Shown here: in pieces, positions 1-64,000 of the stretch
Position numbering within the stretch: position 1 is the first letter of the stretch
How the letters are laid out: each line of letters begins with the position of its first letter
NCBI GenBank assembly: GCA_944391445.1
Contig: CALXTL010000005.1
Span: 16,768 to 80,767, forward strand
Reading direction: 5' to 3'
DNA: 64,000 nt
Source: an uncultured Alphaproteobacteria bacterium
Lineage (GTDB): Bacteria; Pseudomonadota; Alphaproteobacteria; RF32; CAG-239
Notes under the pieces: model-generated
The model's input: only the letters and a program-made list of their open reading frames with translations
Database searches by the model: none
What the model was told of the DNA's origin: nothing
Program-made: the position numbers and the translations under genes

Positions 1-266
1 CCGTCGCTGCCTTTCATTGTCGGCTGCGATCCGTGCCCGCCGCGTGCACCGCTGGATGTTGCCACGCCGGAGCGGATAATAATCAGATTCGAACCCATGG
101 TTTTCATTTCTTCCTGAATGGATTGCTGAGCACCATTGCCAATAGAAAGCATGATAATCACCGCTGAAACACCGATAATCACGCCCAGACTGGTCAAAAT
201 CGACCGCATCTTGTTGGCCTGAATTGCACGGATAGCTATTTTACCAATGGTCTTGATCTCAATCAT
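1..266 (-). CDS. ABC transporter permease, MacB/FtsX-like, N-terminal fragment; the gene runs off the left edge of the window
   Basis: Minus-strand translation begins [39 protein letters not shown]..., the MacB/FtsX N-terminal transmembrane helix motif. Its ATG overlaps the stop of the ATPase gene as ATGA at 263-266. Confidence 0.6.
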
Positions 267-931
267 TGCTTTTCACCGTCTACAATTCGGATAATCCGCT
301 GTGCATATTTGGCAATATCTTCTTCATGCGTCACCAAAATAATCGTCCGCCCCATTTCCTGATTCAGTTTTGTAAACAAATCCATAATTTCAACACTCAT
401 TTTGGTATCCAGGTTTCCTGTCGGCTCATCGGCAAAAATAATCGGCGCATTATTGACAATTGCCCGTGCAATGGCCACACGCTGTTGTTGCCCGCCCGAA
501 AGCTGATTCGGCTGATGGTACATACGATTTTTCAACCCCACCTGTTCCAAAGCCTTTTTAGCGCGTTCTGCACGCTCAGCCTCGCCGACACCGGCATATA
601 TCATTGGCAGTTCAACATTCTCCAAAGCCGAAACCCGAGATAATAAATTAAAACCCTGAAACACGAAACCGATTTTCTGATTCCTGATCTCGGCGAGCTC
701 GTCTGAATCCATTTTATCGACTCTTTTGCCGTCAAGCAGATATTGTCCTTTGCTTGGCTTGTCCAGACACCCCAAAATATTCATCAGCGTAGACTTTCCG
801 GAGCCAGAAGGTCCCATGATTGCCACAAATTCACCGGCTTCAATCAACAGGTCAATTCCTTTAAGAATTTCCAATTCACCGCTGCCCAACGGATAACTTT
901 TATGAATATTTTTCAGCTCAATCAGACTCAT
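263..931 (-). CDS. ABC transporter ATP-binding protein, MacB/LolD-type
   Basis: Walker [10 protein letters not shown], signature [14 protein letters not shown] and Walker [13 protein letters not shown]; 222 aa. Its ATG overlaps the stop of the upstream adaptor gene. Confidence 0.9.
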
Positions 932-2088
932 CAGCGCGGCATTCTCATTCTAAAGTTACGGGCATCTTCACCGCTCAATTTCCGTTCAACAATCACTTCG
1001 CTGGTTTCATCCACATGACCGGAAGTAATCTCGGTTTTATCTTCGTCTGAAACACCGATTGTCACGCTGACACGCTGCGGCTGACCGTTTTTCAAAACCC
1101 AGATACCGCGGTCGGCATAGCGTTTGGTATTGCCGTACTCATCTTCGATAAAGAAGCGCAAAGATTTATTCGGCACCAGCAAAACATTTTCTTTTTGAGC
1201 GGTAATAATTTCCACATTGGCGGTCATTCCGGGCTTCAGTTTGAAATCATGATTGTCAATTTCGATGATAACCTCGTAAGTCACAACGTTTGATGTTGTA
1301 ATCGGATTATTGCGCACCTGTGTAACCACGCCGTGAAAAACCTCATCAGGAAAACTGTCGACGCTGAAATCAACATTTTGCCCTTCCCTGACTTTGGCGA
1401 TATCCGCCTCCACCACCGAAGCCTCAATCTGCATTTTGGTCAGATCTTCGGCCACATTAAACAATGTCGGCGTCTGATAGCTGGCAGCCACTGTCTGCCC
1501 GACTTCCACCTCTTTGGAAATGACAATTCCGTCCACCGGCGAGACAATCCTTGTATAATGCAAATCGACCTCAGCTTGTTTCAAAGCAGCGGCGGCCTGA
1601 GATATCTGAGCTTCCTTCAGAGCCCTCTGCGCCACGGCATTATCATAATCACGCTGGGCGCTTTCCAGATCTTTGTCGGTTGAATACTTGGAAGTGTTCA
1701 GCTTTTTAATACGGTCTAAATGCTTTTTATAATAGACAATATCGTTTTTGACCACATCCAGCTCCGCCTTGGCAATATCAAGCGCCGCTTTGCGCTGGGC
1801 AACGGTTGCTTCAAACAAAGCCGGATCAATCTGCGCCAAAAGCTGTTCTTTTTTAACCAGTGTATTATAGTCGACAAAAATTTCCGAGATTGTGCCAGAT
1901 ACCTGTGTACCAATGGCAATGGTTGAACTCGGATTAATAATTCCGGAGGCGGTAATCTTTTGGATGATATCACCTTTTTCCACCTTGGCCAGCACATAAA
2001 CATCCGGCTCAGCTCCGGGTTTCAGCGCAAACCATGAAGCCCCGACCAAGACGGTTCCGATCAACAATGCTTTTTTCCAATTCTTCAT
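931..2088 (-). CDS. HlyD/MacA-family periplasmic adaptor (membrane fusion protein) of a tripartite efflux system
   Basis: N-terminal transmembrane anchor [20 protein letters not shown], coiled-coil middle region and beta-barrel C-terminus typical of MFP/HlyD proteins. The start was moved to the ATG at 2088; the ORF-track extension looks spurious. Confidence 0.8.
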
Positions 2089-2235
2089 TCTGCGCTCCTG
2101 CCCTAAAAATATGACCTTTTTCGTCAAATTTAAACATAAATGTTTAAAATATAGTTGAAAAAGAGACAAAAACAGGCTATATTAAACCTCACTGAGAAAA
2201 ATTTATATATTATTATTAACCAAAAAAATAAAGTT

Positions 2236-3024
2236 ATGACTAAACCCAAGTTAACTTATGAGCAAAACATCAGCCTCAAAGGCTTGTCGTTGGAAGAAAA
2301 GTTGAATCTTCTGCACGAGTGGAAGAAAAACGAGGAAATTGACCAGCCCGCATTTGAACATTTTTCCAATCTCTGGATCAAGAAAGAGAGTAAAAAAATC
2401 ATCAATGCCAATGCGCCGCTCCGTCGCCGCGTTAATGAAACGCTGGAAAGAAGCAATTTCTGCTGCCGCACCGTCCGGGAAGGACAAATGCAGGTTTTTA
2501 TTGATAAACTGCGCGGCAAGATCAACGACTACATTGCCAACCGTTCGAATGAAGCCCAACTGACGGACAAAGAACGCAACCTTTTTTACAAATACGTTAA
2601 AGAAAACGTTCACAGTTACCGTCTGCTTGTAAACCAGATGCTGATCCTTGGCCTGCGCTATCCTGACAAAGAACTCAACAGCTTTTGCAGCAATTTTGTT
2701 CAGGAAAACAAAAAAGGCCCGTATTTTACGGATTATCATTTCTGGGGCACACTGTGGGAAGACCCCGATTTTGTGCCATTGGACGCCATCCGTTTGATGC
2801 TGGTCAAAAAAGAAGACGGCCGCCACATCGACAACTTGTTTGCCCCAAGTTTCATTCAGAGCATCATTCCCCTGATTGAAGCTCAGCGCAACAAAGAAGT
2901 GGAGCGTCTCAAATTTGCCCAGATGCTGGAAGGCAAAGAGCGCGAAATGCAAGTCAAGCGCAAGATGGAACGCTTAAATGCGTTCAACATCCTGCTCAAA
3001 GCCGCTGAAGAGTATTGCTCATAA
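2236..3024 (+). CDS. Hypothetical protein, K/E-rich, no recognisable domain
   Basis: Long ORF with coding-like composition. The ORF-track first codon at 2155 is TTG; the first ATG is at 2236 (MTKPKLTYEQ...). Sits directly upstream of the RelA/SpoT-like ORF. Confidence 0.5.
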   Translation: MTKPKLTYEQNISLKGLSLEEKLNLLHEWKKNEEIDQPAFEHFSNLWIKKESKKIINANAPLRRRVNETLERSNFCCRTVREGQMQVFIDKLRGKINDYIANRSNEAQLTDKERNLFYKYVKENVHSYRLLVNQMLILGLRYPDKELNSFCSNFVQENKKGPYFTDYHFWGTLWEDPDFVPLDAIRLMLVKKEDGRHIDNLFAPSFIQSIIPLIEAQRNKEVERLKFAQMLEGKEREMQVKRKMERLNAFNILLKAAEEYCS

Positions 3025-3162
3025 AATCTCGGCTAAAGTCTCCAAAACCTCTCTGGTTTTGGAGACTTTTTTTGTTTTTTTCATAAAAAACTATTGATAA
3101 ACCGGTGCTTTTATGGCATATTTACAAAATGGACAAAAAACGACAAATAGGAATATCAAAAA

Positions 3163-4572
3163 ATGAATGAGAATGACTTTCAGAATATTGAAGCCAAAGA
3201 TCTTTACAATATGACATTTGAAGAAATCGATGAGATCCAAAATGCCTTAAACGCGCACAATCTTGAAACAATCGAAAAAGCTTTCCGTCAGCACCGCATC
3301 AACTATTCCGAAAGAGACTACCTGCTGGAATTTTTCCATGACGGGATGGGCGTTGAACGCGAAGTCTACCGCACCTTATACGAAACTTTTGGCCAACCCG
3401 AAAGGACCTGTTCCTATGATCCTGTCACCGGCAAAGTCGACACCGACAAAAACGGCCAAAAAATCAACTATGGCCTGAAAGTCGTTACCCCTTTCGTCAA
3501 TACGCGCTTGGAATATCGCGATAAAAACATCAACCAGATTTTTGTCATTATGCCGAAGATGAAAAAAGCCAGCCGCGCGATTGAAAAAATTGAGTCGGAA
3601 TATGGCATTGAATATCAACAGAAATACAATCAAATGCTAAACCGCCTTTTTCGCGATGAAGATCGCGACAGCTTTTGCGAGGCAATACAAGATATTCCTC
3701 AAACCACCAACAGTCTGCACGATATTTTACGGCTGACCATCACCTGCAAATATCTGACAGATGTCCAACGCATCAAACGTAAACTGGTCGAAAACAAATC
3801 TGCATCTTTCTATATTGAGCCGAACGAAATCCGCGATCGCTTCAACAAACCTCTGTCTCAAAACGAGAAAAAATATTATGACATCAAATTAATCATTCAC
3901 CACAAAATGCCCAACGGCAAAATTCTCGATGTTGAAGCTCAGTTAAAAATCAATACGCTTTATCAGGGAGATATTCTGACGCACGGAATTTATGAAGACA
4001 TCCGGGAAACCGAAGCACTTTTGGCCAAAAAAAGAGCGCAGATGGATGAATCTGAAATCCGCCAAAACGAAGCAAAAATCAAGATTCTGAACAATCGTAT
4101 TGCACAGATAAACAAAGCCTTTATTCATCAATATAATATGATTGTTCTTGACAAAGCCTACCGGATTGAAAATGACGGCTACCGTCCGCTGCGTGTCGAG
4201 CCGGAAAATGCCGACGGCACCTATAATCGCTGCCGCTCGTTTATTAATGCCGAATATATGCCGGAGTCCTATCAGCCGTTCAACGGCAAAGAAGACTTTT
4301 CGGCTGCCTCTGATCTCAACAAACTCTGCTATTTGCGGCTGATTGGCAAACTGCCGGCTGACTTTGATATGTTTGCCGACACGGCATCCAAACATATTAA
4401 TTACAAATTTTCTCGTTTGAGTTCTGCCGAAATTGAACGCTTCAATGGCATTAATGAAATTGCTATACGTTATGAAAAAGTTGTCCAAAGAAAGATCAAT
4501 GACCGCGCCAAAAGCGACCACCCGGTTGCTTACGCCGGCCTTGCCAACGCAAAATCAAACCGCAGCCTCTGA
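3163..4572 (+). CDS. Hypothetical protein with a putative RelA/SpoT-type (small alarmone synthetase-like) nucleotidyltransferase domain
   Basis: 469-aa ORF with an AGGA ribosome-binding site upstream. Three stretches resemble synthetase-domain motifs: MPKMKKASRAIEKI (cf. GRVKxxxSIxxK), LHDILRLTIT (cf. DhhGhRhh) and PNGKILDVEAQLKINTL...THGIYEDIRE (cf. P.G..hEVQIRT..MH...AAHW.YKE). Followed by a bidirectional terminator. Confidence 0.55.
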   Translation: MNENDFQNIEAKDLYNMTFEEIDEIQNALNAHNLETIEKAFRQHRINYSERDYLLEFFHDGMGVEREVYRTLYETFGQPERTCSYDPVTGKVDTDKNGQKINYGLKVVTPFVNTRLEYRDKNINQIFVIMPKMKKASRAIEKIESEYGIEYQQKYNQMLNRLFRDEDRDSFCEAIQDIPQTTNSLHDILRLTITCKYLTDVQRIKRKLVENKSASFYIEPNEIRDRFNKPLSQNEKKYYDIKLIIHHKMPNGKILDVEAQLKINTLYQGDILTHGIYEDIRETEALLAKKRAQMDESEIRQNEAKIKILNNRIAQINKAFIHQYNMIVLDKAYRIENDGYRPLRVEPENADGTYNRCRSFINAEYMPESYQPFNGKEDFSAASDLNKLCYLRLIGKLPADFDMFADTASKHINYKFSRLSSAEIERFNGINEIAIRYEKVVQRKINDRAKSDHPVAYAGLANAKSNRSL

Positions 4573-4573
4573 A

Positions 4574-4609
4574 CAAAAAATCCGCCTTCTCTGTAAAGGC
4601 GGATTTTTT
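4574..4609. terminator. Bidirectional rho-independent terminator between the hypothetical gene and atpC
   Basis: Hairpin atccgcc...ggcggat with a 6-nt A-run upstream and a 5-nt T-run downstream. Confidence 0.6.
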
Positions 4610-4616
4610 AACCATC

Positions 4617-5102
4617 TTATGCGCTAACAGAACTCTCCTCCGTTGCCGGGTCTTCCGGAGAATGCGGTTTATTTAAAACAATTTTACCATCTTTTCGGCG
4701 GGAAAAAATATTCAGCGTCCGCAAATAGCGTTTGCGGCTGCCCACCAGATAATTAACAATCATCTTATAAAACAAGCGCTCGCACTCATCCTCGGCCGTT
4801 GCCATTTTATCTTTGGCCTGCGCAATATTAATTTCTTCATAAGGAAGAATATTCTGCGTCATCACCCGGCATTTATTCTGAGCAATATCAGCCACGCCCG
4901 AATAGATAAAAAAACGCTTTACGGCTTCGCCTTTCGCATTCAAGATTTGCAACAGACCATAATCCAGCACAAACACACTCGGAGCCCGCTCCGGCAGGAT
5001 CTCAACATCGGCGCGCACGGCAGGCAAAATCGCAGCCGACACCTTTCCCTGCCAAAACGTTCGCATCGGCAGCTCTATGCTTAAATCAAATTCGTTGCTC
5101 AT
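4617..5102 (-). CDS. atpC: F0F1 ATP synthase subunit epsilon
   Basis: Last gene of the atpHAGDC operon; N-terminal beta-sandwich segment characteristic of epsilon subunits (FDLSIELP...VSAAILP...GEAV); 161 aa. Confidence 0.8.
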   Translation of the reverse strand: MSNEFDLSIELPMRTFWQGKVSAAILPAVRADVEILPERAPSVFVLDYGLLQILNAKGEAVKRFFIYSGVADIAQNKCRVMTQNILPYEEINIAQAKDKMATAEDECERLFYKMIVNYLVGSRKRYLRTLNIFSRRKDGKIVLNKPHSPEDPATEESSVSA

Positions 5103-5128
5103 TTTTTTCTCCGTTCCGAAAAACCGGC

Positions 5129-6715
<1,587 letters not shown>

Positions 6716-6748
6716 CTATATCGTCAGTGCAACTCGTTGCAAAAATAA

Positions 6749-7660
6749 TTACAGAGCCTCAGCTCCGGATATAATTTCAATCAGTTCCGTCGTAATCGCA
6801 TTTTGCCGCAGACGATTGTATTTCAGTGTCAGTTTCGAAATCATCTCTTTGGCATTTCTGGTTGCGTTATCCATTGAGGTCATTCGCGCACCGTGCTCTG
6901 ACGCCTGCGCATTGAGCAGATCCTGAAACAAAACCGCCGTCACCAGCAGTAATAACAAATCCATCAGCACAACATCTTTCGGCGCGTCATAGTCATAAAA
7001 CGCCGCGTCGGCTGTCAACGCATAACGAGGGTCCGAGGTATCCAGCGCCAAAGGAATAAATTGTTGCAGCCGGACTTCTCTGCTGACAGCCGAGGAAAAA
7101 TGCGTATAAATCACTTCACAAACATCAAATTGCTTGTCTGTATAAGCATTGAGCAATTGCTCGGCAATTTCGCGCAGCTCCCGATAATCGGCGCCTTTGG
7201 CGGCAACTCCGCTTCGGACATCCATGTCCAGATCATCAAACCGGCGGCGTAAACTGTCGGCCACTTTTTTACCAATAGCCAAAACCCGGACAATTTTGCC
7301 CACCCGGCGCAACTCCCGGATTCGCCGAACAGCTTCGCGTAAGACATAAGCATTATAGCTGCCGCACAAACCACGGTCAGATGAAAAAACAACCAAGCGG
7401 TACACTTGGGCATCTTCGCGCAGCGGTTGCACAATCCGCGGGAAAAAATAATCAGCCTTACCCGCGGTCTGTTCCTGCAGCATATCTTTCAGCAGCCGTC
7501 CGGTAACCGTCTGCAGATTTTCATAATAAACCTGCGAATGAGCAAGCGTCTCCTGAGCCCGGCGCAATCGGGCCGCTGCCACCATTTTCATGGCGGAAGT
7601 AATCTTCTGCGTCGATTTAATACTGCCGATTCTGGTTCGTAACTCTTTTAAGCTTGCCAT
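6749..7660 (-). CDS. atpG: F0F1 ATP synthase subunit gamma
   Basis: Lies between atpA and atpD. Conserved N-terminus MASLKELRTRIGSIKSTQKITSAMKMVAAARLRRAQE and C-terminal helix. Confidence 0.95.
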   Translation of the reverse strand: MASLKELRTRIGSIKSTQKITSAMKMVAAARLRRAQETLAHSQVYYENLQTVTGRLLKDMLQEQTAGKADYFFPRIVQPLREDAQVYRLVVFSSDRGLCGSYNAYVLREAVRRIRELRRVGKIVRVLAIGKKVADSLRRRFDDLDMDVRSGVAAKGADYRELREIAEQLLNAYTDKQFDVCEVIYTHFSSAVSREVRLQQFIPLALDTSDPRYALTADAAFYDYDAPKDVVLMDLLLLLVTAVLFQDLLNAQASEHGARMTSMDNATRNAKEMISKLTLKYNRLRQNAITTELIEIISGAEAL

Positions 7661-7664
7661 TGCT

Positions 7665-9224
7665 TTATGCCGCCTTTTCTACTGTCTCGCAAAACTGTCG
7701 GGAAAAGTTTTTGTAAAACTCGGCCAATTTTGCTTCCAACTCATCGGAAATCACTTTTTTCTCTTCAATTTCAGCCAGAAATTCCGGATGATTGGCGCGC
7801 ATATCACTCAGAGCTTTTTCTTCAAAAGCACGCACCTGATCCAGCGGCAAATTATCCAGATACCCTCTGACACCGGCATAAATAGCGGCCACTTCCTCGG
7901 CCACAGGCATCGGACGGTACTGCGGCTGCTTAAGCATCTCTGTCAAGCGCGCACCGCGAGCAAGCAAGTTTTTGGTTGCCTGATCCAGATCAGAAGCAAA
8001 CTGTGCAAATGAAGCCATTTCACGATATTGCGCCAAATCAAGCTTCATTGTACCGGCCACTTGTTTCATAGCCTTAATCTGCGCGGCAGACCCTACGCGC
8101 GAAACCGAGATACCGACATTCACGGCCGGACGGATTCCCTGATAGAACAAACCTGTCTCCAAAAAAATCTGCCCATCGGTAATCGAAATAACATTGGTCG
8201 GAATATAAGCAGAAACATCACCGGCCTGCGTTTCGATCACCGGCAACGCCGTCAGCGAACCGGCACCTTTATCATCACTCATCTTCGCCGCACGTTCCAA
8301 CAAACGTGAATGCAGATAAAACACATCGCCCGGATAAGCCTCGCGCCCTGGCGGACGGCGCAACAGCAACGACATTTGTCGATAAGCCGTGGCTTGTTTA
8401 GACAAGTCATCATAAAAAATAACCGCATGCATACCATTGTCGCGGAAAAACTCACCCATCGCGCAGCCCGAATAAGGTGCAATATACTGCATCGGTGCCG
8501 GGTCAGAAGCGGTTGCCGCCACCACAATCGTATAATCAAGCGCACCATAATCTTTCAAAGTTTTGACAACCTGCGCCACCGTCGAACGTTTTTGTCCGAC
8601 CGCCACATAGACACAGTACAGTTTCTCTTTTTCGGACTTTGCCGCATCATTAATTCTCTTTTGATTGATAATGGTATCAAGAATAATGGCGGTTTTCCCG
8701 GTCTGGCGGTCACCGATAATCAACTCGCGCTGGCCGCGCCCGATCGGGATCAGAGAATCAACAATTTTCAGCCCTGTCTGCATCGGCTCATGCACCGAAC
8801 GCCGCGGAATAATCCCTGGAGCTTTCACTTCCGAGCGGCTGAATTCTTTTGCTTTTACCGGCCCCAAACCGTCAATCGGCGCGCCCAAAGCATCGACCAC
8901 ACGACCGAGCAGTTCTTTACCCACCGGCACATTCACAATCTGATCAGTGCGTCTGACAGTATCGCCTTCTTTAATTTTTTCATCGGCGCCGAAAATAACC
9001 ACACCGACATTATCTTCCTCCAAGTTCAGCGCCATTCCTTTGACACCGCTTTCAAACTCAACCAGTTCGCCGGACTGCACCTTGTCTAATCCGTAAACAC
9101 GGGCAATGCCGTCACCGACAGACAAAACCTGACCGACCTGCGCCACATCGGCGCCGATATCGGAATGAGCGATTTTATCCTTGATAATGGAAGATATTTC
9201 ACTGGCAGATACCGACATTCTCAT
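7665..9224 (-). CDS. atpA: F0F1 ATP synthase subunit alpha
   Basis: GDRQTGKT P-loop and full-length alpha-subunit similarity; overlaps atpH by 4 nt. Confidence 0.97.
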
Positions 9225-9772
9225 TCACCTTTCATCATAATTTCCAAACGATTCAATTTGCGGGCCAACGTATCGTCAATCATATCCGATCCGAACCGGA
9301 CACGCAGTCCGCCCAAAATATCCGGCTTAATGGCATATGTCACCACCGTTTTCCGGCCAAGCAGCTTTTCCAAAGCTTCTTTAAGTTTTTTGTCTTGCTC
9401 GACCGATAAAGATTTGACGCTGTCAACCTCAACTTCGGCTATATTGTTTTTTTGATAGTACAAATGTTCAAAAGACTTCAAAATCTGTGGCAATTCCGCA
9501 AAGCGCCCGTTTTCCAGCACAATATTCAGACAGCGTTGCGTTTCTCTGTCAAGCTTTGCTTTTTGAGCCACGTCAACCAATAAAGAAATTTTATCTTTGT
9601 CACTGTGCAGCGGATTAGCCATATAAGCAATAAACTGAGGCTCTTTTTCCAATGCTTTTGCCAGTTTTTGCACATCCTCAAAAACCTTGTCCGAGCAATC
9701 TTGTTCAAGAGCTGCCTGATACAAGGCCGTTGCATAAGTTGTCGCGATTTTGGCTTTGGAAATTTTTTTCAC
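9221..9772 (-). CDS. atpH: F0F1 ATP synthase subunit delta (OSCP)
   Basis: Position 5' of atpA; the [12 protein letters not shown] motif matches the OSCP N-terminus. First codon is GTG. Confidence 0.85.
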
Positions 9773-9915
9773 GTCTTTAACTCTGTTGTCTTTTAATTGG
9801 CCTTATCTTAGTCGCCAATAGTTTCAAATTTCTTAATAATAATAGTTCGTTGTTTAAAAATAAAAAGGATTTTTGCAAACTTACCGACAAAAAAACGGCA
9901 GCTCAAACTATCTTC

Positions 9916-12189
9916 TCAATAAAAAGAATATGGATCAATATCAATTTCAACCCGCACGGTCCCAGGAATTTTGAACCGCTGCAGCCATTGCCGCACAACT
10001 TCTTGAATTTTGATGTTTTTTGCTGTTTTCAGCAGCAGACGATAACGATATTTTCCGCGCAGCATAAAGATCGGCGCCGGAGCCGGCCCAAGGGTCGACA
10101 TACCGTTTCCATTTGGAGCACACTGTCCCAGATGCAAAGCTGTTTTCTCAACTTCCTCTTGTTTGGCGCCGGAAACAATCACCGCGGCCAACCTGCCAAA
10201 CGGCGGCATTTTCAAAATTTGTCTTGTCTTTTTTTCCAGACCCAAAAATTTTTCGGCATCATGCGCAACCAACGCCTGCAAAACGGCATTCTCAGGATAA
10301 AGCGTCTGCAGATAAACGCTTCCTTTTTTGTGCCCTCTGCCGGCACGTCCGGAAACTTGCGACAAAAGTTGGAATGTCCGTTCGCTGGCACGCAAGTCGC
10401 TGCCCATCAGCCCCAGATCGGCATCAACGATTCCCACCAAAGTCAGTGCCGGAAAATGATGCCCTTTGGCCAAAATCTGCGTACCGATAAGGATGTCGAT
10501 TTCTCCCTTTTCCATTTCTTTGACAACCGCAGAAATCTCTTTAAAATTTGTAGTAAAATCGCTGGACAGAACTTTCGTTTTGGCCAATGGGAAACGATAT
10601 CGGATTTCTTCGGCCACACGTTCGACACCGGGGCCGCAGGCCGTTAACCCTGTCTCGGAATGACATTCCGGACATTCTTTGGGAATGGGAATCATATGAC
10701 CGCAATGATGACAAATCAGCTTGCCGGCGGCACGATGTTCAGTCAACCAGGCCGTGCAGTTCGGACACTGAATACGGTGACCGCAATCGCGGCAGATAAC
10801 CAGCGGTGCATAACCGCGCCGATTTAAAAACAGCATGGTTTGCTCGCCTTTGTCCAGATTCGCTTTAATCTGTTCGACCAAAGTCGGCGCCAGCCACGAG
10901 ACACCCCATGATCCGCGCAGCGGTTTGTCCGCTTTAAGATCAATAATTTTAATTTCAGGCAAAACCGCTTCGGCATAACGGCTTGTCAGGCGCAACTCGT
11001 CATATTTGCCCTCTTCGACATTAACCACCGTTTCCAAGTCCGGTGTGGCCGTTGACAGAATAACCGGAATTTGTTCATACTTCCCGCGCATAACCGCCAT
11101 ATCGCGCCCTTGATAATTCACCACATCTTCCTGTTTGAACGACTGATCATGACTTTCATCAACCACAATCAGTCCCAGATTGGCATAAGGCAAAAATAAA
11201 GCCGACCGGGCACCGATAATCACTTTTGCTTCGCCTCGGATAACCGCTTTCCAGGTGTCTACACGTTCACTGTTTCCCAAAGCGGAATGCCATTTGGCCG
11301 GTCGGACGCCAAAGCGCTTCTCAAAGCGGTCAAGCCATTGTGACGTCAGCCCGATTTCCGGCACCATGATCAAAACCTGGCGCCCCTGGCGCAACGCCTC
11401 GGCCACGGCCTCAAAATAGACTTCAGTTTTTCCGGATCCGGTAACGCCGTTCAACAGGCTGACCCGGAATCCGTGCCCGATTTTGCGGACAAGAGCGTCT
11501 GCTGCCGCTTGTTGTTCAGAAGTCAGTTTAACATTTTGAAAACAGGGATCCGGCTCTGCAAACAGCCGCTTGTTTTCCACCAAAACCGGGCGTAAAACTG
11601 CCGCTTCAATCATCACTTTGATCACGCTCTGGCTAACCCCCGCTCCCGCGGCAATTTCCTGACGGTTAAACGGCGCAAATTTCAAAAAATCCATCACCCG
11701 CCAGCGGGCATCGGAATTTTTGAGCTTGGCCTCTGCCAGTGTCTTTCCGGACAATTCGTACAACACGCTCATTTTCGGATGTTCAAACACCTGGCGCACG
11801 CTCAAAACCATACGCAAAACCAGACCCGTATAAGCCATATTATAAGCGGCGACGAATTCAATAAATTTCATCAATTCAGGATGTAACGGCGGGAAATTGA
11901 TTCTTTCCATGATCGGCTTGATCTTATGTATTTCCAGCTTGCTGCTTCGCCCTTTTTTCCAGACCACGCCGACATGCGCCTCGCGGCCAAACGGCACACG
12001 GACAATCTCACCGATTTCAACATCCTCATCGGTCTGATAATCAAACGGTTCATTAAACGGTAATGGCAGCAAAACACCAATAATCACATGTTTTCTCCTC
12101 GGCTGCACATCATACCAGTTCTTATTCCAAAAGCAAATAAGGCCCTGGCGACAATCCCCAAAAAAAATATTTTGTTCTTTCAAGGCCAT
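9916..12189 (-). CDS. priA: Primosomal protein N' (replication restart helicase PriA)
   Basis: Walker A GVTGSGKT, DExH box and the double Cys4 zinc-binding insert (CRDCGHRIQCPNC...CHHCG...CPEC). An in-frame GTG at 12108 would give an N-terminus (MQPRRKHVIIGVLLPLPF) closer to other PriA proteins, so the start is ambiguous. Confidence 0.9.
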   Translation of the reverse strand: MALKEQNIFFGDCRQGLICFWNKNWYDVQPRRKHVIIGVLLPLPFNEPFDYQTDEDVEIGEIVRVPFGREAHVGVVWKKGRSSKLEIHKIKPIMERINFPPLHPELMKFIEFVAAYNMAYTGLVLRMVLSVRQVFEHPKMSVLYELSGKTLAEAKLKNSDARWRVMDFLKFAPFNRQEIAAGAGVSQSVIKVMIEAAVLRPVLVENKRLFAEPDPCFQNVKLTSEQQAAADALVRKIGHGFRVSLLNGVTGSGKTEVYFEAVAEALRQGRQVLIMVPEIGLTSQWLDRFEKRFGVRPAKWHSALGNSERVDTWKAVIRGEAKVIIGARSALFLPYANLGLIVVDESHDQSFKQEDVVNYQGRDMAVMRGKYEQIPVILSTATPDLETVVNVEEGKYDELRLTSRYAEAVLPEIKIIDLKADKPLRGSWGVSWLAPTLVEQIKANLDKGEQTMLFLNRRGYAPLVICRDCGHRIQCPNCTAWLTEHRAAGKLICHHCGHMIPIPKECPECHSETGLTACGPGVERVAEEIRYRFPLAKTKVLSSDFTTNFKEISAVVKEMEKGEIDILIGTQILAKGHHFPALTLVGIVDADLGLMGSDLRASERTFQLLSQVSGRAGRGHKKGSVYLQTLYPENAVLQALVAHDAEKFLGLEKKTRQILKMPPFGRLAAVIVSGAKQEEVEKTALHLGQCAPNGNGMSTLGPAPAPIFMLRGKYRYRLLLKTAKNIKIQEVVRQWLQRFKIPGTVRVEIDIDPYSFY

Positions 12190-12252
12190 GAATCCACATA
12201 CTGATTCTTTTGTTTATAAATTTTGTCAATCTTTTATTAAGATGACGGTGCT

Positions 12253-13212
12253 ATGATAAAAAAGATGAAAAAAGAAATGACATACCGGGCAGCGCCCGAT
12301 GTGATGGAACAGATTTGCGCCTGGCGTGACTGGCTGGCCAAGGAGTGCCGTTTTTCGGCGCATACGGTTGATGCTTATACGCGAGACCTTAGTCTTTTTT
12401 TTGAATTTCTCAACAATACCCGGCGCACTCTGCCGACCCTCTCCGATCTTGAAAAACTGGAGATTCGCGCTTTTCGTGCATATCTGAGCGCGCGAGCCGA
12501 CAAACATATTGAAAAAACTTCTCTGGCACGGGAATTATCTGCGCTCAAAAATTTTTTCAAATATCTGGCGCTTAAAAACATTGTCAAAAACAGCGCCATC
12601 AGCATTGTCGCTTCACCCCGGCTGCCCAAAACACTGCCCCGGGCACTGGACATTGATCAAACACTCAACTTACTGGATGCAGCGCAAGAATCTGCGCACT
12701 TGGCAAAAAAAGAGTGGCAGGGACTGAGAGATGTCGCCGTTTTTACAATACTTTACGGATGCGGTTTGCGAATTTCTGAAGCCCTGTCACTCAACTGTGG
12801 CGATATCGACCATAACAATTTCCTCAAAATCAAAGGCAAAGGCAATAAGGAACGCATTGTTCCGTTGCTGCCTGTTGTTGTTGAAAAAATAAATGCCTAC
12901 CTCAGGGCCTGCCCCTACGATATCAAAAACGGCGATCCGCTTTTCCTTGGAGCAAGAGGTGATCGTCTGAGTCCGCGCATCATTCAGCGGTCTCTTGAAA
13001 AAATGCGGAGCTGTCTGGGCCTTCCCGATACATTGACGCCCCATGCCCTTCGTCATTCTTTCGCAACTCACCTTTTGGCTGAGGGAACAAATTTACGCGC
13101 CATTCAAGAATTATTAGGTCATGCGTCCCTCTCGACAACCCAGCGCTACACCGATGTGCAGATTGAAACTCTGCAAAAAGAGTATCATCAGGCACATCCG
13201 CTGGAAAAATAA
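12253..13212 (+). CDS. xerC: Tyrosine recombinase XerC/XerD
   Basis: C-terminal catalytic motif LRHSFATHLLAEGTNLRAIQELLGHASLSTTQRYT with the conserved R, HxxR and Y; 319 aa. XerC versus XerD cannot be distinguished from sequence alone. Confidence 0.85.
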   Translation: MIKKMKKEMTYRAAPDVMEQICAWRDWLAKECRFSAHTVDAYTRDLSLFFEFLNNTRRTLPTLSDLEKLEIRAFRAYLSARADKHIEKTSLARELSALKNFFKYLALKNIVKNSAISIVASPRLPKTLPRALDIDQTLNLLDAAQESAHLAKKEWQGLRDVAVFTILYGCGLRISEALSLNCGDIDHNNFLKIKGKGNKERIVPLLPVVVEKINAYLRACPYDIKNGDPLFLGARGDRLSPRIIQRSLEKMRSCLGLPDTLTPHALRHSFATHLLAEGTNLRAIQELLGHASLSTTQRYTDVQIETLQKEYHQAHPLEK

Positions 13213-13242
13213 AAAAACCGGCTGTTGCGGCCGGCTTTTTTT
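13211..13242. terminator. Bidirectional rho-independent terminator between xerC and rpmG
   Basis: GC stem ccggc/gccgg flanked by an A7 run and a T7 run. Confidence 0.5.
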
Positions 13243-13255
13243 ATCTTTCCAGAAA

Positions 13256-13423
13256 TTACTTCAATTTCTTCTCAACGAACTCTTCGTGCTTTTTCGACTT
13301 TTTGTCATATTTTTTCAAAGTCAGCTTTTCCGGATGAGTTCTCGGATTTTTTTCTGCCAGATAAAAAGTTCCCGTACCGGCGGTACTTTCCAATTTAACT
13401 TTAACTTTTACTGCTTTTGCCAT
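13256..13423 (-). CDS. rpmG: 50S ribosomal protein L33
   Basis: Translated by hand because the ORF track omits ORFs under 60 aa: MAKAVKVKVKLESTAGTGTFYLAEKNPRTHPEKLTLKKYDKKSKKHEEFVEKKLK (55 aa). Matches the L33 pattern MAK..IKL.S.A.TG.FY...KN.R....KL...KYDP..KKHV.F.E.K. Confidence 0.85.
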   Translation of the reverse strand: MAKAVKVKVKLESTAGTGTFYLAEKNPRTHPEKLTLKKYDKKSKKHEEFVEKKLK

Positions 13424-13517
13424 TGTTCTTCACTCTTTGCTTAATGTTTAAGATTCACACATTTAGGCGTACTATACATTTTTTTTGGCCTCTGTCAACT
13501 AGAATCTCATAGATTTT

Positions 13518-14612
13518 TCATAATTCCAACAATTGAGCGGCCGTTTTCAGCTCAAGTTCCGTATCTTCGCGCGATTCGCGCAGACATTCCTCGGTCCGAC
13601 CGGCCGCCAGCAAATTAGCAATATTTTTATTTTCCGGCATTTCAAAAGTGCAAATATCGGGAACAATTCCTTTCCCGTGCAAAGCTTGCCCTGACGGCGT
13701 ATAAAAATAAGCGCTGGTCAAAGACAAAACGCCCCCGCCCGGAAAATGAATCAGATTTTGAATGCTGCCTTTGCCAAAAGTCCGGGTACCGACAACCTTG
13801 GCACGTCCCTGCTCCTGGAGAGCCGCCGCCAATACTTCCGCCGCCGAAGCTGTTTTTCCGTCGACCAGCACAATCATCGGCCGGCCGCCTGAAATATCGC
13901 CGTCATGCGCCGTATAATAAGTCAGGCTATCGGGAGCGCGCCCTCTGACCGAAGTTATGATGGCCTCATCCAAAAACAAATCCGCCGTTTTGACGGCTTC
14001 TCCGAGCATTCCGCCCGAACAACCGCGTAAATCAAGAATAATCCCGCGGCTGTCCGGGTATTCCTGAACGGCACGTTGTATTTCTTCAACTGTAAAATTA
14101 TTAAAAGCAACAATTTTTAAATACAAATCTTTTCCTTCCATACGGCTGCCGAACTGGCGCCGCAATCCGGCCTTCTCCGTTTCAAGATCCTGCGCGCTGG
14201 CATAATATTTACTGTCGCCGTCAAGTTTTTTAACCGCTTCCGACATCATAAGGTCAAACAATTCAAAATCATGCTGTGAAGCCGCTGCCGACTTCTCCGT
14301 CGCCGCATCGACCATATCACCGCTGAGCCGCACCCAGGCTGTTATATCATCTTTATTTACCGGTTTGCGCAAAATTTTCAGCAGCCGACCATGATAATAC
14401 AAACTGACACGCTCTGCATCATCGCCGACGCGCAGCCGTGCATCTGCTGCCGTCAACCCTTTCAGAACATTAACGGCAGCATCCTCTGTTGTCATCGGCC
14501 GCACATATTGCGCCGGCACTTGTAAATACAGTGTTGCAAAATTGTCTTCCTCCGCTGCCAATGCGGGAAAAGCTATTAACAACAGCAAACCGATCCCTGC
14601 TTTCAAGCGCAT
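13518..14612 (-). CDS. ctpA: Carboxy-terminal processing protease, S41 family
   Basis: Signal peptide, PDZ-like region and S41 catalytic block PMIVLVDGKTASAAEVLAAALQEQGRAKVVGTRTFGKGSIQ. Confidence 0.9.
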   Translation of the reverse strand: MRLKAGIGLLLLIAFPALAAEEDNFATLYLQVPAQYVRPMTTEDAAVNVLKGLTAADARLRVGDDAERVSLYYHGRLLKILRKPVNKDDITAWVRLSGDMVDAATEKSAAASQHDFELFDLMMSEAVKKLDGDSKYYASAQDLETEKAGLRRQFGSRMEGKDLYLKIVAFNNFTVEEIQRAVQEYPDSRGIILDLRGCSGGMLGEAVKTADLFLDEAIITSVRGRAPDSLTYYTAHDGDISGGRPMIVLVDGKTASAAEVLAAALQEQGRAKVVGTRTFGKGSIQNLIHFPGGGVLSLTSAYFYTPSGQALHGKGIVPDICTFEMPENKNIANLLAAGRTEECLRESREDTELELKTAAQLLEL

Positions 14613-16591
14613 TTTGGTTTTCCTTTCCGTTTATTTTTTTGTTTTTTGCCCGAACGCACTTGGGCGGAATGCTCCAGTATTTTTCTGCCGCCGCCGCAAT
14701 AAGAAAAAATCAACCCGCCGGAAATCGGCGAGGCTTCTTCCAGTCGAGCCTGAATTTTTTCACCAAACGAAAAAGACATCCCCGAACGTCTGCCTTCCAG
14801 TGTCAACCCGCCGACCCCCGGCGTATAAATATCTCCGGGCAGCATTCTGAGCGGGATCAAACCTTCGGCACCAATTTCGGGCACACGGACAAAAAGCCCC
14901 GCAGACGAAGCGCCGGTCATTATCGTCTCAAACACCTGCCCGACCGCAGGCTCCAGATACGCAGATAAGAAACGCGCCGTCAGATCGCGCTCAGCCGCAA
15001 CCGCGCGACGCTCAGTATCACATAAATGCACGGCGGCTTTTTCAAACCACGCGGCAGAAAATTTTGCCGGCAGCGCGCCCTCTTCCCAACCAAAAGCACG
15101 AACCAGCGCACGATGCACTAAAAGATCGGCATAGCGACGGATTGGTGAAGTAAAATGCACATAATCTTTCAACCCCAGGCCAAAATGCCCGATATTCTTC
15201 GGACTGTACTGAGCCTGACATTGCAGCCGCAAAACCAGAACCTCAGCTCCGCCAGCAATTCCTTTTTTGCAACAGGTTTCGATTAATCGGTTAAAATGCG
15301 AAGGTTTAAGTGCCGTTGCCGCAGGCAATTTCAATTTAAGTTTGCTCAAAAGCGGCTGAACCTCATCAAGTTTTTCCGGACGCGGCCGTTCATGCACGCG
15401 AAACATCACCGGCAACTTTGTTTTTTCAAGCACCAAAGCGGCAGCATTATTGGCTGCAACCATAAATTCTTCAATAATTTTACAGCTTTCCGGGCGTTCC
15501 GCCGACATAGCCGACAAAACACGCCCCGCCGAATCAATCCGCAGTTTTGTTTCGCTGTTTTCCAAATTCAGCGCCCCCCGACGTCCGCGTTCACAACGCA
15601 AGGCCTGATAAGCGCCATACAAAGGCGGAATAATTTTATTTAAAAAGGCAGACTTTTCGCCGTCAAGATATTGTTGAACCTGACGATAGGTCAATCTGGC
15701 CGCTGACTGAATAACGGCCCGGGCAAAATCATAACGAATAATCCGTCCCTGCTTATCAATGTTCAAAAAACACGCAATAGCCGCGCGGCGTTTGAGCGGC
15801 ATCAGCGAACACAGTTCATTGGAAATTTTTTCCGGCAGCATCGGTATGGTCATATTTGGCAGATAAACTGAATTGCCGCGCCGATACGCTTCGCGGTCAA
15901 GCTCCGTTTCCGGCCGCACATAAAAACAGACATCGGCAACCGCCACAATCAGATTAAAACCGGCAGATGTTTCTTCGGCCCAGACGGCATCATCAAAATC
16001 TTTGGCATCATCACCATCAATCGTCACCAGCGGCACTTTGGTTAAATCAACCCGATGATCAGATGTAAAATCCGGCAGCGCGGCAAGTTCTTTTTCCGCT
16101 TTATTGTCAGGTAAATACGGAATATCATATCGATCAAGAATCAATGTAGCGGCTGCTTTGTTCAAATTAAACGATCCGAAATTTTTAACCACTTCGGCTT
16201 CTTTGCCGCCGCTAAGCTCGACACACACGTAATCGCCGTCATTGACTTTGCTGGAGCGACTCAAATACAAATGAGTCCGATGCGTTTTTTCCGCCGGTTG
16301 CAAAAAATATCTATCGCCGTGTTTTTTGACAACACCGTAAAGAGTTTCTGTCACCGCCGGCACGGAACTTTTGGTTTTAACCAGAGGCTTAACCCAATAA
16401 TCACCGCCGTTCTTAAAAACTTTACCGACAAACTCATCCCCAGCCTCCAGCCGGACGCGTCTTCCGGACAAAACATAAATCGGCGCTTTTACACCTGACG
16501 CGCGGGCAATCATATCACCTTCTCTGCCAATGCCAGTAACCGTCAGCAGCAAAGTTTGCTCATTAATTTTCTTTTTTTGTTTTTTACTCAT
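14603..16591 (-). CDS. rnr: Ribonuclease R (RNB family 3'-5' exoribonuclease)
   Basis: RNB-domain motifs (DGDDAKDFDDAVWAE, HFGLGLKDYVHFTSPIRRYADLLVHRAL), C-terminal S1 domain and a basic tail. Confidence 0.9.
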   Translation of the reverse strand: MSKKQKKKINEQTLLLTVTGIGREGDMIARASGVKAPIYVLSGRRVRLEAGDEFVGKVFKNGGDYWVKPLVKTKSSVPAVTETLYGVVKKHGDRYFLQPAEKTHRTHLYLSRSSKVNDGDYVCVELSGGKEAEVVKNFGSFNLNKAAATLILDRYDIPYLPDNKAEKELAALPDFTSDHRVDLTKVPLVTIDGDDAKDFDDAVWAEETSAGFNLIVAVADVCFYVRPETELDREAYRRGNSVYLPNMTIPMLPEKISNELCSLMPLKRRAAIACFLNIDKQGRIIRYDFARAVIQSAARLTYRQVQQYLDGEKSAFLNKIIPPLYGAYQALRCERGRRGALNLENSETKLRIDSAGRVLSAMSAERPESCKIIEEFMVAANNAAALVLEKTKLPVMFRVHERPRPEKLDEVQPLLSKLKLKLPAATALKPSHFNRLIETCCKKGIAGGAEVLVLRLQCQAQYSPKNIGHFGLGLKDYVHFTSPIRRYADLLVHRALVRAFGWEEGALPAKFSAAWFEKAAVHLCDTERRAVAAERDLTARFLSAYLEPAVGQVFETIMTGASSAGLFVRVPEIGAEGLIPLRMLPGDIYTPGVGGLTLEGRRSGMSFSFGEKIQARLEEASPISGGLIFSYCGGGRKILEHSAQVRSGKKQKNKRKGKPKCA

Positions 16592-17386
16592 TCAGACAAA
16601 TTCTGCCTTCAAAACGGTGTGATCAGACGGCTTGACATTCATGCGCGGCGCTTTGTCTACATCACAGTTTTTAAGACAATCGGCCGCATCCGGCGACAAA
16701 AACAAATAATCAATGCGCATTCCGAAATCTCGGGCCAAAGCTGCCCCGGCATAATCCCAATAAGTATATCCCGGCATTTGCGGATGCAGACTGCGAAACG
16801 CATCATAAAACCCCAGATACTGCAAAGCCGCCAATTTTTGCCTGACCTCCGGGCGAAACAGCGCATTACGCTGAAAATCCTCCGGCGCATAAACATCCAT
16901 ATCCGTCATAATCACGTTAAAATCTCCGCCAAGAACCACCGGCCGGCGCAGCTCCAATAAAGCCCTTGCCCGAACCAGAAGCCCGTCCATCCAACGAAGT
17001 TTGTATGCATAGCGGCTGTCATCATCGGGATCATTATACGGCGGATTGCCGTTGGGCAGATAAACCGACGCCGCAATATATCTGCCGCGGGACGTTTCCG
17101 TTTCCACCTCAAGATAACGAGCCCCGCCATCTTCAAAACCGGGCAACCCCTCCTGACGAACAGATATTTTATTCCGGCTGAGCACGGCCACACCGTTATA
17201 ACTTTTCTGTCCCAGAACGGCAGCTTCATACCCGGCCGCCCGCAATTCAAAGAACGGGAAAGCATTAGACTCGCATTTTATTTCTTGCAAGAACAATATA
17301 TCCGGCTGATTTTGCGCAAGCCACGCGGTCAGATTCTCTAATCTGGCATTAACCGAATTAACGTTATAAGTCGCAACAAGCATCAT
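16592..17386 (-). CDS. xthA: Exodeoxyribonuclease III (AP endonuclease)
   Basis: LVATYNVNSVNARL...DILFLQEIK...NGVAVLSR and the C-terminal SDHTVLKAEF, the ExoIII/EEP fold. Start set to the MM at 17386; the ORF-track extension is unlikely to be coding. Confidence 0.9.
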   Translation of the reverse strand: MMLVATYNVNSVNARLENLTAWLAQNQPDILFLQEIKCESNAFPFFELRAAGYEAAVLGQKSYNGVAVLSRNKISVRQEGLPGFEDGGARYLEVETETSRGRYIAASVYLPNGNPPYNDPDDDSRYAYKLRWMDGLLVRARALLELRRPVVLGGDFNVIMTDMDVYAPEDFQRNALFRPEVRQKLAALQYLGFYDAFRSLHPQMPGYTYWDYAGAALARDFGMRIDYLFLSPDAADCLKNCDVDKAPRMNVKPSDHTVLKAEFV

Positions 17387-17451
17387 TAACCCTTTTTTAT
17401 GAATATGCGAATAGAGTATAATAAAATTATAATGTTGGAAAGCAAAAAAAC

Positions 17452-18606
17452 ATGGATTTGGCAACTTATGCTTCTTCACCGGCAACCAGTCGCGGACGAC
17501 TGTATTCCGATTATCCTGATACAGTTCGCTCGCCGTTTCAGCGCGACCGCGACCGCTTGGTTCACTCAGCCGCTTTCCGCCGTCTTGACGGTAAGACACA
17601 AGTTTTCGCATACCACGAAGGCAAGAATTATCGTACCCGTCTGACTCACAGCATTGAGGTTGCCCAGATAACGCGCACCATATGTAAAAACCTTTGCCTC
17701 AACGAAGAACTTGGCGAAGCAATAGCCTTGGCGCACGATCTCGGCCATGCGCCGTTCGGCCACGCCGGCGAACGCGGGTTGAACAATGCCATGTCCCGTT
17801 TCGGCGGTTTCAATCACAATGTCAATTCGCTCAAAATCATGACGAGGCTTGAGCAGCACTATCCAGAATTTGACGGGCTCAACCTCACTTGGGAAACGCT
17901 GGAAGGAACCGTCAAACACAACGGTCCGCTCAAAAAAGCCGGCAATACTTACCTGCGCGAATACAACAAACTTTTTGACCTGGATCTGAAACATTTTTCT
18001 TCATTAGAATCTCAGGTGGCTTCATTCGCCGATGACATTGCCTATAACAACCATGATATCGACGACGGTTTTCGCGCCGGTTTTTTCTCAATCAAAGACC
18101 TTTGCCAGCTTGGTTTTATCCGTGACATCATCGAAAAATTTGACAAAGAAAATCCGCTATGCAGCGACAATGTCCGAATATACGCCATCACACGCAGCCT
18201 GATTGCGGCAATGATTCACGACTTGCTGGAAACAACTCGCCGCAACATAGCCGTACATAAAATCAGCACCTCGGACGATATCCGCCGTCAAAAAAGTTTC
18301 ACGGCCTGTTTTTCAAAACCGATGCAAAAAAACATTGATGAACTGCACATTTTTCTGAAAGAAAGATTCTACACATCCAGCAAAATCACCCGCATGGATA
18401 TCAAATCACAGCGCCTGGTTGAAGATTTATTTGCAATTTTAGTCAACAACTACAAACTGTTGCCGATGCAGGTGCGTCCGCATCTGAGCTCCGCCAGCAC
18501 GGATGAAGAGTTGGCTGAATGTGTCTGCACCTATATTGCCAACATGACCGACATGATGGCCATTGAAGAACATCAAAAACTTTTTGACGTCCATTGCCGT
18601 TTCTAA
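17452..18606 (+). CDS. dgt: dGTP triphosphohydrolase-like protein, HD domain
   Basis: HD-domain motifs RLTHSIEVAQI and HDLGHAPFGHAGE; 384 aa. Confidence 0.85.
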   Translation: MDLATYASSPATSRGRLYSDYPDTVRSPFQRDRDRLVHSAAFRRLDGKTQVFAYHEGKNYRTRLTHSIEVAQITRTICKNLCLNEELGEAIALAHDLGHAPFGHAGERGLNNAMSRFGGFNHNVNSLKIMTRLEQHYPEFDGLNLTWETLEGTVKHNGPLKKAGNTYLREYNKLFDLDLKHFSSLESQVASFADDIAYNNHDIDDGFRAGFFSIKDLCQLGFIRDIIEKFDKENPLCSDNVRIYAITRSLIAAMIHDLLETTRRNIAVHKISTSDDIRRQKSFTACFSKPMQKNIDELHIFLKERFYTSSKITRMDIKSQRLVEDLFAILVNNYKLLPMQVRPHLSSASTDEELAECVCTYIANMTDMMAIEEHQKLFDVHCRF

Positions 18607-18683
18607 GCTTTTTGTTAATTGATTATAAATGATTTTCCGCTACCATAAGCATATCAGAAAGAAAATATGCAAGGAGCTGGAAT

Positions 18684-19637
18684 ATGTTTGCTGATTTTGA
18701 ACAAGACAACAATAACGAAGATTATTTGGAAGATTTCCGCCAAAAACTGAATTCTTCTTCTGTGGAAGCTTTTGAAGAACGCAAAAATGAAATTAACCGC
18801 TCCAAAAACGTTTTTGTCGGCACGGTTTCCGGAATAGCTTTGGCTGCCGTCGTAGGCTGGTTTGTACTGTCACCGCGGTACGCATCGCAGGAAAATACGG
18901 AAATACCGGTCATCCGCAGACCACAAAGCGCAGTTAAAGTCCAGCCGAGTGATCCGGGCGGAATGGAAATTCAAAATCAGGACAAGTCCGTTTATGACAT
19001 CATTGAAAAAAAGCAGGATAAAACGCCGGCTGTCGAAAATCTGCTGCCGCCGCCCGAGGTGCCGCAGCTCCCTGTTGTAACGGCCGAAGTGGAAACCCCG
19101 GCGCAGACAGAAATCGGCAATCCGAAAGTAGCCCAAAAAGCCGAAGAGATCATCAAAGCCGCAGAACAAAAGAAAGCGCCACAGCCTGCCGAAACCGTGA
19201 AAGTGTCGGTCGCCGCGCCGGCAGTTGAGGTCAAAAACGAACCGGCCGAAATTAAAGAAGTAACCATTAAAGAGGCCGCTGCCGCACCTGCCCCGGCCGC
19301 TGCCGCACCGGCACCGACGGTTGAAAAAGTGGCCATCCCGGCAAAAGTTACCGTACCGGCCCCCAAAGAAAACAATACACCCGCCGTTGCCGGAAACTGG
19401 CAGGTCCAGCTGCTTTCCTCAACCAACCGCGCTTCGGTTGACGCCGCCTGGAACAATTTGCAAAAAAAATATCCGGTTCTCAAAAATCAACCGCAAGAAA
19501 TTGAAACAGCCGATCTGGGCGCCAAAGGAACCTATTATCGTCTCAAAGCCGGTGCTTTTTCAGATCGCGCCGGGGCTGATAAACTTTGCGCCGACATCAA
19601 AGCGCTCGGCGGAACCTGCATTGTAAAGAAAAAATAA
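18684..19637 (+). CDS. SPOR domain-containing cell-division protein
   Basis: AAGGAG ribosome-binding site; N-terminal transmembrane helix; Pro/Ala-rich linker; C-terminal SPOR domain (WQVQLLSSTNRASVDAAWNNLQKKYPVL...YYRLKAGAFSDRAGADKLCADIKALGGTCIV). Confidence 0.8.
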   Translation: MFADFEQDNNNEDYLEDFRQKLNSSSVEAFEERKNEINRSKNVFVGTVSGIALAAVVGWFVLSPRYASQENTEIPVIRRPQSAVKVQPSDPGGMEIQNQDKSVYDIIEKKQDKTPAVENLLPPPEVPQLPVVTAEVETPAQTEIGNPKVAQKAEEIIKAAEQKKAPQPAETVKVSVAAPAVEVKNEPAEIKEVTIKEAAAAPAPAAAAPAPTVEKVAIPAKVTVPAPKENNTPAVAGNWQVQLLSSTNRASVDAAWNNLQKKYPVLKNQPQEIETADLGAKGTYYRLKAGAFSDRAGADKLCADIKALGGTCIVKKK

Positions 19638-20305
19638 TGATCACCAGCCTTTTGCTCAGCATTCTTGTCAACTTTGTCCCTATTATTCTGGCCATTGTCC
19701 TGCATGAAATGGCTCATGGTTACGCGGCCAGATACTGTGGCGATAAAACGGCTGAACGAGCCGGAAGATTGTCCTTCAATCCGCTACGCCATATTGATAT
19801 TTTCGGGTCGCTTATATTGCCGTTGTTGCTTCTGCTGGCCAAAACAGGCTTTGTGTTTGGATGGGCAAAACCGGTTCCTGTAAACTATGGCAATCTGCAC
19901 CGCCCCAAAAGAGACCTGTTTATTGTCTCGACAGCAGGAATTGCCGCCAACCTTTTGCTGGCATTAACCGCGGCACTGCTGCTCACCCCCGTAGCTTATA
20001 TTTCGGGAGAATTATTGCACGGAATTGTTTCTTTGTTCCTGATGAACATGGTCATTTTCAACATTGTACTGGCCGTTTTTAACGCCTTGCCGATTCCTCC
20101 TCTTGACGGCTCAAAAATACTTTTCGGCTGGTCGGATAATCCGTATATTCAAAAATTTCTGCAGGCAGAACGCCAAGGCACGCTTTTTATCATTGGAGTG
20201 GCTTTTGTACTGCCTATACTGCTGCGCTGTGCAGGGTATGACTTTAACCCCTTCGGCACCTATATGATCAAAACCTCGAAATTTTTGATCTCACTTTTCT
20301 TATAG
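19637..20305 (+). CDS. Site-2 protease family (M50) membrane metalloprotease
   Basis: HEMAH zinc motif within a transmembrane helix, polytopic membrane profile, 222 aa. TAATG stop/start overlap with the SPOR gene. Confidence 0.75.
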   Translation: MITSLLLSILVNFVPIILAIVLHEMAHGYAARYCGDKTAERAGRLSFNPLRHIDIFGSLILPLLLLLAKTGFVFGWAKPVPVNYGNLHRPKRDLFIVSTAGIAANLLLALTAALLLTPVAYISGELLHGIVSLFLMNMVIFNIVLAVFNALPIPPLDGSKILFGWSDNPYIQKFLQAERQGTLFIIGVAFVLPILLRCAGYDFNPFGTYMIKTSKFLISLFL

Positions 20306-20312
20306 GAAAAAA

Positions 20313-21389
20313 ATGAAAGCCATTCTGCCCGCAATCCTGTCCTGCCAAAGTATTCAGCTCCTTGATGAGGAGAAAAAATTTTTTGCCGAGCAAAACCCGC
20401 TTGGCCTCAATCTCTTCGCACGCAACATCCACTCCGCCTCTCAGCTGAAAAAGCTGATCTCCGATTTCAAAAATGCTGTTGGCCGCGATGACGTCATCAT
20501 TGCCGTTGATCAGGAAGGCGGACGCGTCCGCCGGCTGCCTGACCCGGAATTTCGCAGTTACGCGGCTGCCGCCGACATAGGCGCGCTGCCGGATGACAAA
20601 GCCGAACTTGCTTGTCGGATGCATGCCCTGCTGATTGCCGCGGATCTGCAAGAACTCGGCATCAATGTCAATTATGCGCCGGTTCTGGATATTGCTTACC
20701 CGCAGACCTCTTCGGCATTGCTCAGCCGTTGTTTTTCCGCCGACGCGGACAAAGTTTTCAGGCTTGGACAAATATGCGTTGATACCTATCGGGAACACGG
20801 CATTGCGCCCTGTATCAAACATATGCCGGGACACGGCCGCGCCGCGGAAGATCCGCACTTGGGACTGCCGCGCATTGATACTTCTCTGGCCGAATTGGAG
20901 CAAGATATTTTCCCGTTCAGGAAAATTCATGGCGCTCCTCTGGCCATGACGGCGCATATTATTATTTCTGCCGTTGATAAAAACGCACCCGTCACCCACA
21001 GTGCCAAAGCCATCAAGACCTTAATTCGCGACCGGATCGGTTTTGACGGCTTGCTGGTTTCCGACGCAATTGACATGCAGGCGCTGCAAGGAACGCCGGG
21101 TACCCGGGCTAGTCGCGCCCTGAAAGCCGGTTGCGATTGTGTCTGTTATGCTTTGGGAGATATGAAAGAAATGACTGACATTGCCCAAAGTTGCCCGCCG
21201 ATGTCGGATAAAGCACTCGAACGGTTTGAAAAACTAAAAAAAGTGTGGAATAAAAAAGTTTTATTTGCAAATATTGATAAAACGGCTCAGAATTATCAAC
21301 AACTGATGGGACAAATTCCGTCTTATCATGAAACTTATGACGCAACTGAAGTCTTAAACAAACTACTCAAGGAGAAACACAAATGCTAA
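20313..21389 (+). CDS. nagZ: Beta-N-acetylhexosaminidase NagZ (GH3, peptidoglycan recycling)
   Basis: GH3 N-terminal-domain motifs (IAVDQEGGRVRRL, KHMPGHG); 358 aa. Confidence 0.88.
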   Translation: MKAILPAILSCQSIQLLDEEKKFFAEQNPLGLNLFARNIHSASQLKKLISDFKNAVGRDDVIIAVDQEGGRVRRLPDPEFRSYAAAADIGALPDDKAELACRMHALLIAADLQELGINVNYAPVLDIAYPQTSSALLSRCFSADADKVFRLGQICVDTYREHGIAPCIKHMPGHGRAAEDPHLGLPRIDTSLAELEQDIFPFRKIHGAPLAMTAHIIISAVDKNAPVTHSAKAIKTLIRDRIGFDGLLVSDAIDMQALQGTPGTRASRALKAGCDCVCYALGDMKEMTDIAQSCPPMSDKALERFEKLKKVWNKKVLFANIDKTAQNYQQLMGQIPSYHETYDATEVLNKLLKEKHKC

Positions 21390-21544
21390 CCTGGATTTTA
21401 CTGGCCATCATCGTCGCTGCCCTGCTGGGCTATATCAATGTGGACAAAGTCCGCGCCAAACTGATTGAATACTACAATCAGTATCTGCCCAAAGTCAAAA
21501 AAGCAATTGAAGATTTCAAAAACAAGAAAAACGAAAACAAATAA
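21383..21544 (+). CDS. Small hypothetical membrane protein, 53 aa
   Basis: ATG overlaps the nagZ stop (AATGCTAA). MLTWILLAIIVAALLGYINVDKVRAKLIEYYNQYLPKVKKAIEDFKNKKNENK is one transmembrane helix plus an amphipathic basic tail. Not in the ORF track because it is under 60 aa. Confidence 0.3.
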   Translation: MLTWILLAIIVAALLGYINVDKVRAKLIEYYNQYLPKVKKAIEDFKNKKNENK

Positions 21545-21676
21545 TTTCGGCTTCTTCGGTTTGGGGCTGCGCATTTACTCCGCAAAAACAAATAAATATG
21601 GCATATTAAATTTTTATGTGCTATGATAAAAAAAGAGATTGAAGAATCTTAATCTTGTTTTGGATGGAGAAAACCA

Positions 21677-22111
21677 ATGAGCATTGCCCCTACCAGAAGA
21701 GTAGGCAGCTCAACCTCAGCCCCGCGTGCTGATAAAAGTTATGCTGCCGCCCGCCTGAACACTCAGTTTGTTGAAATGATAGATACCAACAACAACGTTT
21801 TGGTGCGGGATGAAAATAATGAACATCATGCCCAGCCGCCTCTTGCGGATGAAGCGCCGGATAAACATTTTTCCTCAGAAATCTCGCCCGATACGGCTTA
21901 TGTAGCCAGCAGCATTGAAGCGCTGGCTGTCAGCGGCGTTTTTGATGAAAGCGAGCCTGCCTCGGAAGCATCGGACAACCATAAAGTTGGTGTCTATGAT
22001 AACAACCAGTCCATTATCCGCGATGAAGAACTTGAAAAAACCGGGCGCAACTATCTAAAACATTTTTATGAAAAAAATGAACATTTGAAAGATGTCGATG
22101 AATTAGTCTGA
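21677..22111 (+). CDS. Hypothetical acidic protein
   Basis: 144-aa ORF with an upstream GGAGA ribosome-binding site; no recognisable domain. Confidence 0.45.
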   Translation: MSIAPTRRVGSSTSAPRADKSYAAARLNTQFVEMIDTNNNVLVRDENNEHHAQPPLADEAPDKHFSSEISPDTAYVASSIEALAVSGVFDESEPASEASDNHKVGVYDNNQSIIRDEELEKTGRNYLKHFYEKNEHLKDVDELV

Positions 22112-22140
22112 AAACTGGCCGCTTCATAAATCAACAATAT

Positions 22141-22365
22141 CTAGTTTTCCGTTTTCTGACTCAAATCGCGTTTAACGCCCTCATAGCCTTTTTTAATTCC
22201 CTGCCCGGCTTCCTTAGCCAGCTCACGACTGCCCGAATCAACCTGCTCGGCCACATTGCCAACCGTTGTTTCCTGCGTGATGCTTCCTTCATAGATTCCC
22301 CGCCCGATCAGGTAAACCACCACCAGCACAATTAAATAAAACACATATTTAATAAATGTTCCCAT
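22141..22365 (-). CDS. Small hypothetical membrane protein
   Basis: GGGAGA ribosome-binding site; N-terminal transmembrane helix (FIKYVFYLIVLVVVYLIG); 74 aa. Confidence 0.45.
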   Translation of the reverse strand: MGTFIKYVFYLIVLVVVYLIGRGIYEGSITQETTVGNVAEQVDSGSRELAKEAGQGIKKGYEGVKRDLSQKTEN

Positions 22366-22471
22366 CTTCTATCTCCCGATATGCTTGTTTCACATTCCAG
22401 ATAAGCGTTGCAAAAATTTTTTCAAGTAGACGCGCTTTTGTTTTCCGAAAATTGCTCTGAAACAAACACAT

Positions 22472-22506
22472 AAAAAAAGATACCCCAAAATTGCTTCTGG
22501 GGTATC
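22472..22506 (-). terminator. Rho-independent terminator downstream of the autotransporter gene
   Basis: Hairpin gatacccca...tggggtatc; on the minus strand it is followed by a T7 run. Confidence 0.6.
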
Positions 22507-22550
22507 CCTTTATAAAGGAAATCACATAAAATCAAACTATTTGTTAAATC

Positions 22551-25178
22551 CTAAAATTTATATTTAGCATTCAACATACCGGTATGATCTGTGTAATCTG
22601 AACGATAATGACCTTCATAGCCGGCCGAAACTTCCCAATTATCAGAGACATCAGCGGCCAGTCCTAATCCGGCTTCAATACCGAAACGATCCAAGTCTTC
22701 ACCGTCAACAACATAACCTTGACCATTGGCCAGAGTTACGGCGGCGTTGTTGTCATCGTCCATCAGATCGTAAGTCGCGGCAAGGCGAGCTTCCGGTCTG
22801 ATATTCATACCATTGTCAAGAGCAAAGTCTTTGCTGGCTTTAACGCCGACAACACCGGTCAGAATATCGCTGATATTCGAACCGACTTTAGTTCCAAGAT
22901 TATCGGTGTAACCGTCCTGATCAATCCGAACATAACGCAATCCGGCTTCCGGCGTCAGATTAAAGCCGTTAACCTGCATGTCGTATCCTGTCATGGCCTG
23001 CAGACCGATGGTATCGACATCGTATTTGCCGTCAGCATTAGCCCCGGCAACATTTTTCTTTTCATCATATTCAGACCAGTTGTAAGTGGCAATACCGTTG
23101 ACAAACCAATTCGACGGTTTGTATTCTCCGTACAAAATAGCCGTATGGGTATCAACATCAATATCGCGACGATGACTGTCAATATCCGTCTGATTATAAG
23201 CATAACCGACACCAACTTTGGTCTTGGCATCAATTTGCTTGTCCGCACCAAAAGCAACACCATAAGTATCACTGTCAAACCCGTTGGTCTTAGACGTACT
23301 GTCATGCTTACCATGGTTAAACAGAGTACGGATCCATGTTTTCACACCGGAAAAAGCATCACCGGAAGAAGCGCCTTCGCTGGTTGATGCGACAGAACCT
23401 CCGGAAAGCTGCGAAGTAACAGCGCTGAAGACCTGATTGGCAATATTGGTCTGGGTTGTTCTGACAACCGGAGCCGTATCTGCACCCATGGCATCGACTT
23501 CTTCCAAAGCAGCTCTTTCACCGCCCTGAGTTTGGAACATATCGTTGATAGCCTCGGCTGCTTTGTCAAAATTGGCATTATCAGACTCAGCCCCGCTTGT
23601 TACCGCCAGCAAAGCTGTTGCCTGAGAAGCCGTAGCCCCGGTGGTTGCCGCCAGCTCAGCCCCGTTTTTCTTCTCATATTTTCCGTTTTCTGCGTCATAC
23701 GTAAACAGAGCATTATTATCAGCAAACTTGAGTTTTTCGTCGCGACCTTCGGCGCCTTCCAAGAATTTTGACGTATCAAAGGAATCAATACCGGCGGCAA
23801 ATTTGGCCTCAACTTCAACTTCGCTCGCCAAAGTGACATCACCGATAATATTGGCAGAATTCTCAGCATCAAAAACTTTGGTGACGATTTTGTTGCCTTC
23901 ACCCAAAGTCAGCGCACCTGCTTCTTCGCCATTGTCCTCTTTAACCACTTTCAAGTCATGGTTTAAATTAATTGTCGTCCCGCTGATTTCGGTTTTGTTA
24001 GCGGCAATTGTCGCCGCACCGTCAACATTAAGGACGGAACTTCCCTCATCTGCACCAATAACCAGTTTACCGTCATCCCAGGCGCGCAACAGAGCCGGAC
24101 CTTCATCAGAACCGTTCATATTAATTGTGCTGTCTGTAAAGGTCAGTCCGCCGCTACCTGCCGAAAATTGACCATGTTCGCCGACATTAACTACAGCATC
24201 GCTAACTTTGATGGAATTGTTAGCACCCAACATAGAGCCGGCACGCCATTCATCCTGAGACGGATTGGGCTCAGCCATAATACCATCAAGACTGACTTCA
24301 CCGCCGTTAATTTCCAAACTGCCAACCCAAACGCCGGCGCCATTTTTCAAATCAATACCATTATTCAGGATCAGCTTGCCTTCGGAACCGTCACCGCCAT
24401 TAATTTCGGTAACATCGGCGGAAGAAATACCGACAAATTTACCCGGTTCGTAAGTTCCGTCAAAAGACAGTTTTTTGTTGGCTGTCAAGGTCGTGTCGTC
24501 ACCACTTAGTGCAATACGACCATTGTTTTCCAAATCAGTATCTAAAATCGTATCTTTTGCTAAAACCAAAATACCGTCATTTTTAACCTTACCATTGCCG
24601 GTAATGTTGATTTCGTTTGTTTCAGCATCTCCGCCTTTAACATAGGTTTTACCTTCGCCGAAAGTAACTGTTTTACCGTCAGCAATAGTCAAGACCTTAG
24701 TATCCTCATCATAATCTTCGCCGGTATGCAGCCAAATTCCAGTTCCGTCCTTAAACTCTACATCGCCGACTTTAATATCATTAGCCAAAACAAGCTCGCC
24801 TTCCTCAACAGAAGAACCTGAGCTGTTGTATACCTTACCTTTGTCCATAACCAGTTTGATGCCGGACAAATCTGATCCTTTAGCACCTGCGGTCAGATAC
24901 CCTTGAATCGTTAAGGTCTTATCTCCGGTCAAGGTTGTGGGAGCGGCCATATTTGTGAAAGCATTCATAGTTACATCATCAAGCAATGTAACATTAGCTT
25001 TTTCTCCGGTAAAAAAGACACGGCTGTCAGGTTTGATGTAGTTTGACCCAATCTTCTCATCAACGATAGATTGACTGAGACTATCACCATCCTTAACCAG
25101 ATAATCTGCTGCGTTTGTATTACCTGCAACAAATGCGGCGGCCACCAAAGCTGTTGTAAATAAAAGTTTATTTTTCAT
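22551..25178 (-). CDS. Autotransporter (type Va) outer-membrane protein with a large Gly/Asp/Thr-rich passenger domain
   Basis: Signal peptide MKNKLLFTTALVAAAFVAGNTNA; repetitive passenger; C-terminal beta-barrel translocator ending ...GYEGHYRSDYTDHTGMLNAKYKF with a terminal aromatic residue. AAGGAAA ribosome-binding site. Confidence 0.85.
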   Translation of the reverse strand: MKNKLLFTTALVAAAFVAGNTNAADYLVKDGDSLSQSIVDEKIGSNYIKPDSRVFFTGEKANVTLLDDVTMNAFTNMAAPTTLTGDKTLTIQGYLTAGAKGSDLSGIKLVMDKGKVYNSSGSSVEEGELVLANDIKVGDVEFKDGTGIWLHTGEDYDEDTKVLTIADGKTVTFGEGKTYVKGGDAETNEINITGNGKVKNDGILVLAKDTILDTDLENNGRIALSGDDTTLTANKKLSFDGTYEPGKFVGISSADVTEINGGDGSEGKLILNNGIDLKNGAGVWVGSLEINGGEVSLDGIMAEPNPSQDEWRAGSMLGANNSIKVSDAVVNVGEHGQFSAGSGGLTFTDSTINMNGSDEGPALLRAWDDGKLVIGADEGSSVLNVDGAATIAANKTEISGTTINLNHDLKVVKEDNGEEAGALTLGEGNKIVTKVFDAENSANIIGDVTLASEVEVEAKFAAGIDSFDTSKFLEGAEGRDEKLKFADNNALFTYDAENGKYEKKNGAELAATTGATASQATALLAVTSGAESDNANFDKAAEAINDMFQTQGGERAALEEVDAMGADTAPVVRTTQTNIANQVFSAVTSQLSGGSVASTSEGASSGDAFSGVKTWIRTLFNHGKHDSTSKTNGFDSDTYGVAFGADKQIDAKTKVGVGYAYNQTDIDSHRRDIDVDTHTAILYGEYKPSNWFVNGIATYNWSEYDEKKNVAGANADGKYDVDTIGLQAMTGYDMQVNGFNLTPEAGLRYVRIDQDGYTDNLGTKVGSNISDILTGVVGVKASKDFALDNGMNIRPEARLAATYDLMDDDNNAAVTLANGQGYVVDGEDLDRFGIEAGLGLAADVSDNWEVSAGYEGHYRSDYTDHTGMLNAKYKF

Positions 25179-25601
25179 AAGACTTGTTTCCTTATCTTAA
25201 TTGCAATTAAAAATTTTTAATTTGTCTTGATAGACTTTTTCACTATACACAAACCAACCTTTGTGACCAACGTCAAACAAAACAAAGCTGTTTAAAACGG
25301 AAGAAAACAACATATTATTTTTTCATGATTTTTTTATGAAGACGGAAAAATAAAAATTGGTTGATTTTATCGTTCTAATAAAGTGACCAGAAATATAAGA
25401 TTAAAACAAAAGCTGTTGCCGGTTATCTCCGCATAAACTTTAGGCAATAACATATCTCTGACAATTCCGTCTCCGTCTGCAACCATTCGAATATTGGCTA
25501 AAAAAGTACGGAGTTTTTTGAAACAACCGGCCAAACCGTTTGTCTTTTATCATAAAAAAACGGCTCTGCAACAGAGCCGTTCTTAACTTAATTGTTCAGT
25601 C

Positions 25602-26594
25602 TCAAGCCTGAGAGGCATTATCCCCGGCAGGCGTTGTTGAAACCGAGACCGGTGCGGAATCACCATCCGCCGGCACCAGGCTCTGCAATGTACCTATAGC
25701 CTTTTTGCGCTTCAGTTTATTGACAAATTTCATTGAGCGCTGGGCATCCCATTTCTTTTTACCTTCCTCACGCTGGAAAATCTGCTGATAGACCTCCAAA
25801 GCCTGATCAAATTCGGAAAGTTTGGTCAAACAACTGGCCAAACCGTCATACAATTTATGGTGATAACGATTGCCGATAATCATTTGCGCTTTTTTATAAC
25901 ATTTAAGCGCATCATTAAATTTCATCATTTTCTGATAAACAAAACCAATGGAAATCCACGCCTGAATTTCCCGGCTGTCAATATTAAGAATTTTGGTAAA
26001 GCACTTAATGGCAGAATTATTGTCACCCATCAGCTGATAGGTCACGCCGACACCATTCCATGCTTTGATGTTGTTTTTGTCGGCAGCCAAAACTTTTTTG
26101 AAGAAAGAAATCGCCCGGTCATACTGCTTAAGCTTCTGCAGCGTCACCGCCACGCTGAGCAGGGTCTGAGCATGTTTGTTGTCAATCTTCATGGCCTGTT
26201 CCAGCACATCCAAAGCTTCTTTATACGCAAACATATGCTGCAGAGCAATGGCTTTGCCGTTAAGCGCCTCCAAAGACGTCTGATCCAAAGCCACGGCTTC
26301 GTTAAAACACTGAATAGCGTCTTTATACAAACCGCGCATACTCAAAGTCACGCCTTTGTTATTCAAAACCTCGACAGAATTAGGATTCATCGCCAAAGCC
26401 TGATCAAAACATTCAACAGCCTCGGTATAGCGGCTGAGTTTTTGCAAAGCAAAACCCTTCGAATTAAGCGATTTCCATGAATCCGGCTGTTCGGCAATAG
26501 CGGCGTCAAATTGAGCAATAGCCTCTCTATACATGCCTTGATCGAGCAATTCTTGCCCTCTTTTATATGCTGTATTTTCGTTTGATTTAACCAT
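25602..26594 (-). CDS. Tetratricopeptide-repeat (TPR) protein
   Basis: About eight TPR units in tandem (AIAQFDAAIA...WKSLNSKGFAL, etc.). The ORF-track first codon at 26612 is TTG; the first ATG is at 26594. Confidence 0.8.
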   Translation of the reverse strand: MVKSNENTAYKRGQELLDQGMYREAIAQFDAAIAEQPDSWKSLNSKGFALQKLSRYTEAVECFDQALAMNPNSVEVLNNKGVTLSMRGLYKDAIQCFNEAVALDQTSLEALNGKAIALQHMFAYKEALDVLEQAMKIDNKHAQTLLSVAVTLQKLKQYDRAISFFKKVLAADKNNIKAWNGVGVTYQLMGDNNSAIKCFTKILNIDSREIQAWISIGFVYQKMMKFNDALKCYKKAQMIIGNRYHHKLYDGLASCLTKLSEFDQALEVYQQIFQREEGKKKWDAQRSMKFVNKLKRKKAIGTLQSLVPADGDSAPVSVSTTPAGDNASQA

Positions 26595-26691
26595 GATTTT
26601 TCTCTTCTTCAATTATAAGTTCAAAATAATTGCTTCAGATACGCTAGCATATCTCTTTCCCAGTGTCAAGTGGCGGAAGTTTATATATTTT

Positions 26692-27630
26692 TTACAAAGC
26701 AGATACGGCTTCATAAAAATCGGTTCCTGTTCTGAGTTCGATTCGCCGGCAATCGTTGCGTCGACAGAAATCAATTTGTTCACGGCGTTTTTCTGCAAAA
26801 TATTTCTCATAATTGCGGCGATAATCGCGCGACCGACTGTCAAAAATCAATTTTTGCCCGTCGTATTGTGCCAGATATTCACCGGCTTTCGGAGCCTTTT
26901 CTTCCAAAATATCATACACATCAACCAAACATAAACGATGCCGTTTGGCCAACAAACCAAGTTCCGAACGCATCTGTGCAAAATTACCCCCGAAACCGCT
27001 GATGACAAAAATCGTCGCCCGGTTGCCGGCACATTGTTCCATCTGGCGAAAAGACTTTTTGAGTTCACCGGCATCATAACGGGATTTTTGCAAAACATCC
27101 CGCCCGATTGCCGCAATTTTTTTGAAAACGGCGCTCAACTGCGCTCGCCCGCTTTGCGGTTTGAACCAAAATGTTTTTGTTCCGTCAAAAATCATCGCGC
27201 CGAAACGATCTTTTTTCTCAAGCGCCAGCCAGCCGATCAAAGCGGCAAACTTGGCGGCCGTAACACTTTTCAGTTCTTTCCGCGTGCCAAAAAGCATCGG
27301 CGCCGACAAATCCAGCCAGATATCAATCTCCAAATCCCGTTCTTCGGCAAATATTTTGGTATACGGCTGCTGCTTGCGCGCCGTCACCCGCCAGTCAATA
27401 TCCCTGACATCATCGCCGAAATTATACGCGCGGATTTCTTCAAACTCCATTCCCCGTCCTTTAAACACGGACTTTATGTCACCGCTGCGGGCAGAAAAAG
27501 TTTTTTGCCGGTTAAAATGACGCGCATAATGAACCCAACGGCGCATTCCGGCCAATTCTTCCAAAGAGGCAAACAGTCCGTTGCCCTCCTCTTTTCTCTT
27601 TTTATGTCGGGGCCAAAACCTAAGGTTCAT
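26692..27630 (-). CDS. DUF58 domain protein, partner of a MoxR ATPase
   Basis: DUF58 motif (DIDWRVTARKQQPYTKIFAEERDLEIDIWLDLSAPMLFG); immediately downstream of MoxR. Confidence 0.85.
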   Translation of the reverse strand: MNLRFWPRHKKRKEEGNGLFASLEELAGMRRWVHYARHFNRQKTFSARSGDIKSVFKGRGMEFEEIRAYNFGDDVRDIDWRVTARKQQPYTKIFAEERDLEIDIWLDLSAPMLFGTRKELKSVTAAKFAALIGWLALEKKDRFGAMIFDGTKTFWFKPQSGRAQLSAVFKKIAAIGRDVLQKSRYDAGELKKSFRQMEQCAGNRATIFVISGFGGNFAQMRSELGLLAKRHRLCLVDVYDILEEKAPKAGEYLAQYDGQKLIFDSRSRDYRRNYEKYFAEKRREQIDFCRRNDCRRIELRTGTDFYEAVSAL

Positions 27631-27641
27631 ATGAGCATCTC

Positions 27642-28613
27642 CTAAGGCAACGGCACCAATTTGAGAATTTGGGCAATAACCTCTTCCGTCGTCACGCCTT
27701 CCGCCTGCGCATCAAACGAAAGAATAATACGATGCCGCAAAATATCAAAAACCACTGCCCGGATATCCTCCGGCGTCACATAATTCCGCTCCTGCAGCCA
27801 GGCGTGAATTTTAGCGCAGCGATCCAAAGCCAGTGTGGCTCTGGGACTGGCGCCGTACATAATATAACCGGACATACGCGCGTCATATTTTTCAAGATGC
27901 CTTGTTGCCAGCACCAATTGCACCATATATTCCTCCACGGCATCGCTCATATGCACGCCGGCAGCTTCTTGCCGCGCGTTCAAAATATCTTTTGTATCGA
28001 GTTTGACCGGTAACGATGTATCGCCGCCGGCAATTTCGCGACGAACCAGCTCTAAAATTTTCTTTTCGCCGGCAGCATCCGGCTGATCAATTTTAACATA
28101 CATCAAAAACCGATCCAGCTGCGCTTCGGGCAGGTTATAGGTCCCCTCATGCTCAATCGGATTTTGCGTCGCCATCACCATAAAAAGCTGCGGCAGTTCA
28201 TAAGTTTTGCCGCCAACGCTGACCTGACGCTCGGCCATGGCTTCCAAAAGTGCGGACTGAACTTTGGCCGGAGCCCGGTTGATTTCATCGGCCAAAACCA
28301 AATTGGCAAAAACCGGACCTTCGCGAAATTCAAATTCGCCTTTAGCGGCCACATAAATATCACTTCCCGTAATATCCGAAGGCAGCAGATCCGGCGTAAA
28401 CTGAATGCGGTTGTACCGGGCATTAATGGCAGAAGCCAGTGTTTTAACAGCTTTGGTTTTGGCCAGACCGGGCGCGCCTTCAACCAAGACATTTCCATCG
28501 GCCAGCAGCGTAATGATAAGCTTATTCACAAGATCTTCCTGGCCGATAATCTGTGCATCCATATAATTTTTCAAAGCAATAATTTTTGTTCTGGCCTCCG
28601 ACATTTTCATCAT
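27642..28613 (-). CDS. MoxR-family AAA+ ATPase
   Basis: Walker A GAPGLAKT, Walker B LLADEINRA and overall MoxR similarity; 323 aa. Confidence 0.9.
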   Translation of the reverse strand: MMKMSEARTKIIALKNYMDAQIIGQEDLVNKLIITLLADGNVLVEGAPGLAKTKAVKTLASAINARYNRIQFTPDLLPSDITGSDIYVAAKGEFEFREGPVFANLVLADEINRAPAKVQSALLEAMAERQVSVGGKTYELPQLFMVMATQNPIEHEGTYNLPEAQLDRFLMYVKIDQPDAAGEKKILELVRREIAGGDTSLPVKLDTKDILNARQEAAGVHMSDAVEEYMVQLVLATRHLEKYDARMSGYIMYGASPRATLALDRCAKIHAWLQERNYVTPEDIRAVVFDILRHRIILSFDAQAEGVTTEEVIAQILKLVPLP

Positions 28614-28704
28614 CCTTTTTTGTTGTTATCAAACAGATTCTGCTTTGACAAATAGCATATATCATATATATTTCCTAAAGATTAAAAAAACAAGAAGATT
28701 AGCA

Positions 28705-30984
28705 ATGGACGATATTTTCGAGCTGGAAGAAATACCTGAGCCTCAGACCTTTGACAACATCTCGGCGCTGCGCCCGCAGTGTCCGTGGCTGGACATGCTC
28801 AACCCCGAGCAAAAAAAAGCCGTGCAGACGACTGAAGGTCCCGTTTTGGTTCTTTCCGGCGCCGGCACCGGCAAAACCAAAGTGCTTACCTCGCGCTTAG
28901 CATATATTTTGGCCAATCATCTCGCCAACCCGTGGGAATGTCTGGTTGTCACATTCACCAACCGGGCTGCCCGCGAAATGAAAGAGCGGGTCCAGAACCT
29001 GATCGGCGATGCGGCCTCTTCAGTCTGGCTCGGCACTTTTCACAGTATCTGCGTCAAAATTCTGCGTAACCATGCCGAGCTTGTCGGTCTGCACTCCAAC
29101 TTCACCATTTTAAACGAAGATGATCAGAAACGCGTCATCAAACAAATCCTTGAAGCCAACAACATTGACGACAAAAAATATCCGCCTCAGGCGCTGCTGG
29201 AAAAAATCTCACGCTGGAAAGACAAAGGCCTGAGTGTTGACAAAATCGGCAGCGAATTCAAAGAAAACACCGTTACCGAAGTCTACCGGCTTTATCAGCA
29301 GCGGCTGCATGAACTCAATTGCGTTGACTTTGGTGACATTATTTTATTTGCGCTGACCATTCTGATGTCCGATGCCGACATTCTGAGCAAATATCAGACC
29401 CGCTTCAAATATATCATGGTTGACGAATACCAAGACACCAATGTCAGTCAGTATTTGCTGATTCGCCTGCTATGCCAGAAATACCGCAATCTTTGCTGTG
29501 TCGGTGATGATGATCAGTCGATTTATTCCTGGCGTGGTGCCGAAATTGAAAATATTCTTCGTTTCAACAAAGATTTCAAAGACGCCCTGACCATCCGTCT
29601 GGAACGTAATTATCGCTCTACGGCGCATATTTTGGCCGCAGCCTCCAACCTAATAGCCCATAACGAAGGCCGCCTCGGCAAAACGTTGAAGGTAGCGGAA
29701 AACTCCCCTGCACAAAAAGCAGAAAATACCAAGATCAAAGTTATCAGCACTTTTAACGGCGAAGAAGAAGCACGCTACATTATCGGTGAAATAGAAGCTT
29801 TGGCCAGAAGCGGCTACCGCTATGCCGACATGGCCATTCTTGTCCGCACCGCGGCTCAAACCCGGGAATTTGAAGAAAAATTCATGGCCGAGGCCATCCC
29901 TTATCAGGTCATTGGCGGTCTGAAGTTTTATGAGCGCGCCGAAATTCGCGATGCCCTGGCTTATTTTCGAATTATTCTGCAACCGGATGACGATCTGGCG
30001 CTGGAACGCATTATTAACAAACCGGCTCGCGGCATTGGCGCCAAATCGATTGAAAAATTTCAAAATGAGGCGCGTCTGTTGCATACCTCAATGTATCGTG
30101 CTGTTGAAAAAATGCTCAATGAAGGAACGCTTTCCGGCAAAGCCGGCAAAAGTCTGCGGGAATTATTTGAGCATTTTGCCCAATGGCGCCGAATGCTGCC
30201 CGCTGTCTCACCGGATGAGCTTGCCTCCAGCGTGTTGGAAGATTCCGGCTATATAGACATGCTTAAAGCGGATAAGTCCGCCGAAGCCCCCGGCCGTCTT
30301 GAAAACTTGCGGGAATTAATCAACGTCATGAGCGACACCGACAAATATCCGACGCTGCCTGACTTTATGGAACATGTCAGCCTGGTCATGGAAAAAGACG
30401 ACATGACCAATGAGAATAAGGTCATGCTGATCACGCTGCATTCGGCCAAAGGCTTGGAGTTTGAAATTGTTTTTCTGCCGGGATGGGAAGAAGGACTATT
30501 CCCGCATCAGCGTGCACTGGACGAAGGCGGAACTCAAGCTTTGGAAGAAGAGCGTCGCCTGGCTTATGTAGCCATCACCCGCGCCAAACAAAAATTATAC
30601 ATCACCATGGCCGCCAGCCGCCGAGTTTACGGCCAGTGGCAAAACAACCTGCCGTCGCGCTTTGTCAATGAACTGCCGCCGGCTCATATCGAAATCTGCA
30701 ACAAATGCGGCAATTTTTATGACTCTGCTTATTCATATTCCCAAAACACCGGCTCAGGAGCCGCTTATCAGGAGAACGCTTATGGAACCAGTATTTTTCG
30801 TCGGAATTCCCATGACAATCATGTTCATCATTCTACTGATGAACATCTGATGGGGCAAAAAGTATATCATCAGACTTTCGGCTACGGCAAAGTTGTTGCG
30901 CAGGACGGCAACACCGTCACCGTCTGCTTTGAACACGCCGGCATAAAAAAGCTGATGAGCTCTTTTGTTTGCAAAGCCGAATAG
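28705..30984 (+). CDS. uvrD: ATP-dependent DNA helicase, UvrD/Rep/PcrA family (SF1A)
   Basis: Walker A GAGTGKT and UvrD motifs (VDEYQDTN, TLHSAKGLEF, VAITRAK). The ORF-track first codon at 28645 is TTG; the ATG at 28705 is preferred. Confidence 0.88.
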   Translation: MDDIFELEEIPEPQTFDNISALRPQCPWLDMLNPEQKKAVQTTEGPVLVLSGAGTGKTKVLTSRLAYILANHLANPWECLVVTFTNRAAREMKERVQNLIGDAASSVWLGTFHSICVKILRNHAELVGLHSNFTILNEDDQKRVIKQILEANNIDDKKYPPQALLEKISRWKDKGLSVDKIGSEFKENTVTEVYRLYQQRLHELNCVDFGDIILFALTILMSDADILSKYQTRFKYIMVDEYQDTNVSQYLLIRLLCQKYRNLCCVGDDDQSIYSWRGAEIENILRFNKDFKDALTIRLERNYRSTAHILAAASNLIAHNEGRLGKTLKVAENSPAQKAENTKIKVISTFNGEEEARYIIGEIEALARSGYRYADMAILVRTAAQTREFEEKFMAEAIPYQVIGGLKFYERAEIRDALAYFRIILQPDDDLALERIINKPARGIGAKSIEKFQNEARLLHTSMYRAVEKMLNEGTLSGKAGKSLRELFEHFAQWRRMLPAVSPDELASSVLEDSGYIDMLKADKSAEAPGRLENLRELINVMSDTDKYPTLPDFMEHVSLVMEKDDMTNENKVMLITLHSAKGLEFEIVFLPGWEEGLFPHQRALDEGGTQALEEERRLAYVAITRAKQKLYITMAASRRVYGQWQNNLPSRFVNELPPAHIEICNKCGNFYDSAYSYSQNTGSGAAYQENAYGTSIFRRNSHDNHVHHSTDEHLMGQKVYHQTFGYGKVVAQDGNTVTVCFEHAGIKKLMSSFVCKAE

Positions 30985-30987
30985 CCT

Positions 30988-31527
30988 TTATGGCACAAAA
31001 CGCAAAAACAACTCCAAAGGAGACACCTTTGCACCGTTGACGCTCATGCCGGAAAACACAAATCGGCTTCCGTCAAGATCCTGACAAGAGTACGGAGAAA
31101 TAAAACCGACCCGACCCAAACGAACAACGCCCGTCTCTGTTTCAAAATTTTCCGGATGATAACGGTCAATCACCCCCGCCTTCACACGAGAGATTCGTTT
31201 GCCTTTAATAACTTCAAGCAGCATATGATCCAACGCACCGGCTGCATCAGGTTCACCAGCCAGAGCCGTTTTATAAAGCACGACGTCAAAGCGGACATCT
31301 TTATGCGGTGCCCCGCGGCCGCAGCCATCGTTAAACGCCAAAGGATCGGTATACACAAAAAATTTTAAACCTTCCGACGGATTCTCAAACGAGGTATACA
31401 ATGGCGTTGTTTCGGCGGACTGCCATCCCGGCGACAAAAGCTCAAATTGCAGCGGACCAAACCCTTGTGCCTGAGATGTCTCGCACCACAATAGCAAACA
31501 ACAAACAATCAAAAATTTGCGGTTCAT
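30988..31527 (-). CDS. Hypothetical secreted protein
   Basis: Signal peptide MNRKFLIVCCLLLWCETSQAQ; GGGGAGA ribosome-binding site; no recognisable domain. Confidence 0.5.
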   Translation of the reverse strand: MNRKFLIVCCLLLWCETSQAQGFGPLQFELLSPGWQSAETTPLYTSFENPSEGLKFFVYTDPLAFNDGCGRGAPHKDVRFDVVLYKTALAGEPDAAGALDHMLLEVIKGKRISRVKAGVIDRYHPENFETETGVVRLGRVGFISPYSCQDLDGSRFVFSGMSVNGAKVSPLELFLRFVP

Positions 31528-31671
31528 AAATGTCTCCCCGGCATAATCTTTTTTTTATGATTTAAGTGAATATCCGATTTTTTCGTCTGTCAATGAAAAT
31601 AACACTTGACTATTATAATATATATGGATAATGATATATTACAAACACGCTATAAATAAAAAGGGAACAAA

Positions 31672-32025
31672 ATGAAAAACATACTTCGCATATTTGCCTT
31701 TGTCCTGTGCCTAACAGCCTGCAATAAACCGCAGGACGAATTTACCTTCGCACCGGACAAAGTCTATTTTTTCTACGCCAATTCTTGTCCGCATTGTCAT
31801 GATGCCTTGGACGAAATCAATAAAAAATACCCAAAACTGTCATTAAGCATGATCAATGTGGCCAACAATCAGGGCTACGAACTATTGCTCAAATGTGCGC
31901 AAAAATTTAATCTCGGCAACCGGATCGGAACACCGCTGTTCTGCATGGGAGATAAATATCTGATGGGCTGGTCGCCGGAAATTGCCAAACAGTTTGACCG
32001 GGATATCAAACCTTTCCTCAAATAA
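31672..32025 (+). CDS. Thioredoxin-fold lipoprotein with a CPHC active site (DsbA/thiol-disulfide oxidoreductase-like)
   Basis: Lipobox LTAC, then FFYANSCPHCHDA (Cys-Pro-His-Cys) in the position typical of thioredoxin-fold redox proteins; 117 aa. Confidence 0.55.
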   Translation: MKNILRIFAFVLCLTACNKPQDEFTFAPDKVYFFYANSCPHCHDALDEINKKYPKLSLSMINVANNQGYELLLKCAQKFNLGNRIGTPLFCMGDKYLMGWSPEIAKQFDRDIKPFLK

Positions 32026-32120
32026 AACCTCTCTCCGCGGTAATAAAACATATTTTTATTTACAACAGATGACGTTTCTGCTATATACTAAAAAATATTC
32101 ATAAATACCGGATTCTGCCT

Positions 32121-32765
32121 ATGGCCAAACAACTTCCCGTCGAAATCATGAAAAAAGCCGTTGTCGGCATCAGTTACATTGCGCATCCGCTGCGATTGCA
32201 AATTCTTGAGTTTCTGGATGTCAATGGTGCTTCGTCGGTTTCTGCCATCACCAAAGGGCTTGGCGCAGAACAAGTCATTGTCTCGCAGAGTCTCAAAAAA
32301 CTACGTGAAGCCAGTTTGGTTGAAACGGAACGCCGCGGCTTATTTATATATTATAAAATTTGTGAAGAATATCCTGCCAGCATTTTTGTTTGCATTCGCA
32401 AACTTTTCGGCTATATGACCAATAATTTTTATTTTCTGGCCGACGGATACAAAGCCCTGCTCCCGCGTGACTACACCACTATGGTCGCCAACCAGATCAA
32501 GCTGTTTGCCAATTATGAAAAAATGCGAATACTGGAATACCTTGTTTTGAATGAAAACAGCAATGTCACGGACATCATCAACGGGATTGGCAGTTCGCAG
32601 TTAAAAGTATCGCAATATCTCAAAAGACTGCGTGATGACGGCTTCGTCACTTGCCGCCGCGATGGTCGTTTTGTATATTATGCCATCACCAACGGCGTCC
32701 ACAAAACAGCAATTGAATGTATTCGCAAAAGATATAATGCTCTGTCTGAAAAAGCAGATTTTTAA
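32121..32765 (+). CDS. Transcriptional regulator with two tandem ArsR-type winged-helix domains
   Basis: Two repeats of the ArsR/SmtB HTH pattern: (1) HPLRLQILEFLDVNGASSVSAITKGLGAEQVIVSQSLKKLREASLVETERRGLFIYYKI and (2) EKMRILEYLVLNENSNVTDIINGIGSSQLKVSQYLKRLRDDGFVTCRRDGRFVYYAI. Confidence 0.6.
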   Translation: MAKQLPVEIMKKAVVGISYIAHPLRLQILEFLDVNGASSVSAITKGLGAEQVIVSQSLKKLREASLVETERRGLFIYYKICEEYPASIFVCIRKLFGYMTNNFYFLADGYKALLPRDYTTMVANQIKLFANYEKMRILEYLVLNENSNVTDIINGIGSSQLKVSQYLKRLRDDGFVTCRRDGRFVYYAITNGVHKTAIECIRKRYNALSEKADF

Positions 32766-33640
32766 CCCTTGCACTGCCCGCAGCGTGAACATCCGTTACA
32801 AATCAGACGGCTGCCGCAGGTTTGGCAGATTGTGCCGAAATATTTGCGATAACTTTCTTCGTTGCCAAATAACCCTGGCTGTGCCGGAGACAAGCAAAAA
32901 TTGATTTTCCGCCCCGAATGTTGCAAACCGGATTTATAGGCCATCCGGCTCTGCAGACGCTTATCTGGCAGATGATATGTTTTGCCGTTCTTAATAAAGT
33001 TTGTGCCCGTCTCAATAAAGCAAAAAGTAATGTCATATGCAACACACTCATCATAAAGAGACTTAACCCAGACATAATCCAGCGGTCGTGATCCGTCATA
33101 GTTTTCCCCGCCGGCAATCACTTGTTCGATCTGCCCTGTGCACAAATATTTACTGAGACAAATCGGGCCGATAAACGGTGCAGCCATCACACCTTTATGC
33201 TTAAACGGCAGCTCCAGGAGCAAAGGCAATCGTTCATCCGCCCGGCGCTGATTCTCACAGGTAACGTTAAAAAAAACATTTTCCCAGCCGGCGTCATTCC
33301 AATCTTTCGGCAGACATTTTTCCACCCGCTCGGGTCTTTTAGTCAGCAGAAAAAAGACCACATCCGGACGCTGCCGAATAATTTTCCAGGCTTCCGAACG
33401 CCACTGGTCAGCCTCTTCCAGAAAGAAATCCGATGTCATGCAAACCCGCAGCTGTTCGCCGCTCCGGACTTTATACTGCCCCTGGCGGTTTTTCTGCAGC
33501 GGATAATCAAACATATTGCGCACCCGGTAGATACGCTCACCATCAGCGCCGCGCATTTTATCCAAAAAAAACATATAACAGTTTTGGCAACCCTCGCTCT
33601 TTTTAACGCACCCGTGCCAAGGATTCCATATATCATGCAT
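32762..33640 (-). CDS. DUF5131 / phage Gp37-Gp68 family protein
   Basis: N-terminal signature MHDIWNPWHGCVKKSEGCQNCYMF matches the (T)WNP..GC...S.GC..CYA hallmark of the phage Gp37/Gp68 family. Cys-rich C-terminus (CQTCGSRLICNGCSRCGQC). Confidence 0.65.
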   Translation of the reverse strand: MHDIWNPWHGCVKKSEGCQNCYMFFLDKMRGADGERIYRVRNMFDYPLQKNRQGQYKVRSGEQLRVCMTSDFFLEEADQWRSEAWKIIRQRPDVVFFLLTKRPERVEKCLPKDWNDAGWENVFFNVTCENQRRADERLPLLLELPFKHKGVMAAPFIGPICLSKYLCTGQIEQVIAGGENYDGSRPLDYVWVKSLYDECVAYDITFCFIETGTNFIKNGKTYHLPDKRLQSRMAYKSGLQHSGRKINFCLSPAQPGLFGNEESYRKYFGTICQTCGSRLICNGCSRCGQCKG

Positions 33641-33671
33641 CCGCTTCGGCCTCCGTTATTTCTGCCCGGAC

Positions 33672-33698
33672 AAAAAAACGGCTGTCCGAAGACAGCCG
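33672..33698 (-). terminator. Rho-independent terminator downstream of the tRNA gene
   Basis: Perfect 8-bp stem cggctgtc/gacagccg with a cgaa loop; on the minus strand it is followed by a T7 run. Confidence 0.7.
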
Positions 33699-33707
33699 AC
33701 TTTCAAA

Positions 33708-33783
33708 TGGTAGCGAGGGAGGGATTCGAACCCACGACACAAGGATTATGATTCCTCTGCTCTACCGACTGAGCTACCCCGCC
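33708..33783 (-). tRNA. tRNA-Met, anticodon CAU (elongator-type D arm; tRNA-Ile2 lysidine type cannot be excluded)
   Basis: Hand-folded 76-nt cloverleaf: GGCGGGG-UA-GCUC-AGUCGGUA-GAGC-A-GAGGA-AUCAUAA-UCCUU-GUGUC-GUGGG-UUCGAAU-CCCUC-CCUCGCU-A-CCA. Acceptor stem with two G-U pairs, GGTTCGAATCC T-loop, encoded CCA. Confidence 0.85.
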
Positions 33784-33905
33784 GTTAAAATTCTCGTATT
33801 TAATAATCGTTCTGAACTGCTTTGTCAATAACTTTTTTTAAGAGCGTTGAAAGCCGAAGCAATCGACATATATATTTTGTGTCTTTAGCATTAAAGGAGA
33901 TCATC

Positions 33906-34277
33906 ATGAACAAAAATTTATTTCTGGGCCTGCTCGGCATCGCATTCTTGGGCGTTTACTCTCTGAGTATGGCACAAAATGACGATAACACAGCCGCCTC
34001 CGGCGAAAATGAAGAAACCGCAATCATGACTGTCAGTCAGATCGGCAATATTGAAGAAGACAGCATAGTTACGCTGCAGGGTAATCTGACTCAAAATCTC
34101 GGCAACGATACTTACGTCTTCACCGACAGCACCGGCAACATCAATGTCATTATTGAGGCCGGAGACTGGAACGGTACAACTTTTGACCCGGAAGCCGTCG
34201 TTATGATCAGCGGTCAGGTTGATAAAAACGGCGATGTCACAGAACTGGATGTCACCGAAATTCAAGCTGTCCAATAA
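33906..34277 (+). CDS. YgiW/YdeI (BOF, bacterial OB-fold) family periplasmic stress protein
   Basis: Signal peptide followed by a single OB-fold segment: TVSQIGNIEEDSIVTLQGNLTQNLGNDTYVFTDSTGNINVIIEAGDWNGTTFDPEAVVMISGQVDKNGDVTELDVTEI. Confidence 0.6.
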   Translation: MNKNLFLGLLGIAFLGVYSLSMAQNDDNTAASGENEETAIMTVSQIGNIEEDSIVTLQGNLTQNLGNDTYVFTDSTGNINVIIEAGDWNGTTFDPEAVVMISGQVDKNGDVTELDVTEIQAVQ

Positions 34278-34410
34278 AACGCTTCTGTCAGGCCAAGGCT
34301 GCTTTCCTTATGAAAACAGCCTTCTTTTTTGTGATTTTAACCTAAAATTAAAATATCTTTGTCTATAATCAAAATAAATTTAGAATAAATTTGCTAAGGA
34401 CAAAGAAATC

Positions 34411-35187
34411 ATGGAAAAGTCTACTTTTATCGGTTTTATCGGCGGTATTTTGGCGGTAGGATTCGGCATGGCGCTCAAAGGCGCCGATCCGCATGCGCTG
34501 ATCAACCCGGCCGCCTTTCTGATCATTTTTGCGGGAACGGCCGCTGCTATTTTTAACGCTTTCCCGATGAAAGAACTCAAAAAATTTCCGACATTGTTGA
34601 AAGTGATTTTTGTTGGCAAGAAATTTACTTCCAAACAAGAAATTCTTGAATTATTTGTCAGTGTCGCCAAGTCTGCCAAACAAGAAGGCGTCATGGCAAT
34701 TGAAAAACGCGCCAATGAAATAGCCGATCCTTTCATCCGCGCCACCATGACCATGGTTGCCGACGGATTCAACGGTGAATTTATCAACAATGTTGTTGAC
34801 GCTGAAATCAAACAAATGGAAGAGCGTCATAAAGCCGGAGCGCAGATCTTTGCCCAATGCGGTATGTACGCGCCGACCCTGGGCGTTCTCGGTGCGGTTA
34901 TCGGCCTGATCGCCGCGCTGGGCAATCTGCAGGATATTGACCAGCTCGGTCATTCAATTGCCGCAGCTTTTGTGGCAACGCTGCTTGGTATTTTCACCGG
35001 TTATGTCTGCTGGCACCCTTTTGCCAATAAATTAAGACAAATCAATGCAGAGGAAGTTGAACTTCGCAAGATGGTTTTGGAAGGAGCGCTGGCTTTGCAG
35101 GAAGGAGCTTCCTCAATTGCCATGGAAACCAGACTGCAGGCATTCATTCCGCAATCCGAACGCAAATCGCTCCGCGAAAGAGAATAG
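34411..35187 (+). CDS. motA: Flagellar motor stator protein MotA (MotA/TolQ/ExbB proton-channel family)
   Basis: Four transmembrane helices; conserved C-terminal pore helices (GMYAPTLGVLGAVIGLI...AFVATLLGIFTG); followed directly by motB. Confidence 0.85.
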   Translation: MEKSTFIGFIGGILAVGFGMALKGADPHALINPAAFLIIFAGTAAAIFNAFPMKELKKFPTLLKVIFVGKKFTSKQEILELFVSVAKSAKQEGVMAIEKRANEIADPFIRATMTMVADGFNGEFINNVVDAEIKQMEERHKAGAQIFAQCGMYAPTLGVLGAVIGLIAALGNLQDIDQLGHSIAAAFVATLLGIFTGYVCWHPFANKLRQINAEEVELRKMVLEGALALQEGASSIAMETRLQAFIPQSERKSLRERE

Positions 35188-35196
35188 GAACGTCCC

Positions 35197-35874
35197 ATGG
35201 GAAAAATGGTTAAGAAAAAACCGGAGCTTCCGCATCAGGAAGAGCATGCCGACGAAACCTGGCTGATTCCGTATTCCGATCTGCTGACGCTTCTGCTGGC
35301 ATTGTTTATTGTGTTGTTTGCCTCCTCCAGTTTGGATAAAGACAAAGCCGCACAAATCCAATATGCTCTGGCAGCGGCTTTCAGCAATGCATCTGTGGAA
35401 TCGCAAAACAGCAACATCATCAATTTCTTAAATGATGCCAAAGATATGCAGCTTGAAGAAGACGGAGTGATTATATCTTCGGATTCTCAGGGAGCCACGC
35501 TGGAAATGACATCAATGAACCTGTTTGACAAAGGCAGTGCCAACATCAAATCGTCGGCCATTCCGGTCATCAAAAAAATCTCGCGTTTGCTCAATTCTAA
35601 CAAATATAAAAGATTTCGCATTGTGGTTGAAGGTCACACCGACGACACGCGTGAATCTCAAATTGCGGAATTTCCTTCCAACTGGGAGCTTTCCGGCGCC
35701 AGAGCCGGAGCCGTTGTGCGGACGATGTTGGCCAACGGCATGGAAGACAGCCGCTTTAAGGCTGTTGGTTTGGCTGGTATCTCTCCCGCTTATCCTAACC
35801 TTAACCCCTACGGCGAGCCGATTCCCGAAAATCGCATTAAAAATCGCCGTGTCATTATTCGTATTGAGTTATAA
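35197..35874 (+). CDS. motB: Flagellar motor protein MotB (OmpA-like peptidoglycan-binding stator subunit)
   Basis: N-terminal plug/transmembrane motif ETWLIPYSDLLTLLLALFIVLFA and a C-terminal OmpA domain (IVVEGHTDDT...NWELSGARAGAVVRTM). Confidence 0.85.
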   Translation: MGKMVKKKPELPHQEEHADETWLIPYSDLLTLLLALFIVLFASSSLDKDKAAQIQYALAAAFSNASVESQNSNIINFLNDAKDMQLEEDGVIISSDSQGATLEMTSMNLFDKGSANIKSSAIPVIKKISRLLNSNKYKRFRIVVEGHTDDTRESQIAEFPSNWELSGARAGAVVRTMLANGMEDSRFKAVGLAGISPAYPNLNPYGEPIPENRIKNRRVIIRIEL

Positions 35875-35876
35875 AC

Positions 35877-36839
35877 ATGGACATTATCAATAATTTGCTG
35901 TCGCATCCGCTGGTTGTGTCAACGCCGGTGATGTGGATCATCTTTGCCGTCATCGTTTTCACAATCCTGTTTTTGGATTTATTCGTTTTTCACAAAAAGT
36001 CCGAAGAGCCTTCTTTCAGGGGCTCGCTTGGTGCCTGTATCGGATACATGATCATAGCCTTGCTATTTGGCCTTTTCGTCATCTATGAAAAAGGTTTGGA
36101 TACCGGTATGCTGTTTTACACAGGATACCTTGTCGAATTTAGCCTCTCCATGGACAACATTTTTGTTATCTCGCTGATTTTCACCAGTTTGTCTGTCCCT
36201 GGAAAATATCAGCACCGTGTATTATTTTGGGGAATTCTCGGTGCCATTGTCATGCGCGCAATTATGATTTTGCTGGGTGAAAGTCTGGTCAGCAATTTCC
36301 ACTGGGTTCTTTACGTTTTCTCCGTTTTCCTGATTTATACCGGAGCCCACATGCTTTTGGTTAAAGAAAAAGAAGAAAACCTGATGGATTCGCCGATATT
36401 CCGTTTTGTAGAAAAAAGATTTCATGTCACTCGAACACTGCATGGCGAACACTTCTTTGTCAAACAAAACGGACGCCACTATATCACGCCGCTGTTTTTT
36501 GCGTTGCTCGTCATTGAATTGATGGATGTCATTTTTGCGGTAGACAGCATTCCTGCCATTTTCCTGATCACGCAGGATTTGTTTGTGGTATACACCAGCA
36601 ACATTTTTGCCATCCTCGGCCTGCGCTCGCTATACTTTTTGCTTGCGGCGGCGGTCAATCGTTTTGTATATCTCAAACCGGCGCTGGCCGTCATTCTGAT
36701 ATTCATTGGCTGTAAAATATTCTTCCCCTATCTGGGTTTCAAGGTTGAACCATGGCAGTCGCTGATTGTTACTTTTGCGCTGCTCGGCAGCGGAATTGTC
36801 TGTTCGCTGCTCAAAACCCAAAAAACGGTCAAAAACTGA
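35877..36839 (+). CDS. TerC/Alx-family integral membrane protein
   Basis: Polytopic membrane protein with the TerC signature (EFSLSMDNIFVISLIF ... AVDSIPAIF). Confidence 0.8.
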   Translation: MDIINNLLSHPLVVSTPVMWIIFAVIVFTILFLDLFVFHKKSEEPSFRGSLGACIGYMIIALLFGLFVIYEKGLDTGMLFYTGYLVEFSLSMDNIFVISLIFTSLSVPGKYQHRVLFWGILGAIVMRAIMILLGESLVSNFHWVLYVFSVFLIYTGAHMLLVKEKEENLMDSPIFRFVEKRFHVTRTLHGEHFFVKQNGRHYITPLFFALLVIELMDVIFAVDSIPAIFLITQDLFVVYTSNIFAILGLRSLYFLLAAAVNRFVYLKPALAVILIFIGCKIFFPYLGFKVEPWQSLIVTFALLGSGIVCSLLKTQKTVKN

Positions 36840-36916
36840 TCGATTTTACTATACATTTAGTTTTAAGGGGCTAATATTTAATAAATATGGCCCCTTTTTA
36901 GTGTGAAAGTCAAAGT

Positions 36917-38071
36917 ATGAACACCGCTCTATGCATTCACAACGCCACAGTTCTCACTGGCCTTAGCATCATGCGCAATTGCGCAGTCTACATCAAAAAA
37001 GACAAAATTGTCGATGTCTACAATGAGCAGCGCTTTCGCAACAAAAAATTTCCTTCCCGAGTCAAAATCATTGATGCCGGCGGCGCATATGTCATGCCCG
37101 GTTTTATGGACACACACATTCATGGCATCGGCGGTTTTGGCACAGAAGACGCCGACAGTGCGTCCATTCTGAAGATGTCAGAAATTTTAGCCGGTTATGG
37201 CGTTACCTCCTTCATCCCGACCTGCGGCACTGCACCGCGCGAAGAGCTGCTCCGGCGCATTAGAGCCATTGTCAAAGCCATGGGCAAAGAAAAAGGTGCG
37301 CGGATTCTCGGCCTTCACCTGGAAGGTCCGTTCATTTCCAAAGAACGTATCGGCGCGCAGGAGCAAGAAGGTCTTTCTCCCGTTGACATCAATTATATGA
37401 AAGAATTATGGAAGGCGGGTAAAGGCAAAATCATCAACATGACGGTAGCTCCCGAGTTGCACGGCATGCGCGAATTGGCGCTTGAATGTAATCGGCTTGG
37501 CATCATTCTTCAGGCCGGACATACAAACGCCACCTATGACCAGATGATTGAAGGCATGCAGGCCAATATCATGCATGTGACTCATTTGTTCAATGCCATG
37601 CGCCCGTTACATCATCGTGAACCAGGCGTTGTTGGAGCAGCTTTAATCCACCCGGAAATTTCATGTGAGATCATCGGCGACGGCATTCATGTTAATCCCA
37701 ATTTGCTCCAACTTTTGCTCAAAAGCAAACCTCTCAGTCAGATTGTCCTGATCACGGATGCATTCAAACTGGCCAAAACTACATTGCCCGAAGATTCGGA
37801 ATACTATCTTGATAAATGCTTCCACCGCAAAGAAGATAAGATCATCGTCGGCTCGGCCATCAGCATGCTTGACGGTTTCCGCAATCTGGTTGAATATGGC
37901 GTCCCTGTTGAAAAAGCAGTCCGCATGGCCTGCACAAACCCGGCACAAATTCTGAAACAACAAAATAAAGGGCTGATTTTGCCTGGCTACGACGCCGATC
38001 TTGTCATTTTGGACACACGGCTGGAACATCCGCAAACCATCATTGGCGGAAGATTTATTAAGGAGAAATAG
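36917..38071 (+). CDS. nagA: N-acetylglucosamine-6-phosphate deacetylase
   Basis: Amidohydrolase motifs (GFMDTHIHGIGG, HLEGPF, QAGHTNA, DGIH); 384 aa; followed by nagB. Confidence 0.9.
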   Translation: MNTALCIHNATVLTGLSIMRNCAVYIKKDKIVDVYNEQRFRNKKFPSRVKIIDAGGAYVMPGFMDTHIHGIGGFGTEDADSASILKMSEILAGYGVTSFIPTCGTAPREELLRRIRAIVKAMGKEKGARILGLHLEGPFISKERIGAQEQEGLSPVDINYMKELWKAGKGKIINMTVAPELHGMRELALECNRLGIILQAGHTNATYDQMIEGMQANIMHVTHLFNAMRPLHHREPGVVGAALIHPEISCEIIGDGIHVNPNLLQLLLKSKPLSQIVLITDAFKLAKTTLPEDSEYYLDKCFHRKEDKIIVGSAISMLDGFRNLVEYGVPVEKAVRMACTNPAQILKQQNKGLILPGYDADLVILDTRLEHPQTIIGGRFIKEK

Positions 38072-38073
38072 AC

Positions 38074-38877
38074 ATGCGCCTCATTATTCAAAATAACGAC
38101 CGGGATTGTTCAAAATGGGCGGCAAATTACGTTGCCTATAAAATAAAATCCTTTCGCCCCACGGCCAAAAAACCTTTTGTTCTCGGATTGGCCACCGGCT
38201 CATCACCGCTCGGTATGTATGAAGAGCTGATTGCCATGCACCGGGCCGGAAAACTTTCTTTTGCCAATGTAGTCACCTTCAATATGGATGAATATATCGG
38301 CCTTGGCCCGAATGATCCGCAAAGTTATTACAGCTATATGTACCAAAACTTCTTTAACCACATTGATATTCCCAAGGCCAACATTCATTTGTTGAACGGC
38401 CTGACCAAAGATTATCTGAGCGAATGCGAAAGTTATGAAGCCAATATCAAACGCTATGGCAGAATCCATCTGCAAATCGGCGGTGTCGGCTCCGACGGAC
38501 ACATTGCTTTTAACGAACCTGGCTCGTCGCTTTCTTCCCGCACCCGTGTCAAAACCCTCACCTCAGAAACCATAGAGGCCAATTCTCGCTTTTTTGGAGG
38601 AGATAAAAGCAAAGTGCCGACCACGGTTCTCACCGTCGGCATTGGCACGATTATGGATGCGGAAGAAGTACTGATTATTGCCACCGGCGACAAGAAAGCC
38701 CGCGCTTTGCATCATGCCGTTGAAGGCAGCATCAATCACATGTGGCCGATCAGCGTCCTGCAAATGCACCAGCACGGCATCATCGTCTGTGATGAACCGG
38801 CAACCAATGAGCTCAAAGCAGATACCGTACGCTATTTCAAAGACATAGAAAAGCAATTGCGTCCCCAAACAAAATAA
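38074..38877 (+). CDS. nagB: Glucosamine-6-phosphate deaminase
   Basis: AGGAG ribosome-binding site; NagB motifs (LGLATGSSPLGMYEEL, NMDEY, GIGSDGHIAFNEPGSS). Confidence 0.9.
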   Translation: MRLIIQNNDRDCSKWAANYVAYKIKSFRPTAKKPFVLGLATGSSPLGMYEELIAMHRAGKLSFANVVTFNMDEYIGLGPNDPQSYYSYMYQNFFNHIDIPKANIHLLNGLTKDYLSECESYEANIKRYGRIHLQIGGVGSDGHIAFNEPGSSLSSRTRVKTLTSETIEANSRFFGGDKSKVPTTVLTVGIGTIMDAEEVLIIATGDKKARALHHAVEGSINHMWPISVLQMHQHGIIVCDEPATNELKADTVRYFKDIEKQLRPQTK

Positions 38878-38944
38878 TTCTTTTTGACAAAAAGCAATTA
38901 TGGCGATAAATTAACCATATCAAACAAAACAAAAGGATAAAGCC

Positions 38945-39817
38945 ATGTTTAAATTGATTCTCGACTCATATAAAATGTTTTTAAGGAGTTTCCCTGTCAT
39001 CCTGTTGTTTGCAATACCGCTGCTTCTGCTGTCTGTTTTTTCAATCTGGATTGAATCATCCGAGACCGTAACTCGGCAAACGCTTTATTTTTACTATGCA
39101 TTATTTATTTTGTTGCCGCTGGTCAGCGTCGCGACAGACATCTGCCTGTATCGCCGTTTTTTCAATTACAGTATCATCAACCCGCTGTGCAGCCTGAAAG
39201 CATACTTTCTCTATCTGCTCACGCAATTGGCGCTTGGTTTGGTCGCCTCGGCGCCGATCATCTTGTTCCGATATATTTTAATAGCCGTCGGCATGTCGAG
39301 CCTGAGTTCTTTCATTGTTGCCCTTGTGCTCAATATGTTCGTCGGTATCTACCTGCTGGCGCGCTTCAGCATTCTGTTTCCGCTGATTATTCAAAATAAA
39401 GTGCCGTCATTGAAAAGTTTTTCGCAGTATACCGCCCGTTCATATAAAGAATGGATGTCTGTCGCATTCTTGTTATATATGCCTTACGTTGTTTTCAACT
39501 ATGTCATCACCAATCCGGTGTTGAACATACTGGTGGTCAACTTATTCGCATTTGTCTTTGTTTGCTTTAACATCAAATATGTGAATACCTTTCGGCTTCC
39601 AACAGCTAAAGCGGCAACAGCTGCCGACATTGTTCTACCGGCAACTCCGGCGGTAAAAGCCGAGGCAACGCCGGTGGTTCATAAAGAGAAAAAAAAGCCG
39701 GCCGTCAAAAAAACAACAGCCGCTCAAAGCTCTCCCCGCAAAACCGCAGCCAAAAGCGCCTCAGTCAGTAAGACCGCCACGGCTAAAGCGCCCAAGGCTC
39801 CGGCCAAAAAAGCTTAG
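38945..39817 (+). CDS. Hypothetical polytopic membrane protein with a Lys/Ala/Pro-rich C-terminal tail
   Basis: About six hydrophobic helices, then a ~90-aa low-complexity basic tail (AKAATAADIVLPATPAVKAEATPVVHKEKKKPAVKKTTAAQSSPRKTAAKSASVSKTATAKAPKAPAKKA). Confidence 0.55.
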   Translation: MFKLILDSYKMFLRSFPVILLFAIPLLLLSVFSIWIESSETVTRQTLYFYYALFILLPLVSVATDICLYRRFFNYSIINPLCSLKAYFLYLLTQLALGLVASAPIILFRYILIAVGMSSLSSFIVALVLNMFVGIYLLARFSILFPLIIQNKVPSLKSFSQYTARSYKEWMSVAFLLYMPYVVFNYVITNPVLNILVVNLFAFVFVCFNIKYVNTFRLPTAKAATAADIVLPATPAVKAEATPVVHKEKKKPAVKKTTAAQSSPRKTAAKSASVSKTATAKAPKAPAKKA

Positions 39818-39831
39818 CATTTTTCAAATGC

Positions 39832-39863
39832 AAAAAACTGCCGTAAAAGCGGCAGTTTTTTTT
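39832..39863 (+). terminator. Rho-independent terminator
   Basis: Hairpin ctgccg-taaaa-cggcag followed by T8. Confidence 0.7.
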
Positions 39864-39999
39864 ATACGAGGCAGCCCTTTTTATCGGCAAATAATATCTG
39901 ATTTTTATAACTTGATGTTTTGTCGCAAATCTTAAAACACAAGAAAAAACCCATTTGCTTTTCAGCAAACGGGTTTTCATATCATTGACAAAATAAGAC

Positions 40000-40677
40000 T
40001 TAAGCGGCAGCCGTATTATTCTGACTGCTGATCAAACCTTCGCTGATCTGCAGATTGGTATTAATTATGCTGTCCAAAACCTTGTCATCAATATCTTCAA
40101 TATTTTTGCCAAGCTCAAGTGTCTTAGCCGAAACATAATCTGCCAGCTTAACCAAATTACCTTTGGTCTCGCTCGGAAGTTTGCTGTTTTTGGCGCTGGC
40201 CAAAGTTTTAATATAAACCCACAATTGCAAATTATTATCCAGTGCCGTCACCATCTCATGAGAATTATTCGCCTCACGTGCGCTGGACAAATCAACCGCG
40301 CATTTCAACAGCGAATAAGCTTCTTCTTTAGCCAGAGAATTTTTCACAACAGCCAGCAAACCTTCTGAAATCTGCATATTAATATTGGCCAGACAATCAA
40401 AATCGCTCTTATTCATCGAAACGCCTTTTGACAAAGTTATTCTTTCCACAAACTTCGACAGTTTGAGCAAATTGTCTCTAATATCTTTGGGAAGCAAATT
40501 CTTTGCGCTTTTCAGCGAGGTTTCTATCTCTACCCACAATTTCAAATTTTCATCCAAAACCAAGAGCTTAAAACCATCTTGTTTGGCCGTTGCCGCTTTT
40601 GACAAAGCCTGAGAATACTCCATCAACAAAACAGCCTGCTCTTCAGTCTCTTTAATTTGATTATCCGTGGTTTTCAT
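40000..40677 (-). CDS. Putative flagellar biosynthesis regulator FlaF-like protein, tandemly duplicated FlaF domain
   Basis: Two internal repeats of ~85 aa sharing L(D/E)NL(K/Q)LWV.I.T...AKN..LP...(R/K).NL.KL...V.....L......D.D.......N.QISEGL. The pattern resembles FlaF (PF07309: NRRLW ... LP..LRA.I..L). Sits beside the flgH-A-G-F cluster; AAGGAAG ribosome-binding site. Confidence 0.45.
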   Translation of the reverse strand: MKTTDNQIKETEEQAVLLMEYSQALSKAATAKQDGFKLLVLDENLKLWVEIETSLKSAKNLLPKDIRDNLLKLSKFVERITLSKGVSMNKSDFDCLANINMQISEGLLAVVKNSLAKEEAYSLLKCAVDLSSAREANNSHEMVTALDNNLQLWVYIKTLASAKNSKLPSETKGNLVKLADYVSAKTLELGKNIEDIDDKVLDSIINTNLQISEGLISSQNNTAAA

Positions 40678-40939
40678 TTCGCTTCCTTTTTATAAAAAAA
40701 ATTCCATTACATTTAGTAATATAACGTCTAAATTTATGGTTTAAACATGAAAAATTTTTCATCCACTAAAAAATCTGCCCCCGCAGATTGGGGAAAAACG
40801 CGGGGACAGACTTCTCGGGGAATGTACAGGGCTGAAGAAGCTCTGTACGGTATTTTTAAGAAAAAATTGGGGAGATTTTTTCTTAAAAATTGGGGAATAA
40901 CATAATAATAAAAAACCAATCAATCTTACGCCGGGATCT

Positions 40940-41701
40940 TTAGAACGGCGCAATAATATCCAGAATCTGCCGGCCATAGCGCGGCTGCTGGACATCGCTG
41001 ACAACCCCTTGTCCGCCGTAAGAAACGCGCAATTCGGCAATCTTGCTGGACTCAATTGTGTTATTAGAAGTAATATCCGCCCGCCGGATAATTCCTTTCA
41101 TGGTCAGACGGCGCAGTTCATAGCTGACGCGAATTTCCTGCGTTCCTTCAATCACCAAATTGCCGTTTGGCAAAACCTGAGTCACCATCGCCGCCATGGT
41201 CATTTCAATCTTTTCCTGACGATCAACTTTGCCGTCCGCTGCAATTTCCCGATTCGAATTAACGTCAAGAATAGCTGACGGGTTGACCGCATCCGGCAGA
41301 TAATCATCCAAATAGGTCTCGTAGCCGGCAAAGGCGGTAATTCCCATTGAATCTTTATTGTCATCACGGTTCTGCTCCATTTCGTTTTCCATCAGAGCAT
41401 TATCTTTGGCTGAAACAATCACGGTGATAATATCGCCGACTTTGGAAGCTCTTTGATCTTTGAAGAAACCGCTTGATCCCGGCGTCCATAAAGAATTTGG
41501 AGCAGCCTGCGCATTCACTGTCTGCGGCATCGGCATGCTGACCGGCTGATAATCGGCGCTGGCCGTCGGATTTTCAATCGGCGTCAACGGCGGCTCTTGC
41601 CCAACTTGCTGCAGACGATTCCACATACCGCATCCCGAAAGTGAAGTCGCCAGCATCAAAAGGACCGTACCTTTACTTAATTTTCCATATTTTTTCATCA
41701 T
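40940..41701 (-). CDS. flgH: Flagellar basal-body L-ring lipoprotein FlgH
   Basis: Lipobox LSGC at the ATGATG start at 41701; FlgH motifs (GDIITVIVSAKDNA, VIEGTQEIRVSYELRRLTMKGIIRRADITSNNTIESSKIAELRVSYGG). The ORF-track N-terminal extension was rejected. Confidence 0.88.
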   Translation of the reverse strand: MMKKYGKLSKGTVLLMLATSLSGCGMWNRLQQVGQEPPLTPIENPTASADYQPVSMPMPQTVNAQAAPNSLWTPGSSGFFKDQRASKVGDIITVIVSAKDNALMENEMEQNRDDNKDSMGITAFAGYETYLDDYLPDAVNPSAILDVNSNREIAADGKVDRQEKIEMTMAAMVTQVLPNGNLVIEGTQEIRVSYELRRLTMKGIIRRADITSNNTIESSKIAELRVSYGGQGVVSDVQQPRYGRQILDIIAPF

Positions 41702-41717
41702 TTGACTGCTCCCCGAC

Positions 41718-42452
41718 TCATTCATTATCAATTTCGACCACACCGCTGTCAGCAACTTTGGCCATGAATTTTTTGCCGCTTTTCGTATTTTCAACCTCAA
41801 TTCTCTGGCCTTTGGCCCCATCTTCCAGCGCTTCGGCTTTGGACGTAATTTGCAATCCTTTGCTTTTATAAACAGCCGTAACAATATCCCCCTTACGGAT
41901 CACCAGCTTCTCGCCGACATCTCTTTCGGCAATCAAACGCCCTTCTTTAAGTGTCTTTCTGGCCTGCAAACCAACCAGCTTATCCTTGTCTACAATATTG
42001 TTATCCCGGATTCGGTTGGCTCTTATACTGATTTCTTTCAAATCATCTTCGGTAATCAACGTGCCTTTTTCAAGGGTTGCATGAGGCACATACGCCCGAA
42101 CAATCAGAAAATAACGACCACTGAGCTGCGTTTGCTCAACTTGCTTGCCATCGGCAAAAATTTCTGCCTCGGCCGTAAACTTATTCTGCGCTTCATCAAC
42201 TTTAAGATTAAAGATCATAATCCGCGCCCTTTGCGCATCCGGTAAAACAAACTTGGTTTTGCCGCCAAAAAATTCTACTTCAAGGGTTCCCTCAACCCCC
42301 TGCTCTGCAAACTCGTCGATAACAGCTGCCGCCATATCATTTTCATCAAACACAGCCGCCGCAGCCAAACGGCTTGAACACATCACCGTCAGCAATATCA
42401 CCGGAAAAAAGATTTTACTAAGTTTCAACAACACGGAGCTCTCTTTCCTCAT
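41718..42452 (-). CDS. flgA: Flagellar basal-body P-ring formation chaperone FlgA
   Basis: Signal peptide; FlgA/SAF-domain C-terminus (RIEVENTKSGKKFMAKVADSGVVEI); lies between flgG and flgH. Confidence 0.8.
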   Translation of the reverse strand: MRKESSVLLKLSKIFFPVILLTVMCSSRLAAAAVFDENDMAAAVIDEFAEQGVEGTLEVEFFGGKTKFVLPDAQRARIMIFNLKVDEAQNKFTAEAEIFADGKQVEQTQLSGRYFLIVRAYVPHATLEKGTLITEDDLKEISIRANRIRDNNIVDKDKLVGLQARKTLKEGRLIAERDVGEKLVIRKGDIVTAVYKSKGLQITSKAEALEDGAKGQRIEVENTKSGKKFMAKVADSGVVEIDNE

Positions 42453-42459
42453 ATGATTT

Positions 42460-43248
42460 CTACTTCAGCTGATTAATAGTTGTCAGCATCTGGTCCGACG
42501 TTGAAATAATTTTGGAATTCATTTCATAGGCGCGTTGAGCAGAAACAAGTTCGGTAATTTCCGTCACAGCATTAACATTGGACGTTGCCAGATACCCTTG
42601 CAAAATTGAACCGAAACCTTCCGTATCCGGGTTATCCAAGACCGGATCGCCGGAAGCTTCCGTTTCCATAAACAGGTTGTCACCGATAGCTTCCAAACCG
42701 GCTTCGTTTACAAAGGTGGCCAATTCCAATTGCCCCACATTAACCTCATCAGTTTCGCCGTCTTGCTTGATCCAGACTTCGCCCGAACTATTGACATAAA
42801 CTTCAACCGCATCATCGGGAATGGTAATTTCCGGCTGAACCACATAACCGTCATGTGTCACAATAATGCCGTCGCCATTACGTTGAAAAGCACCGTCTCG
42901 TGTATAGGCAATGCCTTTTCCCTCAGGCAGTTCAATCTGAAAATAACCGCGTCCCTGAATCGCCAAATCAAGGCTGTTATCTGTTTTGACCAAACCGCCA
43001 CCTTCGGTAATGCGATAAACCGCCGCGGTCTGCACCCCAAGTCCCAACTGGATACCCGACGGAATAATGGTATTGTCAGCCGTCGACGAAGCTCCCGGAC
43101 GGATAATGTTTTGATACAGCAGATCATTAAACTCAGCCCGACGTTTGGTATAGGCTGTGGTATTCATATTGGCAATATTATTGGCAATAACGTCAACATT
43201 GGTCTGCTGAGCCAGCATGCCGGTTGCACCGATATATAAAGATCTCAT
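42460..43248 (-). CDS. flgG: Flagellar basal-body distal rod protein FlgG
   Basis: N-terminal rod motif [40 protein letters not shown] and C-terminal rod motif ([22 protein letters not shown]); 262 aa. Confidence 0.92.
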   Translation of the reverse strand: [262 protein letters not shown]

Positions 43249-43265
43249 AAGTTTTCCCCTTTTTG

Positions 43266-44009
43266 TTAAGCCAGCTGGGCATAAGTTGAAATAGTGTTCG
43301 ATATTCTGTCGTGTTCTTCGTCAATCATCTGCTGCACATATTCATAAGAGCGCTGAACTTTAATCAGCTTAGTCATTTCCGCAATGGCATTGACATTGGA
43401 TTTTTCAATCACACCCTGTTTCACCCGCACATCATCATTGCCGATGGTCATGGTATTGCCATTGACGTTTTCAAACATCGTTCCTGCAACTTTTAACAGC
43501 TTCTGATTATCTTCAAACGAAGCCAGCTTAAGCCGGCCGATTAAACCGTTTTCCGTAATGACATCGCCGCTTTCGGTAATGGTAATTTCCGTTTCACCGG
43601 GAGCAATAAAAAACGGCGTATCATTTTCCGAAAGCAAAACCGCGCCTTCACTAGTCACCAGTTTTCCCTCGCTGTCAGGAGAAAACTGGCCTTTGCGCGT
43701 ATATCTTTCGCCGCCTTGCGTATCCACACAGAAGAAGGCATCGCCTTTAATGGCCAGATCAAAAGTGTTTCCCGTTGTGGTAAACACGCCTTCGGCAAAA
43801 TTTTGAACTGAACCGTAATCCTGCGTAAAATAAAGCGGTGCGCGGCCGATCCCCTCTGCTTCCGGTGTCTGCACCAAATAAGACGTAAACAAAACATCGT
43901 CTTGCTTATACCCGGAGGTATTCATATTGGCCATATTATTGGAAATGATATCCATCTGCTTCCACAAAGCCATTTGCCGAGATAAAGCAATATAATTTGT
44001 ATTATCCAT
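43266..44009 (-). CDS. flgF: Flagellar basal-body proximal rod protein FlgF
   Basis: N-terminus MDNTNYIALSRQMALWKQMDIISNNMANMNTSGYK plus a C-terminal rod motif; 247 aa; immediately upstream of flgG. Confidence 0.9.
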   Translation of the reverse strand: MDNTNYIALSRQMALWKQMDIISNNMANMNTSGYKQDDVLFTSYLVQTPEAEGIGRAPLYFTQDYGSVQNFAEGVFTTTGNTFDLAIKGDAFFCVDTQGGERYTRKGQFSPDSEGKLVTSEGAVLLSENDTPFFIAPGETEITITESGDVITENGLIGRLKLASFEDNQKLLKVAGTMFENVNGNTMTIGNDDVRVKQGVIEKSNVNAIAEMTKLIKVQRSYEYVQQMIDEEHDRISNTISTYAQLA

Positions 44010-44150
44010 GTTTATTTTCCCCTTAATAGTATGGATATAAATTATGTTGCCATATCATATGCAAAAGTCGTGCCAAATTTTTAGATATTAATTTTTATAT
44101 TTGAAAATCATCTTATTTATCCCATATAATGCAGAAACTAAATACAAAAA

Positions 44151-44183
44151 CAGCCCGCTTTGACAAACGGGCTGTTTTTTTTA
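44151..44183. terminator. Bidirectional rho-independent terminator between pheT and the flgF promoter region
   Basis: Hairpin cagcccg...cgggctg flanked by A-rich and T8 runs. Confidence 0.6.
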
Positions 44184-44198
44184 ATTTTTACAAAAAGG

Positions 44199-46592
44199 CT
44201 AAGCGCCTTTACGCAATTCCGCGCCAAACTTGTTTTTAAGCGCCTGTTCCACCTTTTGCATCAGAATTTCAATATCCTGATCACTGTAGGTATTTTCAAC
44301 CGGTTGGAATGTAATTGACAAAGCCAAAGACTTTTTCCCGGCCGGCAAATTTTCACCTTCATACGCATCAAAAATACGCACTTCGGCAATATGCGCACGA
44401 TCAGCCGTACGGGCTGTCGCAATCACATCATCTGCACGCACATCCTTATTCAGCACAAAAGCCATATCTTTGTCTACCGGCTGAAAAGCGGAAAGTGTAA
44501 GTTTCTTTTTTGCTTTGTCCCGGTTTGACCGCGGCAACGGCAACTTATCCAAAACAACTTCAAAAGCATAAACACGTTGTTTGATACCCAGCTTCTTCAG
44601 AACCAGCGGATGCAGCTCACCAAAATAAGCCACCACATTTTTGCCCAAACGTAAAGCCCCGCTGCGCCCCGGATGATAATATTCCGGCGCATCCAGACTG
44701 ATCTGGACACTGTCATACGGCCCGTTCGCCGCAGCAATCGCAGCCAGCGCATCAGCTTTGACATCAAAAACATCAAAACCTCGCTGCTCGCTCAGCCAAT
44801 GTTTTTTTGAGGTTTGTCCGGAACGAATACCAGCCGCCGTCATATATTGCTCGCCCGGCTTACGACCATAAAATTCCGGCCCGACCTCAAATAAAGACAC
44901 ATTGCCATACCCACGGGCAATATTACTTTTCAGCCCCAACAACAAATTTGGCAGGACCGACGGCCGCATTTCATCCAAATCGGCGGCAATCGGATTGGAA
45001 AGAACAATACTTTCCTGACCTTTGCGAAACATCTCTGCAATTTTTGAATCGGTAAAACTCCAAGTCACCGTTTCATACATACCGCGATCGGCCAATTCGT
45101 GTTTAACTGTCACAACCCGGCGTTGCGACGGCGTCAGTGTCTGTTTCGGAAACTTCCCGTGCGGCAGGCTTTCAGCCGGCACTTTGTCCAGGCCAATCAT
45201 GCGCACGACTTCTTCAATCAGATCATGTTCCCCTTCAATATCGCCGCGCCAAGTCGGAGAAACAGCCTTGATTCGACCGTTTTCCAAAGAAGTCTCAAAG
45301 CCAAGATGCGTAAGAATTTCTAAAATCTTATCCTGTGACACATCCAGTCCGATCAGACTTTTCACCCGTTCCGGCCGCAAATAAGCCACTCGCGGTGTCA
45401 CATCTTCCGAACCGGCAATCACCACATCCGACGGCTCACCGCCGCATATTTCGCAAATCAACTGCGTGGCATAATCCGATCCCAACACATTTGACTTCGG
45501 ATCAACCCAACGTTCATAGCGATATCGTGAATCGGAATCAATCTGGAAATGACGCCCTGTCCGCGCAATGCAAACCGGATTAAACAAAGCACATTCCAGA
45601 AAAACATTTTTGGTCTCGTCTGAACAACCTTTGGACGCGCCGCCCATAATGCCGCCCAAACACTGAACGCCTTCATCATCGCAAATACCGAGAGATTTAT
45701 CGTCCAAGACATATTCTTTTTCTTCCAGAGACACAAATTTCTCGCCATTTTTGGCCATGCGCACGCAAATATCGCCTTTGAGCTTGTCCGCATCAAAAAC
45801 ATGCAGCGGCCGCGCCATATCATAGTTAATATAATTGGTCACATCAACCAGCGGAGAAATGGGGCGCAAACCAATTGCCGTCAACCGGTCACGCATCCAC
45901 TTCGGCGTTTCCGCCCTGTTATTGACATGACGAATATAGCGGCCGACATAAGTCGGACAGGCCTCAAAATCTTCAACCTTTATATTAATAGGACTCTTGA
46001 ACGCCCCGTTTTTCTTTAAAATTTTCAGCGGTTTGAGTCTGCCGAGCCCGGCAGCCGCCAAATCACGGGCAATACCTCGCACACCCAAACACTCTGCACG
46101 ATTCGGCGTAATTGAAATTTCAATCACCGGATCAGCGGCAATGACATCCGTCACGGCCACACCGATCGGCGTATTTTCCGGCAAAGAGATAATGCCGCTG
46201 TGGTCTTCACCCAGACCAAGCTCCTTTTCCGAACACATCATGCCAAAACTTTCAACGCCGCGAATTTTGCCGATTTCAATTTTCTCACCGAAAGCAGGAA
46301 TCATGACCCCGACATGAGCCAAAACACCGACCATACCGAGCCGGACATTTGGCGCGCCGCAAACAATCTGCAAAACCTCGCGCCCATCATTAACTTTTAA
46401 CACATGCAGATGATCTGAATCCGGATGAGCTTGCACATCTTCAACTTTTGCTGTAACAAAATCGTCTAACCCTTTGGCGGGATTAACAACTTCCTCAACT
46501 TCCAAACCAATGCGTGTCAGCGTCTTCGCAATCTCGTCAACATCGGCCTGCGTCTCCAAATGTTCTTTTAACCAAGATAATGTAAACTTCAT
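44199..46592 (-). CDS. pheT: Phenylalanine--tRNA ligase beta subunit
   Basis: 797 aa with the full PheT architecture (tRNA-binding domain, B3/4, B5, FDX-ACB); overlaps pheS as ATGA. Confidence 0.93.
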
Positions 46593-47698
46593 CGTGCCAA
46601 TCCTCCGTTATTGCTCAATCCGCCGGTCATTGAAGATTCGTCCAACGGCACAAAACCATAATGTTTAAGCCAGCGCACATCCGATTCAAAGAAAGTCCGC
46701 AAATCGGGAATGCCGTATTTCAGCATCGCAAGGCGATCCAGTCCCAGCCCGAAAGCAAACCCCTGATATTCTTCAGGGTCAATACCGCCAGCCTTCAAAA
46801 CATTGGGATGCACCATCCCGCAACCCAAAATCTCAAGCCAGTCGGTGCCGGCACCGATTTTCAATTCGTCTTTAGATTTTTTACAACCGATATCCATTTC
46901 AGCCGAAGGTTCGGTAAATGGAAAAAACGACGGACGATAACGTACCGGAATTTCATCCACTTCAAAAAAAGCTTTGATGAAGTCATACAAACACCCTTTC
47001 AAATGTGCCATGGTGATATTCCGGTCAATCACCAACCCCTCAATCTGGTGAAACATCGGTGTATGCGTCGCGTCATAATCCGAACGATAAGTCCGCCCCG
47101 GCGCAATAATGCGGATCGGCGGCCGCTGTTTTTCCATAGTACGGATCTGCACCGGTGAGGTATGCGTCCGAATGACATAACTGTCGTCAATATCTCTGGA
47201 ACCATTGGCTTCTTTAGGCAGATAAAAAGTATCATGCATCTGCCGGGCAGGATGATTAGCCGGAATATTCAAAGCCGTAAAATTATGAAAATCATCCTCA
47301 ATATCCGGACCTTCAGCCACATCAAAACCCATTTCGCCGAAAATAGCCGTTACCTCTTCATATATTTTTGAAACAGGATGAATCCGCCCCTGAGTTTCCG
47401 GACGCACCGGCAATGTCACGTCAATTTTCTCTTCAGCAAGCCGGGCATTAAGTTCCGCCTTTTCCAAAAGACTTTTCCGCGCTTCCAATGCAGATTCGAT
47501 TTCCATCTTCAAAACATTAAACACGCGCCCCGCTTCTTTGCGCTCTTCCGGAGACAAAGCGCCGAGACTTTTCATCATTTCGGTAATGCAGCCTTTTTTG
47601 CCCAAAGCCAAAACCCTTGTCTCTTCCAGAGATTTCAGATTCTCGGCAGCAGCAATTTCAGTCAAAATCCGTTTTTTTATATCTTCGATGTTTTCCAT
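46589..47698 (-). CDS. pheS: Phenylalanine--tRNA ligase alpha subunit
   Basis: Class II aaRS motifs ([45 protein letters not shown]). Confidence 0.93.
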
Positions 47699-47778
47699 TT
47701 TTCCACCATGATTTAAAATGTCAAAAGAGCCTCACCTGATTTCTCAAGCAGACTCTTCTGACATAATTTTCCTAACGC

Positions 47779-48138
47779 TTATTTGCTTAAAGAAGCCTTT
47801 GCCTGGTCAACCAGTTTTGTGAAAGTTTCGGGCTCTTTAACGGCGATATCAGCCAAGACTTTACGATCAAGCTCAATACCGGCGAGGGTGAGCCCGTTCA
47901 TAAATCGGGAATAGGTCATATCGTGCAAACGGGCAGCGGCGTTAATGCGCTGAATCCACAAAGCGCGGAAGTTTCTTTTCTTAGCCCTTCTGTCGCGATA
48001 AGCATACTGAAGAGCTTTCTCAACTTTTTCAACCGCAACTCTGAAAACATTTTTATTGCGTCCTCTGTAGCCTTTGGCCATCGAGAGAACTTTTTTATGA
48101 CGTGCGTGAGCGGTCATACCTCTTTTCATACGAGACAT
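47779..48138 (-). CDS. rplT: 50S ribosomal protein L20
   Basis: [27 protein letters not shown]...[14 protein letters not shown], canonical L20; 119 aa. Confidence 0.95.
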
Positions 48139-48151
48139 TGTCTAATTCCTC

Positions 48152-48349
48152 TTACAAATATGGTAAAAATTTCTTGATGATTTTCACATCGACATTCGCC
48201 AGCAGAGTAGCGCCGCGAGCCTGTCTTTTCATCTTGGGAGATTTGCAAAAGAGGCAGTGTCTCTTAAAAGCAAAATTTCTTTTGAGTTTGCCGGTTCCGG
48301 TAACGCTGAAGCGTTTTTTGACGGAACTCTTGGTTTTCAACTTTGGCAT
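48152..48349 (-). CDS. rpmI: 50S ribosomal protein L35
   Basis: MPKLKTKSSVKKRFSVTGTGKLKR, canonical L35; 65 aa; AAGGGA ribosome-binding site. Confidence 0.92.
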   Translation of the reverse strand: MPKLKTKSSVKKRFSVTGTGKLKRNFAFKRHCLFCKSPKMKRQARGATLLANVDVKIIKKFLPYL

Positions 48350-48503
48350 TTTAATCCCTTTCTAAAATCATTTTAAGTTTGGATTGATACGATTCGTCAG
48401 GCATGCCGATCAGCACTGAACGAACCTGTTCGTTGCGCGTTATACACTTTAAATCTGCCAAATGCAAGCATTTTTTGTTTAATTTTGTGTTTTACCGCCG
48501 TTT

Positions 48504-49229
48504 TCAATAAAAATTTTCCCGGCTCACACTGAGTGATGCACGCAAATCAACCAGTTTGCCGTCTTCCAATTCAACCTTTCGGTCCATCTGATTGGCCAGA
48601 TCATGATTATGCGTGGCAATCAGAGCCGAAAGCCCGGTTTCTTTGACAATGGAAAGCAATTCGGCAAAAACAGTTTCCGATGTTTTCGGATCAAGATTTC
48701 CGGTTGGTTCGTCGGCCAGCAGCAGTTTTGGCGTATTAGCCAGAGCTCTGGCAATGGCCACGCGCTGCTGCTCCCCGCCGGAAAGTTCGGCCGGACGGTG
48801 CTTAAACCGCTTGCCAAGTCCCAAACGCGACAACAACCACTGAGCTTTTTCCCGGGCAACTTTCGGCCGTACACCGGCAATCAATTGTGGCAGCATAACA
48901 TTTTCTGCCGCATCAAAATCAGGAAGCAAATTATGGTATTGATAAACAAACCCGAGATAATCCCGGCGCAAAACTGTCCGCATGGCATCGCCGAGTTTGC
49001 TGCATTTCTGCCCGTCAAGATAGATCTCGCCTTTGCTCGGCCGCTCAAGCAATCCGGCAATCTGCAGCAACGTAGACTTCCCCGCTCCCGAAGGGCCGAT
49101 CAGGGCGATGACCTCGCCTTTGTCAATATCCAGATTAATTCCTTTCAGAACTTCAAGCGTTTGCGAGCCTTGCTTAAAGGAACGATACACATTTTTTATT
49201 TCCAAAGTCGGAGCTGATTTTTTATTCAT
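48504..49229 (-). CDS. lolD: Lipoprotein-releasing system ATP-binding protein LolD
   Basis: ABC ATPase ([34 protein letters not shown]) paired with the LolC/E permease upstream. Start set at the ATG at 49229, which overlaps the lolE stop by 8 nt. Confidence 0.85.
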
Positions 49230-50469
49230 AACGCAAAGCCTCCACCGGATCAAGTTTTGCGGCGCGATACGCCGGATAAAGCGTCGCCAGAAACGAAAGC
49301 AGCAGTGAAATGCCAACCACCATAATAACCTCAAAATTATCTACTTTTGCCGGCAGTTTGGACAAGAAATAAATCTCTGCCGAAAACAAATCCTGACCGA
49401 GCAAATTTTGCAATCCCTGACGTATAGCCTCAATATGGTGACAGAATAAAAGTCCCAGCATCAATCCGAGCAGTGTGCCGACCGTCCCGATAAAAGCGCC
49501 GTCCATAAAGAAAATCCGCATAATCATTCCTTTGGTGGCTCCCATTGTCCGCAATACCGCAATATCACGGCCTTTGTCCTTAACCAGCATAATCAACCCG
49601 GTGATGATATTAAATGCCGCCACCAAAATAATCAGAGTCAAAATCAAAAACATCACGTTGCGTTCAACGTCAATTGCGTTAAAAAACGCGGCATTAGACT
49701 GTTTCCAGTCATAAACATACGCCCCGGCGCCGACACTTTGCTCAATACTTTTACGCACAGGCGCCAACACGCTTTCGTCATCCAGCGTCACATCAATATT
49801 GGTCACCGCACCTTTCAAACCAAAATATGTCTGTGCCGTTGCAAGCGGCATAAAAATATAGGTGGAATCATATTCATACATCCCCAAATCAAACGTGCCG
49901 ATCACCTGATAAGATTTCATTCGCGGCACGGTGCCGAAAGCAGTGACTTTACCGTTAGGCGAAATCAACGTAATCTTATCGCCGGGCACAACCCCCATTT
50001 TACTGGCCAGTCGAACACCCATGATCACATTGTCGCCTTCAAAATCTTTCATATCCACATTTCTGACACCGTCTTTCAAAATCGGTTTCTTGAGTAAATC
50101 CTCGCGTGACAAACCGCGTACCATGGCTCCCTCGGCAGACTTCCCGGCACTGACCAAAAGCTGATTTTCAATCATCGGAATCACAATGCTGACATGTTCC
50201 GTTTCAGCCAGTTCTTTAACCGCCTGCTGATAATTATTAAAAGGATAGCCCAACGGCGACATCAGACCGATATGCCCGTTAATGCCTAAAATTCTGGATA
50301 AAAGCTCATGGCGAAAACCGTTCATAACCGACATCACGATAATCAAAGTCGCCACGCCGAGCGCAATTCCCGTAAATGCAAAGCCGGTAATCACCGAAAT
50401 AAAGCCTTCTTTGCGCTTGGCACGCAGATAGCGCCGCGCCACCAATCGCTCAAATTTTGAAAACAACAT
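49222..50469 (-). CDS. lolE: Lipoprotein-releasing system permease, LolC/LolE family (FtsX-like)
   Basis: 415 aa; N-terminal transmembrane helix, large periplasmic domain and three C-terminal helices typical of MacB/FtsX-fold LolCE; adjacent to lolD. Confidence 0.85.
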   Translation of the reverse strand: MLFSKFERLVARRYLRAKRKEGFISVITGFAFTGIALGVATLIIVMSVMNGFRHELLSRILGINGHIGLMSPLGYPFNNYQQAVKELAETEHVSIVIPMIENQLLVSAGKSAEGAMVRGLSREDLLKKPILKDGVRNVDMKDFEGDNVIMGVRLASKMGVVPGDKITLISPNGKVTAFGTVPRMKSYQVIGTFDLGMYEYDSTYIFMPLATAQTYFGLKGAVTNIDVTLDDESVLAPVRKSIEQSVGAGAYVYDWKQSNAAFFNAIDVERNVMFLILTLIILVAAFNIITGLIMLVKDKGRDIAVLRTMGATKGMIMRIFFMDGAFIGTVGTLLGLMLGLLFCHHIEAIRQGLQNLLGQDLFSAEIYFLSKLPAKVDNFEVIMVVGISLLLSFLATLYPAYRAAKLDPVEALRYE

Positions 50470-50577
50470 GCTTTTCTCCCGTAATCAATATAAAATTTAT
50501 ATTGTTTTTGCTTTATTTTTACAAGCATATCACGGTCGTCATGTGTATAAAAATTTTTCTGATGATTGGTATATTTG

Positions 50578-50606
50578 TTGACACTGATTAAGCTTTATAA
50601 TAAAAT
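50578..50606 (+). promoter_or_regulatory. Near-consensus sigma-70 promoter (TTGACA-17 nt-TAAAAT) for the first Cys-rich secreted protein gene
   Basis: TTGACA at 50578-50583, 17-nt spacer, TAAAAT at 50601-50606; GAGGAG ribosome-binding site at 50627-50632 and ATG at 50641. Confidence 0.5.
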
Positions 50607-50640
50607 AGAATTAGGTATGATTTTTTGAGGAGTAAGTATT

Positions 50641-51696
50641 ATGAACGGGAAATCGTGGGGCTTGCTGAGCGTTGCGCTGCTTAGCTTTTTTGCCCTGACT
50701 GACACGGCTGCGGCCAAAACTTGGTTTCTGCCGGATTATATGGAAAAACTGCCCAATACGTACCGCGACCGTCTGAATGATGCCGACACACCGACCTTGG
50801 CCGCCACGGAATGCGCCAGGTTTAAAGACAGTGCCGGCAACCCGCTGCGCGCGCAAAGTGAAATTCCCTCTGGTCAGGTTTGCACCCGCTACCCGAACGC
50901 CGTCATCGGCAAGAACTGCGTCGGCAACTGTAAATGCGATACAACCAAATTCATTTATGACTCCTCCAACTGCAATGGCAACTACGTGCTTGCCGGCAGT
51001 TTTTGTTCAGACACCACCAAACGCGCAACGCAATGTCTGTGCAACACCAGGTTATTCCCCTACAGCTACAATGGCACGACCTGTCGTTTCCCCGATGAAT
51101 CTTTAGGAACCTGCCGTGACAAAAAAAGCGGAAGCCACATAGTGCAGCAATATTATGATGGACTGCATTTCAAAAAATGCTATGCCGACACTTGCTGGAA
51201 ATATACAGACTTGGTGGAAAAAGGCTCAGCCACCTGTAAATGGGGTTGCCCGAGCTGGGTTGATCCTGACTGTCCGAAGTGCAAAGCCAGCACCTGTTAT
51301 ACGGATGACTGCCATTTGTATGATGACCCGCCGGTTTCCAGCTGTAAATATGGCTGTGAAGAAACATCCAGCACCATCTGCACTTCAAAATGCGCCAAAT
51401 GCTATGAAGACAACTGTCGCAACCGCAAGGATAACAGCACGGAACTTGGCTGTCAGAAATATTGGGCTGACTGCCCGTCCAAATGCGAAACGGGCAAAAC
51501 CTGCTCGCCGCGCGATTGCCGAGCCGAAGGCTACACACAGACAACATGCCCGGCCAATGCCAACTGCGGCACGCCCTGCACTGACCCCTGTGATGAAAAT
51601 AACACCAAATATTACAAATACGGCACATGTAACACCGGTTACATTGATCTGCTAAACTACTGGTGTAATGGCGCCGTCAAATGCTTCTGGAAATAA
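50641..51696 (+). CDS. Cysteine-rich secreted protein (37 Cys in 351 aa), no recognisable family
   Basis: Signal peptide MNGKSWGLLSVALLSFFALTDTAAA; mature region packed with CxxC, CxC and CxxxC spacings (CVGNCKC, CPKCKASTCYTDDC, CAKCYEDNC, CPSKCETGKTCSPRDC...); strong promoter and ribosome-binding site; terminator downstream. Confidence 0.8.
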   Translation: MNGKSWGLLSVALLSFFALTDTAAAKTWFLPDYMEKLPNTYRDRLNDADTPTLAATECARFKDSAGNPLRAQSEIPSGQVCTRYPNAVIGKNCVGNCKCDTTKFIYDSSNCNGNYVLAGSFCSDTTKRATQCLCNTRLFPYSYNGTTCRFPDESLGTCRDKKSGSHIVQQYYDGLHFKKCYADTCWKYTDLVEKGSATCKWGCPSWVDPDCPKCKASTCYTDDCHLYDDPPVSSCKYGCEETSSTICTSKCAKCYEDNCRNRKDNSTELGCQKYWADCPSKCETGKTCSPRDCRAEGYTQTTCPANANCGTPCTDPCDENNTKYYKYGTCNTGYIDLLNYWCNGAVKCFWK

Positions 51697-51710
51697 GAAG
51701 CCAAACCTTC

Positions 51711-51745
51711 AAAAAGGCCTCTCCACATGGAGAGGTCTTTTCTTT
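51711..51745 (+). terminator. Rho-independent terminator after the first Cys-rich gene
   Basis: Hairpin ggcctctcc-acat-ggagaggtc followed by TTTTCTTT. Confidence 0.7.
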
Positions 51746-51757
51746 GCCCCGGTTTTC

Positions 51758-51882
51758 TCCGGACATCCCTTAAGGCGCGCCGCCGCCACCGGCACGGTCA
51801 TGTTCGGACTTGATCCGGACATCCCTTAAGGTACACGCTGCCGCCACCGGCACGGTCATGTTCGGACTTGATCCGGACATCC
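51758..51882. repeat. Intergenic tandem direct repeat, ~57-bp unit in 2.2 copies
   Basis: Unit 1 (51758-51813, tccggacatcccttaaggcgcgccgccgccaccggcacggtcatgttcggacttga) and unit 2 (51814-51871) differ only in a central 14- versus 16-nt segment; a partial third copy (tccggacatcc) lies at 51872-51882. Confidence 0.85.
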
Positions 51883-52002
51883 AGGTTAAATGATATAGCC
51901 TTATTAATCCCCCGGATCCCCGGGGCTGTTCCTCGCTAAAGCTCAAACCCGAGAATGACAAAGGAAAAAGGACTTTTTGTCAAACCGAGGTATGATTATA
52001 TG

Positions 52003-52031
52003 TTGACATCATTGGCGAAATAAGCGATACT
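52003..52031 (+). promoter_or_regulatory. Putative sigma-70 promoter (TTGACA-17 nt-GATACT) for the second Cys-rich secreted protein gene
   Basis: TTGACA at 52003-52008, 17-nt spacer, GATACT at 52026-52031; AAGGA ribosome-binding site and ATG at 52081. Confidence 0.4.
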
Positions 52032-52080
52032 GAATACAGAGCCTTGTGTCGTCATATTTCTTTTTTAAGGATGTCATGCG

Positions 52081-52932
52081 ATGAACTACAATTATTTCTT
52101 ACCCTGTTTCGTCTCCGCCGCGGCTATTCTGGCCGCCGGCGGGGCACTCGCCCAGCAATGTGTTCAGGCGCCGTCCTGCGCCGAGCTCGGTTATACTGAC
52201 TCTGTTGCCGACTGCACCGATAACGGCGTGCTTTATTGCCCGTTTGACAAGTCAAAAGTCTTTTGCCGACAAGAAGATGGCTCCTGTGAAAGAACTTGCG
52301 ACGAATTACTGGCGGAAAATAATTGTCTCCGCTATAATGACGGAGACACCATCCGAGGAACTTTTCATCAGGATATTTGCTTATTCGGAACGGTCACAGG
52401 ATCCTCGGTAACTCTCAATCGGGCAACGGTTTGGGATGCCGGTAAGCGCTGGCCTGTTTGTGAGAGTGAAATGAACGGTCGGGCAAGGCTTGATTTAACC
52501 ACTTTGTCTATCAGAGGAACAGCAATTTTTCATACGGATGTGGATATCGATCGTATTTCCTACACTCGATCGCAACACTGGTCTGCCGAATTTCACGGCA
52601 ACACCAGAATGCAGGTGCTTATTGAATCTGATTTTTCATATACGCCTGCATTAGAGCTGGATTTTTATGGAGAACTTGACGAGACAGGCACATCGTATAA
52701 AAAAACAACCAATGAAATTTCCCTTATATGCTCTCCAGAGTGCAACGCCAATTTATCTGGACGATGCGAGGTAGACATTTACCAGCAAGGCGCCGATGTC
52801 ACTTACTGCAGTAAATATGCCGGCGGTGGCAGTTGCGACAAAGAAGTCATCTTCAACTGCGACAATGACGGCGGTGGAAATAACGCCGGCGTTTGCACGG
52901 AGAAAACCGGCACTTGCCCAACCAGTTGGTAA
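52081..52932 (+). CDS. Cysteine-rich secreted protein (about 19 Cys in 283 aa), no recognisable family
   Basis: Signal peptide (MNYNYFLPCFVSAAAILAAGGALA); Cys-rich N-terminal module (QQCVQAPSCAELGYTDSVADCTDNGVLYCPFDKSKVFCRQEDGSCERTCDELLAENNC) and a Cys/Gly-rich C-terminus. Confidence 0.75.
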   Translation: MNYNYFLPCFVSAAAILAAGGALAQQCVQAPSCAELGYTDSVADCTDNGVLYCPFDKSKVFCRQEDGSCERTCDELLAENNCLRYNDGDTIRGTFHQDICLFGTVTGSSVTLNRATVWDAGKRWPVCESEMNGRARLDLTTLSIRGTAIFHTDVDIDRISYTRSQHWSAEFHGNTRMQVLIESDFSYTPALELDFYGELDETGTSYKKTTNEISLICSPECNANLSGRCEVDIYQQGADVTYCSKYAGGGSCDKEVIFNCDNDGGGNNAGVCTEKTGTCPTSW

Positions 52933-53075
52933 ATATTTTACACCATTCAGAGAAACACACCCGGCCGGAAAACCGGTCGGGTGTGTTTTTTGCCCTCATC
53001 AAATTTTAAGCGTCAGCGGGAAACATCCCCGAAAACCAAGGCATGAGTACAACCGTCAAAAACTGTCGCGCATTT

Positions 53076-54263
53076 TCAACTCAAATGAGCTTTAGCCACA
53101 GTATCCCGGGCAATAACCAATTCCTCGTTGGTTGGGATCACAAACGCACGAACTTTTGACCCCGGTTTGGTAATTTCCAATGTCTCGCCTCGTTTGTTAT
53201 TATTTTCCTCATCCAATTCAATACCAAGATAACTCAGGCGTTCCAGCAGCATTTTACGCAAAATCGGCGAATTTTCACCAACCCCGGCGGTAAAAACAAT
53301 AGCGTCGACACCGCCGAGCGCAGCAATATAACTACCAATAAAGCGCAAAATGGCATAAGCATAAACATGCAAGGCATCCACCGCTTTGGCCTCGCCTTTC
53401 AGATAAGCCGCTTCCACATCACGCATATCCGAAAAACCGCACAATCCCTGCATACCGCTTTGTTTATTCAGCAAGACATTGACTTCATCAACCGATTTAT
53501 TCTGATATTTCATGATATGCAGCGGGATATAAGGATCAACATCACCCGAACGCGTCCCCATCACCACACCGGCCAGCGGCGTAAAGCCCATGGACGTATC
53601 AATGCATTTGCCGTCTTTGACCGCAGAAATGGATGCGCCGTTGCCGATATGGCAGGTAATGATTTTTTTATTGGCACCGATAATCTTAGCGGCTTCTTGA
53701 GCCACATATTGGTGCGAAGTGCCATGCGCGCCATAGCGGCGGATTCTGTGCTTGGTATATTGCTCCAACGGCAAACCGTACAAAAAAGCCTCTTTCGGCA
53801 TAGTCTGGTGAAACGCGGTATCAAACACCGTCACTTGCGGCACATTCGGCAATGCGTTTTTCACCGCTTCCAAACCGAGAACCGCCGCCGGATTATGCAG
53901 CGGCGCCAGTGTTGAAAGCTCGCTTATTTGCGCAATTACTTTATCATCCACCAAAGCGGATTCCTTAAAAATCTCTCCGCCGTGCACCACCCGGTGACCA
54001 ACCGCGGCAATTTCATCCAGACTTTTAATGGCACCGTCAAGCAACAAAGCAAAAACCTCACGCAAAGCTTCATTATGCGTCGGCAGATCGACTTCAACCG
54101 TTTTCTTGGCACCGCTGGTCAGATATTTGATACTGACCATTGATCCGTGAATTCCAATGCGCTCGGCCAGCCCTTTGGCAATAACTTCATATTCCTCGCC
54201 GTTAACATCAAACAACTGATATTTCAGGGAGGAGGACCCCGAATTAAGCACCAAAATCTTCAT
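53076..54263 (-). CDS. ackA: Acetate kinase
   Basis: MKILVLNSGSSSLKYQLF N-terminus and ASKHT-fold motifs; 395 aa; adjacent to pta. Confidence 0.93.
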   Translation of the reverse strand: MKILVLNSGSSSLKYQLFDVNGEEYEVIAKGLAERIGIHGSMVSIKYLTSGAKKTVEVDLPTHNEALREVFALLLDGAIKSLDEIAAVGHRVVHGGEIFKESALVDDKVIAQISELSTLAPLHNPAAVLGLEAVKNALPNVPQVTVFDTAFHQTMPKEAFLYGLPLEQYTKHRIRRYGAHGTSHQYVAQEAAKIIGANKKIITCHIGNGASISAVKDGKCIDTSMGFTPLAGVVMGTRSGDVDPYIPLHIMKYQNKSVDEVNVLLNKQSGMQGLCGFSDMRDVEAAYLKGEAKAVDALHVYAYAILRFIGSYIAALGGVDAIVFTAGVGENSPILRKMLLERLSYLGIELDEENNNKRGETLEITKPGSKVRAFVIPTNEELVIARDTVAKAHLS

Positions 54264-54266
54264 GGC

Positions 54267-55283
54267 TTAGCATCCTTTCTTTTGAGTTTGCAAAACGGTA
54301 ATGGCAATAACGCCGACAATATCTTCGGCAAAACAACCGCGAGACAAGTCATTAATCGGTGCGTTCAGCCCCTGCAACAACGGTCCGTACATTTCGGCGC
54401 CGCCCAAACGCTGCAACAGCTTATAACCGATATTGCCGGCTTCAATATTCGGAAAGATCAACACATTGGCATTTCCGGCGACTTCGGAACTGGGTGCTTT
54501 TTTCTGACCGACCGCCACATCCAAAGCCGCATCAGCCTGCAGCTCGCCGTCGAGTTTGATATCCATGGCCGCATATTCCGGCGCTTTTAATGCCTCTTTA
54601 GCCAGCGCCGTTGCCTCGCGAACCTTATCTGCTCCCTCGCCTTTGCCGGATCCATAGGTTGAATAAGACAACATGGCAATCTGAGGTTTATCGCCGAATT
54701 GCATGGCGCTTTCGGCTGTGCTCAGCGCAATATCAACCAGCTCTTTAGCCGTTGGATTAATATTAATGGCGCAATCCGACAGATAATAAATCCGGCCGTT
54801 TTGTGCCGCCATAATAAACAAAGCGGAAACAATCCGGTCCTTGCGTGAGGATTTAATAATCTGCAATGCCGGACGAACCGTATCCGCCGTGGAATGATTA
54901 GCGCCGGAAACCATGCCGTCGGCATCGCCGGCCTTGATCATCAGCGTGCCGAAATAATTCGGAATTAAAACCGTTTTGGCCGCTTCTTCTTCGGTCATGC
55001 CTTTTTCTTTGCGCAATTCATACAAAAGTTTGGCATAGTCTTGCAGCTTTGGAGACCGGGCGGGATCCAGTGTTTCAATACCGTCCATCGCCCATCCCTG
55101 TTTGTCAAAATAAGCGTTAATCTCTTCGGGACACCCGAGAATAATCAATTTAGCCAGATGCCGCTCGGCTGCTTCGTGCGCTGCCTGCAGCACGCGCACA
55201 TCTTCACCTTCGGGAAGCACGATGGTCTTGTTGAGTTTGCATGCCTTTTCAATCAGGCTTTCAATATAAGGGCTGATTTTCAT
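54267..55283 (-). CDS. pta: Phosphate acetyltransferase (short form, PTA_PTB domain only)
   Basis: PTA_PTB-family motifs throughout. Start set at the ATG at 55283 (MKISPYIESL...), which has an AGGAAA ribosome-binding site; 338 aa. Confidence 0.88.
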   Translation of the reverse strand: MKISPYIESLIEKACKLNKTIVLPEGEDVRVLQAAHEAAERHLAKLIILGCPEEINAYFDKQGWAMDGIETLDPARSPKLQDYAKLLYELRKEKGMTEEEAAKTVLIPNYFGTLMIKAGDADGMVSGANHSTADTVRPALQIIKSSRKDRIVSALFIMAAQNGRIYYLSDCAININPTAKELVDIALSTAESAMQFGDKPQIAMLSYSTYGSGKGEGADKVREATALAKEALKAPEYAAMDIKLDGELQADAALDVAVGQKKAPSSEVAGNANVLIFPNIEAGNIGYKLLQRLGGAEMYGPLLQGLNAPINDLSRGCFAEDIVGVIAITVLQTQKKGC

Positions 55284-55416
55284 GATGATTTCCTTTACCT
55301 TTATTAATTTTTTATAAAGGTTTACACTCTTCGCTGTCAAAAGTCAAAATATCTTTTGATTCTTTGTACAAAGTATTATATCTTAAAAAAAATTATCAAA
55401 ATAAGGAGATTTTAAA

Positions 55417-55833
55417 ATGGAAAGAACGCTGTCAATCATCAAACCGGACGCCACTTCCCGCAACATCACCGGCAAGATCAATACCATGATTGAAGATGCC
55501 GGCCTGAAAATCGTTGCCCAGAAGCGGATCCTCCTGACGGCTTCTCAGGCGGAAGAATTCTACCGCGAACATAAAGATAAAGCTTTTTTCACCAGCCTGG
55601 TTGATTTTATGACTTCAGCGCCGGTTGTTGTGCAGGTTCTTGAAGGAGAAGATGCTGTTGCCCGTTACCGCAAAATTATGGGTGCCACCAACCCCGCCGT
55701 TGCTGAAGAAGGCACCATCCGTAAAACTTTTGCGCTCTCCATTGACAAAAACTCCGTCCACGGCTCCGATTCGCCGGCAAGCGCGGCGCGTGAAGTCGGC
55801 TTTTTCTTCAGTCAGACAGAAATTTACGAATAA
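55417..55833 (+). CDS. ndk: Nucleoside-diphosphate kinase
   Basis: [12 protein letters not shown]...NSVHGSDS with the catalytic His; AAGGAG ribosome-binding site; 138 aa. Confidence 0.95.
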
Positions 55834-55842
55834 TAATAAACG

Positions 55843-56910
55843 ATGAGGTATCCTTTGTTCAAAAAACTTTGTTTGATGGCTGCATTGCTGATTGCCTTAT
55901 CCGGCAGCCAAACGGCCGCAGCGGCAGATGAGCGTTTCAGCGTTGACATTAACGTCGACGTTACCGATATCAACGCTTCCGCCGCGCGTGAAAAAGCGAT
56001 GAATGAAGCAAATAAAGCAGCTGTCCTGGCTGTTGTCAGACGCATTTCAACCGCCGAGGGTGTCACCCGCATGAGTGCGCTCAATGCCAATCAACTGATC
56101 AATTTTATCAAAGAAGTTTCCGTCATTGAGGAAAAAAGCTCCCCGGTGCGCTATATAGCCCAACTGCGCATTGTCCTGAATGAAGACATTCTCAAACAAT
56201 ACATGAAAGAGCGTGACATTCCTCTGCTGTTGGCCGGCGGCAGCAAAATCCTTGTCGTTCCTGTGTTTCGCGAATTCAGCAGCGACCCGCCGCTGCTGTG
56301 GGAAAATGCCAATCTTTGGAAACAGGCTTGGGATGCGGCAACAAACACCTCTGCGGTCAGTTTTGTTTCCCTGCCCGCCAATGCATTCAACTATGCGGCG
56401 ATTGATGCGCAAAAAGCTCTTGCGCTCGACGGCGAAGCCCTCTCCAAAATCATCAATGCCAATAATGCATCAGACGCCTATGTACTGGATGCATCCTACG
56501 ATGGTATTGAAGGGCTGATTATCCATGCAGCTTCTTATAATGGAGATAATCAGACCATTCGCGTACCCGGAGCCCGCAGCTCTGGCGCGGAGCTGTTTAA
56601 TAAAGCCGTGGCCGCGGTCAAACAACAGCTTGAAAGCAAAATCTCCGCGCAAAACATTAGTGAAAATGCGCTGGAAAATACCATGACGGTTTTATTTACT
56701 TTTGCCAATCTCGCCGAATGGTCTTTGGCCGAAAAGGCCTTGGCCGACACGCCGGTGGTTAACAAAGTTGACATCCAGGCTTTTGCCAGCAACCGCGCAC
56801 AGCTGAAATTGACCTATACCGGCTCCGAAACAAAATTAAACCGCCTGCTCAACACGCAAGGATACACTCTGCGTAATCAGGGCAGCTACCACACCTTGGA
56901 AAAATTATAA
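55843..56910 (+). CDS. Hypothetical secreted/periplasmic protein
   Basis: Signal peptide MRYPLFKKLCLMAALLIALSGSQTAAAA; 355 aa; no domain I can assign with confidence. Confidence 0.55.
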   Translation: MRYPLFKKLCLMAALLIALSGSQTAAAADERFSVDINVDVTDINASAAREKAMNEANKAAVLAVVRRISTAEGVTRMSALNANQLINFIKEVSVIEEKSSPVRYIAQLRIVLNEDILKQYMKERDIPLLLAGGSKILVVPVFREFSSDPPLLWENANLWKQAWDAATNTSAVSFVSLPANAFNYAAIDAQKALALDGEALSKIINANNASDAYVLDASYDGIEGLIIHAASYNGDNQTIRVPGARSSGAELFNKAVAAVKQQLESKISAQNISENALENTMTVLFTFANLAEWSLAEKALADTPVVNKVDIQAFASNRAQLKLTYTGSETKLNRLLNTQGYTLRNQGSYHTLEKL

Positions 56911-56923
56911 AAAAGGAAAAACG

Positions 56924-57988
56924 ATGCTTTCACACCGTTTAAATAACCGCAATATGATCATTTGGCTGATTCTGTTCGGCATTTTCGGAGCAGCCGTTTA
57001 TGTTTTGAGATCCGTACTGCTGCCGTTTGTTGCCGGCATCATCATTGGCTACCTGCTGGACCCCTGGACCAGCAAGATTGAAAAACTTGGCATAAGCCGG
57101 ACATTTGCCTCATTACTGGTTATGTTTTTAATGATTCTGCTGCTGATCCCGGCCCTGATTGCACTGTTCAGCGTCATAGACACGCAGGTAGGGCATTTTG
57201 TCAGTGTTATTCCGCAATATTTGGCATCCTTTGCTAAAAAAATCGAACCGGTTATTGCCAATCTGCAAACACATTTTCCGGCGCTTGAACCCGAAAAAAT
57301 CCGCGAGTATCTGAACAACAACATGGCTAATGCGCTCAAACTGACCGGCAACCTCATCCGCCGGCTCATCACCGGTGGTTTTGCGCTGGTCAACATCATT
57401 TCTCTTTTGTTGGTAACGCCGGTGGTTGCTTTCTATATGCTTCGTGACTGGGATAAATTCATCGCTCAGGTAGACAGTCTGCTGCCTAAAAAATCCAAAA
57501 AAAATATTGAAAAACAAGCCCGCGAGATTGACAACATTCTTTCCTCCTTCATCCGCGGACAGCTTTCCGTCTGCGTCTTGCTGGGCACTTTTTACGCCGT
57601 CGGCTTATACATTGTCGGCTTGGATTTGGGCGTCCTGGTCGGCTTTTTGGCCGGAATCATTTCATTTATTCCGTACGTCGGCAGCATCACCGGTTTTCTT
57701 GTTAGCATCCTGATTGCCTTTGCCCAGTTTGATTCGGTTATTCCGATTCTCCAGGTGGTCGGCGTTTTTGTGGTTGGCCAATTTATTGAAGGAAATTTTC
57801 TGACGCCGAATTTGGTTGGAGATTCCGTCGGGCTGCATCCGGTCTGGATCATGTTCGCCTTGCTGACGGGAGGTGTCTTACTAGGCTTTTTGGGATTGAT
57901 GATTGCGGTGCCGGTTGCCGCCATTATCGGTGTGCTCATCCGCCATGCCATCATCAATTACAAAGAAAGCTCATTATACAAAGATTAA
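56924..57988 (+). CDS. AI-2E family transporter (PerM/YhhT-like, UPF0118)
   Basis: About eight transmembrane helices with the AI-2E core (GQLSVCVLLGTFYAVGLYIVGLDLGVLVGFLAGIISFIPYVGSITG); AAGGAAAA ribosome-binding site. Confidence 0.8.
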   Translation: MLSHRLNNRNMIIWLILFGIFGAAVYVLRSVLLPFVAGIIIGYLLDPWTSKIEKLGISRTFASLLVMFLMILLLIPALIALFSVIDTQVGHFVSVIPQYLASFAKKIEPVIANLQTHFPALEPEKIREYLNNNMANALKLTGNLIRRLITGGFALVNIISLLLVTPVVAFYMLRDWDKFIAQVDSLLPKKSKKNIEKQAREIDNILSSFIRGQLSVCVLLGTFYAVGLYIVGLDLGVLVGFLAGIISFIPYVGSITGFLVSILIAFAQFDSVIPILQVVGVFVVGQFIEGNFLTPNLVGDSVGLHPVWIMFALLTGGVLLGFLGLMIAVPVAAIIGVLIRHAIINYKESSLYKD

Positions 57989-58042
57989 CATCTCATTGCT
58001 TCGAGAAAGAAACAAAACGCTGCCAGCAGACAGCGTTTTGTT

Positions 58043-58954
58043 TTAAGCATTAAAATCCAAATTCCAGGTATGATAACGGGCGGCATCTTCTTGCCAGTTT
58101 TCGCGCACTTTGACAAACAAAAACAAATGAACCCGCGTTTCCAACAACGCCTCCAGCTCTTTACGCGCAGCCTGCCCGATACGCTTGATCATCATCCCGT
58201 TTTTGCCAAGCACAATCACTTTTTGATTGTCGCGTTCCACGTAGATGGTTATCTCAGCCCGGATCGTGCCGTCTTCGCGGCGCTCCCATAATTCCGGTTC
58301 AACGGTTAAAACATATGGAAGCTCCTGCCGCAAAAACAAAAAAAGTTTTTCACGGACAATTTCAGCGGCCAACAGTTTCAGCGGCATATCCGACATCTGC
58401 TCTTCGGGATAATACCACGGGCTTTCTGGCAAAGTTTCTGCTAAATACCGATAAAAATCCTCGGTATTTTGTCCGGTTTGCGCCGAAATAAAAAACGTCT
58501 CCTGAAAAGGAAATTCAGCATTCAGTGCGGCGCTCAACCCGAGCAGCTTCTCTTTTGGCACCAGATCAACCTTGTTCAAAACCAAAACAGCATCACGTTT
58601 GCGTTTGCGCAATCTGGCAATAATACTGCGCGTTTCGTCGTCAAATCCGCGTTTGGCATCCACCACCAAAACAATGATATCTGCATCATCAACGCCGCTC
58701 CATGCAGACCCGACCATTGCCCTGTCTAAACGGCGTTTTGGCTTAAAAATACCGGGGGTATCAATAAAAATAACCTGCGTTTGTTCAAAAATACCAATAC
58801 CCCGGACCAAAGTTCTTGTTGTCTGCACTTTAGGCGAAACAATCGAAACTTTTGACCCGACAAAATTATTGGTAATGGTTGACTTACCGGCATTCGGCGC
58901 GCCGATCAGCGCCACAAAACCGCAGCGGGTTGTTTTTCCTTCCGTCGTGTTCAC
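58043..58954 (-). CDS. era: GTPase Era
   Basis: G1 motif GAPNAGKST, G4 motif NKVD and a C-terminal KH domain; GTG start overlapping the rnc stop as GTGA. Confidence 0.92.
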   Translation of the reverse strand: MNTTEGKTTRCGFVALIGAPNAGKSTITNNFVGSKVSIVSPKVQTTRTLVRGIGIFEQTQVIFIDTPGIFKPKRRLDRAMVGSAWSGVDDADIIVLVVDAKRGFDDETRSIIARLRKRKRDAVLVLNKVDLVPKEKLLGLSAALNAEFPFQETFFISAQTGQNTEDFYRYLAETLPESPWYYPEEQMSDMPLKLLAAEIVREKLFLFLRQELPYVLTVEPELWERREDGTIRAEITIYVERDNQKVIVLGKNGMMIKRIGQAARKELEALLETRVHLFLFVKVRENWQEDAARYHTWNLDFNA

Positions 58955-59607
58955 GAAATCTGCTCCAGCATTTTGGCGGCGGCGGCAAATTCTGCCATTT
59001 TCTTGCTGTGGCCAAAACCTACGGCCTCCGGCATACCTTCAAGCCGAACCGCTATTTCAAACACGGGCTCATGTTCTGAGCCGGAGCGCCCGATCAGCTC
59101 ATAAATCGGCTGCCCCAAATTTTTGGCATGCGCCGTTTCCTGAAGCAGCGTTTTTGAATCTTTCCGCGGCGCAACACGGCGATCAATCAAATCGCGCCAA
59201 TGTACATTGACAAAATTAATGGCTCCTTCAACCCCCGCGTCAATATAAATAGCACCAATAACCGCTTCGCAAACATCACACAACACATTTTCATTTTCAC
59301 GAATATCGTCATCGGCAACAAACATAAACTTACCCAGCTGCAAAGTACGACCGACCTGCGCCACGGTTTCTTTGCAAACCAACCCGGTAAAACGTTGCGA
59401 CAAACTCCCTTCCGGCTCTTGCGGAAAAAGGCGATACAACAATGACGCGACTGATACACCGAGCACCCGGTCGCCTAAAAACTCAAGTCTTTCATAATTA
59501 TGATCAGCATGCGAATTCACCGAACTGTGCACCAGTGCTTTATGCAGCAATTCTTTATTCTTAAAATTGTGTTGTAAAATTTTTTCAAGTTTTTCCAATT
59601 GCACCAT
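58951..59607 (-). CDS. rnc: Ribonuclease III
   Basis: RNase III signature ERLEFLGDRVLG and a C-terminal dsRBD. Start set at the ATG at 59607 (MVQLEKLEKIL...); the ORF-track extension would overlap lepB. Confidence 0.9.
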   Translation of the reverse strand: MVQLEKLEKILQHNFKNKELLHKALVHSSVNSHADHNYERLEFLGDRVLGVSVASLLYRLFPQEPEGSLSQRFTGLVCKETVAQVGRTLQLGKFMFVADDDIRENENVLCDVCEAVIGAIYIDAGVEGAINFVNVHWRDLIDRRVAPRKDSKTLLQETAHAKNLGQPIYELIGRSGSEHEPVFEIAVRLEGMPEAVGFGHSKKMAEFAAAAKMLEQIS

Positions 59608-59624
59608 CCGGCACCACCCGTTTT

Positions 59625-60353
59625 CTATTCTATCCCGGAAAACAAACGTGACCAGCGAATTTTCTTTGGCCATGTCCAAGGCAAATACCAAGCTTCTTCA
59701 TCATTATGCGAAAAGAACAGAAAACGTGCTTTTCCTTCCAGATTTTCGGCCGGCACAAAACCGACGTTAACACGACTGTCATCCGACCGGTCTCGATTAT
59801 CGCCCATCATAAAATAACTGCCCTGAGGCACTTCCAACTCGGCAAAATCATCATTCGGCTCACTGTCGGAAACTTCCAAAATACGATGCTTGACACCATT
59901 GGGCAAAGTCTCTTCATACTGACGATACCTCTCGGCGCTGCCGTCAGCTGTCCGGATCACAAAATCTTCCAAACGCTCCCGCGGAACAACCCGGCCGTTA
60001 ATATACAGCCGTCCCTCGACCAGTTTAATTTTATCCCCGGGCAAGCCGATAACTCTTTTAATAAAATCCGTCCTGTTGTCTTTGGGATATTTGAAAACAA
60101 CAACATCGCCACGTTCCGGCGCCGCATCAAAAATACGTCCCTCAAACAAAGGCAAACTCCACGGCAGTGAATGTTTGGAATAACCATAAGTATATTTTGA
60201 TACAAACAAATAATCGCCGATATACAGAGTCGGATACATCGAGCCGGACGGAATCTTAAAAGGTTCAAACCAAAGCGTCCGAATAACAATGGCAATCAAA
60301 ATTGCATAAAAAATCGTTTTAAGGGTATCGCCCAGACTTTCTTCTTTATCCAT
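59625..60353 (-). CDS. lepB: Signal peptidase I
   Basis: Catalytic Ser box IPSGSMYPTL, Lys box VVFKYP...FIKRVIGLPGD and GDNRDRSDDSR; 242 aa. Confidence 0.93.
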   Translation of the reverse strand: MDKEESLGDTLKTIFYAILIAIVIRTLWFEPFKIPSGSMYPTLYIGDYLFVSKYTYGYSKHSLPWSLPLFEGRIFDAAPERGDVVVFKYPKDNRTDFIKRVIGLPGDKIKLVEGRLYINGRVVPRERLEDFVIRTADGSAERYRQYEETLPNGVKHRILEVSDSEPNDDFAELEVPQGSYFMMGDNRDRSDDSRVNVGFVPAENLEGKARFLFFSHNDEEAWYLPWTWPKKIRWSRLFSGIE

Positions 60354-60422
60354 CAGATTTCTCTTTTCTTTTCCCTTCTGAATCTTTGGCTGTCATAATA
60401 ATCGTTTTTTCAGAGTTGACAA

Positions 60423-60824
60423 CTATATTTTTTCAATAATAACAACTGCTTGCGCAAAAGGATAATCATCACTGAGACTAAGCAGGGTCTGAAAGCTTTC
60501 GCCATTGCTCAGTTTGAGAGCGCGGGTCATAGCCGCTCCGCCTAACGTAAGCAGCGGCGCTCCTAACGCATCATGAGAAATGATTATATCATGCCACCCT
60601 GTTCCGCAGCTGAATCCCGTACCCAAAGCTTTGGCAGCAGCCTCTTTGGCGGCAAAATACTTTGCTGTTTTGCAGGCACGCAAACGTTTATTATCGTCAA
60701 TCGCCGCAATGTCAGCCTGTTCGCTTTCGGTAAAGCAACGCCGGACAAAATGCATGCCGAAACGTTCCTGTATCTTTTCAATTCGGGCAATATTGACAAT
60801 ATCTGCCCCCATTCCGATGATCAT
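60423..60824 (-). CDS. acpS: Holo-[acyl-carrier-protein] synthase (4'-phosphopantetheinyl transferase)
   Basis: MIIGMGADIVNIARIE...FAAKEAAAKALGTG; 133 aa. Confidence 0.9.
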   Translation of the reverse strand: MIIGMGADIVNIARIEKIQERFGMHFVRRCFTESEQADIAAIDDNKRLRACKTAKYFAAKEAAAKALGTGFSCGTGWHDIIISHDALGAPLLTLGGAAMTRALKLSNGESFQTLLSLSDDYPFAQAVVIIEKI

Positions 60825-60872
60825 ACGGCTCCCCTCTTCTTTCCTTGGCCGGTTTCGCCCCCAAACCGATAC

Positions 60873-63011
60873 TCAGCCGGCACGTGAGACATAAGAAACG
60901 ACTTTTGATCCCCGCAATGCCGAAATAATATCGGTCAGATGCTTCAAATCTTTGACTTCAATATCAACCAACAGTTCAAAATAACTGACGGTGCGATTAA
61001 CGATATTCAAATTGCAGATATTTCCGTTATTGCGCGCGATCAAATTAGATAAATCTCCTAAAGACCCCGGCTCGTTGGCAAGCATCAATTTCAAGCGGCC
61101 TATATGCGGCGTATCATCAACGGCATCACCCCAGGAAATATCCAGCCAGCGTTCCGGTTCATCGGCAAACTTTTCCAAAAGTTTACAATCAATCGTATGA
61201 ATGGCCACCCCTTTCCCTGTTGTCACAATGCCGACAATCCGATCTCCCGGCAACGGATGACAACACCCGGCATAATGCACCGCCATACCAGGAATCAATC
61301 CCTTGATTTTAAGCGGCTCTGCCTTGGATTTATCCTTGCGTGGCGTTTTGCTGAATGTCAGCGACTGGACAACCTTTCCAAGTTTGGACTGTTTATAAGC
61401 CGGATAAACGGCCTTCATCACATCCCAGGCTGTCACCAACCCTTCGCCGACTTTAGCATAAATATCATCTATTGATTCGGCTTCAAAATTGGGTAAAACA
61501 TTAACCAGTCCCTTTTCGCTGAACTCCAGATTTTCATTTTTGAAAGTTCTTTCCAACAGCTGCTGCCCCAACGTAATAAACTGATCGCGTTTATGCGCGC
61601 GCACATAGCGGCGAATAGCGGCTTTAGCTTTTCCCGTCACCACGAACCGATCCCATTCGGTTGAAGGATGCTGAGCTTTTGATGTCAGAATTTCCACTTG
61701 ATCGCCGTTCTGCAAAACGGTGCGCAGTGGCCGGATTTCGCCGTTGATTTTTGCACCGACACAGGTATCGCCGACAGAAGAATGCACCGCATAAGCAAAA
61801 TCAACCGGCGTAGAATTAACCGGCAACCCGATCAGATCGCCTTTCGGCGTAAAACAAAACACCTGATCATTATACATCTCAAGCTTGGTATTTTCCAAGA
61901 ACTCTTCCGGGTTGGATGCCTGTTCCAAAATCTCAAGCAGCTCTCTGATCCAACGGAAGTTTTTGCCGACAACTTTTTCACCTTGTTTATAAGCCCAGTG
62001 CGCGGCCACGCCTTTTTCATTGACCTCGTGCATTTCATGCGTACGGATCTGAATTTCAATACGCGTATTTTCCGGCCCGATAACACCGGTGTGAATGGAT
62101 TTATAACCATTTGGTTTCGGCGTGGAAATATAGTCCTTAAAACGGCGGGGCACCATATGATACTTGCTGTGCACCACCCCCAAAGCCTGATAACAAGAAG
62201 CCACGTCGTCAACAATAATTCTGAACGCCATAATATCTGAAAGCTGCTCAAAAGAAGCATTTTTCTGCTGCATTTTACGCCAGATGGAATACGGTGATTT
62301 TTCCCTGCCTGAAACACTGGCCTTAATGCCGTTTTCTTTCATGTCTTTTTCCAACTGGGCAATAATTTTCGGCACCAAATCGCTGTCTTGCTCGCGCAAA
62401 AAGTTCAATCGTGCCTGAATAGACTCATAAGCCTCTTTATGCAATTCGGCAAAAGCAATACCCTCCAGCTCGGTTTTAACCTCCTGCATACCAATACGTT
62501 CAGCCAAAGGCGCATAAATATCCAAAGTCTCCCGGGCAATTCTGGCTCTTTTTTCTGGCGGGCAAAAATGCAGCGTACGCATATTATGCAGTCGATCGGC
62601 AAGTTTAATCAGCAGCACGCGAATATCTTCCGACATAGCCAGCAACAATTTACGGAAGTTTTCCGCTTGTTTGTTATTGGAAGATTTTTGCTCAATCATT
62701 GCCAGCTTGGTCAGTCCGTCGACAATCTGTGCCACCTGGTCGCCAAACAATTTCCTGATTTCATCAATGGTTGTATCGGTATCTTCCACCGTATCATGCA
62801 GCAAACCGGCAATAATTGACGTGGAATCAAGCTTAAACTTGGTCAGAATGCCGGCAACTTCCACCGGATGCGAATAATACGGATCACCGGACGTACGCAG
62901 CTGGGCGCCGTGCTTTTTCATGGCAAACACATAAGCACGGTTCAAAGCGTCTTCATCAGCGTCCGGATCATAGGACTTGACCAAATCAACCAATTCATAT
63001 TGTCTTAGCAT
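60873..63011 (-). CDS. spoT: Bifunctional (p)ppGpp synthetase/hydrolase, long RSH (SpoT/Rel)
   Basis: N-terminal HD hydrolase (HPVEVAGIL...HDTVEDT), synthetase domain (GREKSPYSIWRKMQ...AFRIIV...GYKSIHTGVIGP...IEIQIRTHEMHEVNEKGVAAHWAYKQGE) and C-terminal TGS/ACT regions; 712 aa. Confidence 0.95.
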   Translation of the reverse strand: MLRQYELVDLVKSYDPDADEDALNRAYVFAMKKHGAQLRTSGDPYYSHPVEVAGILTKFKLDSTSIIAGLLHDTVEDTDTTIDEIRKLFGDQVAQIVDGLTKLAMIEQKSSNNKQAENFRKLLLAMSEDIRVLLIKLADRLHNMRTLHFCPPEKRARIARETLDIYAPLAERIGMQEVKTELEGIAFAELHKEAYESIQARLNFLREQDSDLVPKIIAQLEKDMKENGIKASVSGREKSPYSIWRKMQQKNASFEQLSDIMAFRIIVDDVASCYQALGVVHSKYHMVPRRFKDYISTPKPNGYKSIHTGVIGPENTRIEIQIRTHEMHEVNEKGVAAHWAYKQGEKVVGKNFRWIRELLEILEQASNPEEFLENTKLEMYNDQVFCFTPKGDLIGLPVNSTPVDFAYAVHSSVGDTCVGAKINGEIRPLRTVLQNGDQVEILTSKAQHPSTEWDRFVVTGKAKAAIRRYVRAHKRDQFITLGQQLLERTFKNENLEFSEKGLVNVLPNFEAESIDDIYAKVGEGLVTAWDVMKAVYPAYKQSKLGKVVQSLTFSKTPRKDKSKAEPLKIKGLIPGMAVHYAGCCHPLPGDRIVGIVTTGKGVAIHTIDCKLLEKFADEPERWLDISWGDAVDDTPHIGRLKLMLANEPGSLGDLSNLIARNNGNICNLNIVNRTVSYFELLVDIEVKDLKHLTDIISALRGSKVVSYVSRAG

Positions 63012-63134
63012 AAAACCTCTGCAGCTAAATCATAAAAAAAGAGTTCCGATTGTTTCAGACTAACATGCTATTCTTAAATAAGTCTAAACTTTCGAAACTC
63101 TAAATGCAACTAATTTGCATCTTTCGGGCAGATT

Positions 63135-63608
63135 TTACTCTTCTATATCTTCACCGCCGTCAAAACCCTCGTCTCCGGCATCCATTCCTTCATCAAGATC
63201 CGCATCAAGATCGACATCGGCTTCACCGTCCAAATCCAAAGCATCATCGTCCCCGCCGTGAATTTGCATATTATCGTCAATCTCGGCATCCGGCAACAAA
63301 CCGGTAAACTGCTCATCCAAATCAGCCAGTTCTTTCTCTGCAGCCATAATTTCAAGCTCTTCTTCTTCGGGTTCTTCAACTTCAACAAACTTCTGCAATC
63401 CCATAACCAAAGATTTTTGCAGCTCCTCAATACTAACAGTTTCTTCGGCAATCTCGCGCAAAGCAACAACCGAATTTTTATCATTGTCACGAGCAACCGT
63501 CAACGGTGCACCGGCGGCAATGTCTTTTGCTCTTTGTGCGGCAACCATCAGTAATTCATAACGATTGGGAATTTTATCAATACAGTCTTCTACGGTAACG
63601 CGAGCCAT
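63135..63608 (-). CDS. rpoZ: DNA-directed RNA polymerase subunit omega with an acidic C-terminal extension
   Basis: [33 protein letters not shown], the omega core, followed by a ~70-aa D/E-rich tail; GGTGGA ribosome-binding site; immediately upstream of spoT. Confidence 0.9.
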
Positions 63609-63709
63609 TTTTCCACCTATTAAAAAAAGTTAAATCAACATTCTGAGCATGTATACAATACATCTGTCAAAAAAAGCAAGAAAAAAATTAAAATTTCGTT
63701 GTTTTTCAA

Positions 63710-64000
63710 CTAATTGCTCCGCATAAACGGAGTCTCTGCAAATTCAAAATTATATTTACGCCATTTATCTTCCAGCAGACTCCGATTCTTGCGCACTTCG
63801 TGCAGATCAATCAAAGGCACCCGATACATCTCTGTCAAGGCCTGCATGGTTGAATAGCGAATACCGCGATGCCGCGGGCTCAATTTGTCGATTTCATCGT
63901 CATAAGTGCCGTTCTGATAACTTTTCAAAGCTTGCAGCATGTGGCGTGACATCAGTGATGTCCGGTAAGCCTTAATGACCTTATCGCAGGTATAGGCCCA
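63710..64000 (-). CDS. Hypothetical protein, C-terminal fragment; the gene continues past the right edge of the window
   Basis: The minus-strand reading frame stays open from 64000 down to the stop at 63710 (...AYTCDKVIKAYRTSLMSRHMLQALKSYQNGTYDDEIDKLSPRHRGIRYSTMQALTEMYRVPLIDLHEVRKNRSLLEDKWRKYNFEFAETPFMRSN). No family assigned. Confidence 0.45.
   Translation of the reverse strand, partial: WAYTCDKVIKAYRTSLMSRHMLQALKSYQNGTYDDEIDKLSPRHRGIRYSTMQALTEMYRVPLIDLHEVRKNRSLLEDKWRKYNFEFAETPFMRSN

Follow-up and report, generated by a model that had tools for sequence, protein, structure and literature searches.

The question raised by positions 2236–4572 of the window, the whole 64-kb stretch of DNA analyzed here, is whether a gene pair lying between an efflux operon and the atp operon of an uncultured alphaproteobacterium encodes an additional alarmone synthetase together with its antitoxin. 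The pair is flanked on one side by the efflux operon, which is of the MacAB type (263–2169, minus strand), and on the other by atpC/D/G/A (minus strand from 4617). The upstream gene (2236–3024, plus strand) encodes a protein of 262 aa counted from the ATG, the mechanical open reading frame running from a TTG at 2155, and the second gene (3163–4572, plus strand, ATG start) encodes a protein of 469 aa, hereafter the enzyme. A bona fide SpoT is also encoded in the window (60873–63011). An earlier sequence-only reading of this DNA listed the two open reading frames, a series of RelA/SpoT-like motif strings, both flanks, a bidirectional terminator and spoT, all of which are present. It proposed the 469-aa protein as a highly divergent RelA/SpoT synthetase-fold protein and the upstream gene as its candidate toxin-antitoxin partner; the first proposal is upheld and the second is not.

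Fold and Homology of the 469-aa Protein

The 469-aa protein belongs to a family of 67 clusters, and its AlphaFold2 model (pLDDT 91.2, pTM 0.87) displays the central mixed beta-sheet framed by helices that defines the SYNTH fold of RelA/SpoT homologues (RSH), the predicted SYNTH core spanning approximately residues 110–295. A Foldseek search of the PDB with this model returned significant matches only to RelP/SAS2 (E 7e-4, prob 1.0) and then to the N-terminal domain of Mtb Rel, the TM-score to RelP being low (0.40, normalized to target). Matches in BFVD correspond to RelA/SpoT-type domains of phage polyvalent proteins (rmsd 3.6 Å over about 190 columns, prob 1.0).

At the level of sequence profiles, significant homology to bona fide RSH synthetases is reached via intermediates, direct comparisons being non-significant. 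The top match of the family profile among PDB sequences is YjbM/SAS1, with the catalytic Asp and Glu in register at an E-value of only 0.07; the comparison with the SpoT of the window is not significant (E 0.1), and Tas1 gives no direct HMM match, the link running through intermediates. The window protein does not match Pfam RelA_SpoT (PF04607) even at E ≤ 10 and stays below the curated gathering threshold of 27 bits. Within the family, PF04607 is the commonest Pfam match (17 of 50 members, all sub-threshold, best E 4e-4), other Pfam families being hit by at most 4 of the 50. Since the direct SpoT comparison is not significant, RSH membership rests on intermediates and predicted structure.

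The intermediates came from an HMM search that covered 1.84 billion proteins exhaustively and extends to proteins with PF04607 above the Pfam cutoff. A bridging group (sequences P0174–P0195) aligns with the family in hhalign at 99.3% probability (E 3e-20), the match beginning at about residue 76–110. The best solved match of its profile is Tas1/Apk1 (E 1.6e-17), followed by YwaC (3.6e-10) and by Rel, RelA, RelP and YjbM (1e-6 to 2e-4), and the SpoT of the window is matched at E 7e-14. One bridging protein weakly matches GrpB as well, and one bridging sequence adjoins ddrB-ParB and InPase genes.

The motif core, the predicted model, the hhalign bridge and the PF04607 matches agree, and the family constitutes a previously unannotated, very divergent part of the RSH superfamily, the Tas1/Apk-like, pyrophosphokinase-fold protein of the window being its founding example here. 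Of the two outcomes named beforehand as fatal to this assignment, an unrelated fold is contradicted by profile and fold searches, in which RSH was the sole fold returned, and a lack of motif conservation by the finding that no columns of the family alignment are better conserved than the motif stretches. Profile and bridging evidence also agree with the earlier suggestion that the closest characterized relatives are found on the toxin-type side (Tas1/Apk, toxSAS-related).

Conserved Motifs and the Putative Active Site

The motif stretches comprise MPKMKKASRAIEKI (residues 130–143), DILRLTI (187–193), YYDIKLIIHH (238–247), PNGKILDVEAQLK (250–262) and HGIYE (274–278). These stretches are no chance resemblance: residues invariant in an alignment of 50 homologues (33–88% identity) include K134, R138, K142, D187, R190, Y238, D240, E258, Q260, K262, H274 and Y277. 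Together with F227, K242, E278 and R281, they make up 16 core residues that do not vary in 42 of the 43 genomic loci, the exception being Y238F in L043. Across 146 sequences, K134, R138 and K142 are present without exception, D187 in 138, E258 in 145 and Y238 in 133 (Phe in 7 more), and T192 is conserved in at least 90% of the family alignment. The putative catalytic and donor-site set, consisting of the basic syn1 helix, the syn2 Asp, the syn3 Tyr and the syn4 E-x-Q, aligns to YjbM, SpoT, Tas1 and the bridging group.

The syn1-like element (3550–3591, plus strand, as are all elements of the enzyme gene that follow) consists of a strand and a basic helix, PKMK134-KAS-R138-AIE-K142, which may bind the ATP triphosphate by analogy with K66/S70/K74 of FaRel2, whose roles have been described (PMC11782079). 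The three basic residues align with KGxERAxEK in the bridging group and with IKSRERAMQK in Tas1; the leading Arg of the R-x-K motif is missing, as it is in Tas1. In the syn2-like strand D187-I-L-R190-L-T192-I (3721–3741), the putative Mg2+-binding D187 aligns with the catalytic Asp of YjbM (DIAGLRI) and SpoT (SDIMAFRI). The R-x-T that follows D-x-x is of the kind found in adenosine 3′-pyrophosphokinases, where R-[YN]-T (RYT) marks adenosine enzymes and A-V-R guanosine enzymes (PMC12226406), and Tas1 has DLARNT at this place. The syn3-like G-loop K236-K-Y238-Y-D240-I-K242...H246 (3868–3900) carries Y238 as a putative acceptor-base-stacking Tyr, KYYDIK being aligned by hhalign to GYRDIK of the bridging group. 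The syn4-like strand D-V-E258-A-Q260-L-K262-I (3928–3951; equivalent to EIQIRT), with a putative catalytic Glu and a putative adenine-contacting Gln, aligns to VEIQIRT of YjbM and SpoT. Finally, the syn5-like helix T-H274-G-I-Y277-E278-D-I-R281 (3979–4005) is common to Tas1 (GHKYYEDWR) and the bridging group (HxxYExxR), its spacing in the family being atypical.

Beyond syn2, the adenosine signatures are absent: neither the syn3 G-x-N nor the syn4 Y-H (Apk2) or V-N (Tas1) is found, and D240-I-K242 and L-K262 fit the guanosine consensus (S-x-H, I-R) no better. The acceptor is not predictable from the motifs because the syn1 Arg is missing, the syn3 D-x-K matches neither type and the syn5 spacing differs. 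In general, motifs do not predict product specificity, and an Apk1-like enzyme can have (p)ppGpp as its only product. Published motif swaps left specificity unchanged (PMC12226406). Conserved basic residues surround the G-loop (R224, K236, K242 and K262), and a “large positive patch” is present in alarmone synthetases and absent in the tRNA-targeting FaRel2 (PMC11782079); by this analogy, the basic residues would suggest a nucleotide acceptor.

The position below the Pfam threshold, the atypical syn1, syn3 and syn5 spacing and the weak GrpB match of one bridging protein could be taken to indicate a nucleotidyltransferase-fold protein that is dead or has been re-purposed, either for a binding role as nucleotide sensor or scaffold or for a different reaction. 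This is highly improbable, as the full set of Mg2+-, triphosphate- and base-contacting residues is kept though overall identity within the family falls to 27–40%. Furthermore, Tas1, whose enzymatic activity is proven, carries the same variant motifs, and every significant match by fold or profile is to an RSH synthetase.

Family-Specific Regions

Three regions distinguish the protein from a bare synthetase core. The N-terminal region (residues 1–110; 3163–3492), consisting of three helices and then beta elements according to DSSP of the model, corresponds to no known domain; it is absent from the bridging group and present in all distant family members. An insertion of about 31 residues (151–181; 3613–3705) between syn1 and syn2, left unpaired where hhalign aligns the family with the bridging group, is the least conserved segment, with the lowest identity per segment in most compared pairs. 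The C-terminal region (residues 296–469; 4048–4569) is helical by DSSP, a long helix paired with the preceding one being followed by a strongly conserved block (HQYNMxVxDKxxRxExDGYRPL...DGTYxxC), and contains the invariant residues Y324, M326, E336, T353, Y354, C357, Y365, F379, N386 and F427. It has no known fold, neither profile nor Foldseek searches giving PDB matches outside the SYNTH core, and it is a candidate regulatory or autoinhibitory domain. A Sec signal peptide and transmembrane or hydrophobic segments are absent from the 469-aa protein, and the delivery domains LXG, PAAR/Rhs, MuF, XopAD and DUF4157 were found by Pfam neither in the window protein nor in family members.

Comparison With Known Synthetases

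Tas1/Apk1, a type VI secretion system (T6SS) effector and (p)ppApp synthetase of P. aeruginosa (PDB 6OX6), shares with the family the RSH SYNTH fold, the K-x-x-x-R-x-x-x-K helix without leading Arg, the syn2 D-x-x-R-x-T, the syn4 E-x-Q and the syn5 H-x-x-Y-E-x-x-R. However, Tas1 forms the toxin domain at the C-terminus of a PAAR-type T6SS effector and is accompanied by a Tis1 immunity gene, whereas the family combines N- and C-terminal domains of its own with the 31-aa insertion and with D-x-K instead of G-x-N in syn3, and is encoded by a conserved chromosomal gene. The closest structural matches are the RelA/SpoT-type domains in polyvalent proteins of phages and conjugative elements and the MuF-fused Apk2, and the bridging sequences share KGxERAxEK...DVVRxT...DRF...GYRDIK...ElQ...HxxYExxR with the family. 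These domains are modules of mobile-element proteins of more than 1000 aa or small phage genes, and Apk2 is accompanied by IapK and Aph1 immunity genes (PMC12226406); in contrast, the family is chromosomal, has housekeeping flanks and extra domains, and does not match PHROG.

RelP and RelQ (SAS2/SAS1; PDB 6EWZ, 6FGJ and 5DEC) have the same fold and are the top direct PDB matches in profile and Foldseek searches, with the catalytic Asp, Glu and Gln and the G-loop Tyr aligned. RelP and RelQ are proteins of ~210–230 aa with a C-terminal tetramerization bundle and the guanosine-type D-x-x-G-x-R, S-x-H, I-R and H-x-x-x-Y-K, and housekeeping small synthetases in general (RelP/RelQ/RelV) are single domains of ~200–250 aa with guanosine-type syn2, syn3 and syn5 motifs, whereas the family has the adenosine-type D-x-x-R-x-T, a unique syn3 (D-x-K) and H-x-x-Y-E in a protein of 469 aa.

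The toxSAS enzymes (FaRel, FaRel2, PhRel, PhRel2 and CapRel) likewise have divergent SYNTH (“toxSYNTH”) cores. As in FaRel2, the core of the family is preceded by ordered helices in the N-terminal region, and the layout of the family, a single chain with core and C-terminal domain, is reminiscent of fused CapRel. Unlike toxSAS, the family shows no bicistronic antitoxin, no detectable pZFD, PAD1 or Tis1-like domain, no PADLOC match and a distribution that is neither mobile nor patchy. On the CapRel model, the core would act as a tRNA 3′-CCA pyrophosphokinase held off by the C-terminal domain until a phage protein activates it, leading to abortive infection. Such a role is unlikely. It would account for the extra domain at the C-terminus of a single polypeptide and the lack of a separate antitoxin, for the toxSAS-side affinities and for an evolution faster than that of neighbouring genes, including one allele replacement at a fixed locus, and the N-terminal helical region would correspond to the region of FaRel2 that binds tRNA (PMC11782079). 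However, no PADLOC model was matched even by divergent members, the CapRel structures 7ztb and 9erv are reached by the bridging group only (E about 0.06), and residues 296–469 resemble CapRel neither in sequence nor in fold, though a domain of another fold could also act as an autoinhibitor. Where a phage sensor such as the variable pseudo-Zn-finger domain of fused CapRel is expected to be hypervariable, few parts of the protein are better conserved than the C-terminal domain. The surroundings are housekeeping genes rather than defence islands or prophages, inheritance is mostly vertical, the pI ranges from 5.4 to 9.0 across the family instead of being uniformly basic, and the basic residues near the G-loop would point to a nucleotide as acceptor.

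Transcription Units and the Upstream Gene

Two elements in the intergenic gap of the gene pair had escaped the sequence-only reading. An intrinsic-terminator-like hairpin with T-run (3035–3079, plus strand; hairpin 3035–3069, 15-bp stem, dG −23.3, z −6.9) would end the transcript of the upstream gene, and a promoter-like element of the enzyme gene, TTGATA-17-CATATT with an upstream TG, lies at 3094–3122 (plus strand). An equivalent hairpin, differing in stem sequence, separates the genes in all eight pair-bearing loci, and an equivalent CTTGC[CA]-N17-TGnCAtAaT element precedes the enzyme gene in two of its four different, mostly housekeeping gene contexts (A and C) and in part of a third (B). 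Downstream, a bidirectional terminator-like hairpin (4575–4609; dG −17.9 on the plus and −22.7 on the minus strand, z about −6.3) is common to the enzyme gene and the convergent atpC. Judged by these elements, the enzyme gene is a stand-alone, monocistronic unit.

The upstream protein belongs to a domain-free family of 31 clusters, and as claimed before it has no domain matches, Pfam and NCBIfam both being empty; its description as K/E-rich holds to a modest degree (K 9.9%, E 10.3%). Its AlphaFold2 model (pLDDT 85) is all-helical and has no fold match. No similarity to Tis1/IapK, pZFD or HD hydrolases was detected, and as an invariant histidine is lacking, it is no HD hydrolase. Only 6–7 of the 37 species-level genomes have this gene next to the enzyme gene, and in about 28 of the 37 species the visible flanks do not contain it. 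In locus L030, it is deleted within the same synteny and a backbone 91–100% identical to L001, and the enzyme keeps all putative catalytic residues. The upstream gene is a lineage-restricted, fast-evolving neighbour and not an obligate partner; across the 37 genomes, the pairing is not maintained and no neighbour is common to all contexts.

These observations bear on a two-gene toxSAS module in which the 262-aa protein would be the antitoxin or immunity protein, neutralizing the 469-aa toxin by binding. In the window and in 6–7 related species, the two genes lie side by side in the same orientation, and the upstream protein is well folded, helical and has no other assigned function. Between loci L003 and L005, both genes and a third small ORF show 50–60% identity, much less than the 85–97% of the flanks, and rapid divergence is known for immunity proteins that act by binding (PMC12226406). 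Against this stand the conserved hairpin between the genes, the promoter-like element of the enzyme gene, the rarity of the upstream gene and its loss in L030, as well as the missing PADLOC match and the missing similarity to known immunity or antitoxin folds, which together make the module very unlikely. Operon co-transcription and co-inheritance, as expected of a type II toxSAS pair, are not indicated at these loci, and neither is recognition by defence or toxin-antitoxin models combined with a mobile or patchy distribution. Linked immunity of the Apk kind, that is, an adjoining gene for a Tis1/IapK binder and/or an Aph1/SAH hydrolase, is also absent, and HD-domain proteins besides SpoT were found neither in the window nor within about 8 kb in 43 loci.

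Distribution and Evolution

All 37 genomes carrying the enzyme gene are metagenome-assembled genomes of uncultured animal-gut Alphaproteobacteria, a finding that does not bear out the intracellular context considered earlier for secreted effectors. The gene tree follows context, the GC3 of the enzyme gene equals that of its flanks and no mobile context was found at the enzyme loci; the gene is inherited mostly vertically. It is under purifying selection (dN/dS 0.05–0.18), evolves faster than its neighbours and has undergone one clear allele replacement, at a fixed locus. This conflict-like evolution of the cassette would be easier to reconcile with a role as toxin or in defence than with a housekeeping role.

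In deep-branching relatives, the enzyme gene lies directly after one to four flagellin genes and directly before a gene for a signal-peptide-bearing Sel1-repeat protein. Together with the N-terminal region of the family and its conflict-like evolution, this arrangement speaks for an exported alarmone synthetase or effector that leaves the cell by a non-Sec route, such as the flagellar export apparatus or another specialized system, and acts outside or in another cell. Action outside the cell would require no cytoplasmic immunity, and exported Apk1-like enzymes without immunity genes do exist (SaEAS and VpEAS; PMC12691689). Export is nevertheless decidedly unlikely for the window protein. Exported alarmone synthetases of the Apk1-like type have signal peptides or delivery domains (PMC12691689), whereas the family has neither; in the clade of the window, no flagellin, Sel1 or secretion genes adjoin the enzyme gene, and the 64-kb window contains no Sel1 homologue. 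Moreover, a folded, active enzyme awaiting post-translational export would still need to be neutralized.

A Proposed Stand-Alone 3′-Pyrophosphokinase

Slightly favoured, on balance, is the reading of the 469-aa protein as an active ATP-dependent 3′-pyrophosphokinase, its core belonging to the branch that resembles Tas1/Apk1 and phage polyvalent proteins and not to the housekeeping (p)ppGpp synthetases, encoded by a stand-alone gene and regulated by its own extra domains. The enzyme would bind ATP-Mg2+ as pyrophosphate donor and transfer the beta,gamma-pyrophosphate to the 3′-OH of an acceptor. The triphosphate would lie on the K134/R138/K142 helix, Mg2+ would be held by D187 with E258, and the adenine would be placed between R190 and Q260, the acceptor base stacking on Y238. 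The most likely acceptor would be a purine nucleotide, in which case (p)ppApp and/or (p)ppGpp would be formed, with tRNA as the other candidate. As the gene stands alone, without consistently linked immunity, antitoxin, hydrolase or export signal, we infer control in cis: the N-terminal region, the 31-residue insertion and/or the C-terminal domain would hold the activity in check until some cue lifts the inhibition.

Besides the conflict-like evolution, further points weigh against this stand-alone, self-regulated synthetase. The close relatives characterized so far are all toxins dependent on immunity or export, none of the characterized Tas1, Apk or toxSAS enzymes being, as the family is, a stand-alone, monocistronic chromosomal gene, and an unregulated cytoplasmic enzyme of such a type should be lethal. 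It is conceivable, if rather doubtful, that a toxin-type (Tas1/Apk-like) pyrophosphokinase has been domesticated in this clade of gut Alphaproteobacteria as a self-regulated, cytoplasmic and chromosomally fixed alarmone synthetase. It would then represent the first source dedicated to (p)ppApp, or to a new 3′-pyrophosphorylated product, that is housekeeping-style and not a toxin. Novel domains at the N- and C-termini would control it in cis, in place of an immunity protein, and the product might be cleared by SpoT. The bifunctional SpoT of the cell is the only recognizable alarmone hydrolase nearby.

The RSH-Like Gene and Its Surroundings

Both open reading frames proposed by the sequence-only reading are present as described, namely an upstream gene at 2236–3024 (+) encoding 262 aa from its ATG (the mechanically called ORF begins with TTG at 2155) and the RSH-like gene at 3163–4572 (+), which encodes a 469-aa RelA/SpoT-like protein referred to here as the enzyme. 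A MacAB-type efflux operon on the minus strand (263–2169) diverges from this pair, and the atp operon (atpC from 4617, then atpD, atpG, and atpA) is convergent with the enzyme gene. The bidirectional terminator suggested earlier corresponds to a hairpin at 4575–4609 that is strong on both strands (ΔG −17.9 and −22.7 kcal/mol, z about −6.3). The GC and GC3 contents of the two genes resemble those of their flanks. Neither protein has a significant match in Pfam, NCBIfam, PADLOC, or PHROG, and neither contains a hydrophobic segment fit for a signal peptide or membrane helix.

An Unannotated Family With an RSH Synthetase Fold

The enzyme belongs to an RSH family of distinct architecture that has so far gone unannotated. 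When 5.8 billion proteins were searched with it, 67 clusters at 37–100% identity were returned, each of them unnamed or “hypothetical” and none with a precomputed Pfam domain; since Pfam, NCBIfam, PADLOC, and PHROGs do not see the family, it is currently “hypothetical” in all annotations, and a literature search returned no account of it. The strings that had been likened to synthetase motifs are found at residues 130–143, 187–193, 238–247, 250–262, and 274–278 and turned out to be the conserved family core: in a 50-member alignment, the invariant columns, which include K134, R138, K142, D187, R190, Y238, D240, E258, Q260, K262, H274, and Y277, coincide with these stretches. Sixteen core positions are identical at all but one of 43 genomic loci (the exception, at locus L043, is Y238F), and most of them are retained in more distant relatives as well.

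Four independent lines of evidence (PDB profile search, AlphaFold2 model, HMMER search, and Pfam scan) agree in supporting a predicted alarmone-synthetase (SYNTH) fold of the RSH type, on the Tas1/Apk-like side. The best PDB sequence matches of the family profile are to Bacillus subtilis YjbM/SAS1 and are weak (E 0.07); this alignment pairs D187 with the Mg2+-binding Asp in DIAGLRI, and E258/Q260 with EIQIRT. The AlphaFold2 model, for which the family alignment served as input (pLDDT 91.2, pTM 0.87), has as its only significant PDB matches Staphylococcus aureus RelP/SAS2 (E 7e-4, probability 1.00) followed by the N-terminal domain of Mycobacterium tuberculosis Rel, the remaining structure matches all having E > 0.5. 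Among predicted viral structures, its top matches are RelA/SpoT-type domains (rmsd 3.6 Å, ~190 columns) that sit within polyvalent proteins of more than 1000 aa from uncultured tailed phages. With HMMER, the family profile was run exhaustively against 1.84 billion representatives and gave 102 matches, the weakest of which align to profile positions ~165–325 only; Pfam RelA_SpoT was found in seven of ten scanned matches and exceeds the curated cutoff in two of these. RelA_SpoT is also the commonest weak Pfam match of the family members themselves (17 of 50, versus at most 4 of 50 for any other family). Matches to SidC_lipid-bd, MrpR_N_CB, and the like (E ~0.05) were dismissed as noise because they are not common to homologues.

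The family is connected with Tas1/Apk1 and other RSH synthetases through a bridging group of outside relatives, which carries the motifs KGxERAxEK...DVVRxT...DRF...GYRDIK...ElQ...HxxYExxR. Family and bridging group align over 192 columns in hhalign (probability 99.3%, E 3e-20), and the top solved structure for the bridging group is Tas1/Apk1 (6OX6, E 1.6e-17), ahead of YwaC, Rel, RelA, RelP, and YjbM. Applied to a six-frame translation of the window, the bridging profile recovered the enzyme at 3e-20 and, as an internal control, the genuine SpoT at 7e-14. Direct hhalign comparison of the family profile with the SYNTH region of the window’s SpoT was in register and non-significant (E 0.1), single-protein searches of Pfam, NCBIfam, and PDB sequences gave nothing significant, and the window enzyme fails the Pfam RelA_SpoT threshold, which together with the SpoT comparison explains the “hypothetical” label.

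The bridging group, comprising the nearest non-family relatives, looks like a set of phage or conjugative-element modules in mobile-element-like settings. Domains of the ddrB-ParB and InPase types are hallmarks of polyvalent-protein modules, and genes with such domains lie 5′ of the gene for P0183 (L048 2094–5579), among many small ORFs. Furthermore, the N-terminus of P0195 has a EEDHPRDALGRW-type motif, P0169 and P0194 contain ParB-like “VVDGN(S/G)TY” segments, and in P0173 a RelA_SpoT-like core is fused with a TPR-S sensor domain.

Predicted Active Site and Acceptor

Residues were mapped from alignments, with roles borrowed from FaRel2/RelP structures (PMC11782079). Motif syn1 (P-K-M-K134-x-x-x-R138-x-x-x-K142) would form the triphosphate-binding helix, its leading Arg missing as in Tas1; syn2 (D187-I-L-R190-L-T192) would provide the Mg2+-binding Asp, syn3 (K236-x-Y238-Y-D240-I-K242) the G-loop Tyr stacking the acceptor base, and syn4 (E258-x-Q260-L-K262) the catalytic Glu and the adenine-contacting Gln, and syn5 (H274-x-x-Y277-E278-x-x-R281) is common to Tas1 (GHKYYEDWR). 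The enzyme is best explained as a predicted active, ATP-dependent 3′-pyrophosphokinase of the Tas1/Apk-like branch of the RSH superfamily. That it is instead a pseudoenzyme is extremely doubtful given the near-invariant core and the occurrence of its variant motifs in Tas1, a proven enzyme.

Adenosine- and guanosine-specific enzymes differ in published signatures (syn2 RYT vs. AVR, syn3 GxN vs. SxH, syn4 YH vs. IR; PMC12226406). Set against these signatures, syn2 of the family (R-L-T) resembles the adenosine class, syn3 (D-I-K) resembles neither class, and syn4 (L-K) is basic, as in guanosine enzymes. Since exchanging these signature motifs leaves specificity unswitched (PMC12226406) and Apk1-like enzymes make (p)ppApp, (p)ppGpp, or both (2025 mBio study, PMC12691689), the acceptor of the enzyme is not callable from sequence. 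Conserved basic residues near the G-loop (R224, K236, K242, and K262) and the family pI range of 5.4–9.0 may favour a nucleotide as acceptor over tRNA. A fused defence switch like CapRel, whose target would be tRNA, is regarded as unlikely.

Family-Specific Domains and Proposed Regulation

The enzyme family has four features absent from its relatives: an N-terminal region of ~110 residues, an insertion of ~31 residues (151–181) between syn1 and syn2, a long helical hairpin C-terminal of the core, and a strongly conserved C-terminal helical domain (residues ~296–465) with many invariant residues. Profile and structure searches detected no relatives of these features among solved structures. Because many database matches covered positions 10–180 only, it was considered whether this N-terminal segment might be a module that is reused in fusions with other toxin domains; this was rejected when a re-scan found the core in all such proteins, more diverged or split by insertions and unaccompanied by other Pfam domains, and the short N-terminal-only matches are contig fragments. 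A 305-aa protein (P0134) matches the C-terminal domain twice in tandem (profile positions 327–460 and 359–464), which hints that this domain can occur duplicated or alone; alternatively, P0134 could be a fragment.

Enzymes of the Tas1/Apk-like branch are among the fastest known and lethal if free in the cytoplasm (PMC12691689), and for this reason the family-specific domains would be expected to regulate activity in cis. Among known enzymes, tRNA-targeting toxSAS are typically occluded at the donor site and (p)ppApp makers at the acceptor site (PMC11782079). The characterised relatives are T6SS, MuF, or Sec-exported toxins or toxSAS modules, each of which depends on immunity, a hydrolase, or export (PMC12691689, PMC11782079, PMC12226406, PMC10083569). 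In contrast, the gene described here is monocistronic, chromosomal, lineage-wide, and without a linked neutraliser or export signal. An exported effector, as known from those relatives, is rather improbable. How widespread (p)ppApp synthetases are and what they do biologically has been described as “largely unknown” (PMC10083569). Here, purifying selection maintains a conserved Tas1/Apk-branch member without immunity gene or signal peptide in at least 37 gut alphaproteobacterial species, implying either that control in cis can make such fast enzymes usable for endogenous signalling or that there is a new type of toxin or defence switch that is fused and self-contained. Either of these, if true, would extend the range of designs known for RSH enzymes. 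The family, all of whose carriers are uncultured, is relevant to the alarmone, toxin, and defence fields, and the profile obtained here would permit its annotation.

The Upstream Gene as a Candidate Partner

Its adjacency and shared orientation had suggested the upstream gene as a toxin-antitoxin partner, a proposal that is not supported, given that it forms its own transcription unit, occurs in few species, and is lost in L030. A hairpin with a 15-bp stem and T-run (3035–3069; ΔG −23, z −6.9) lies between the genes, as does a promoter-like site with extended −10 (3094–3122) 5′ of the enzyme gene. An equivalent hairpin and T-run follow the upstream gene in all eight pair-bearing loci, the stem sequences differing and the structure being kept, and a promoter-like element comes after each, and the two genes thus form separate transcription units. 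When one genome per species was scanned, the enzyme gene turned up in 37 species, each represented by a MAG of an uncultured alphaproteobacterium from an animal gut (hosts human, roe deer, rabbit, and chicken); according to the upstream-family profile, the upstream gene adjoins it in six of these, with a contig-edge fragment in a seventh. This profile was run on all ORFs of the 43 loci, guarding against divergent copies overlooked by tblastn, and the upstream gene is missing from most of them. The syntenic locus L030, whose flanking proteins are 91–100% identical to those of L001, has lost it and kept all catalytic residues of the enzyme. The model of the upstream protein is confident and all-helical (pLDDT 85) and has no fold match (best E 0.3); an HD-type alarmone hydrolase is ruled out, as the protein has no invariant histidine. 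A two-gene toxin-antitoxin module is accordingly disfavoured and very unlikely, and the case illustrates that adjacency by itself can mislead toxin-antitoxin calls.

In most syntenic relatives, a conserved, very fast-evolving ORF of ~84–93 aa without Pfam match lies between macA and the ~255-aa counterpart of the upstream gene (L001 4800–5081, L003 4844–5107, L005 4848–5102, also L030 and L041). It is kept in L030 despite the loss of the ~255-aa gene, and is absent from L007 and from the window (between 2169 and 2236). Moreover, an A-rich leader motif, AAAGTTAGACAAAA, recurs in several different genomic contexts immediately 3′ of the −10 box in the promoter-like site preceding the RSH-like gene (equivalent position at L001, L003, L005, L007, L009, L031, L041, L010, L011, and L004), the window copy at 3128–3150 being CAAAATGGACAAAAAACGACAAA. 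This motif could act in regulation or just reflect an A-rich 5′ UTR.

Evolutionary Regime

Purifying selection acts on the enzyme; its dN/dS of 0.05–0.18 is several-fold higher than that of most neighbours (0.01–0.09), and it is the fastest or among the fastest-evolving local genes in every context. Pervasive positive selection as the source of divergence in the cassette (small ORF, upstream gene, and enzyme gene) is rejected by these dN/dS values. Between L003 and L005, flanking proteins are 85–97% identical, compared with 60% for the ~88-aa ORF, 58% for the ~255-aa gene, and 50% for the enzyme, and because synonymous sites are near saturation throughout, this gap reflects weaker constraint. 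Between L001 and L030, 52% of four-fold sites differ in the enzyme and 44% in the small ORF, versus 0–12% in most flanks and 21% in adjacent macA; dS is 1.47 versus 0.02–0.32, tapering through adjacent macA (0.28) and fmt (0.32). Here, the cassette between macA and fmt has clearly been replaced by a divergent allele via recombination. The evolutionary pattern has a “conflict” flavour without identifying a role.

Genomic Contexts

Clustering of all flanking ORFs, with annotations confirmed by Pfam, revealed at least four contexts and no universal neighbour of the enzyme gene. Context A, that of the window, consists of minus-strand macB-macB-macA, an ~88-aa ORF that is not always present, the ~255-aa gene, and the enzyme gene, with either fmt-era-rnc-lepB-acpS-DUF2062-spoT or the atp operon on its 3′ side. 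Context B comprises an AcrB-type pump, MFP, and a YbaK-type deacylase, all three on the minus strand, the enzyme gene, and then pyruvate:ferredoxin oxidoreductase; in context C the enzyme gene is followed by a GalU-like NTP_transferase and a HemN-like radical SAM enzyme, and in context D one to four flagellin genes precede it and a Sel1-repeat protein gene follows. The neighbour-joining tree of the enzyme largely tracks context, with A, C, and D each monophyletic, pointing to mainly vertical inheritance. Apart from SpoT, a search for HD/SAH/Aph1-type hydrolases found none in the window or within ~8 kb at any locus.

In deep-branching relatives, the Sel1-repeat protein gene lies 2–25 bp 3′ of the RSH-like gene (L004 1437–4303; L035–L039, L042; L044 211–2822; L045/L046 5001–8217; L047 5001–7650), a pairing of which the literature search likewise returned no account, and in one such clade one to four co-oriented flagellin genes also precede it. 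The one N-terminus read, that of the L037 Sel1-repeat protein, is signal-peptide-like (MRIFILLLATIFGVTESAYAQ). The flagellin/RSH-like/Sel1 arrangement may be an ancestral operon; it is missing from the window’s clade, and the 64-kb window contains no Sel1 homologue. Two further groups of lineage-specific proteins without Pfam match recur beside the RSH-like gene in some genomes and are possible context-specific partners, one of ~370–390 aa encoded directly upstream of the RSH-like gene and co-oriented with it (cluster c23; L012 6698–7876, L016, L034), the other of ~155–187 aa adjoining it (cluster c30; L028/L029 5804–6367, L014).

Most syntenic relatives carry spoT ~4–6 kb 3′ of the RSH-like gene, beyond fmt-era-rnc-lepB-acpS-DUF2062 (L001, L003, L013, L020, L022, L030, L031, and L041), which is probably coincidental synteny. 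In the window, a rearrangement has placed the atp operon there, and spoT (60873–63011) lies ~56 kb from the RSH-like gene. Within this operon, the ATP synthase beta ORF (5129–6703, minus strand; 524 aa) has an unusual Lys/Ala-rich N-terminal extension of ~55 residues preceding the canonical AtpD start, and the atpC product (161 aa) has a C-terminal tail as well.

Follow-up and report, generated by a model that had tools for sequence, protein, structure and literature searches.

In the 64-kb window analysed here (the whole stretch of DNA, 64,000 nucleotides), two adjacent genes, which we call A and B, are genuine genes for proteins predicted from their sequences to be exported by the Sec pathway. 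They belong to two families, A-type and LGY-type, which are functionally linked and not detectably paralogous. Our preferred reading, offered tentatively and with its mechanism inferred, is that these families form an envelope or surface display system, in which a Cys-rich base carries interchangeable binding heads that share an N-terminal tag, the LGY module. Judging by the names of the metagenome-assembled genomes (MAGs), the host is an uncultured, animal-gut-associated alphaproteobacterium, in agreement with the first-pass annotation, which had taken it to be host-associated.

Gene A (50641..51696, + strand) encodes 351 amino acids with 37 Cys (10.5%), and gene B (52081..52932, +) encodes 283 amino acids with 19 Cys (6.7%), one of which lies inside the signal peptide; the two rank highest in Cys content among the 54 window ORFs of at least 200 amino acids, for which the median is 1.05%. 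The description of both as Cys-rich proteins is borne out by these counts and by conservation: 23 Cys are invariant and three nearly invariant in an alignment of 10 homologues of A, and 13 are invariant in the B family. As the Cys positions are conserved in homologues, the enrichment is selected and not a matter of chance. The Cys count of A is odd.

Each gene also has, as had been proposed, its own promoter and ribosome-binding site, and these are kept in homologous loci. Upstream of A, a consensus scan identified a promoter, TTGACA-17-TAAAAT (50578..50606, +), that matches the consensus at 11 of 12 positions, and the sequence GAGGAG stands 8 nt 5' of the ATG (50627..50632, +); in the orthologous locus L002, where the intergenic region is 82% identical, the -35 box, the -10 position (as TACAAT) and the ribosome-binding site are all retained. 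Upstream of B, a promoter scan found an overlapping promoter-like pair, TTGTCA-16-TATGTT and TTGACA-17-GATACT (51977..52031, +), of which the latter (52003-52031) matches the consensus at 10 of 12 positions and has a relative, TTGAC-17-GATAAT, in two loci from human-gut MAGs (L013 and L014). The ribosome-binding site of B, AAGGA, lies 9 nt 5' of the ATG (52067..52071, +) and is kept in all paralogues. Signal peptides on both proteins are likewise supported, by the heuristic of a hydrophobic core (from the hydrophobicity profile) followed by an AxA motif: residues 1–25 of A (50641..50715, +), with predicted cleavage between ...TAAA and KTWFLPDY, and residues 1–24 of B (52081..52152, +), with predicted cleavage between ALA and QQC. 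Between the genes, the first-pass annotation had seen a terminator and a 57-bp tandem repeat acting as a spacer. The terminator stands, as a hairpin with 14-nt arms, AAAAGGCCTCTCCA and TGGAGAGGTCTTTT, that are 93% complementary and have T-runs on both sides (51712..51741, unstranded); the repeat unit is 58 bp and forms part of the cassette described below, not a spacer. A strong GC-rich hairpin followed by a T-run (52955..52986, unstranded), read from the sequence and partly recovered in the terminator scan, terminates B and is common to the convergent ackA.

Neither protein belongs to a described family, as the first-pass annotation had suspected: searches of Pfam, NCBIfam and PDB sequences returned no match for A or for B, and metallothionein, defensin, EGF, TNFR and other catalogued Cys-rich domains were accordingly rejected. 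Against PHROGs, B had no match and A a single sub-threshold one (E 0.0087).

The undescribed family to which A belongs is Cys-rich and comes from gut Alphaproteobacteria; within it, A is one of the short, 'head-less' proteins. A profile search recovered 183 clusters at 50% identity, and the motif AK[TV][WY][FW]LP[DE][YF], which is kept as the mature N-terminus across the family, occurs at approximately residue 24 in 46 representatives and at residues 25–33 in A itself. The conserved N-terminal domain of A covers approximately residues 26–185 (50716..51195, +), and many long members match this part of the profile alone (positions 10–177). It is followed by a Cys-rich repeat region (approximately residues 196–288; 51226..51504, +) with one clean C-x-SKC...DNCxNRxDN...GCQKYWxDCxSKC unit and possibly a degenerate second; the unit occurs three to four times in P0010, P0011 and the protein of L025, and self-alignment of A yielded no significant internal repeat (score 45, compared with 34 on average for shuffled sequences; 146 of 2000 shuffles scored as well). 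Family comparison further delimits a C-terminal 'PANA' module, C..GY.....CPANA.C..C..C.....YKYG.C..GY (approximately residues 292–337; 51514..51651, +), present in 30 of 159 A-family members and in tandem copies in P0053 and P0070. A carries both family hallmarks, one clean GC.K.W.DC..KC repeat and one PANA module. In the longer proteins, the N-terminal part consists of the same conserved domain and Cys-knot repeats, and adhesin-type domains (DUF285/BspA-LRR, PKD or Lcl_C) occupy the ends; for one such protein the source (NCBI) gives the name BspA-family surface protein. The likeness to BspA-family LRR surface proteins lies in these terminal DUF285/BspA repeats, whereas A itself has no LRR part and matches only their Cys-rich N-terminal portion. 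AlphaFold2 modelled residues 60–160 of A with pLDDT 84–92; the model as a whole is poor (pTM 0.37), and fold searches with it against the PDB gave no match. If the missing structural match is confirmed, the Cys-knot fold of A would be new.

B comprises, behind its signal peptide, the 5-Cys LGY module, C.QAPSCAELGY.....C......YCPFDK.K.FC (residues 27–62; 52159..52266, +), and a predicted right-handed beta-helix with a disulfide-rich C-terminal cap (approximately residues 70–283; 52288..52929, +). The LGY module is common to P0018–P0043; its Cys pattern, C-x5-C-x2-LGY-x6-C-x7-CPFD-x5-C, comes directly after the signal peptide in B, and over this module B is 64–84% identical to P0018–P0029. The predicted structure of B is a parallel beta-helix whose best fold matches are adhesins, tailspikes and pectate lyases. 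Compared with right-handed beta-helix proteins that are surface-located or secreted (the Parabacteroides 'putative adhesin/pectinase' structures 3lyc, 3ljy and 3jx8, the Caldicellulosiruptor tapirins, autotransporter passengers, phage tailspikes and pectate lyases), B differs in sharing only 5–16% sequence identity and in adding the N-terminal LGY knot and the Cys-rich cap. An autotransporter adhesin was considered for B and rejected, as it has no C-terminal beta-barrel (PF03797) and no Pfam match. A true autotransporter, matching PF03797, is encoded elsewhere in the window (22551-25178).

The upstream part of B belongs to a dispersed cassette of approximately 0.5 kb, made up of repeat units, a palindrome, the double promoter, the 5'UTR, the signal peptide and the LGY module, with upstream repeat elements accounting for approximately 300 bp. 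Its distal part is the 58-bp tandem unit, identified by Tandem Repeats Finder and a repeat search (51758..51882, +; 2.2 copies, 94% matches, start-to-start spacings of 56 and 58). The unit occurs nowhere else in the 64-kb window and was found at every paralogue locus whose contig reaches far enough upstream; one or two copies precede P0018, P0019 and P0033, and there are additional copies on the downstream side of P0033 and, in inverted form, of P0027. Next comes a conserved palindromic element, ATATAGCCTTATTAATCCCCCGGATCCCCGGGG (51893..51925, +), common to the paralogue loci L006, L007, L015, L016, L019 and L020. Because the same cassette is present at at least four other dispersed chromosomal loci of the same species, the 'strong promoter' of B is a family-wide repeat. 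Alignment of five paralogue loci showed 94–98% DNA identity in the promoter and 5'UTR, 97–100% in the signal-peptide region and 73–88% in the LGY module, falling in the next 141 nt to 43–51%, the random level. The cassette homology ends directly after Cys62 of B, and the domains downstream differ: at other loci LGY is joined to unrelated C-terminal domains, including LGY repeats and phage tail-collar domains. Short-read contigs end at the cassette, which accounts for the breaks found at these genes in short-read assemblies of this species.

The pair had been described as interrupting a housekeeping stretch, and it is indeed flanked by a lolE-like gene (MacB_PCD + FtsX) and ackA. The interruption is nonetheless not accidental, as several distant lineages keep the two genes together as a unit: the order of an A-type gene and then an LGY-type gene recurs in five other lineages. 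In L023, L024, L025 and L026 the A-type gene is followed 12–116 bp on by a gene combining LGY with a collar domain, and the LGY module of B matches these partners at E 1e-7 to 1e-9. In L030, L031 and L032 a divergent A-type gene is followed 22–30 bp on by a B orthologue; the upstream gene in L030 matches the N-terminal domain of A in hhalign (95% probability, E 4e-8). Order and spacing are kept even though the paired proteins have diverged to 25–40% identity, and in one relative the two types are a single protein, P0005, with LGY modules fused to the C-terminus of an A protein. Paralogy of A and B was also checked, and no homology was detectable, either between the two proteins or between the LGY module and the modules of A. 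There are exceptions to the pairing: rpmI comes next after A in L022, and the gene upstream of the B-like P0020 is unrelated.

Gene order in relatives is lolD-lolE<>A>rpmI-rplT-pheST, whereas in the window pheT..rpmI lies on the other side of lolD. The difference implies an inversion that ends at the cassette; for this species, no assembly other than that of the window spans the junction between A and B. Some of the signs of recombination at the cassette (L017, and L006 versus L007) could reflect metagenome-assembly chimeras at a 143-bp exact repeat.

It could be argued that A and B are independent soluble binding proteins or lectins, released and non-interacting, whose adjacency reflects co-regulation or shared operon ancestry and in which LGY is a stabilising disulfide knot only. 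Separate promoters with a terminator between the genes in the window would fit this, as would the lack of detectable homology between their modules and the fact that LGY paralogues mostly stand alone, many of them among housekeeping genes. Yet it leaves unexplained the order and close spacing kept in L023–L026 and L030–L032 at such low protein identity, the A–LGY fusion, and the fixed place of LGY at the extreme N-terminus while everything downstream changes, and we consider it unlikely. A different proposal keeps both proteins within the envelope, as periplasmic or inner-leaflet components (structural, chaperone-like or metal-buffering) that are never surface-exposed and use Cys as metal ligands or redox buffers. 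A Sec signal peptide shows export to the periplasm only, and it is the only targeting signal evident here, no outer-membrane translocation route, anchor or lipobox having been identified in A or B. CxxC and CxC motifs are abundant, A adjoins lolCDE-type genes in three species, and a DsbD-like gene adjoins the pair in L024, all in keeping with a periplasmic role. Such a role is nevertheless very improbable, given that A has only three His, that typical extracellular adhesin domains (BspA-LRR, PKD, Lcl_C and tail collar) occur as fusions in family members, and that a beta-helix like that of B is typical of secreted or surface proteins.

Two further explanations take the variability downstream of the cassette as their starting point. 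In the Vpma and Vsp systems of Mycoplasma, family members have a highly conserved 5'UTR and signal-peptide coding region but differ in sequence past the N-terminus (PMC2268961). The LGY family shares this pattern of a conserved 5'UTR and signal peptide before unrelated remainders, and the cassette might serve mainly for antigenic or phase variation through recombination, gene conversion or promoter inversion, as in Mycoplasma vpma/vsp/mpl or Neisseria opa. In line with this, the flanks joined at the cassette vary from sample to sample (A adjoins P0019 in L017, and Band7-ParA adjoins P0018 in L007 but P0019 in L015), loci differ in how many 58-bp units they have, and the promoter segment lies between 12-nt inverted repeats, GACATCCCTTAA and TTTAAGGATGTC. 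On the other hand, those repeats are weak, with the left arm absent or degenerate in several paralogues; copy number at a given locus is the same across samples (the window, L003, L004 and L017); and the junction variants may be assembly chimeras, coverage of L017 being 1.9x. Furthermore, the lipoprotein genes of the Vpma and Vsp systems lie in clusters and depend on one promoter that an Xer1-type recombinase moves, whereas the LGY genes are dispersed, each with a promoter of its own (ON-oriented in 12 of the 12 contigs examined, with no promoter inversion seen), no recombinase gene adjoins them, and A and B are not lipoproteins. As the main explanation, variation is therefore quite unlikely, and it could instead act on top of a display system. 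Interbacterial antagonism or recognition, in which a conserved N-terminal delivery part would carry variable receptor-binding or killing parts as in tail fibres or bacteriocins, is in our view improbable. A conserved N-terminus with a variable C-terminus is typical of polymorphic toxins, the beta-helix of B resembles tailspikes and depolymerases, and paralogues (P0027–P0029) and the A-type genes' LGY partners in L023–L026 carry the phage tail-collar domain PF07484 after the same LGY module, with matches to many tail-fibre families in PHROGs. However, PF07484 was found in neither A nor B (no Pfam match at E <= 1), the LGY genes are chromosomal and encode Sec signals, no phage or tailocin genes lie near them, and viral contigs and phage genomes yielded no relatives. 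There is also no immunity-like small gene after B or its paralogues, the neighbours being housekeeping genes, and no toxin domain was found.

The display system thus remains our preferred account. Once A and B reach the periplasm, their many cysteines would form disulfides, and the A-type and LGY families would cooperate in display at the envelope or surface. The A-type protein would be a rigid, disulfide-stabilised base or stalk, and the LGY module a shared address or docking tag by which interchangeable binding heads are all directed to one place. These heads would be co-regulated through the promoter they have in common, and the cassette may be a homologous-recombination substrate for head swapping and chromosomal rearrangement. 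Among the functions raised in the first-pass annotation, the most plausible is that of an adhesin or host-interaction factor, with the beta-helix of B and the tail-collar, BspA-LRR, PKD and Lcl_C domains of relatives pointing that way; nothing supports an S-layer.

In architecture alone, there is a close likeness to the mosaic adhesive trimer (MAT) fibres of Bdellovibrio bacteriovorus, in which a signal peptide precedes an invariant N-terminal domain, proposed to bind a cell-surface element, and variable, swappable C-terminal binding tips that include beta-helical and phage-tail-fibre-like parts (PMC10769870). Both are multigene exported families in which, within one genome, variable tips stand behind a signal peptide and an N-terminal module that is invariant. 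The MAT N-terminal domain, however, is beta-rich and approximately 130 amino acids long, in long trimeric fibres of approximately 1000 amino acids, whereas LGY is a 36-amino-acid, 5-Cys knot in proteins of 125–420 amino acids; here, moreover, the promoter and 5'UTR are also common to the family, and there is a separate conserved partner gene, the A-type.

In cellulosomes, many secreted proteins share one small module, the dockerin, which is Ca-binding and usually C-terminal, for docking to cohesins. The analogy is functional, a small common module on unrelated functional domains together with a linked, separate scaffold gene; sequence and fold are unrelated, and binding of A to LGY is purely hypothetical. 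We speculate, while thinking it rather unlikely, that LGY is a dockerin-like tag and the A-type protein its cognate disulfide-rich scaffold, in an unrecognised display system of gut Alphaproteobacteria whose heads (beta-helix, tail-collar lectin or LGY repeats) would be recruited by recombination at the 0.5-kb promoter-bearing cassette, which would also reshuffle the chromosome.

Human and animal gut metagenomes contain uncultured gut Alphaproteobacteria, on whose surface proteins we found no published work. The two families described here are undescribed, lineage-restricted, predicted to be exported and disulfide-rich, genetically coupled, and fused to recognised adhesin or lectin domains. 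They also offer an unusually clean case of modular evolution, in which a unit for expression, export and address, promoter included, is near-identical among loci while the payload differs. The A and LGY families are obvious candidates for attachment of these bacteria to host or microbial surfaces.

Genes A (50641–51696, + strand) and B (52081–52932, + strand) are flanked by a lolE-like gene and ackA and encode proteins of 351 aa with 37 Cys (10.5%) and 283 aa with 19 Cys (6.7%), the two highest Cys contents among the long ORFs of the window (median ~1%). Read heuristically, both N-termini show a hydrophobic core followed by AxA (AAA/KTW in A, ALA/QQC in B). A is preceded by a predicted promoter, TTGACA-17-TAAAAT (50578–50606, + strand), and a GAGGAG ribosome-binding site; the corresponding elements of B are TTGACA-17-GATACT (52003–52031, + strand), with a second site overlapping it on the upstream side, and AAGGA. 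Palindromic terminators lie at 51712–51741 and 52955–52986, and 2.2 copies of a 58-bp repeat at 51758–51882. The first-pass annotation had described both ORFs in these terms, and its overall span, lengths, Cys counts, signal peptides, promoters and terminator agree with ours. Elsewhere in the window, the next genuine ORF in Cys richness (5.8%; 292 aa; 32762–33640, - strand) has a DUF5131 match and a weak one to phage GP88, with no relationship to either A or B, while an 875-aa autotransporter with a PF03797 barrel (22551–25178, - strand) contains, in contrast to A and B, no cysteine at all. Both a lipobox-like LTAC and CPHC, a DsbA-type active-site motif, are present in a small ORF (31672–32025, + strand) without a Pfam match, which may encode an oxidative-folding factor.

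The repeat between the two genes had been taken for a spacer, a reading that gives way once B is compared with its relatives. The first ~65 residues of B are 64–84% identical to those of many otherwise unrelated proteins, which carry tandem 4-Cys ‘LGY’ modules, the phage tail-collar domain PF07484 or Cys-rich tails of other kinds. The same species has at least four such paralogues elsewhere, each solitary among housekeeping genes: P0018 adjoins ppiC-secA, P0019 has mrp on one side and adhE on the other, P0027 adjoins valS, and P0033 lies between mraY and fliE. DNA similarity across these loci begins at the 58-bp unit, ends near codon 63 and takes in the palindrome ATATAGCCTTATTAATCCCCYGGATCCCCGGGG, short 28-bp units, a double promoter, the 5'UTR, the ribosome-binding site and, in the coding sequence, the signal peptide and 5-Cys LGY module (residues 27–62 of B). 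Over five loci, identity is 94–98% for promoter and 5'UTR, 97–100% for signal-peptide DNA and 73–88% for the LGY module, and falls to a random level (43–51%) in the next 141 nt. By this DNA comparison, therefore, the tandem-repeat region is the distal end of a ~0.5-kb family-wide 5' cassette dispersed through the genome. The signal-peptide DNA is more strongly conserved among the paralogues than the module that follows it, and the n-region of the B signal peptide (MNYNYFLPCFVSAAAILAAGGALA; 52081–52152) has no basic residue.

The 58-bp unit also occurs 3' of P0027 (L018:1261–1431, two copies, reverse orientation) and of P0033 (L019:4466–4549), so that some family genes have the element both 5' and 3'; no further copies were found in the 64-kb window. 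Short-read contigs of the same species terminate within the cassette, which explains the assembly breaks in this species. Because LGY genes of another MAG species, taken to be a human-gut organism, have a related promoter (TTGAC-17-GATAAT) upstream, the predicted B site is supported as a real promoter. Rfam returned only sub-threshold chance matches, none of them within the repeat, and RNA folding gave a candidate structure for the 346 nt of upstream sequence (z = -3.0). Inverted repeats of 12 nt, GACATCCCTTAA and TTTAAGGATGTC (51762–51773 and 51818–51829 against 52064–52075), bracket the promoter segment, the right arm overlapping the ribosome-binding site of B, and could be an inversion site or pair with that ribosome-binding site. 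Some paralogues have not kept the left arm, and inverted variants were not observed; an invertible promoter is not supported, nor is phase variation through homopolymers or repeat number. Among strain variants of one paralogue (P0018, P0021–P0026), the number of internal LGY modules varies by indels of one to three whole modules (~40–110 aa; protein alignment A6).

An AlphaFold2 model of B, built on an alignment of seven orthologues (pLDDT 76, pTM 0.71), is confidently beta-rich over residues 70–283, and B is therefore modelled as an LGY knot followed by a beta-helix with a Cys-rich cap. B is thus predicted to be a beta-helix member of the cassette-linked multigene family.

Gene A belongs to a different family, larger than a word-indexed search, which returned only 11 clusters, would indicate: when 1.84 billion representatives were searched with a profile, 183 clusters matched, 125 of them at E <= 1e-10. 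The median length of the 183 is 444 aa and their median Cys content 9.4%. Members combine a conserved N-terminal domain, opening AK[TV][WY][FW]LPDY right after the signal peptide, with one to four copies of a repeat (GCQKYWxDCxSKC...DNCxNRxDN) and a ‘PANA’ module, which is in tandem copies in long members. The C-termini of these long members carry DUF285/BspA-type LRRs, PKD or Lcl_C domains, and the annotation of one names a BspA-family surface protein; by comparison, A is a short version consisting of the Cys-rich part alone. An internal duplication was seen by eye and is clear in the homologues P0010 and P0011, but within A alone it is not statistically significant. In three species A and its promoter diverge from lolE, and the lolE–A intergenic region (window 50470–50640 against L002:2170–2340) is 82% identical even though the A proteins there are only 60% identical, which suggests dense regulatory constraint.

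Are the two genes related to one another? BLASTP of A against B was not significant, profile–profile comparison put the probability of a match between the LGY module and the C-terminal PANA module of A at 11%, and shuffle tests of module similarity were likewise not significant; we therefore reject paralogy of A and B. The two kinds of gene nonetheless travel together. A metagenome scan with the A profile found seven loci, four of which (L023, L024, L025, L026) hold a complete short A-type gene, and in all four the next same-strand gene, 12–116 bp away, codes for a protein with a tail-collar domain as well as a signal peptide and an LGY module. The A-type proteins of these loci share 32–63% pairwise identity across three lineages (L025 and L026, 88%). 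A divergent Cys-rich gene also lies 22–30 bp 5' of the B orthologues P0016 and P0017, its N-terminus matching the A profile with an hhalign probability of 95% (E 4e-8), and P0005, the A orthologue in L002, is fused C-terminally to LGY modules (LGY modules in A-family proteins were counted with a loose regex, whose unreliable result is used for P0005 alone). The exceptions are L022, where rpmI directly follows A, and P0020, whose upstream gene is unrelated. On these sequence comparisons A and B are genetically coupled though not detectable paralogues, and we conclude that A-type and LGY-type genes make up a conserved unit of two genes. In the window's species, we conclude, the second of these acquired a promoter cassette of its own, which then multiplied. 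At L024 a DsbD-like thiol:disulfide interchange gene (1929–3515, - strand; DsbD_N, DsbD_TM and thioredoxin domains) lies directly 3' of the pair.

The A/B junction itself appears to be rearranged. Relatives (L002, L022) have the order lolD-lolE<>A>rpmI-rplT-pheS-pheT, whereas in the window (44199–50469) pheT...rpmI lies beyond lolD, on the far side. Inversion of lolD-lolE-A, broken at one end in the A/B intergenic cassette, would be expected to yield this order. Contig L017 (1–2985; sample ERZ24773414, 1.9x coverage) is 100% identical to window 50755–52145, through gene A and B's upstream cassette to ~codon 22, and beyond that point continues into P0019 and adhE rather than B and ackA. The upstream flanks of P0018 differ similarly between L006 (9300–10000) and L007 (8700–10000): alaS and an autotransporter fragment in one assembly, Band7-Band7-ParA/Mrp in another, and the Band7-ParA block is also found 5' of P0019 in several other samples (L015:2700–4000). 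The exchange of flanks among L006, L007 and L015 falls exactly at the cassette. These junctions in L017 and L006/L007 are either cassette recombinants or assembly chimeras across a 143-bp exact repeat; in this species the A-to-B junction is bridged by the window assembly only.

Sequence and profile searches of Pfam, NCBIfam and PDB returned no match for A or B, and PHROGs gave a single sub-threshold match for A (E 0.0087) and none above threshold for either. As the first-pass annotation held, neither protein falls in a recognised family, and the families of A and B are undescribed. IMG/VR and INPHARED contained no relatives, and a phage or prophage origin was rejected. An exact DNA scan of the JGI metagenome collection for the cassette found nothing, and a scan of genome contigs gave only six related loci from three MAGs, the window's own species not among them. 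Identical and near-identical proteins come solely from metagenomes and MAGs (B was found in GCA_949288205.1), with relatives labelled ‘Alphaproteobacteria bacterium’, ‘uncultured Azospirillaceae bacterium’ or ‘Proteobacteria bacterium’. Given these labels, one MAG title stating roe-deer rectum as its source, and MAG L3_072_000M1, taken from its name only to be from human gut, the earlier attribution to a host-associated alphaproteobacterium is reasonable.

What, then, might these proteins do? Both are Cys-rich with predicted export signals, B is modelled as a beta-helix, the cassette is shared, A-type and LGY-type genes are paired or fused in conserved fashion, and both families are associated with adhesin or lectin domains. 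From these we infer a surface or envelope display system. Of the roles first proposed, adhesion or host interaction is the best-supported direction, given those domain associations, while no feature favours an S-layer. A-type proteins would provide a disulfide-stabilised base, and the LGY knot would serve interchangeable heads as their common address or docking tag; the shared promoter would co-regulate these heads, and recombination would use the cassette as its substrate. Among described architectures the closest is that of the Bdellovibrio MAT fibre family, with its signal peptide, invariant N-domain presumed to be surface-binding, and variable tips (PMC10769870).

Rival readings would account for the same proteins differently. 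They could be independent soluble binding proteins, proteins confined to the periplasm or binding metal, or agents of interbacterial antagonism. They could also form an antigenic-variation system; the conserved 5'UTR and signal peptide are like those of Mycoplasma vpma/vsp (PMC2268961), but the system here, unlike that one, lacks a single promoter, a recombinase and a lipoprotein signal. The display system that we prefer is of a general kind already known, that of modular binding proteins, secreted or on the surface, which share an invariant N-module and are encoded by multigene families with conserved 5' ends. What changes the picture of this locus is that the presumed spacer is part of a dispersed cassette of promoter, signal peptide and module, that B is a predicted beta-helix member of the multigene family linked to it, and that the A-type and LGY-type pair is conserved.
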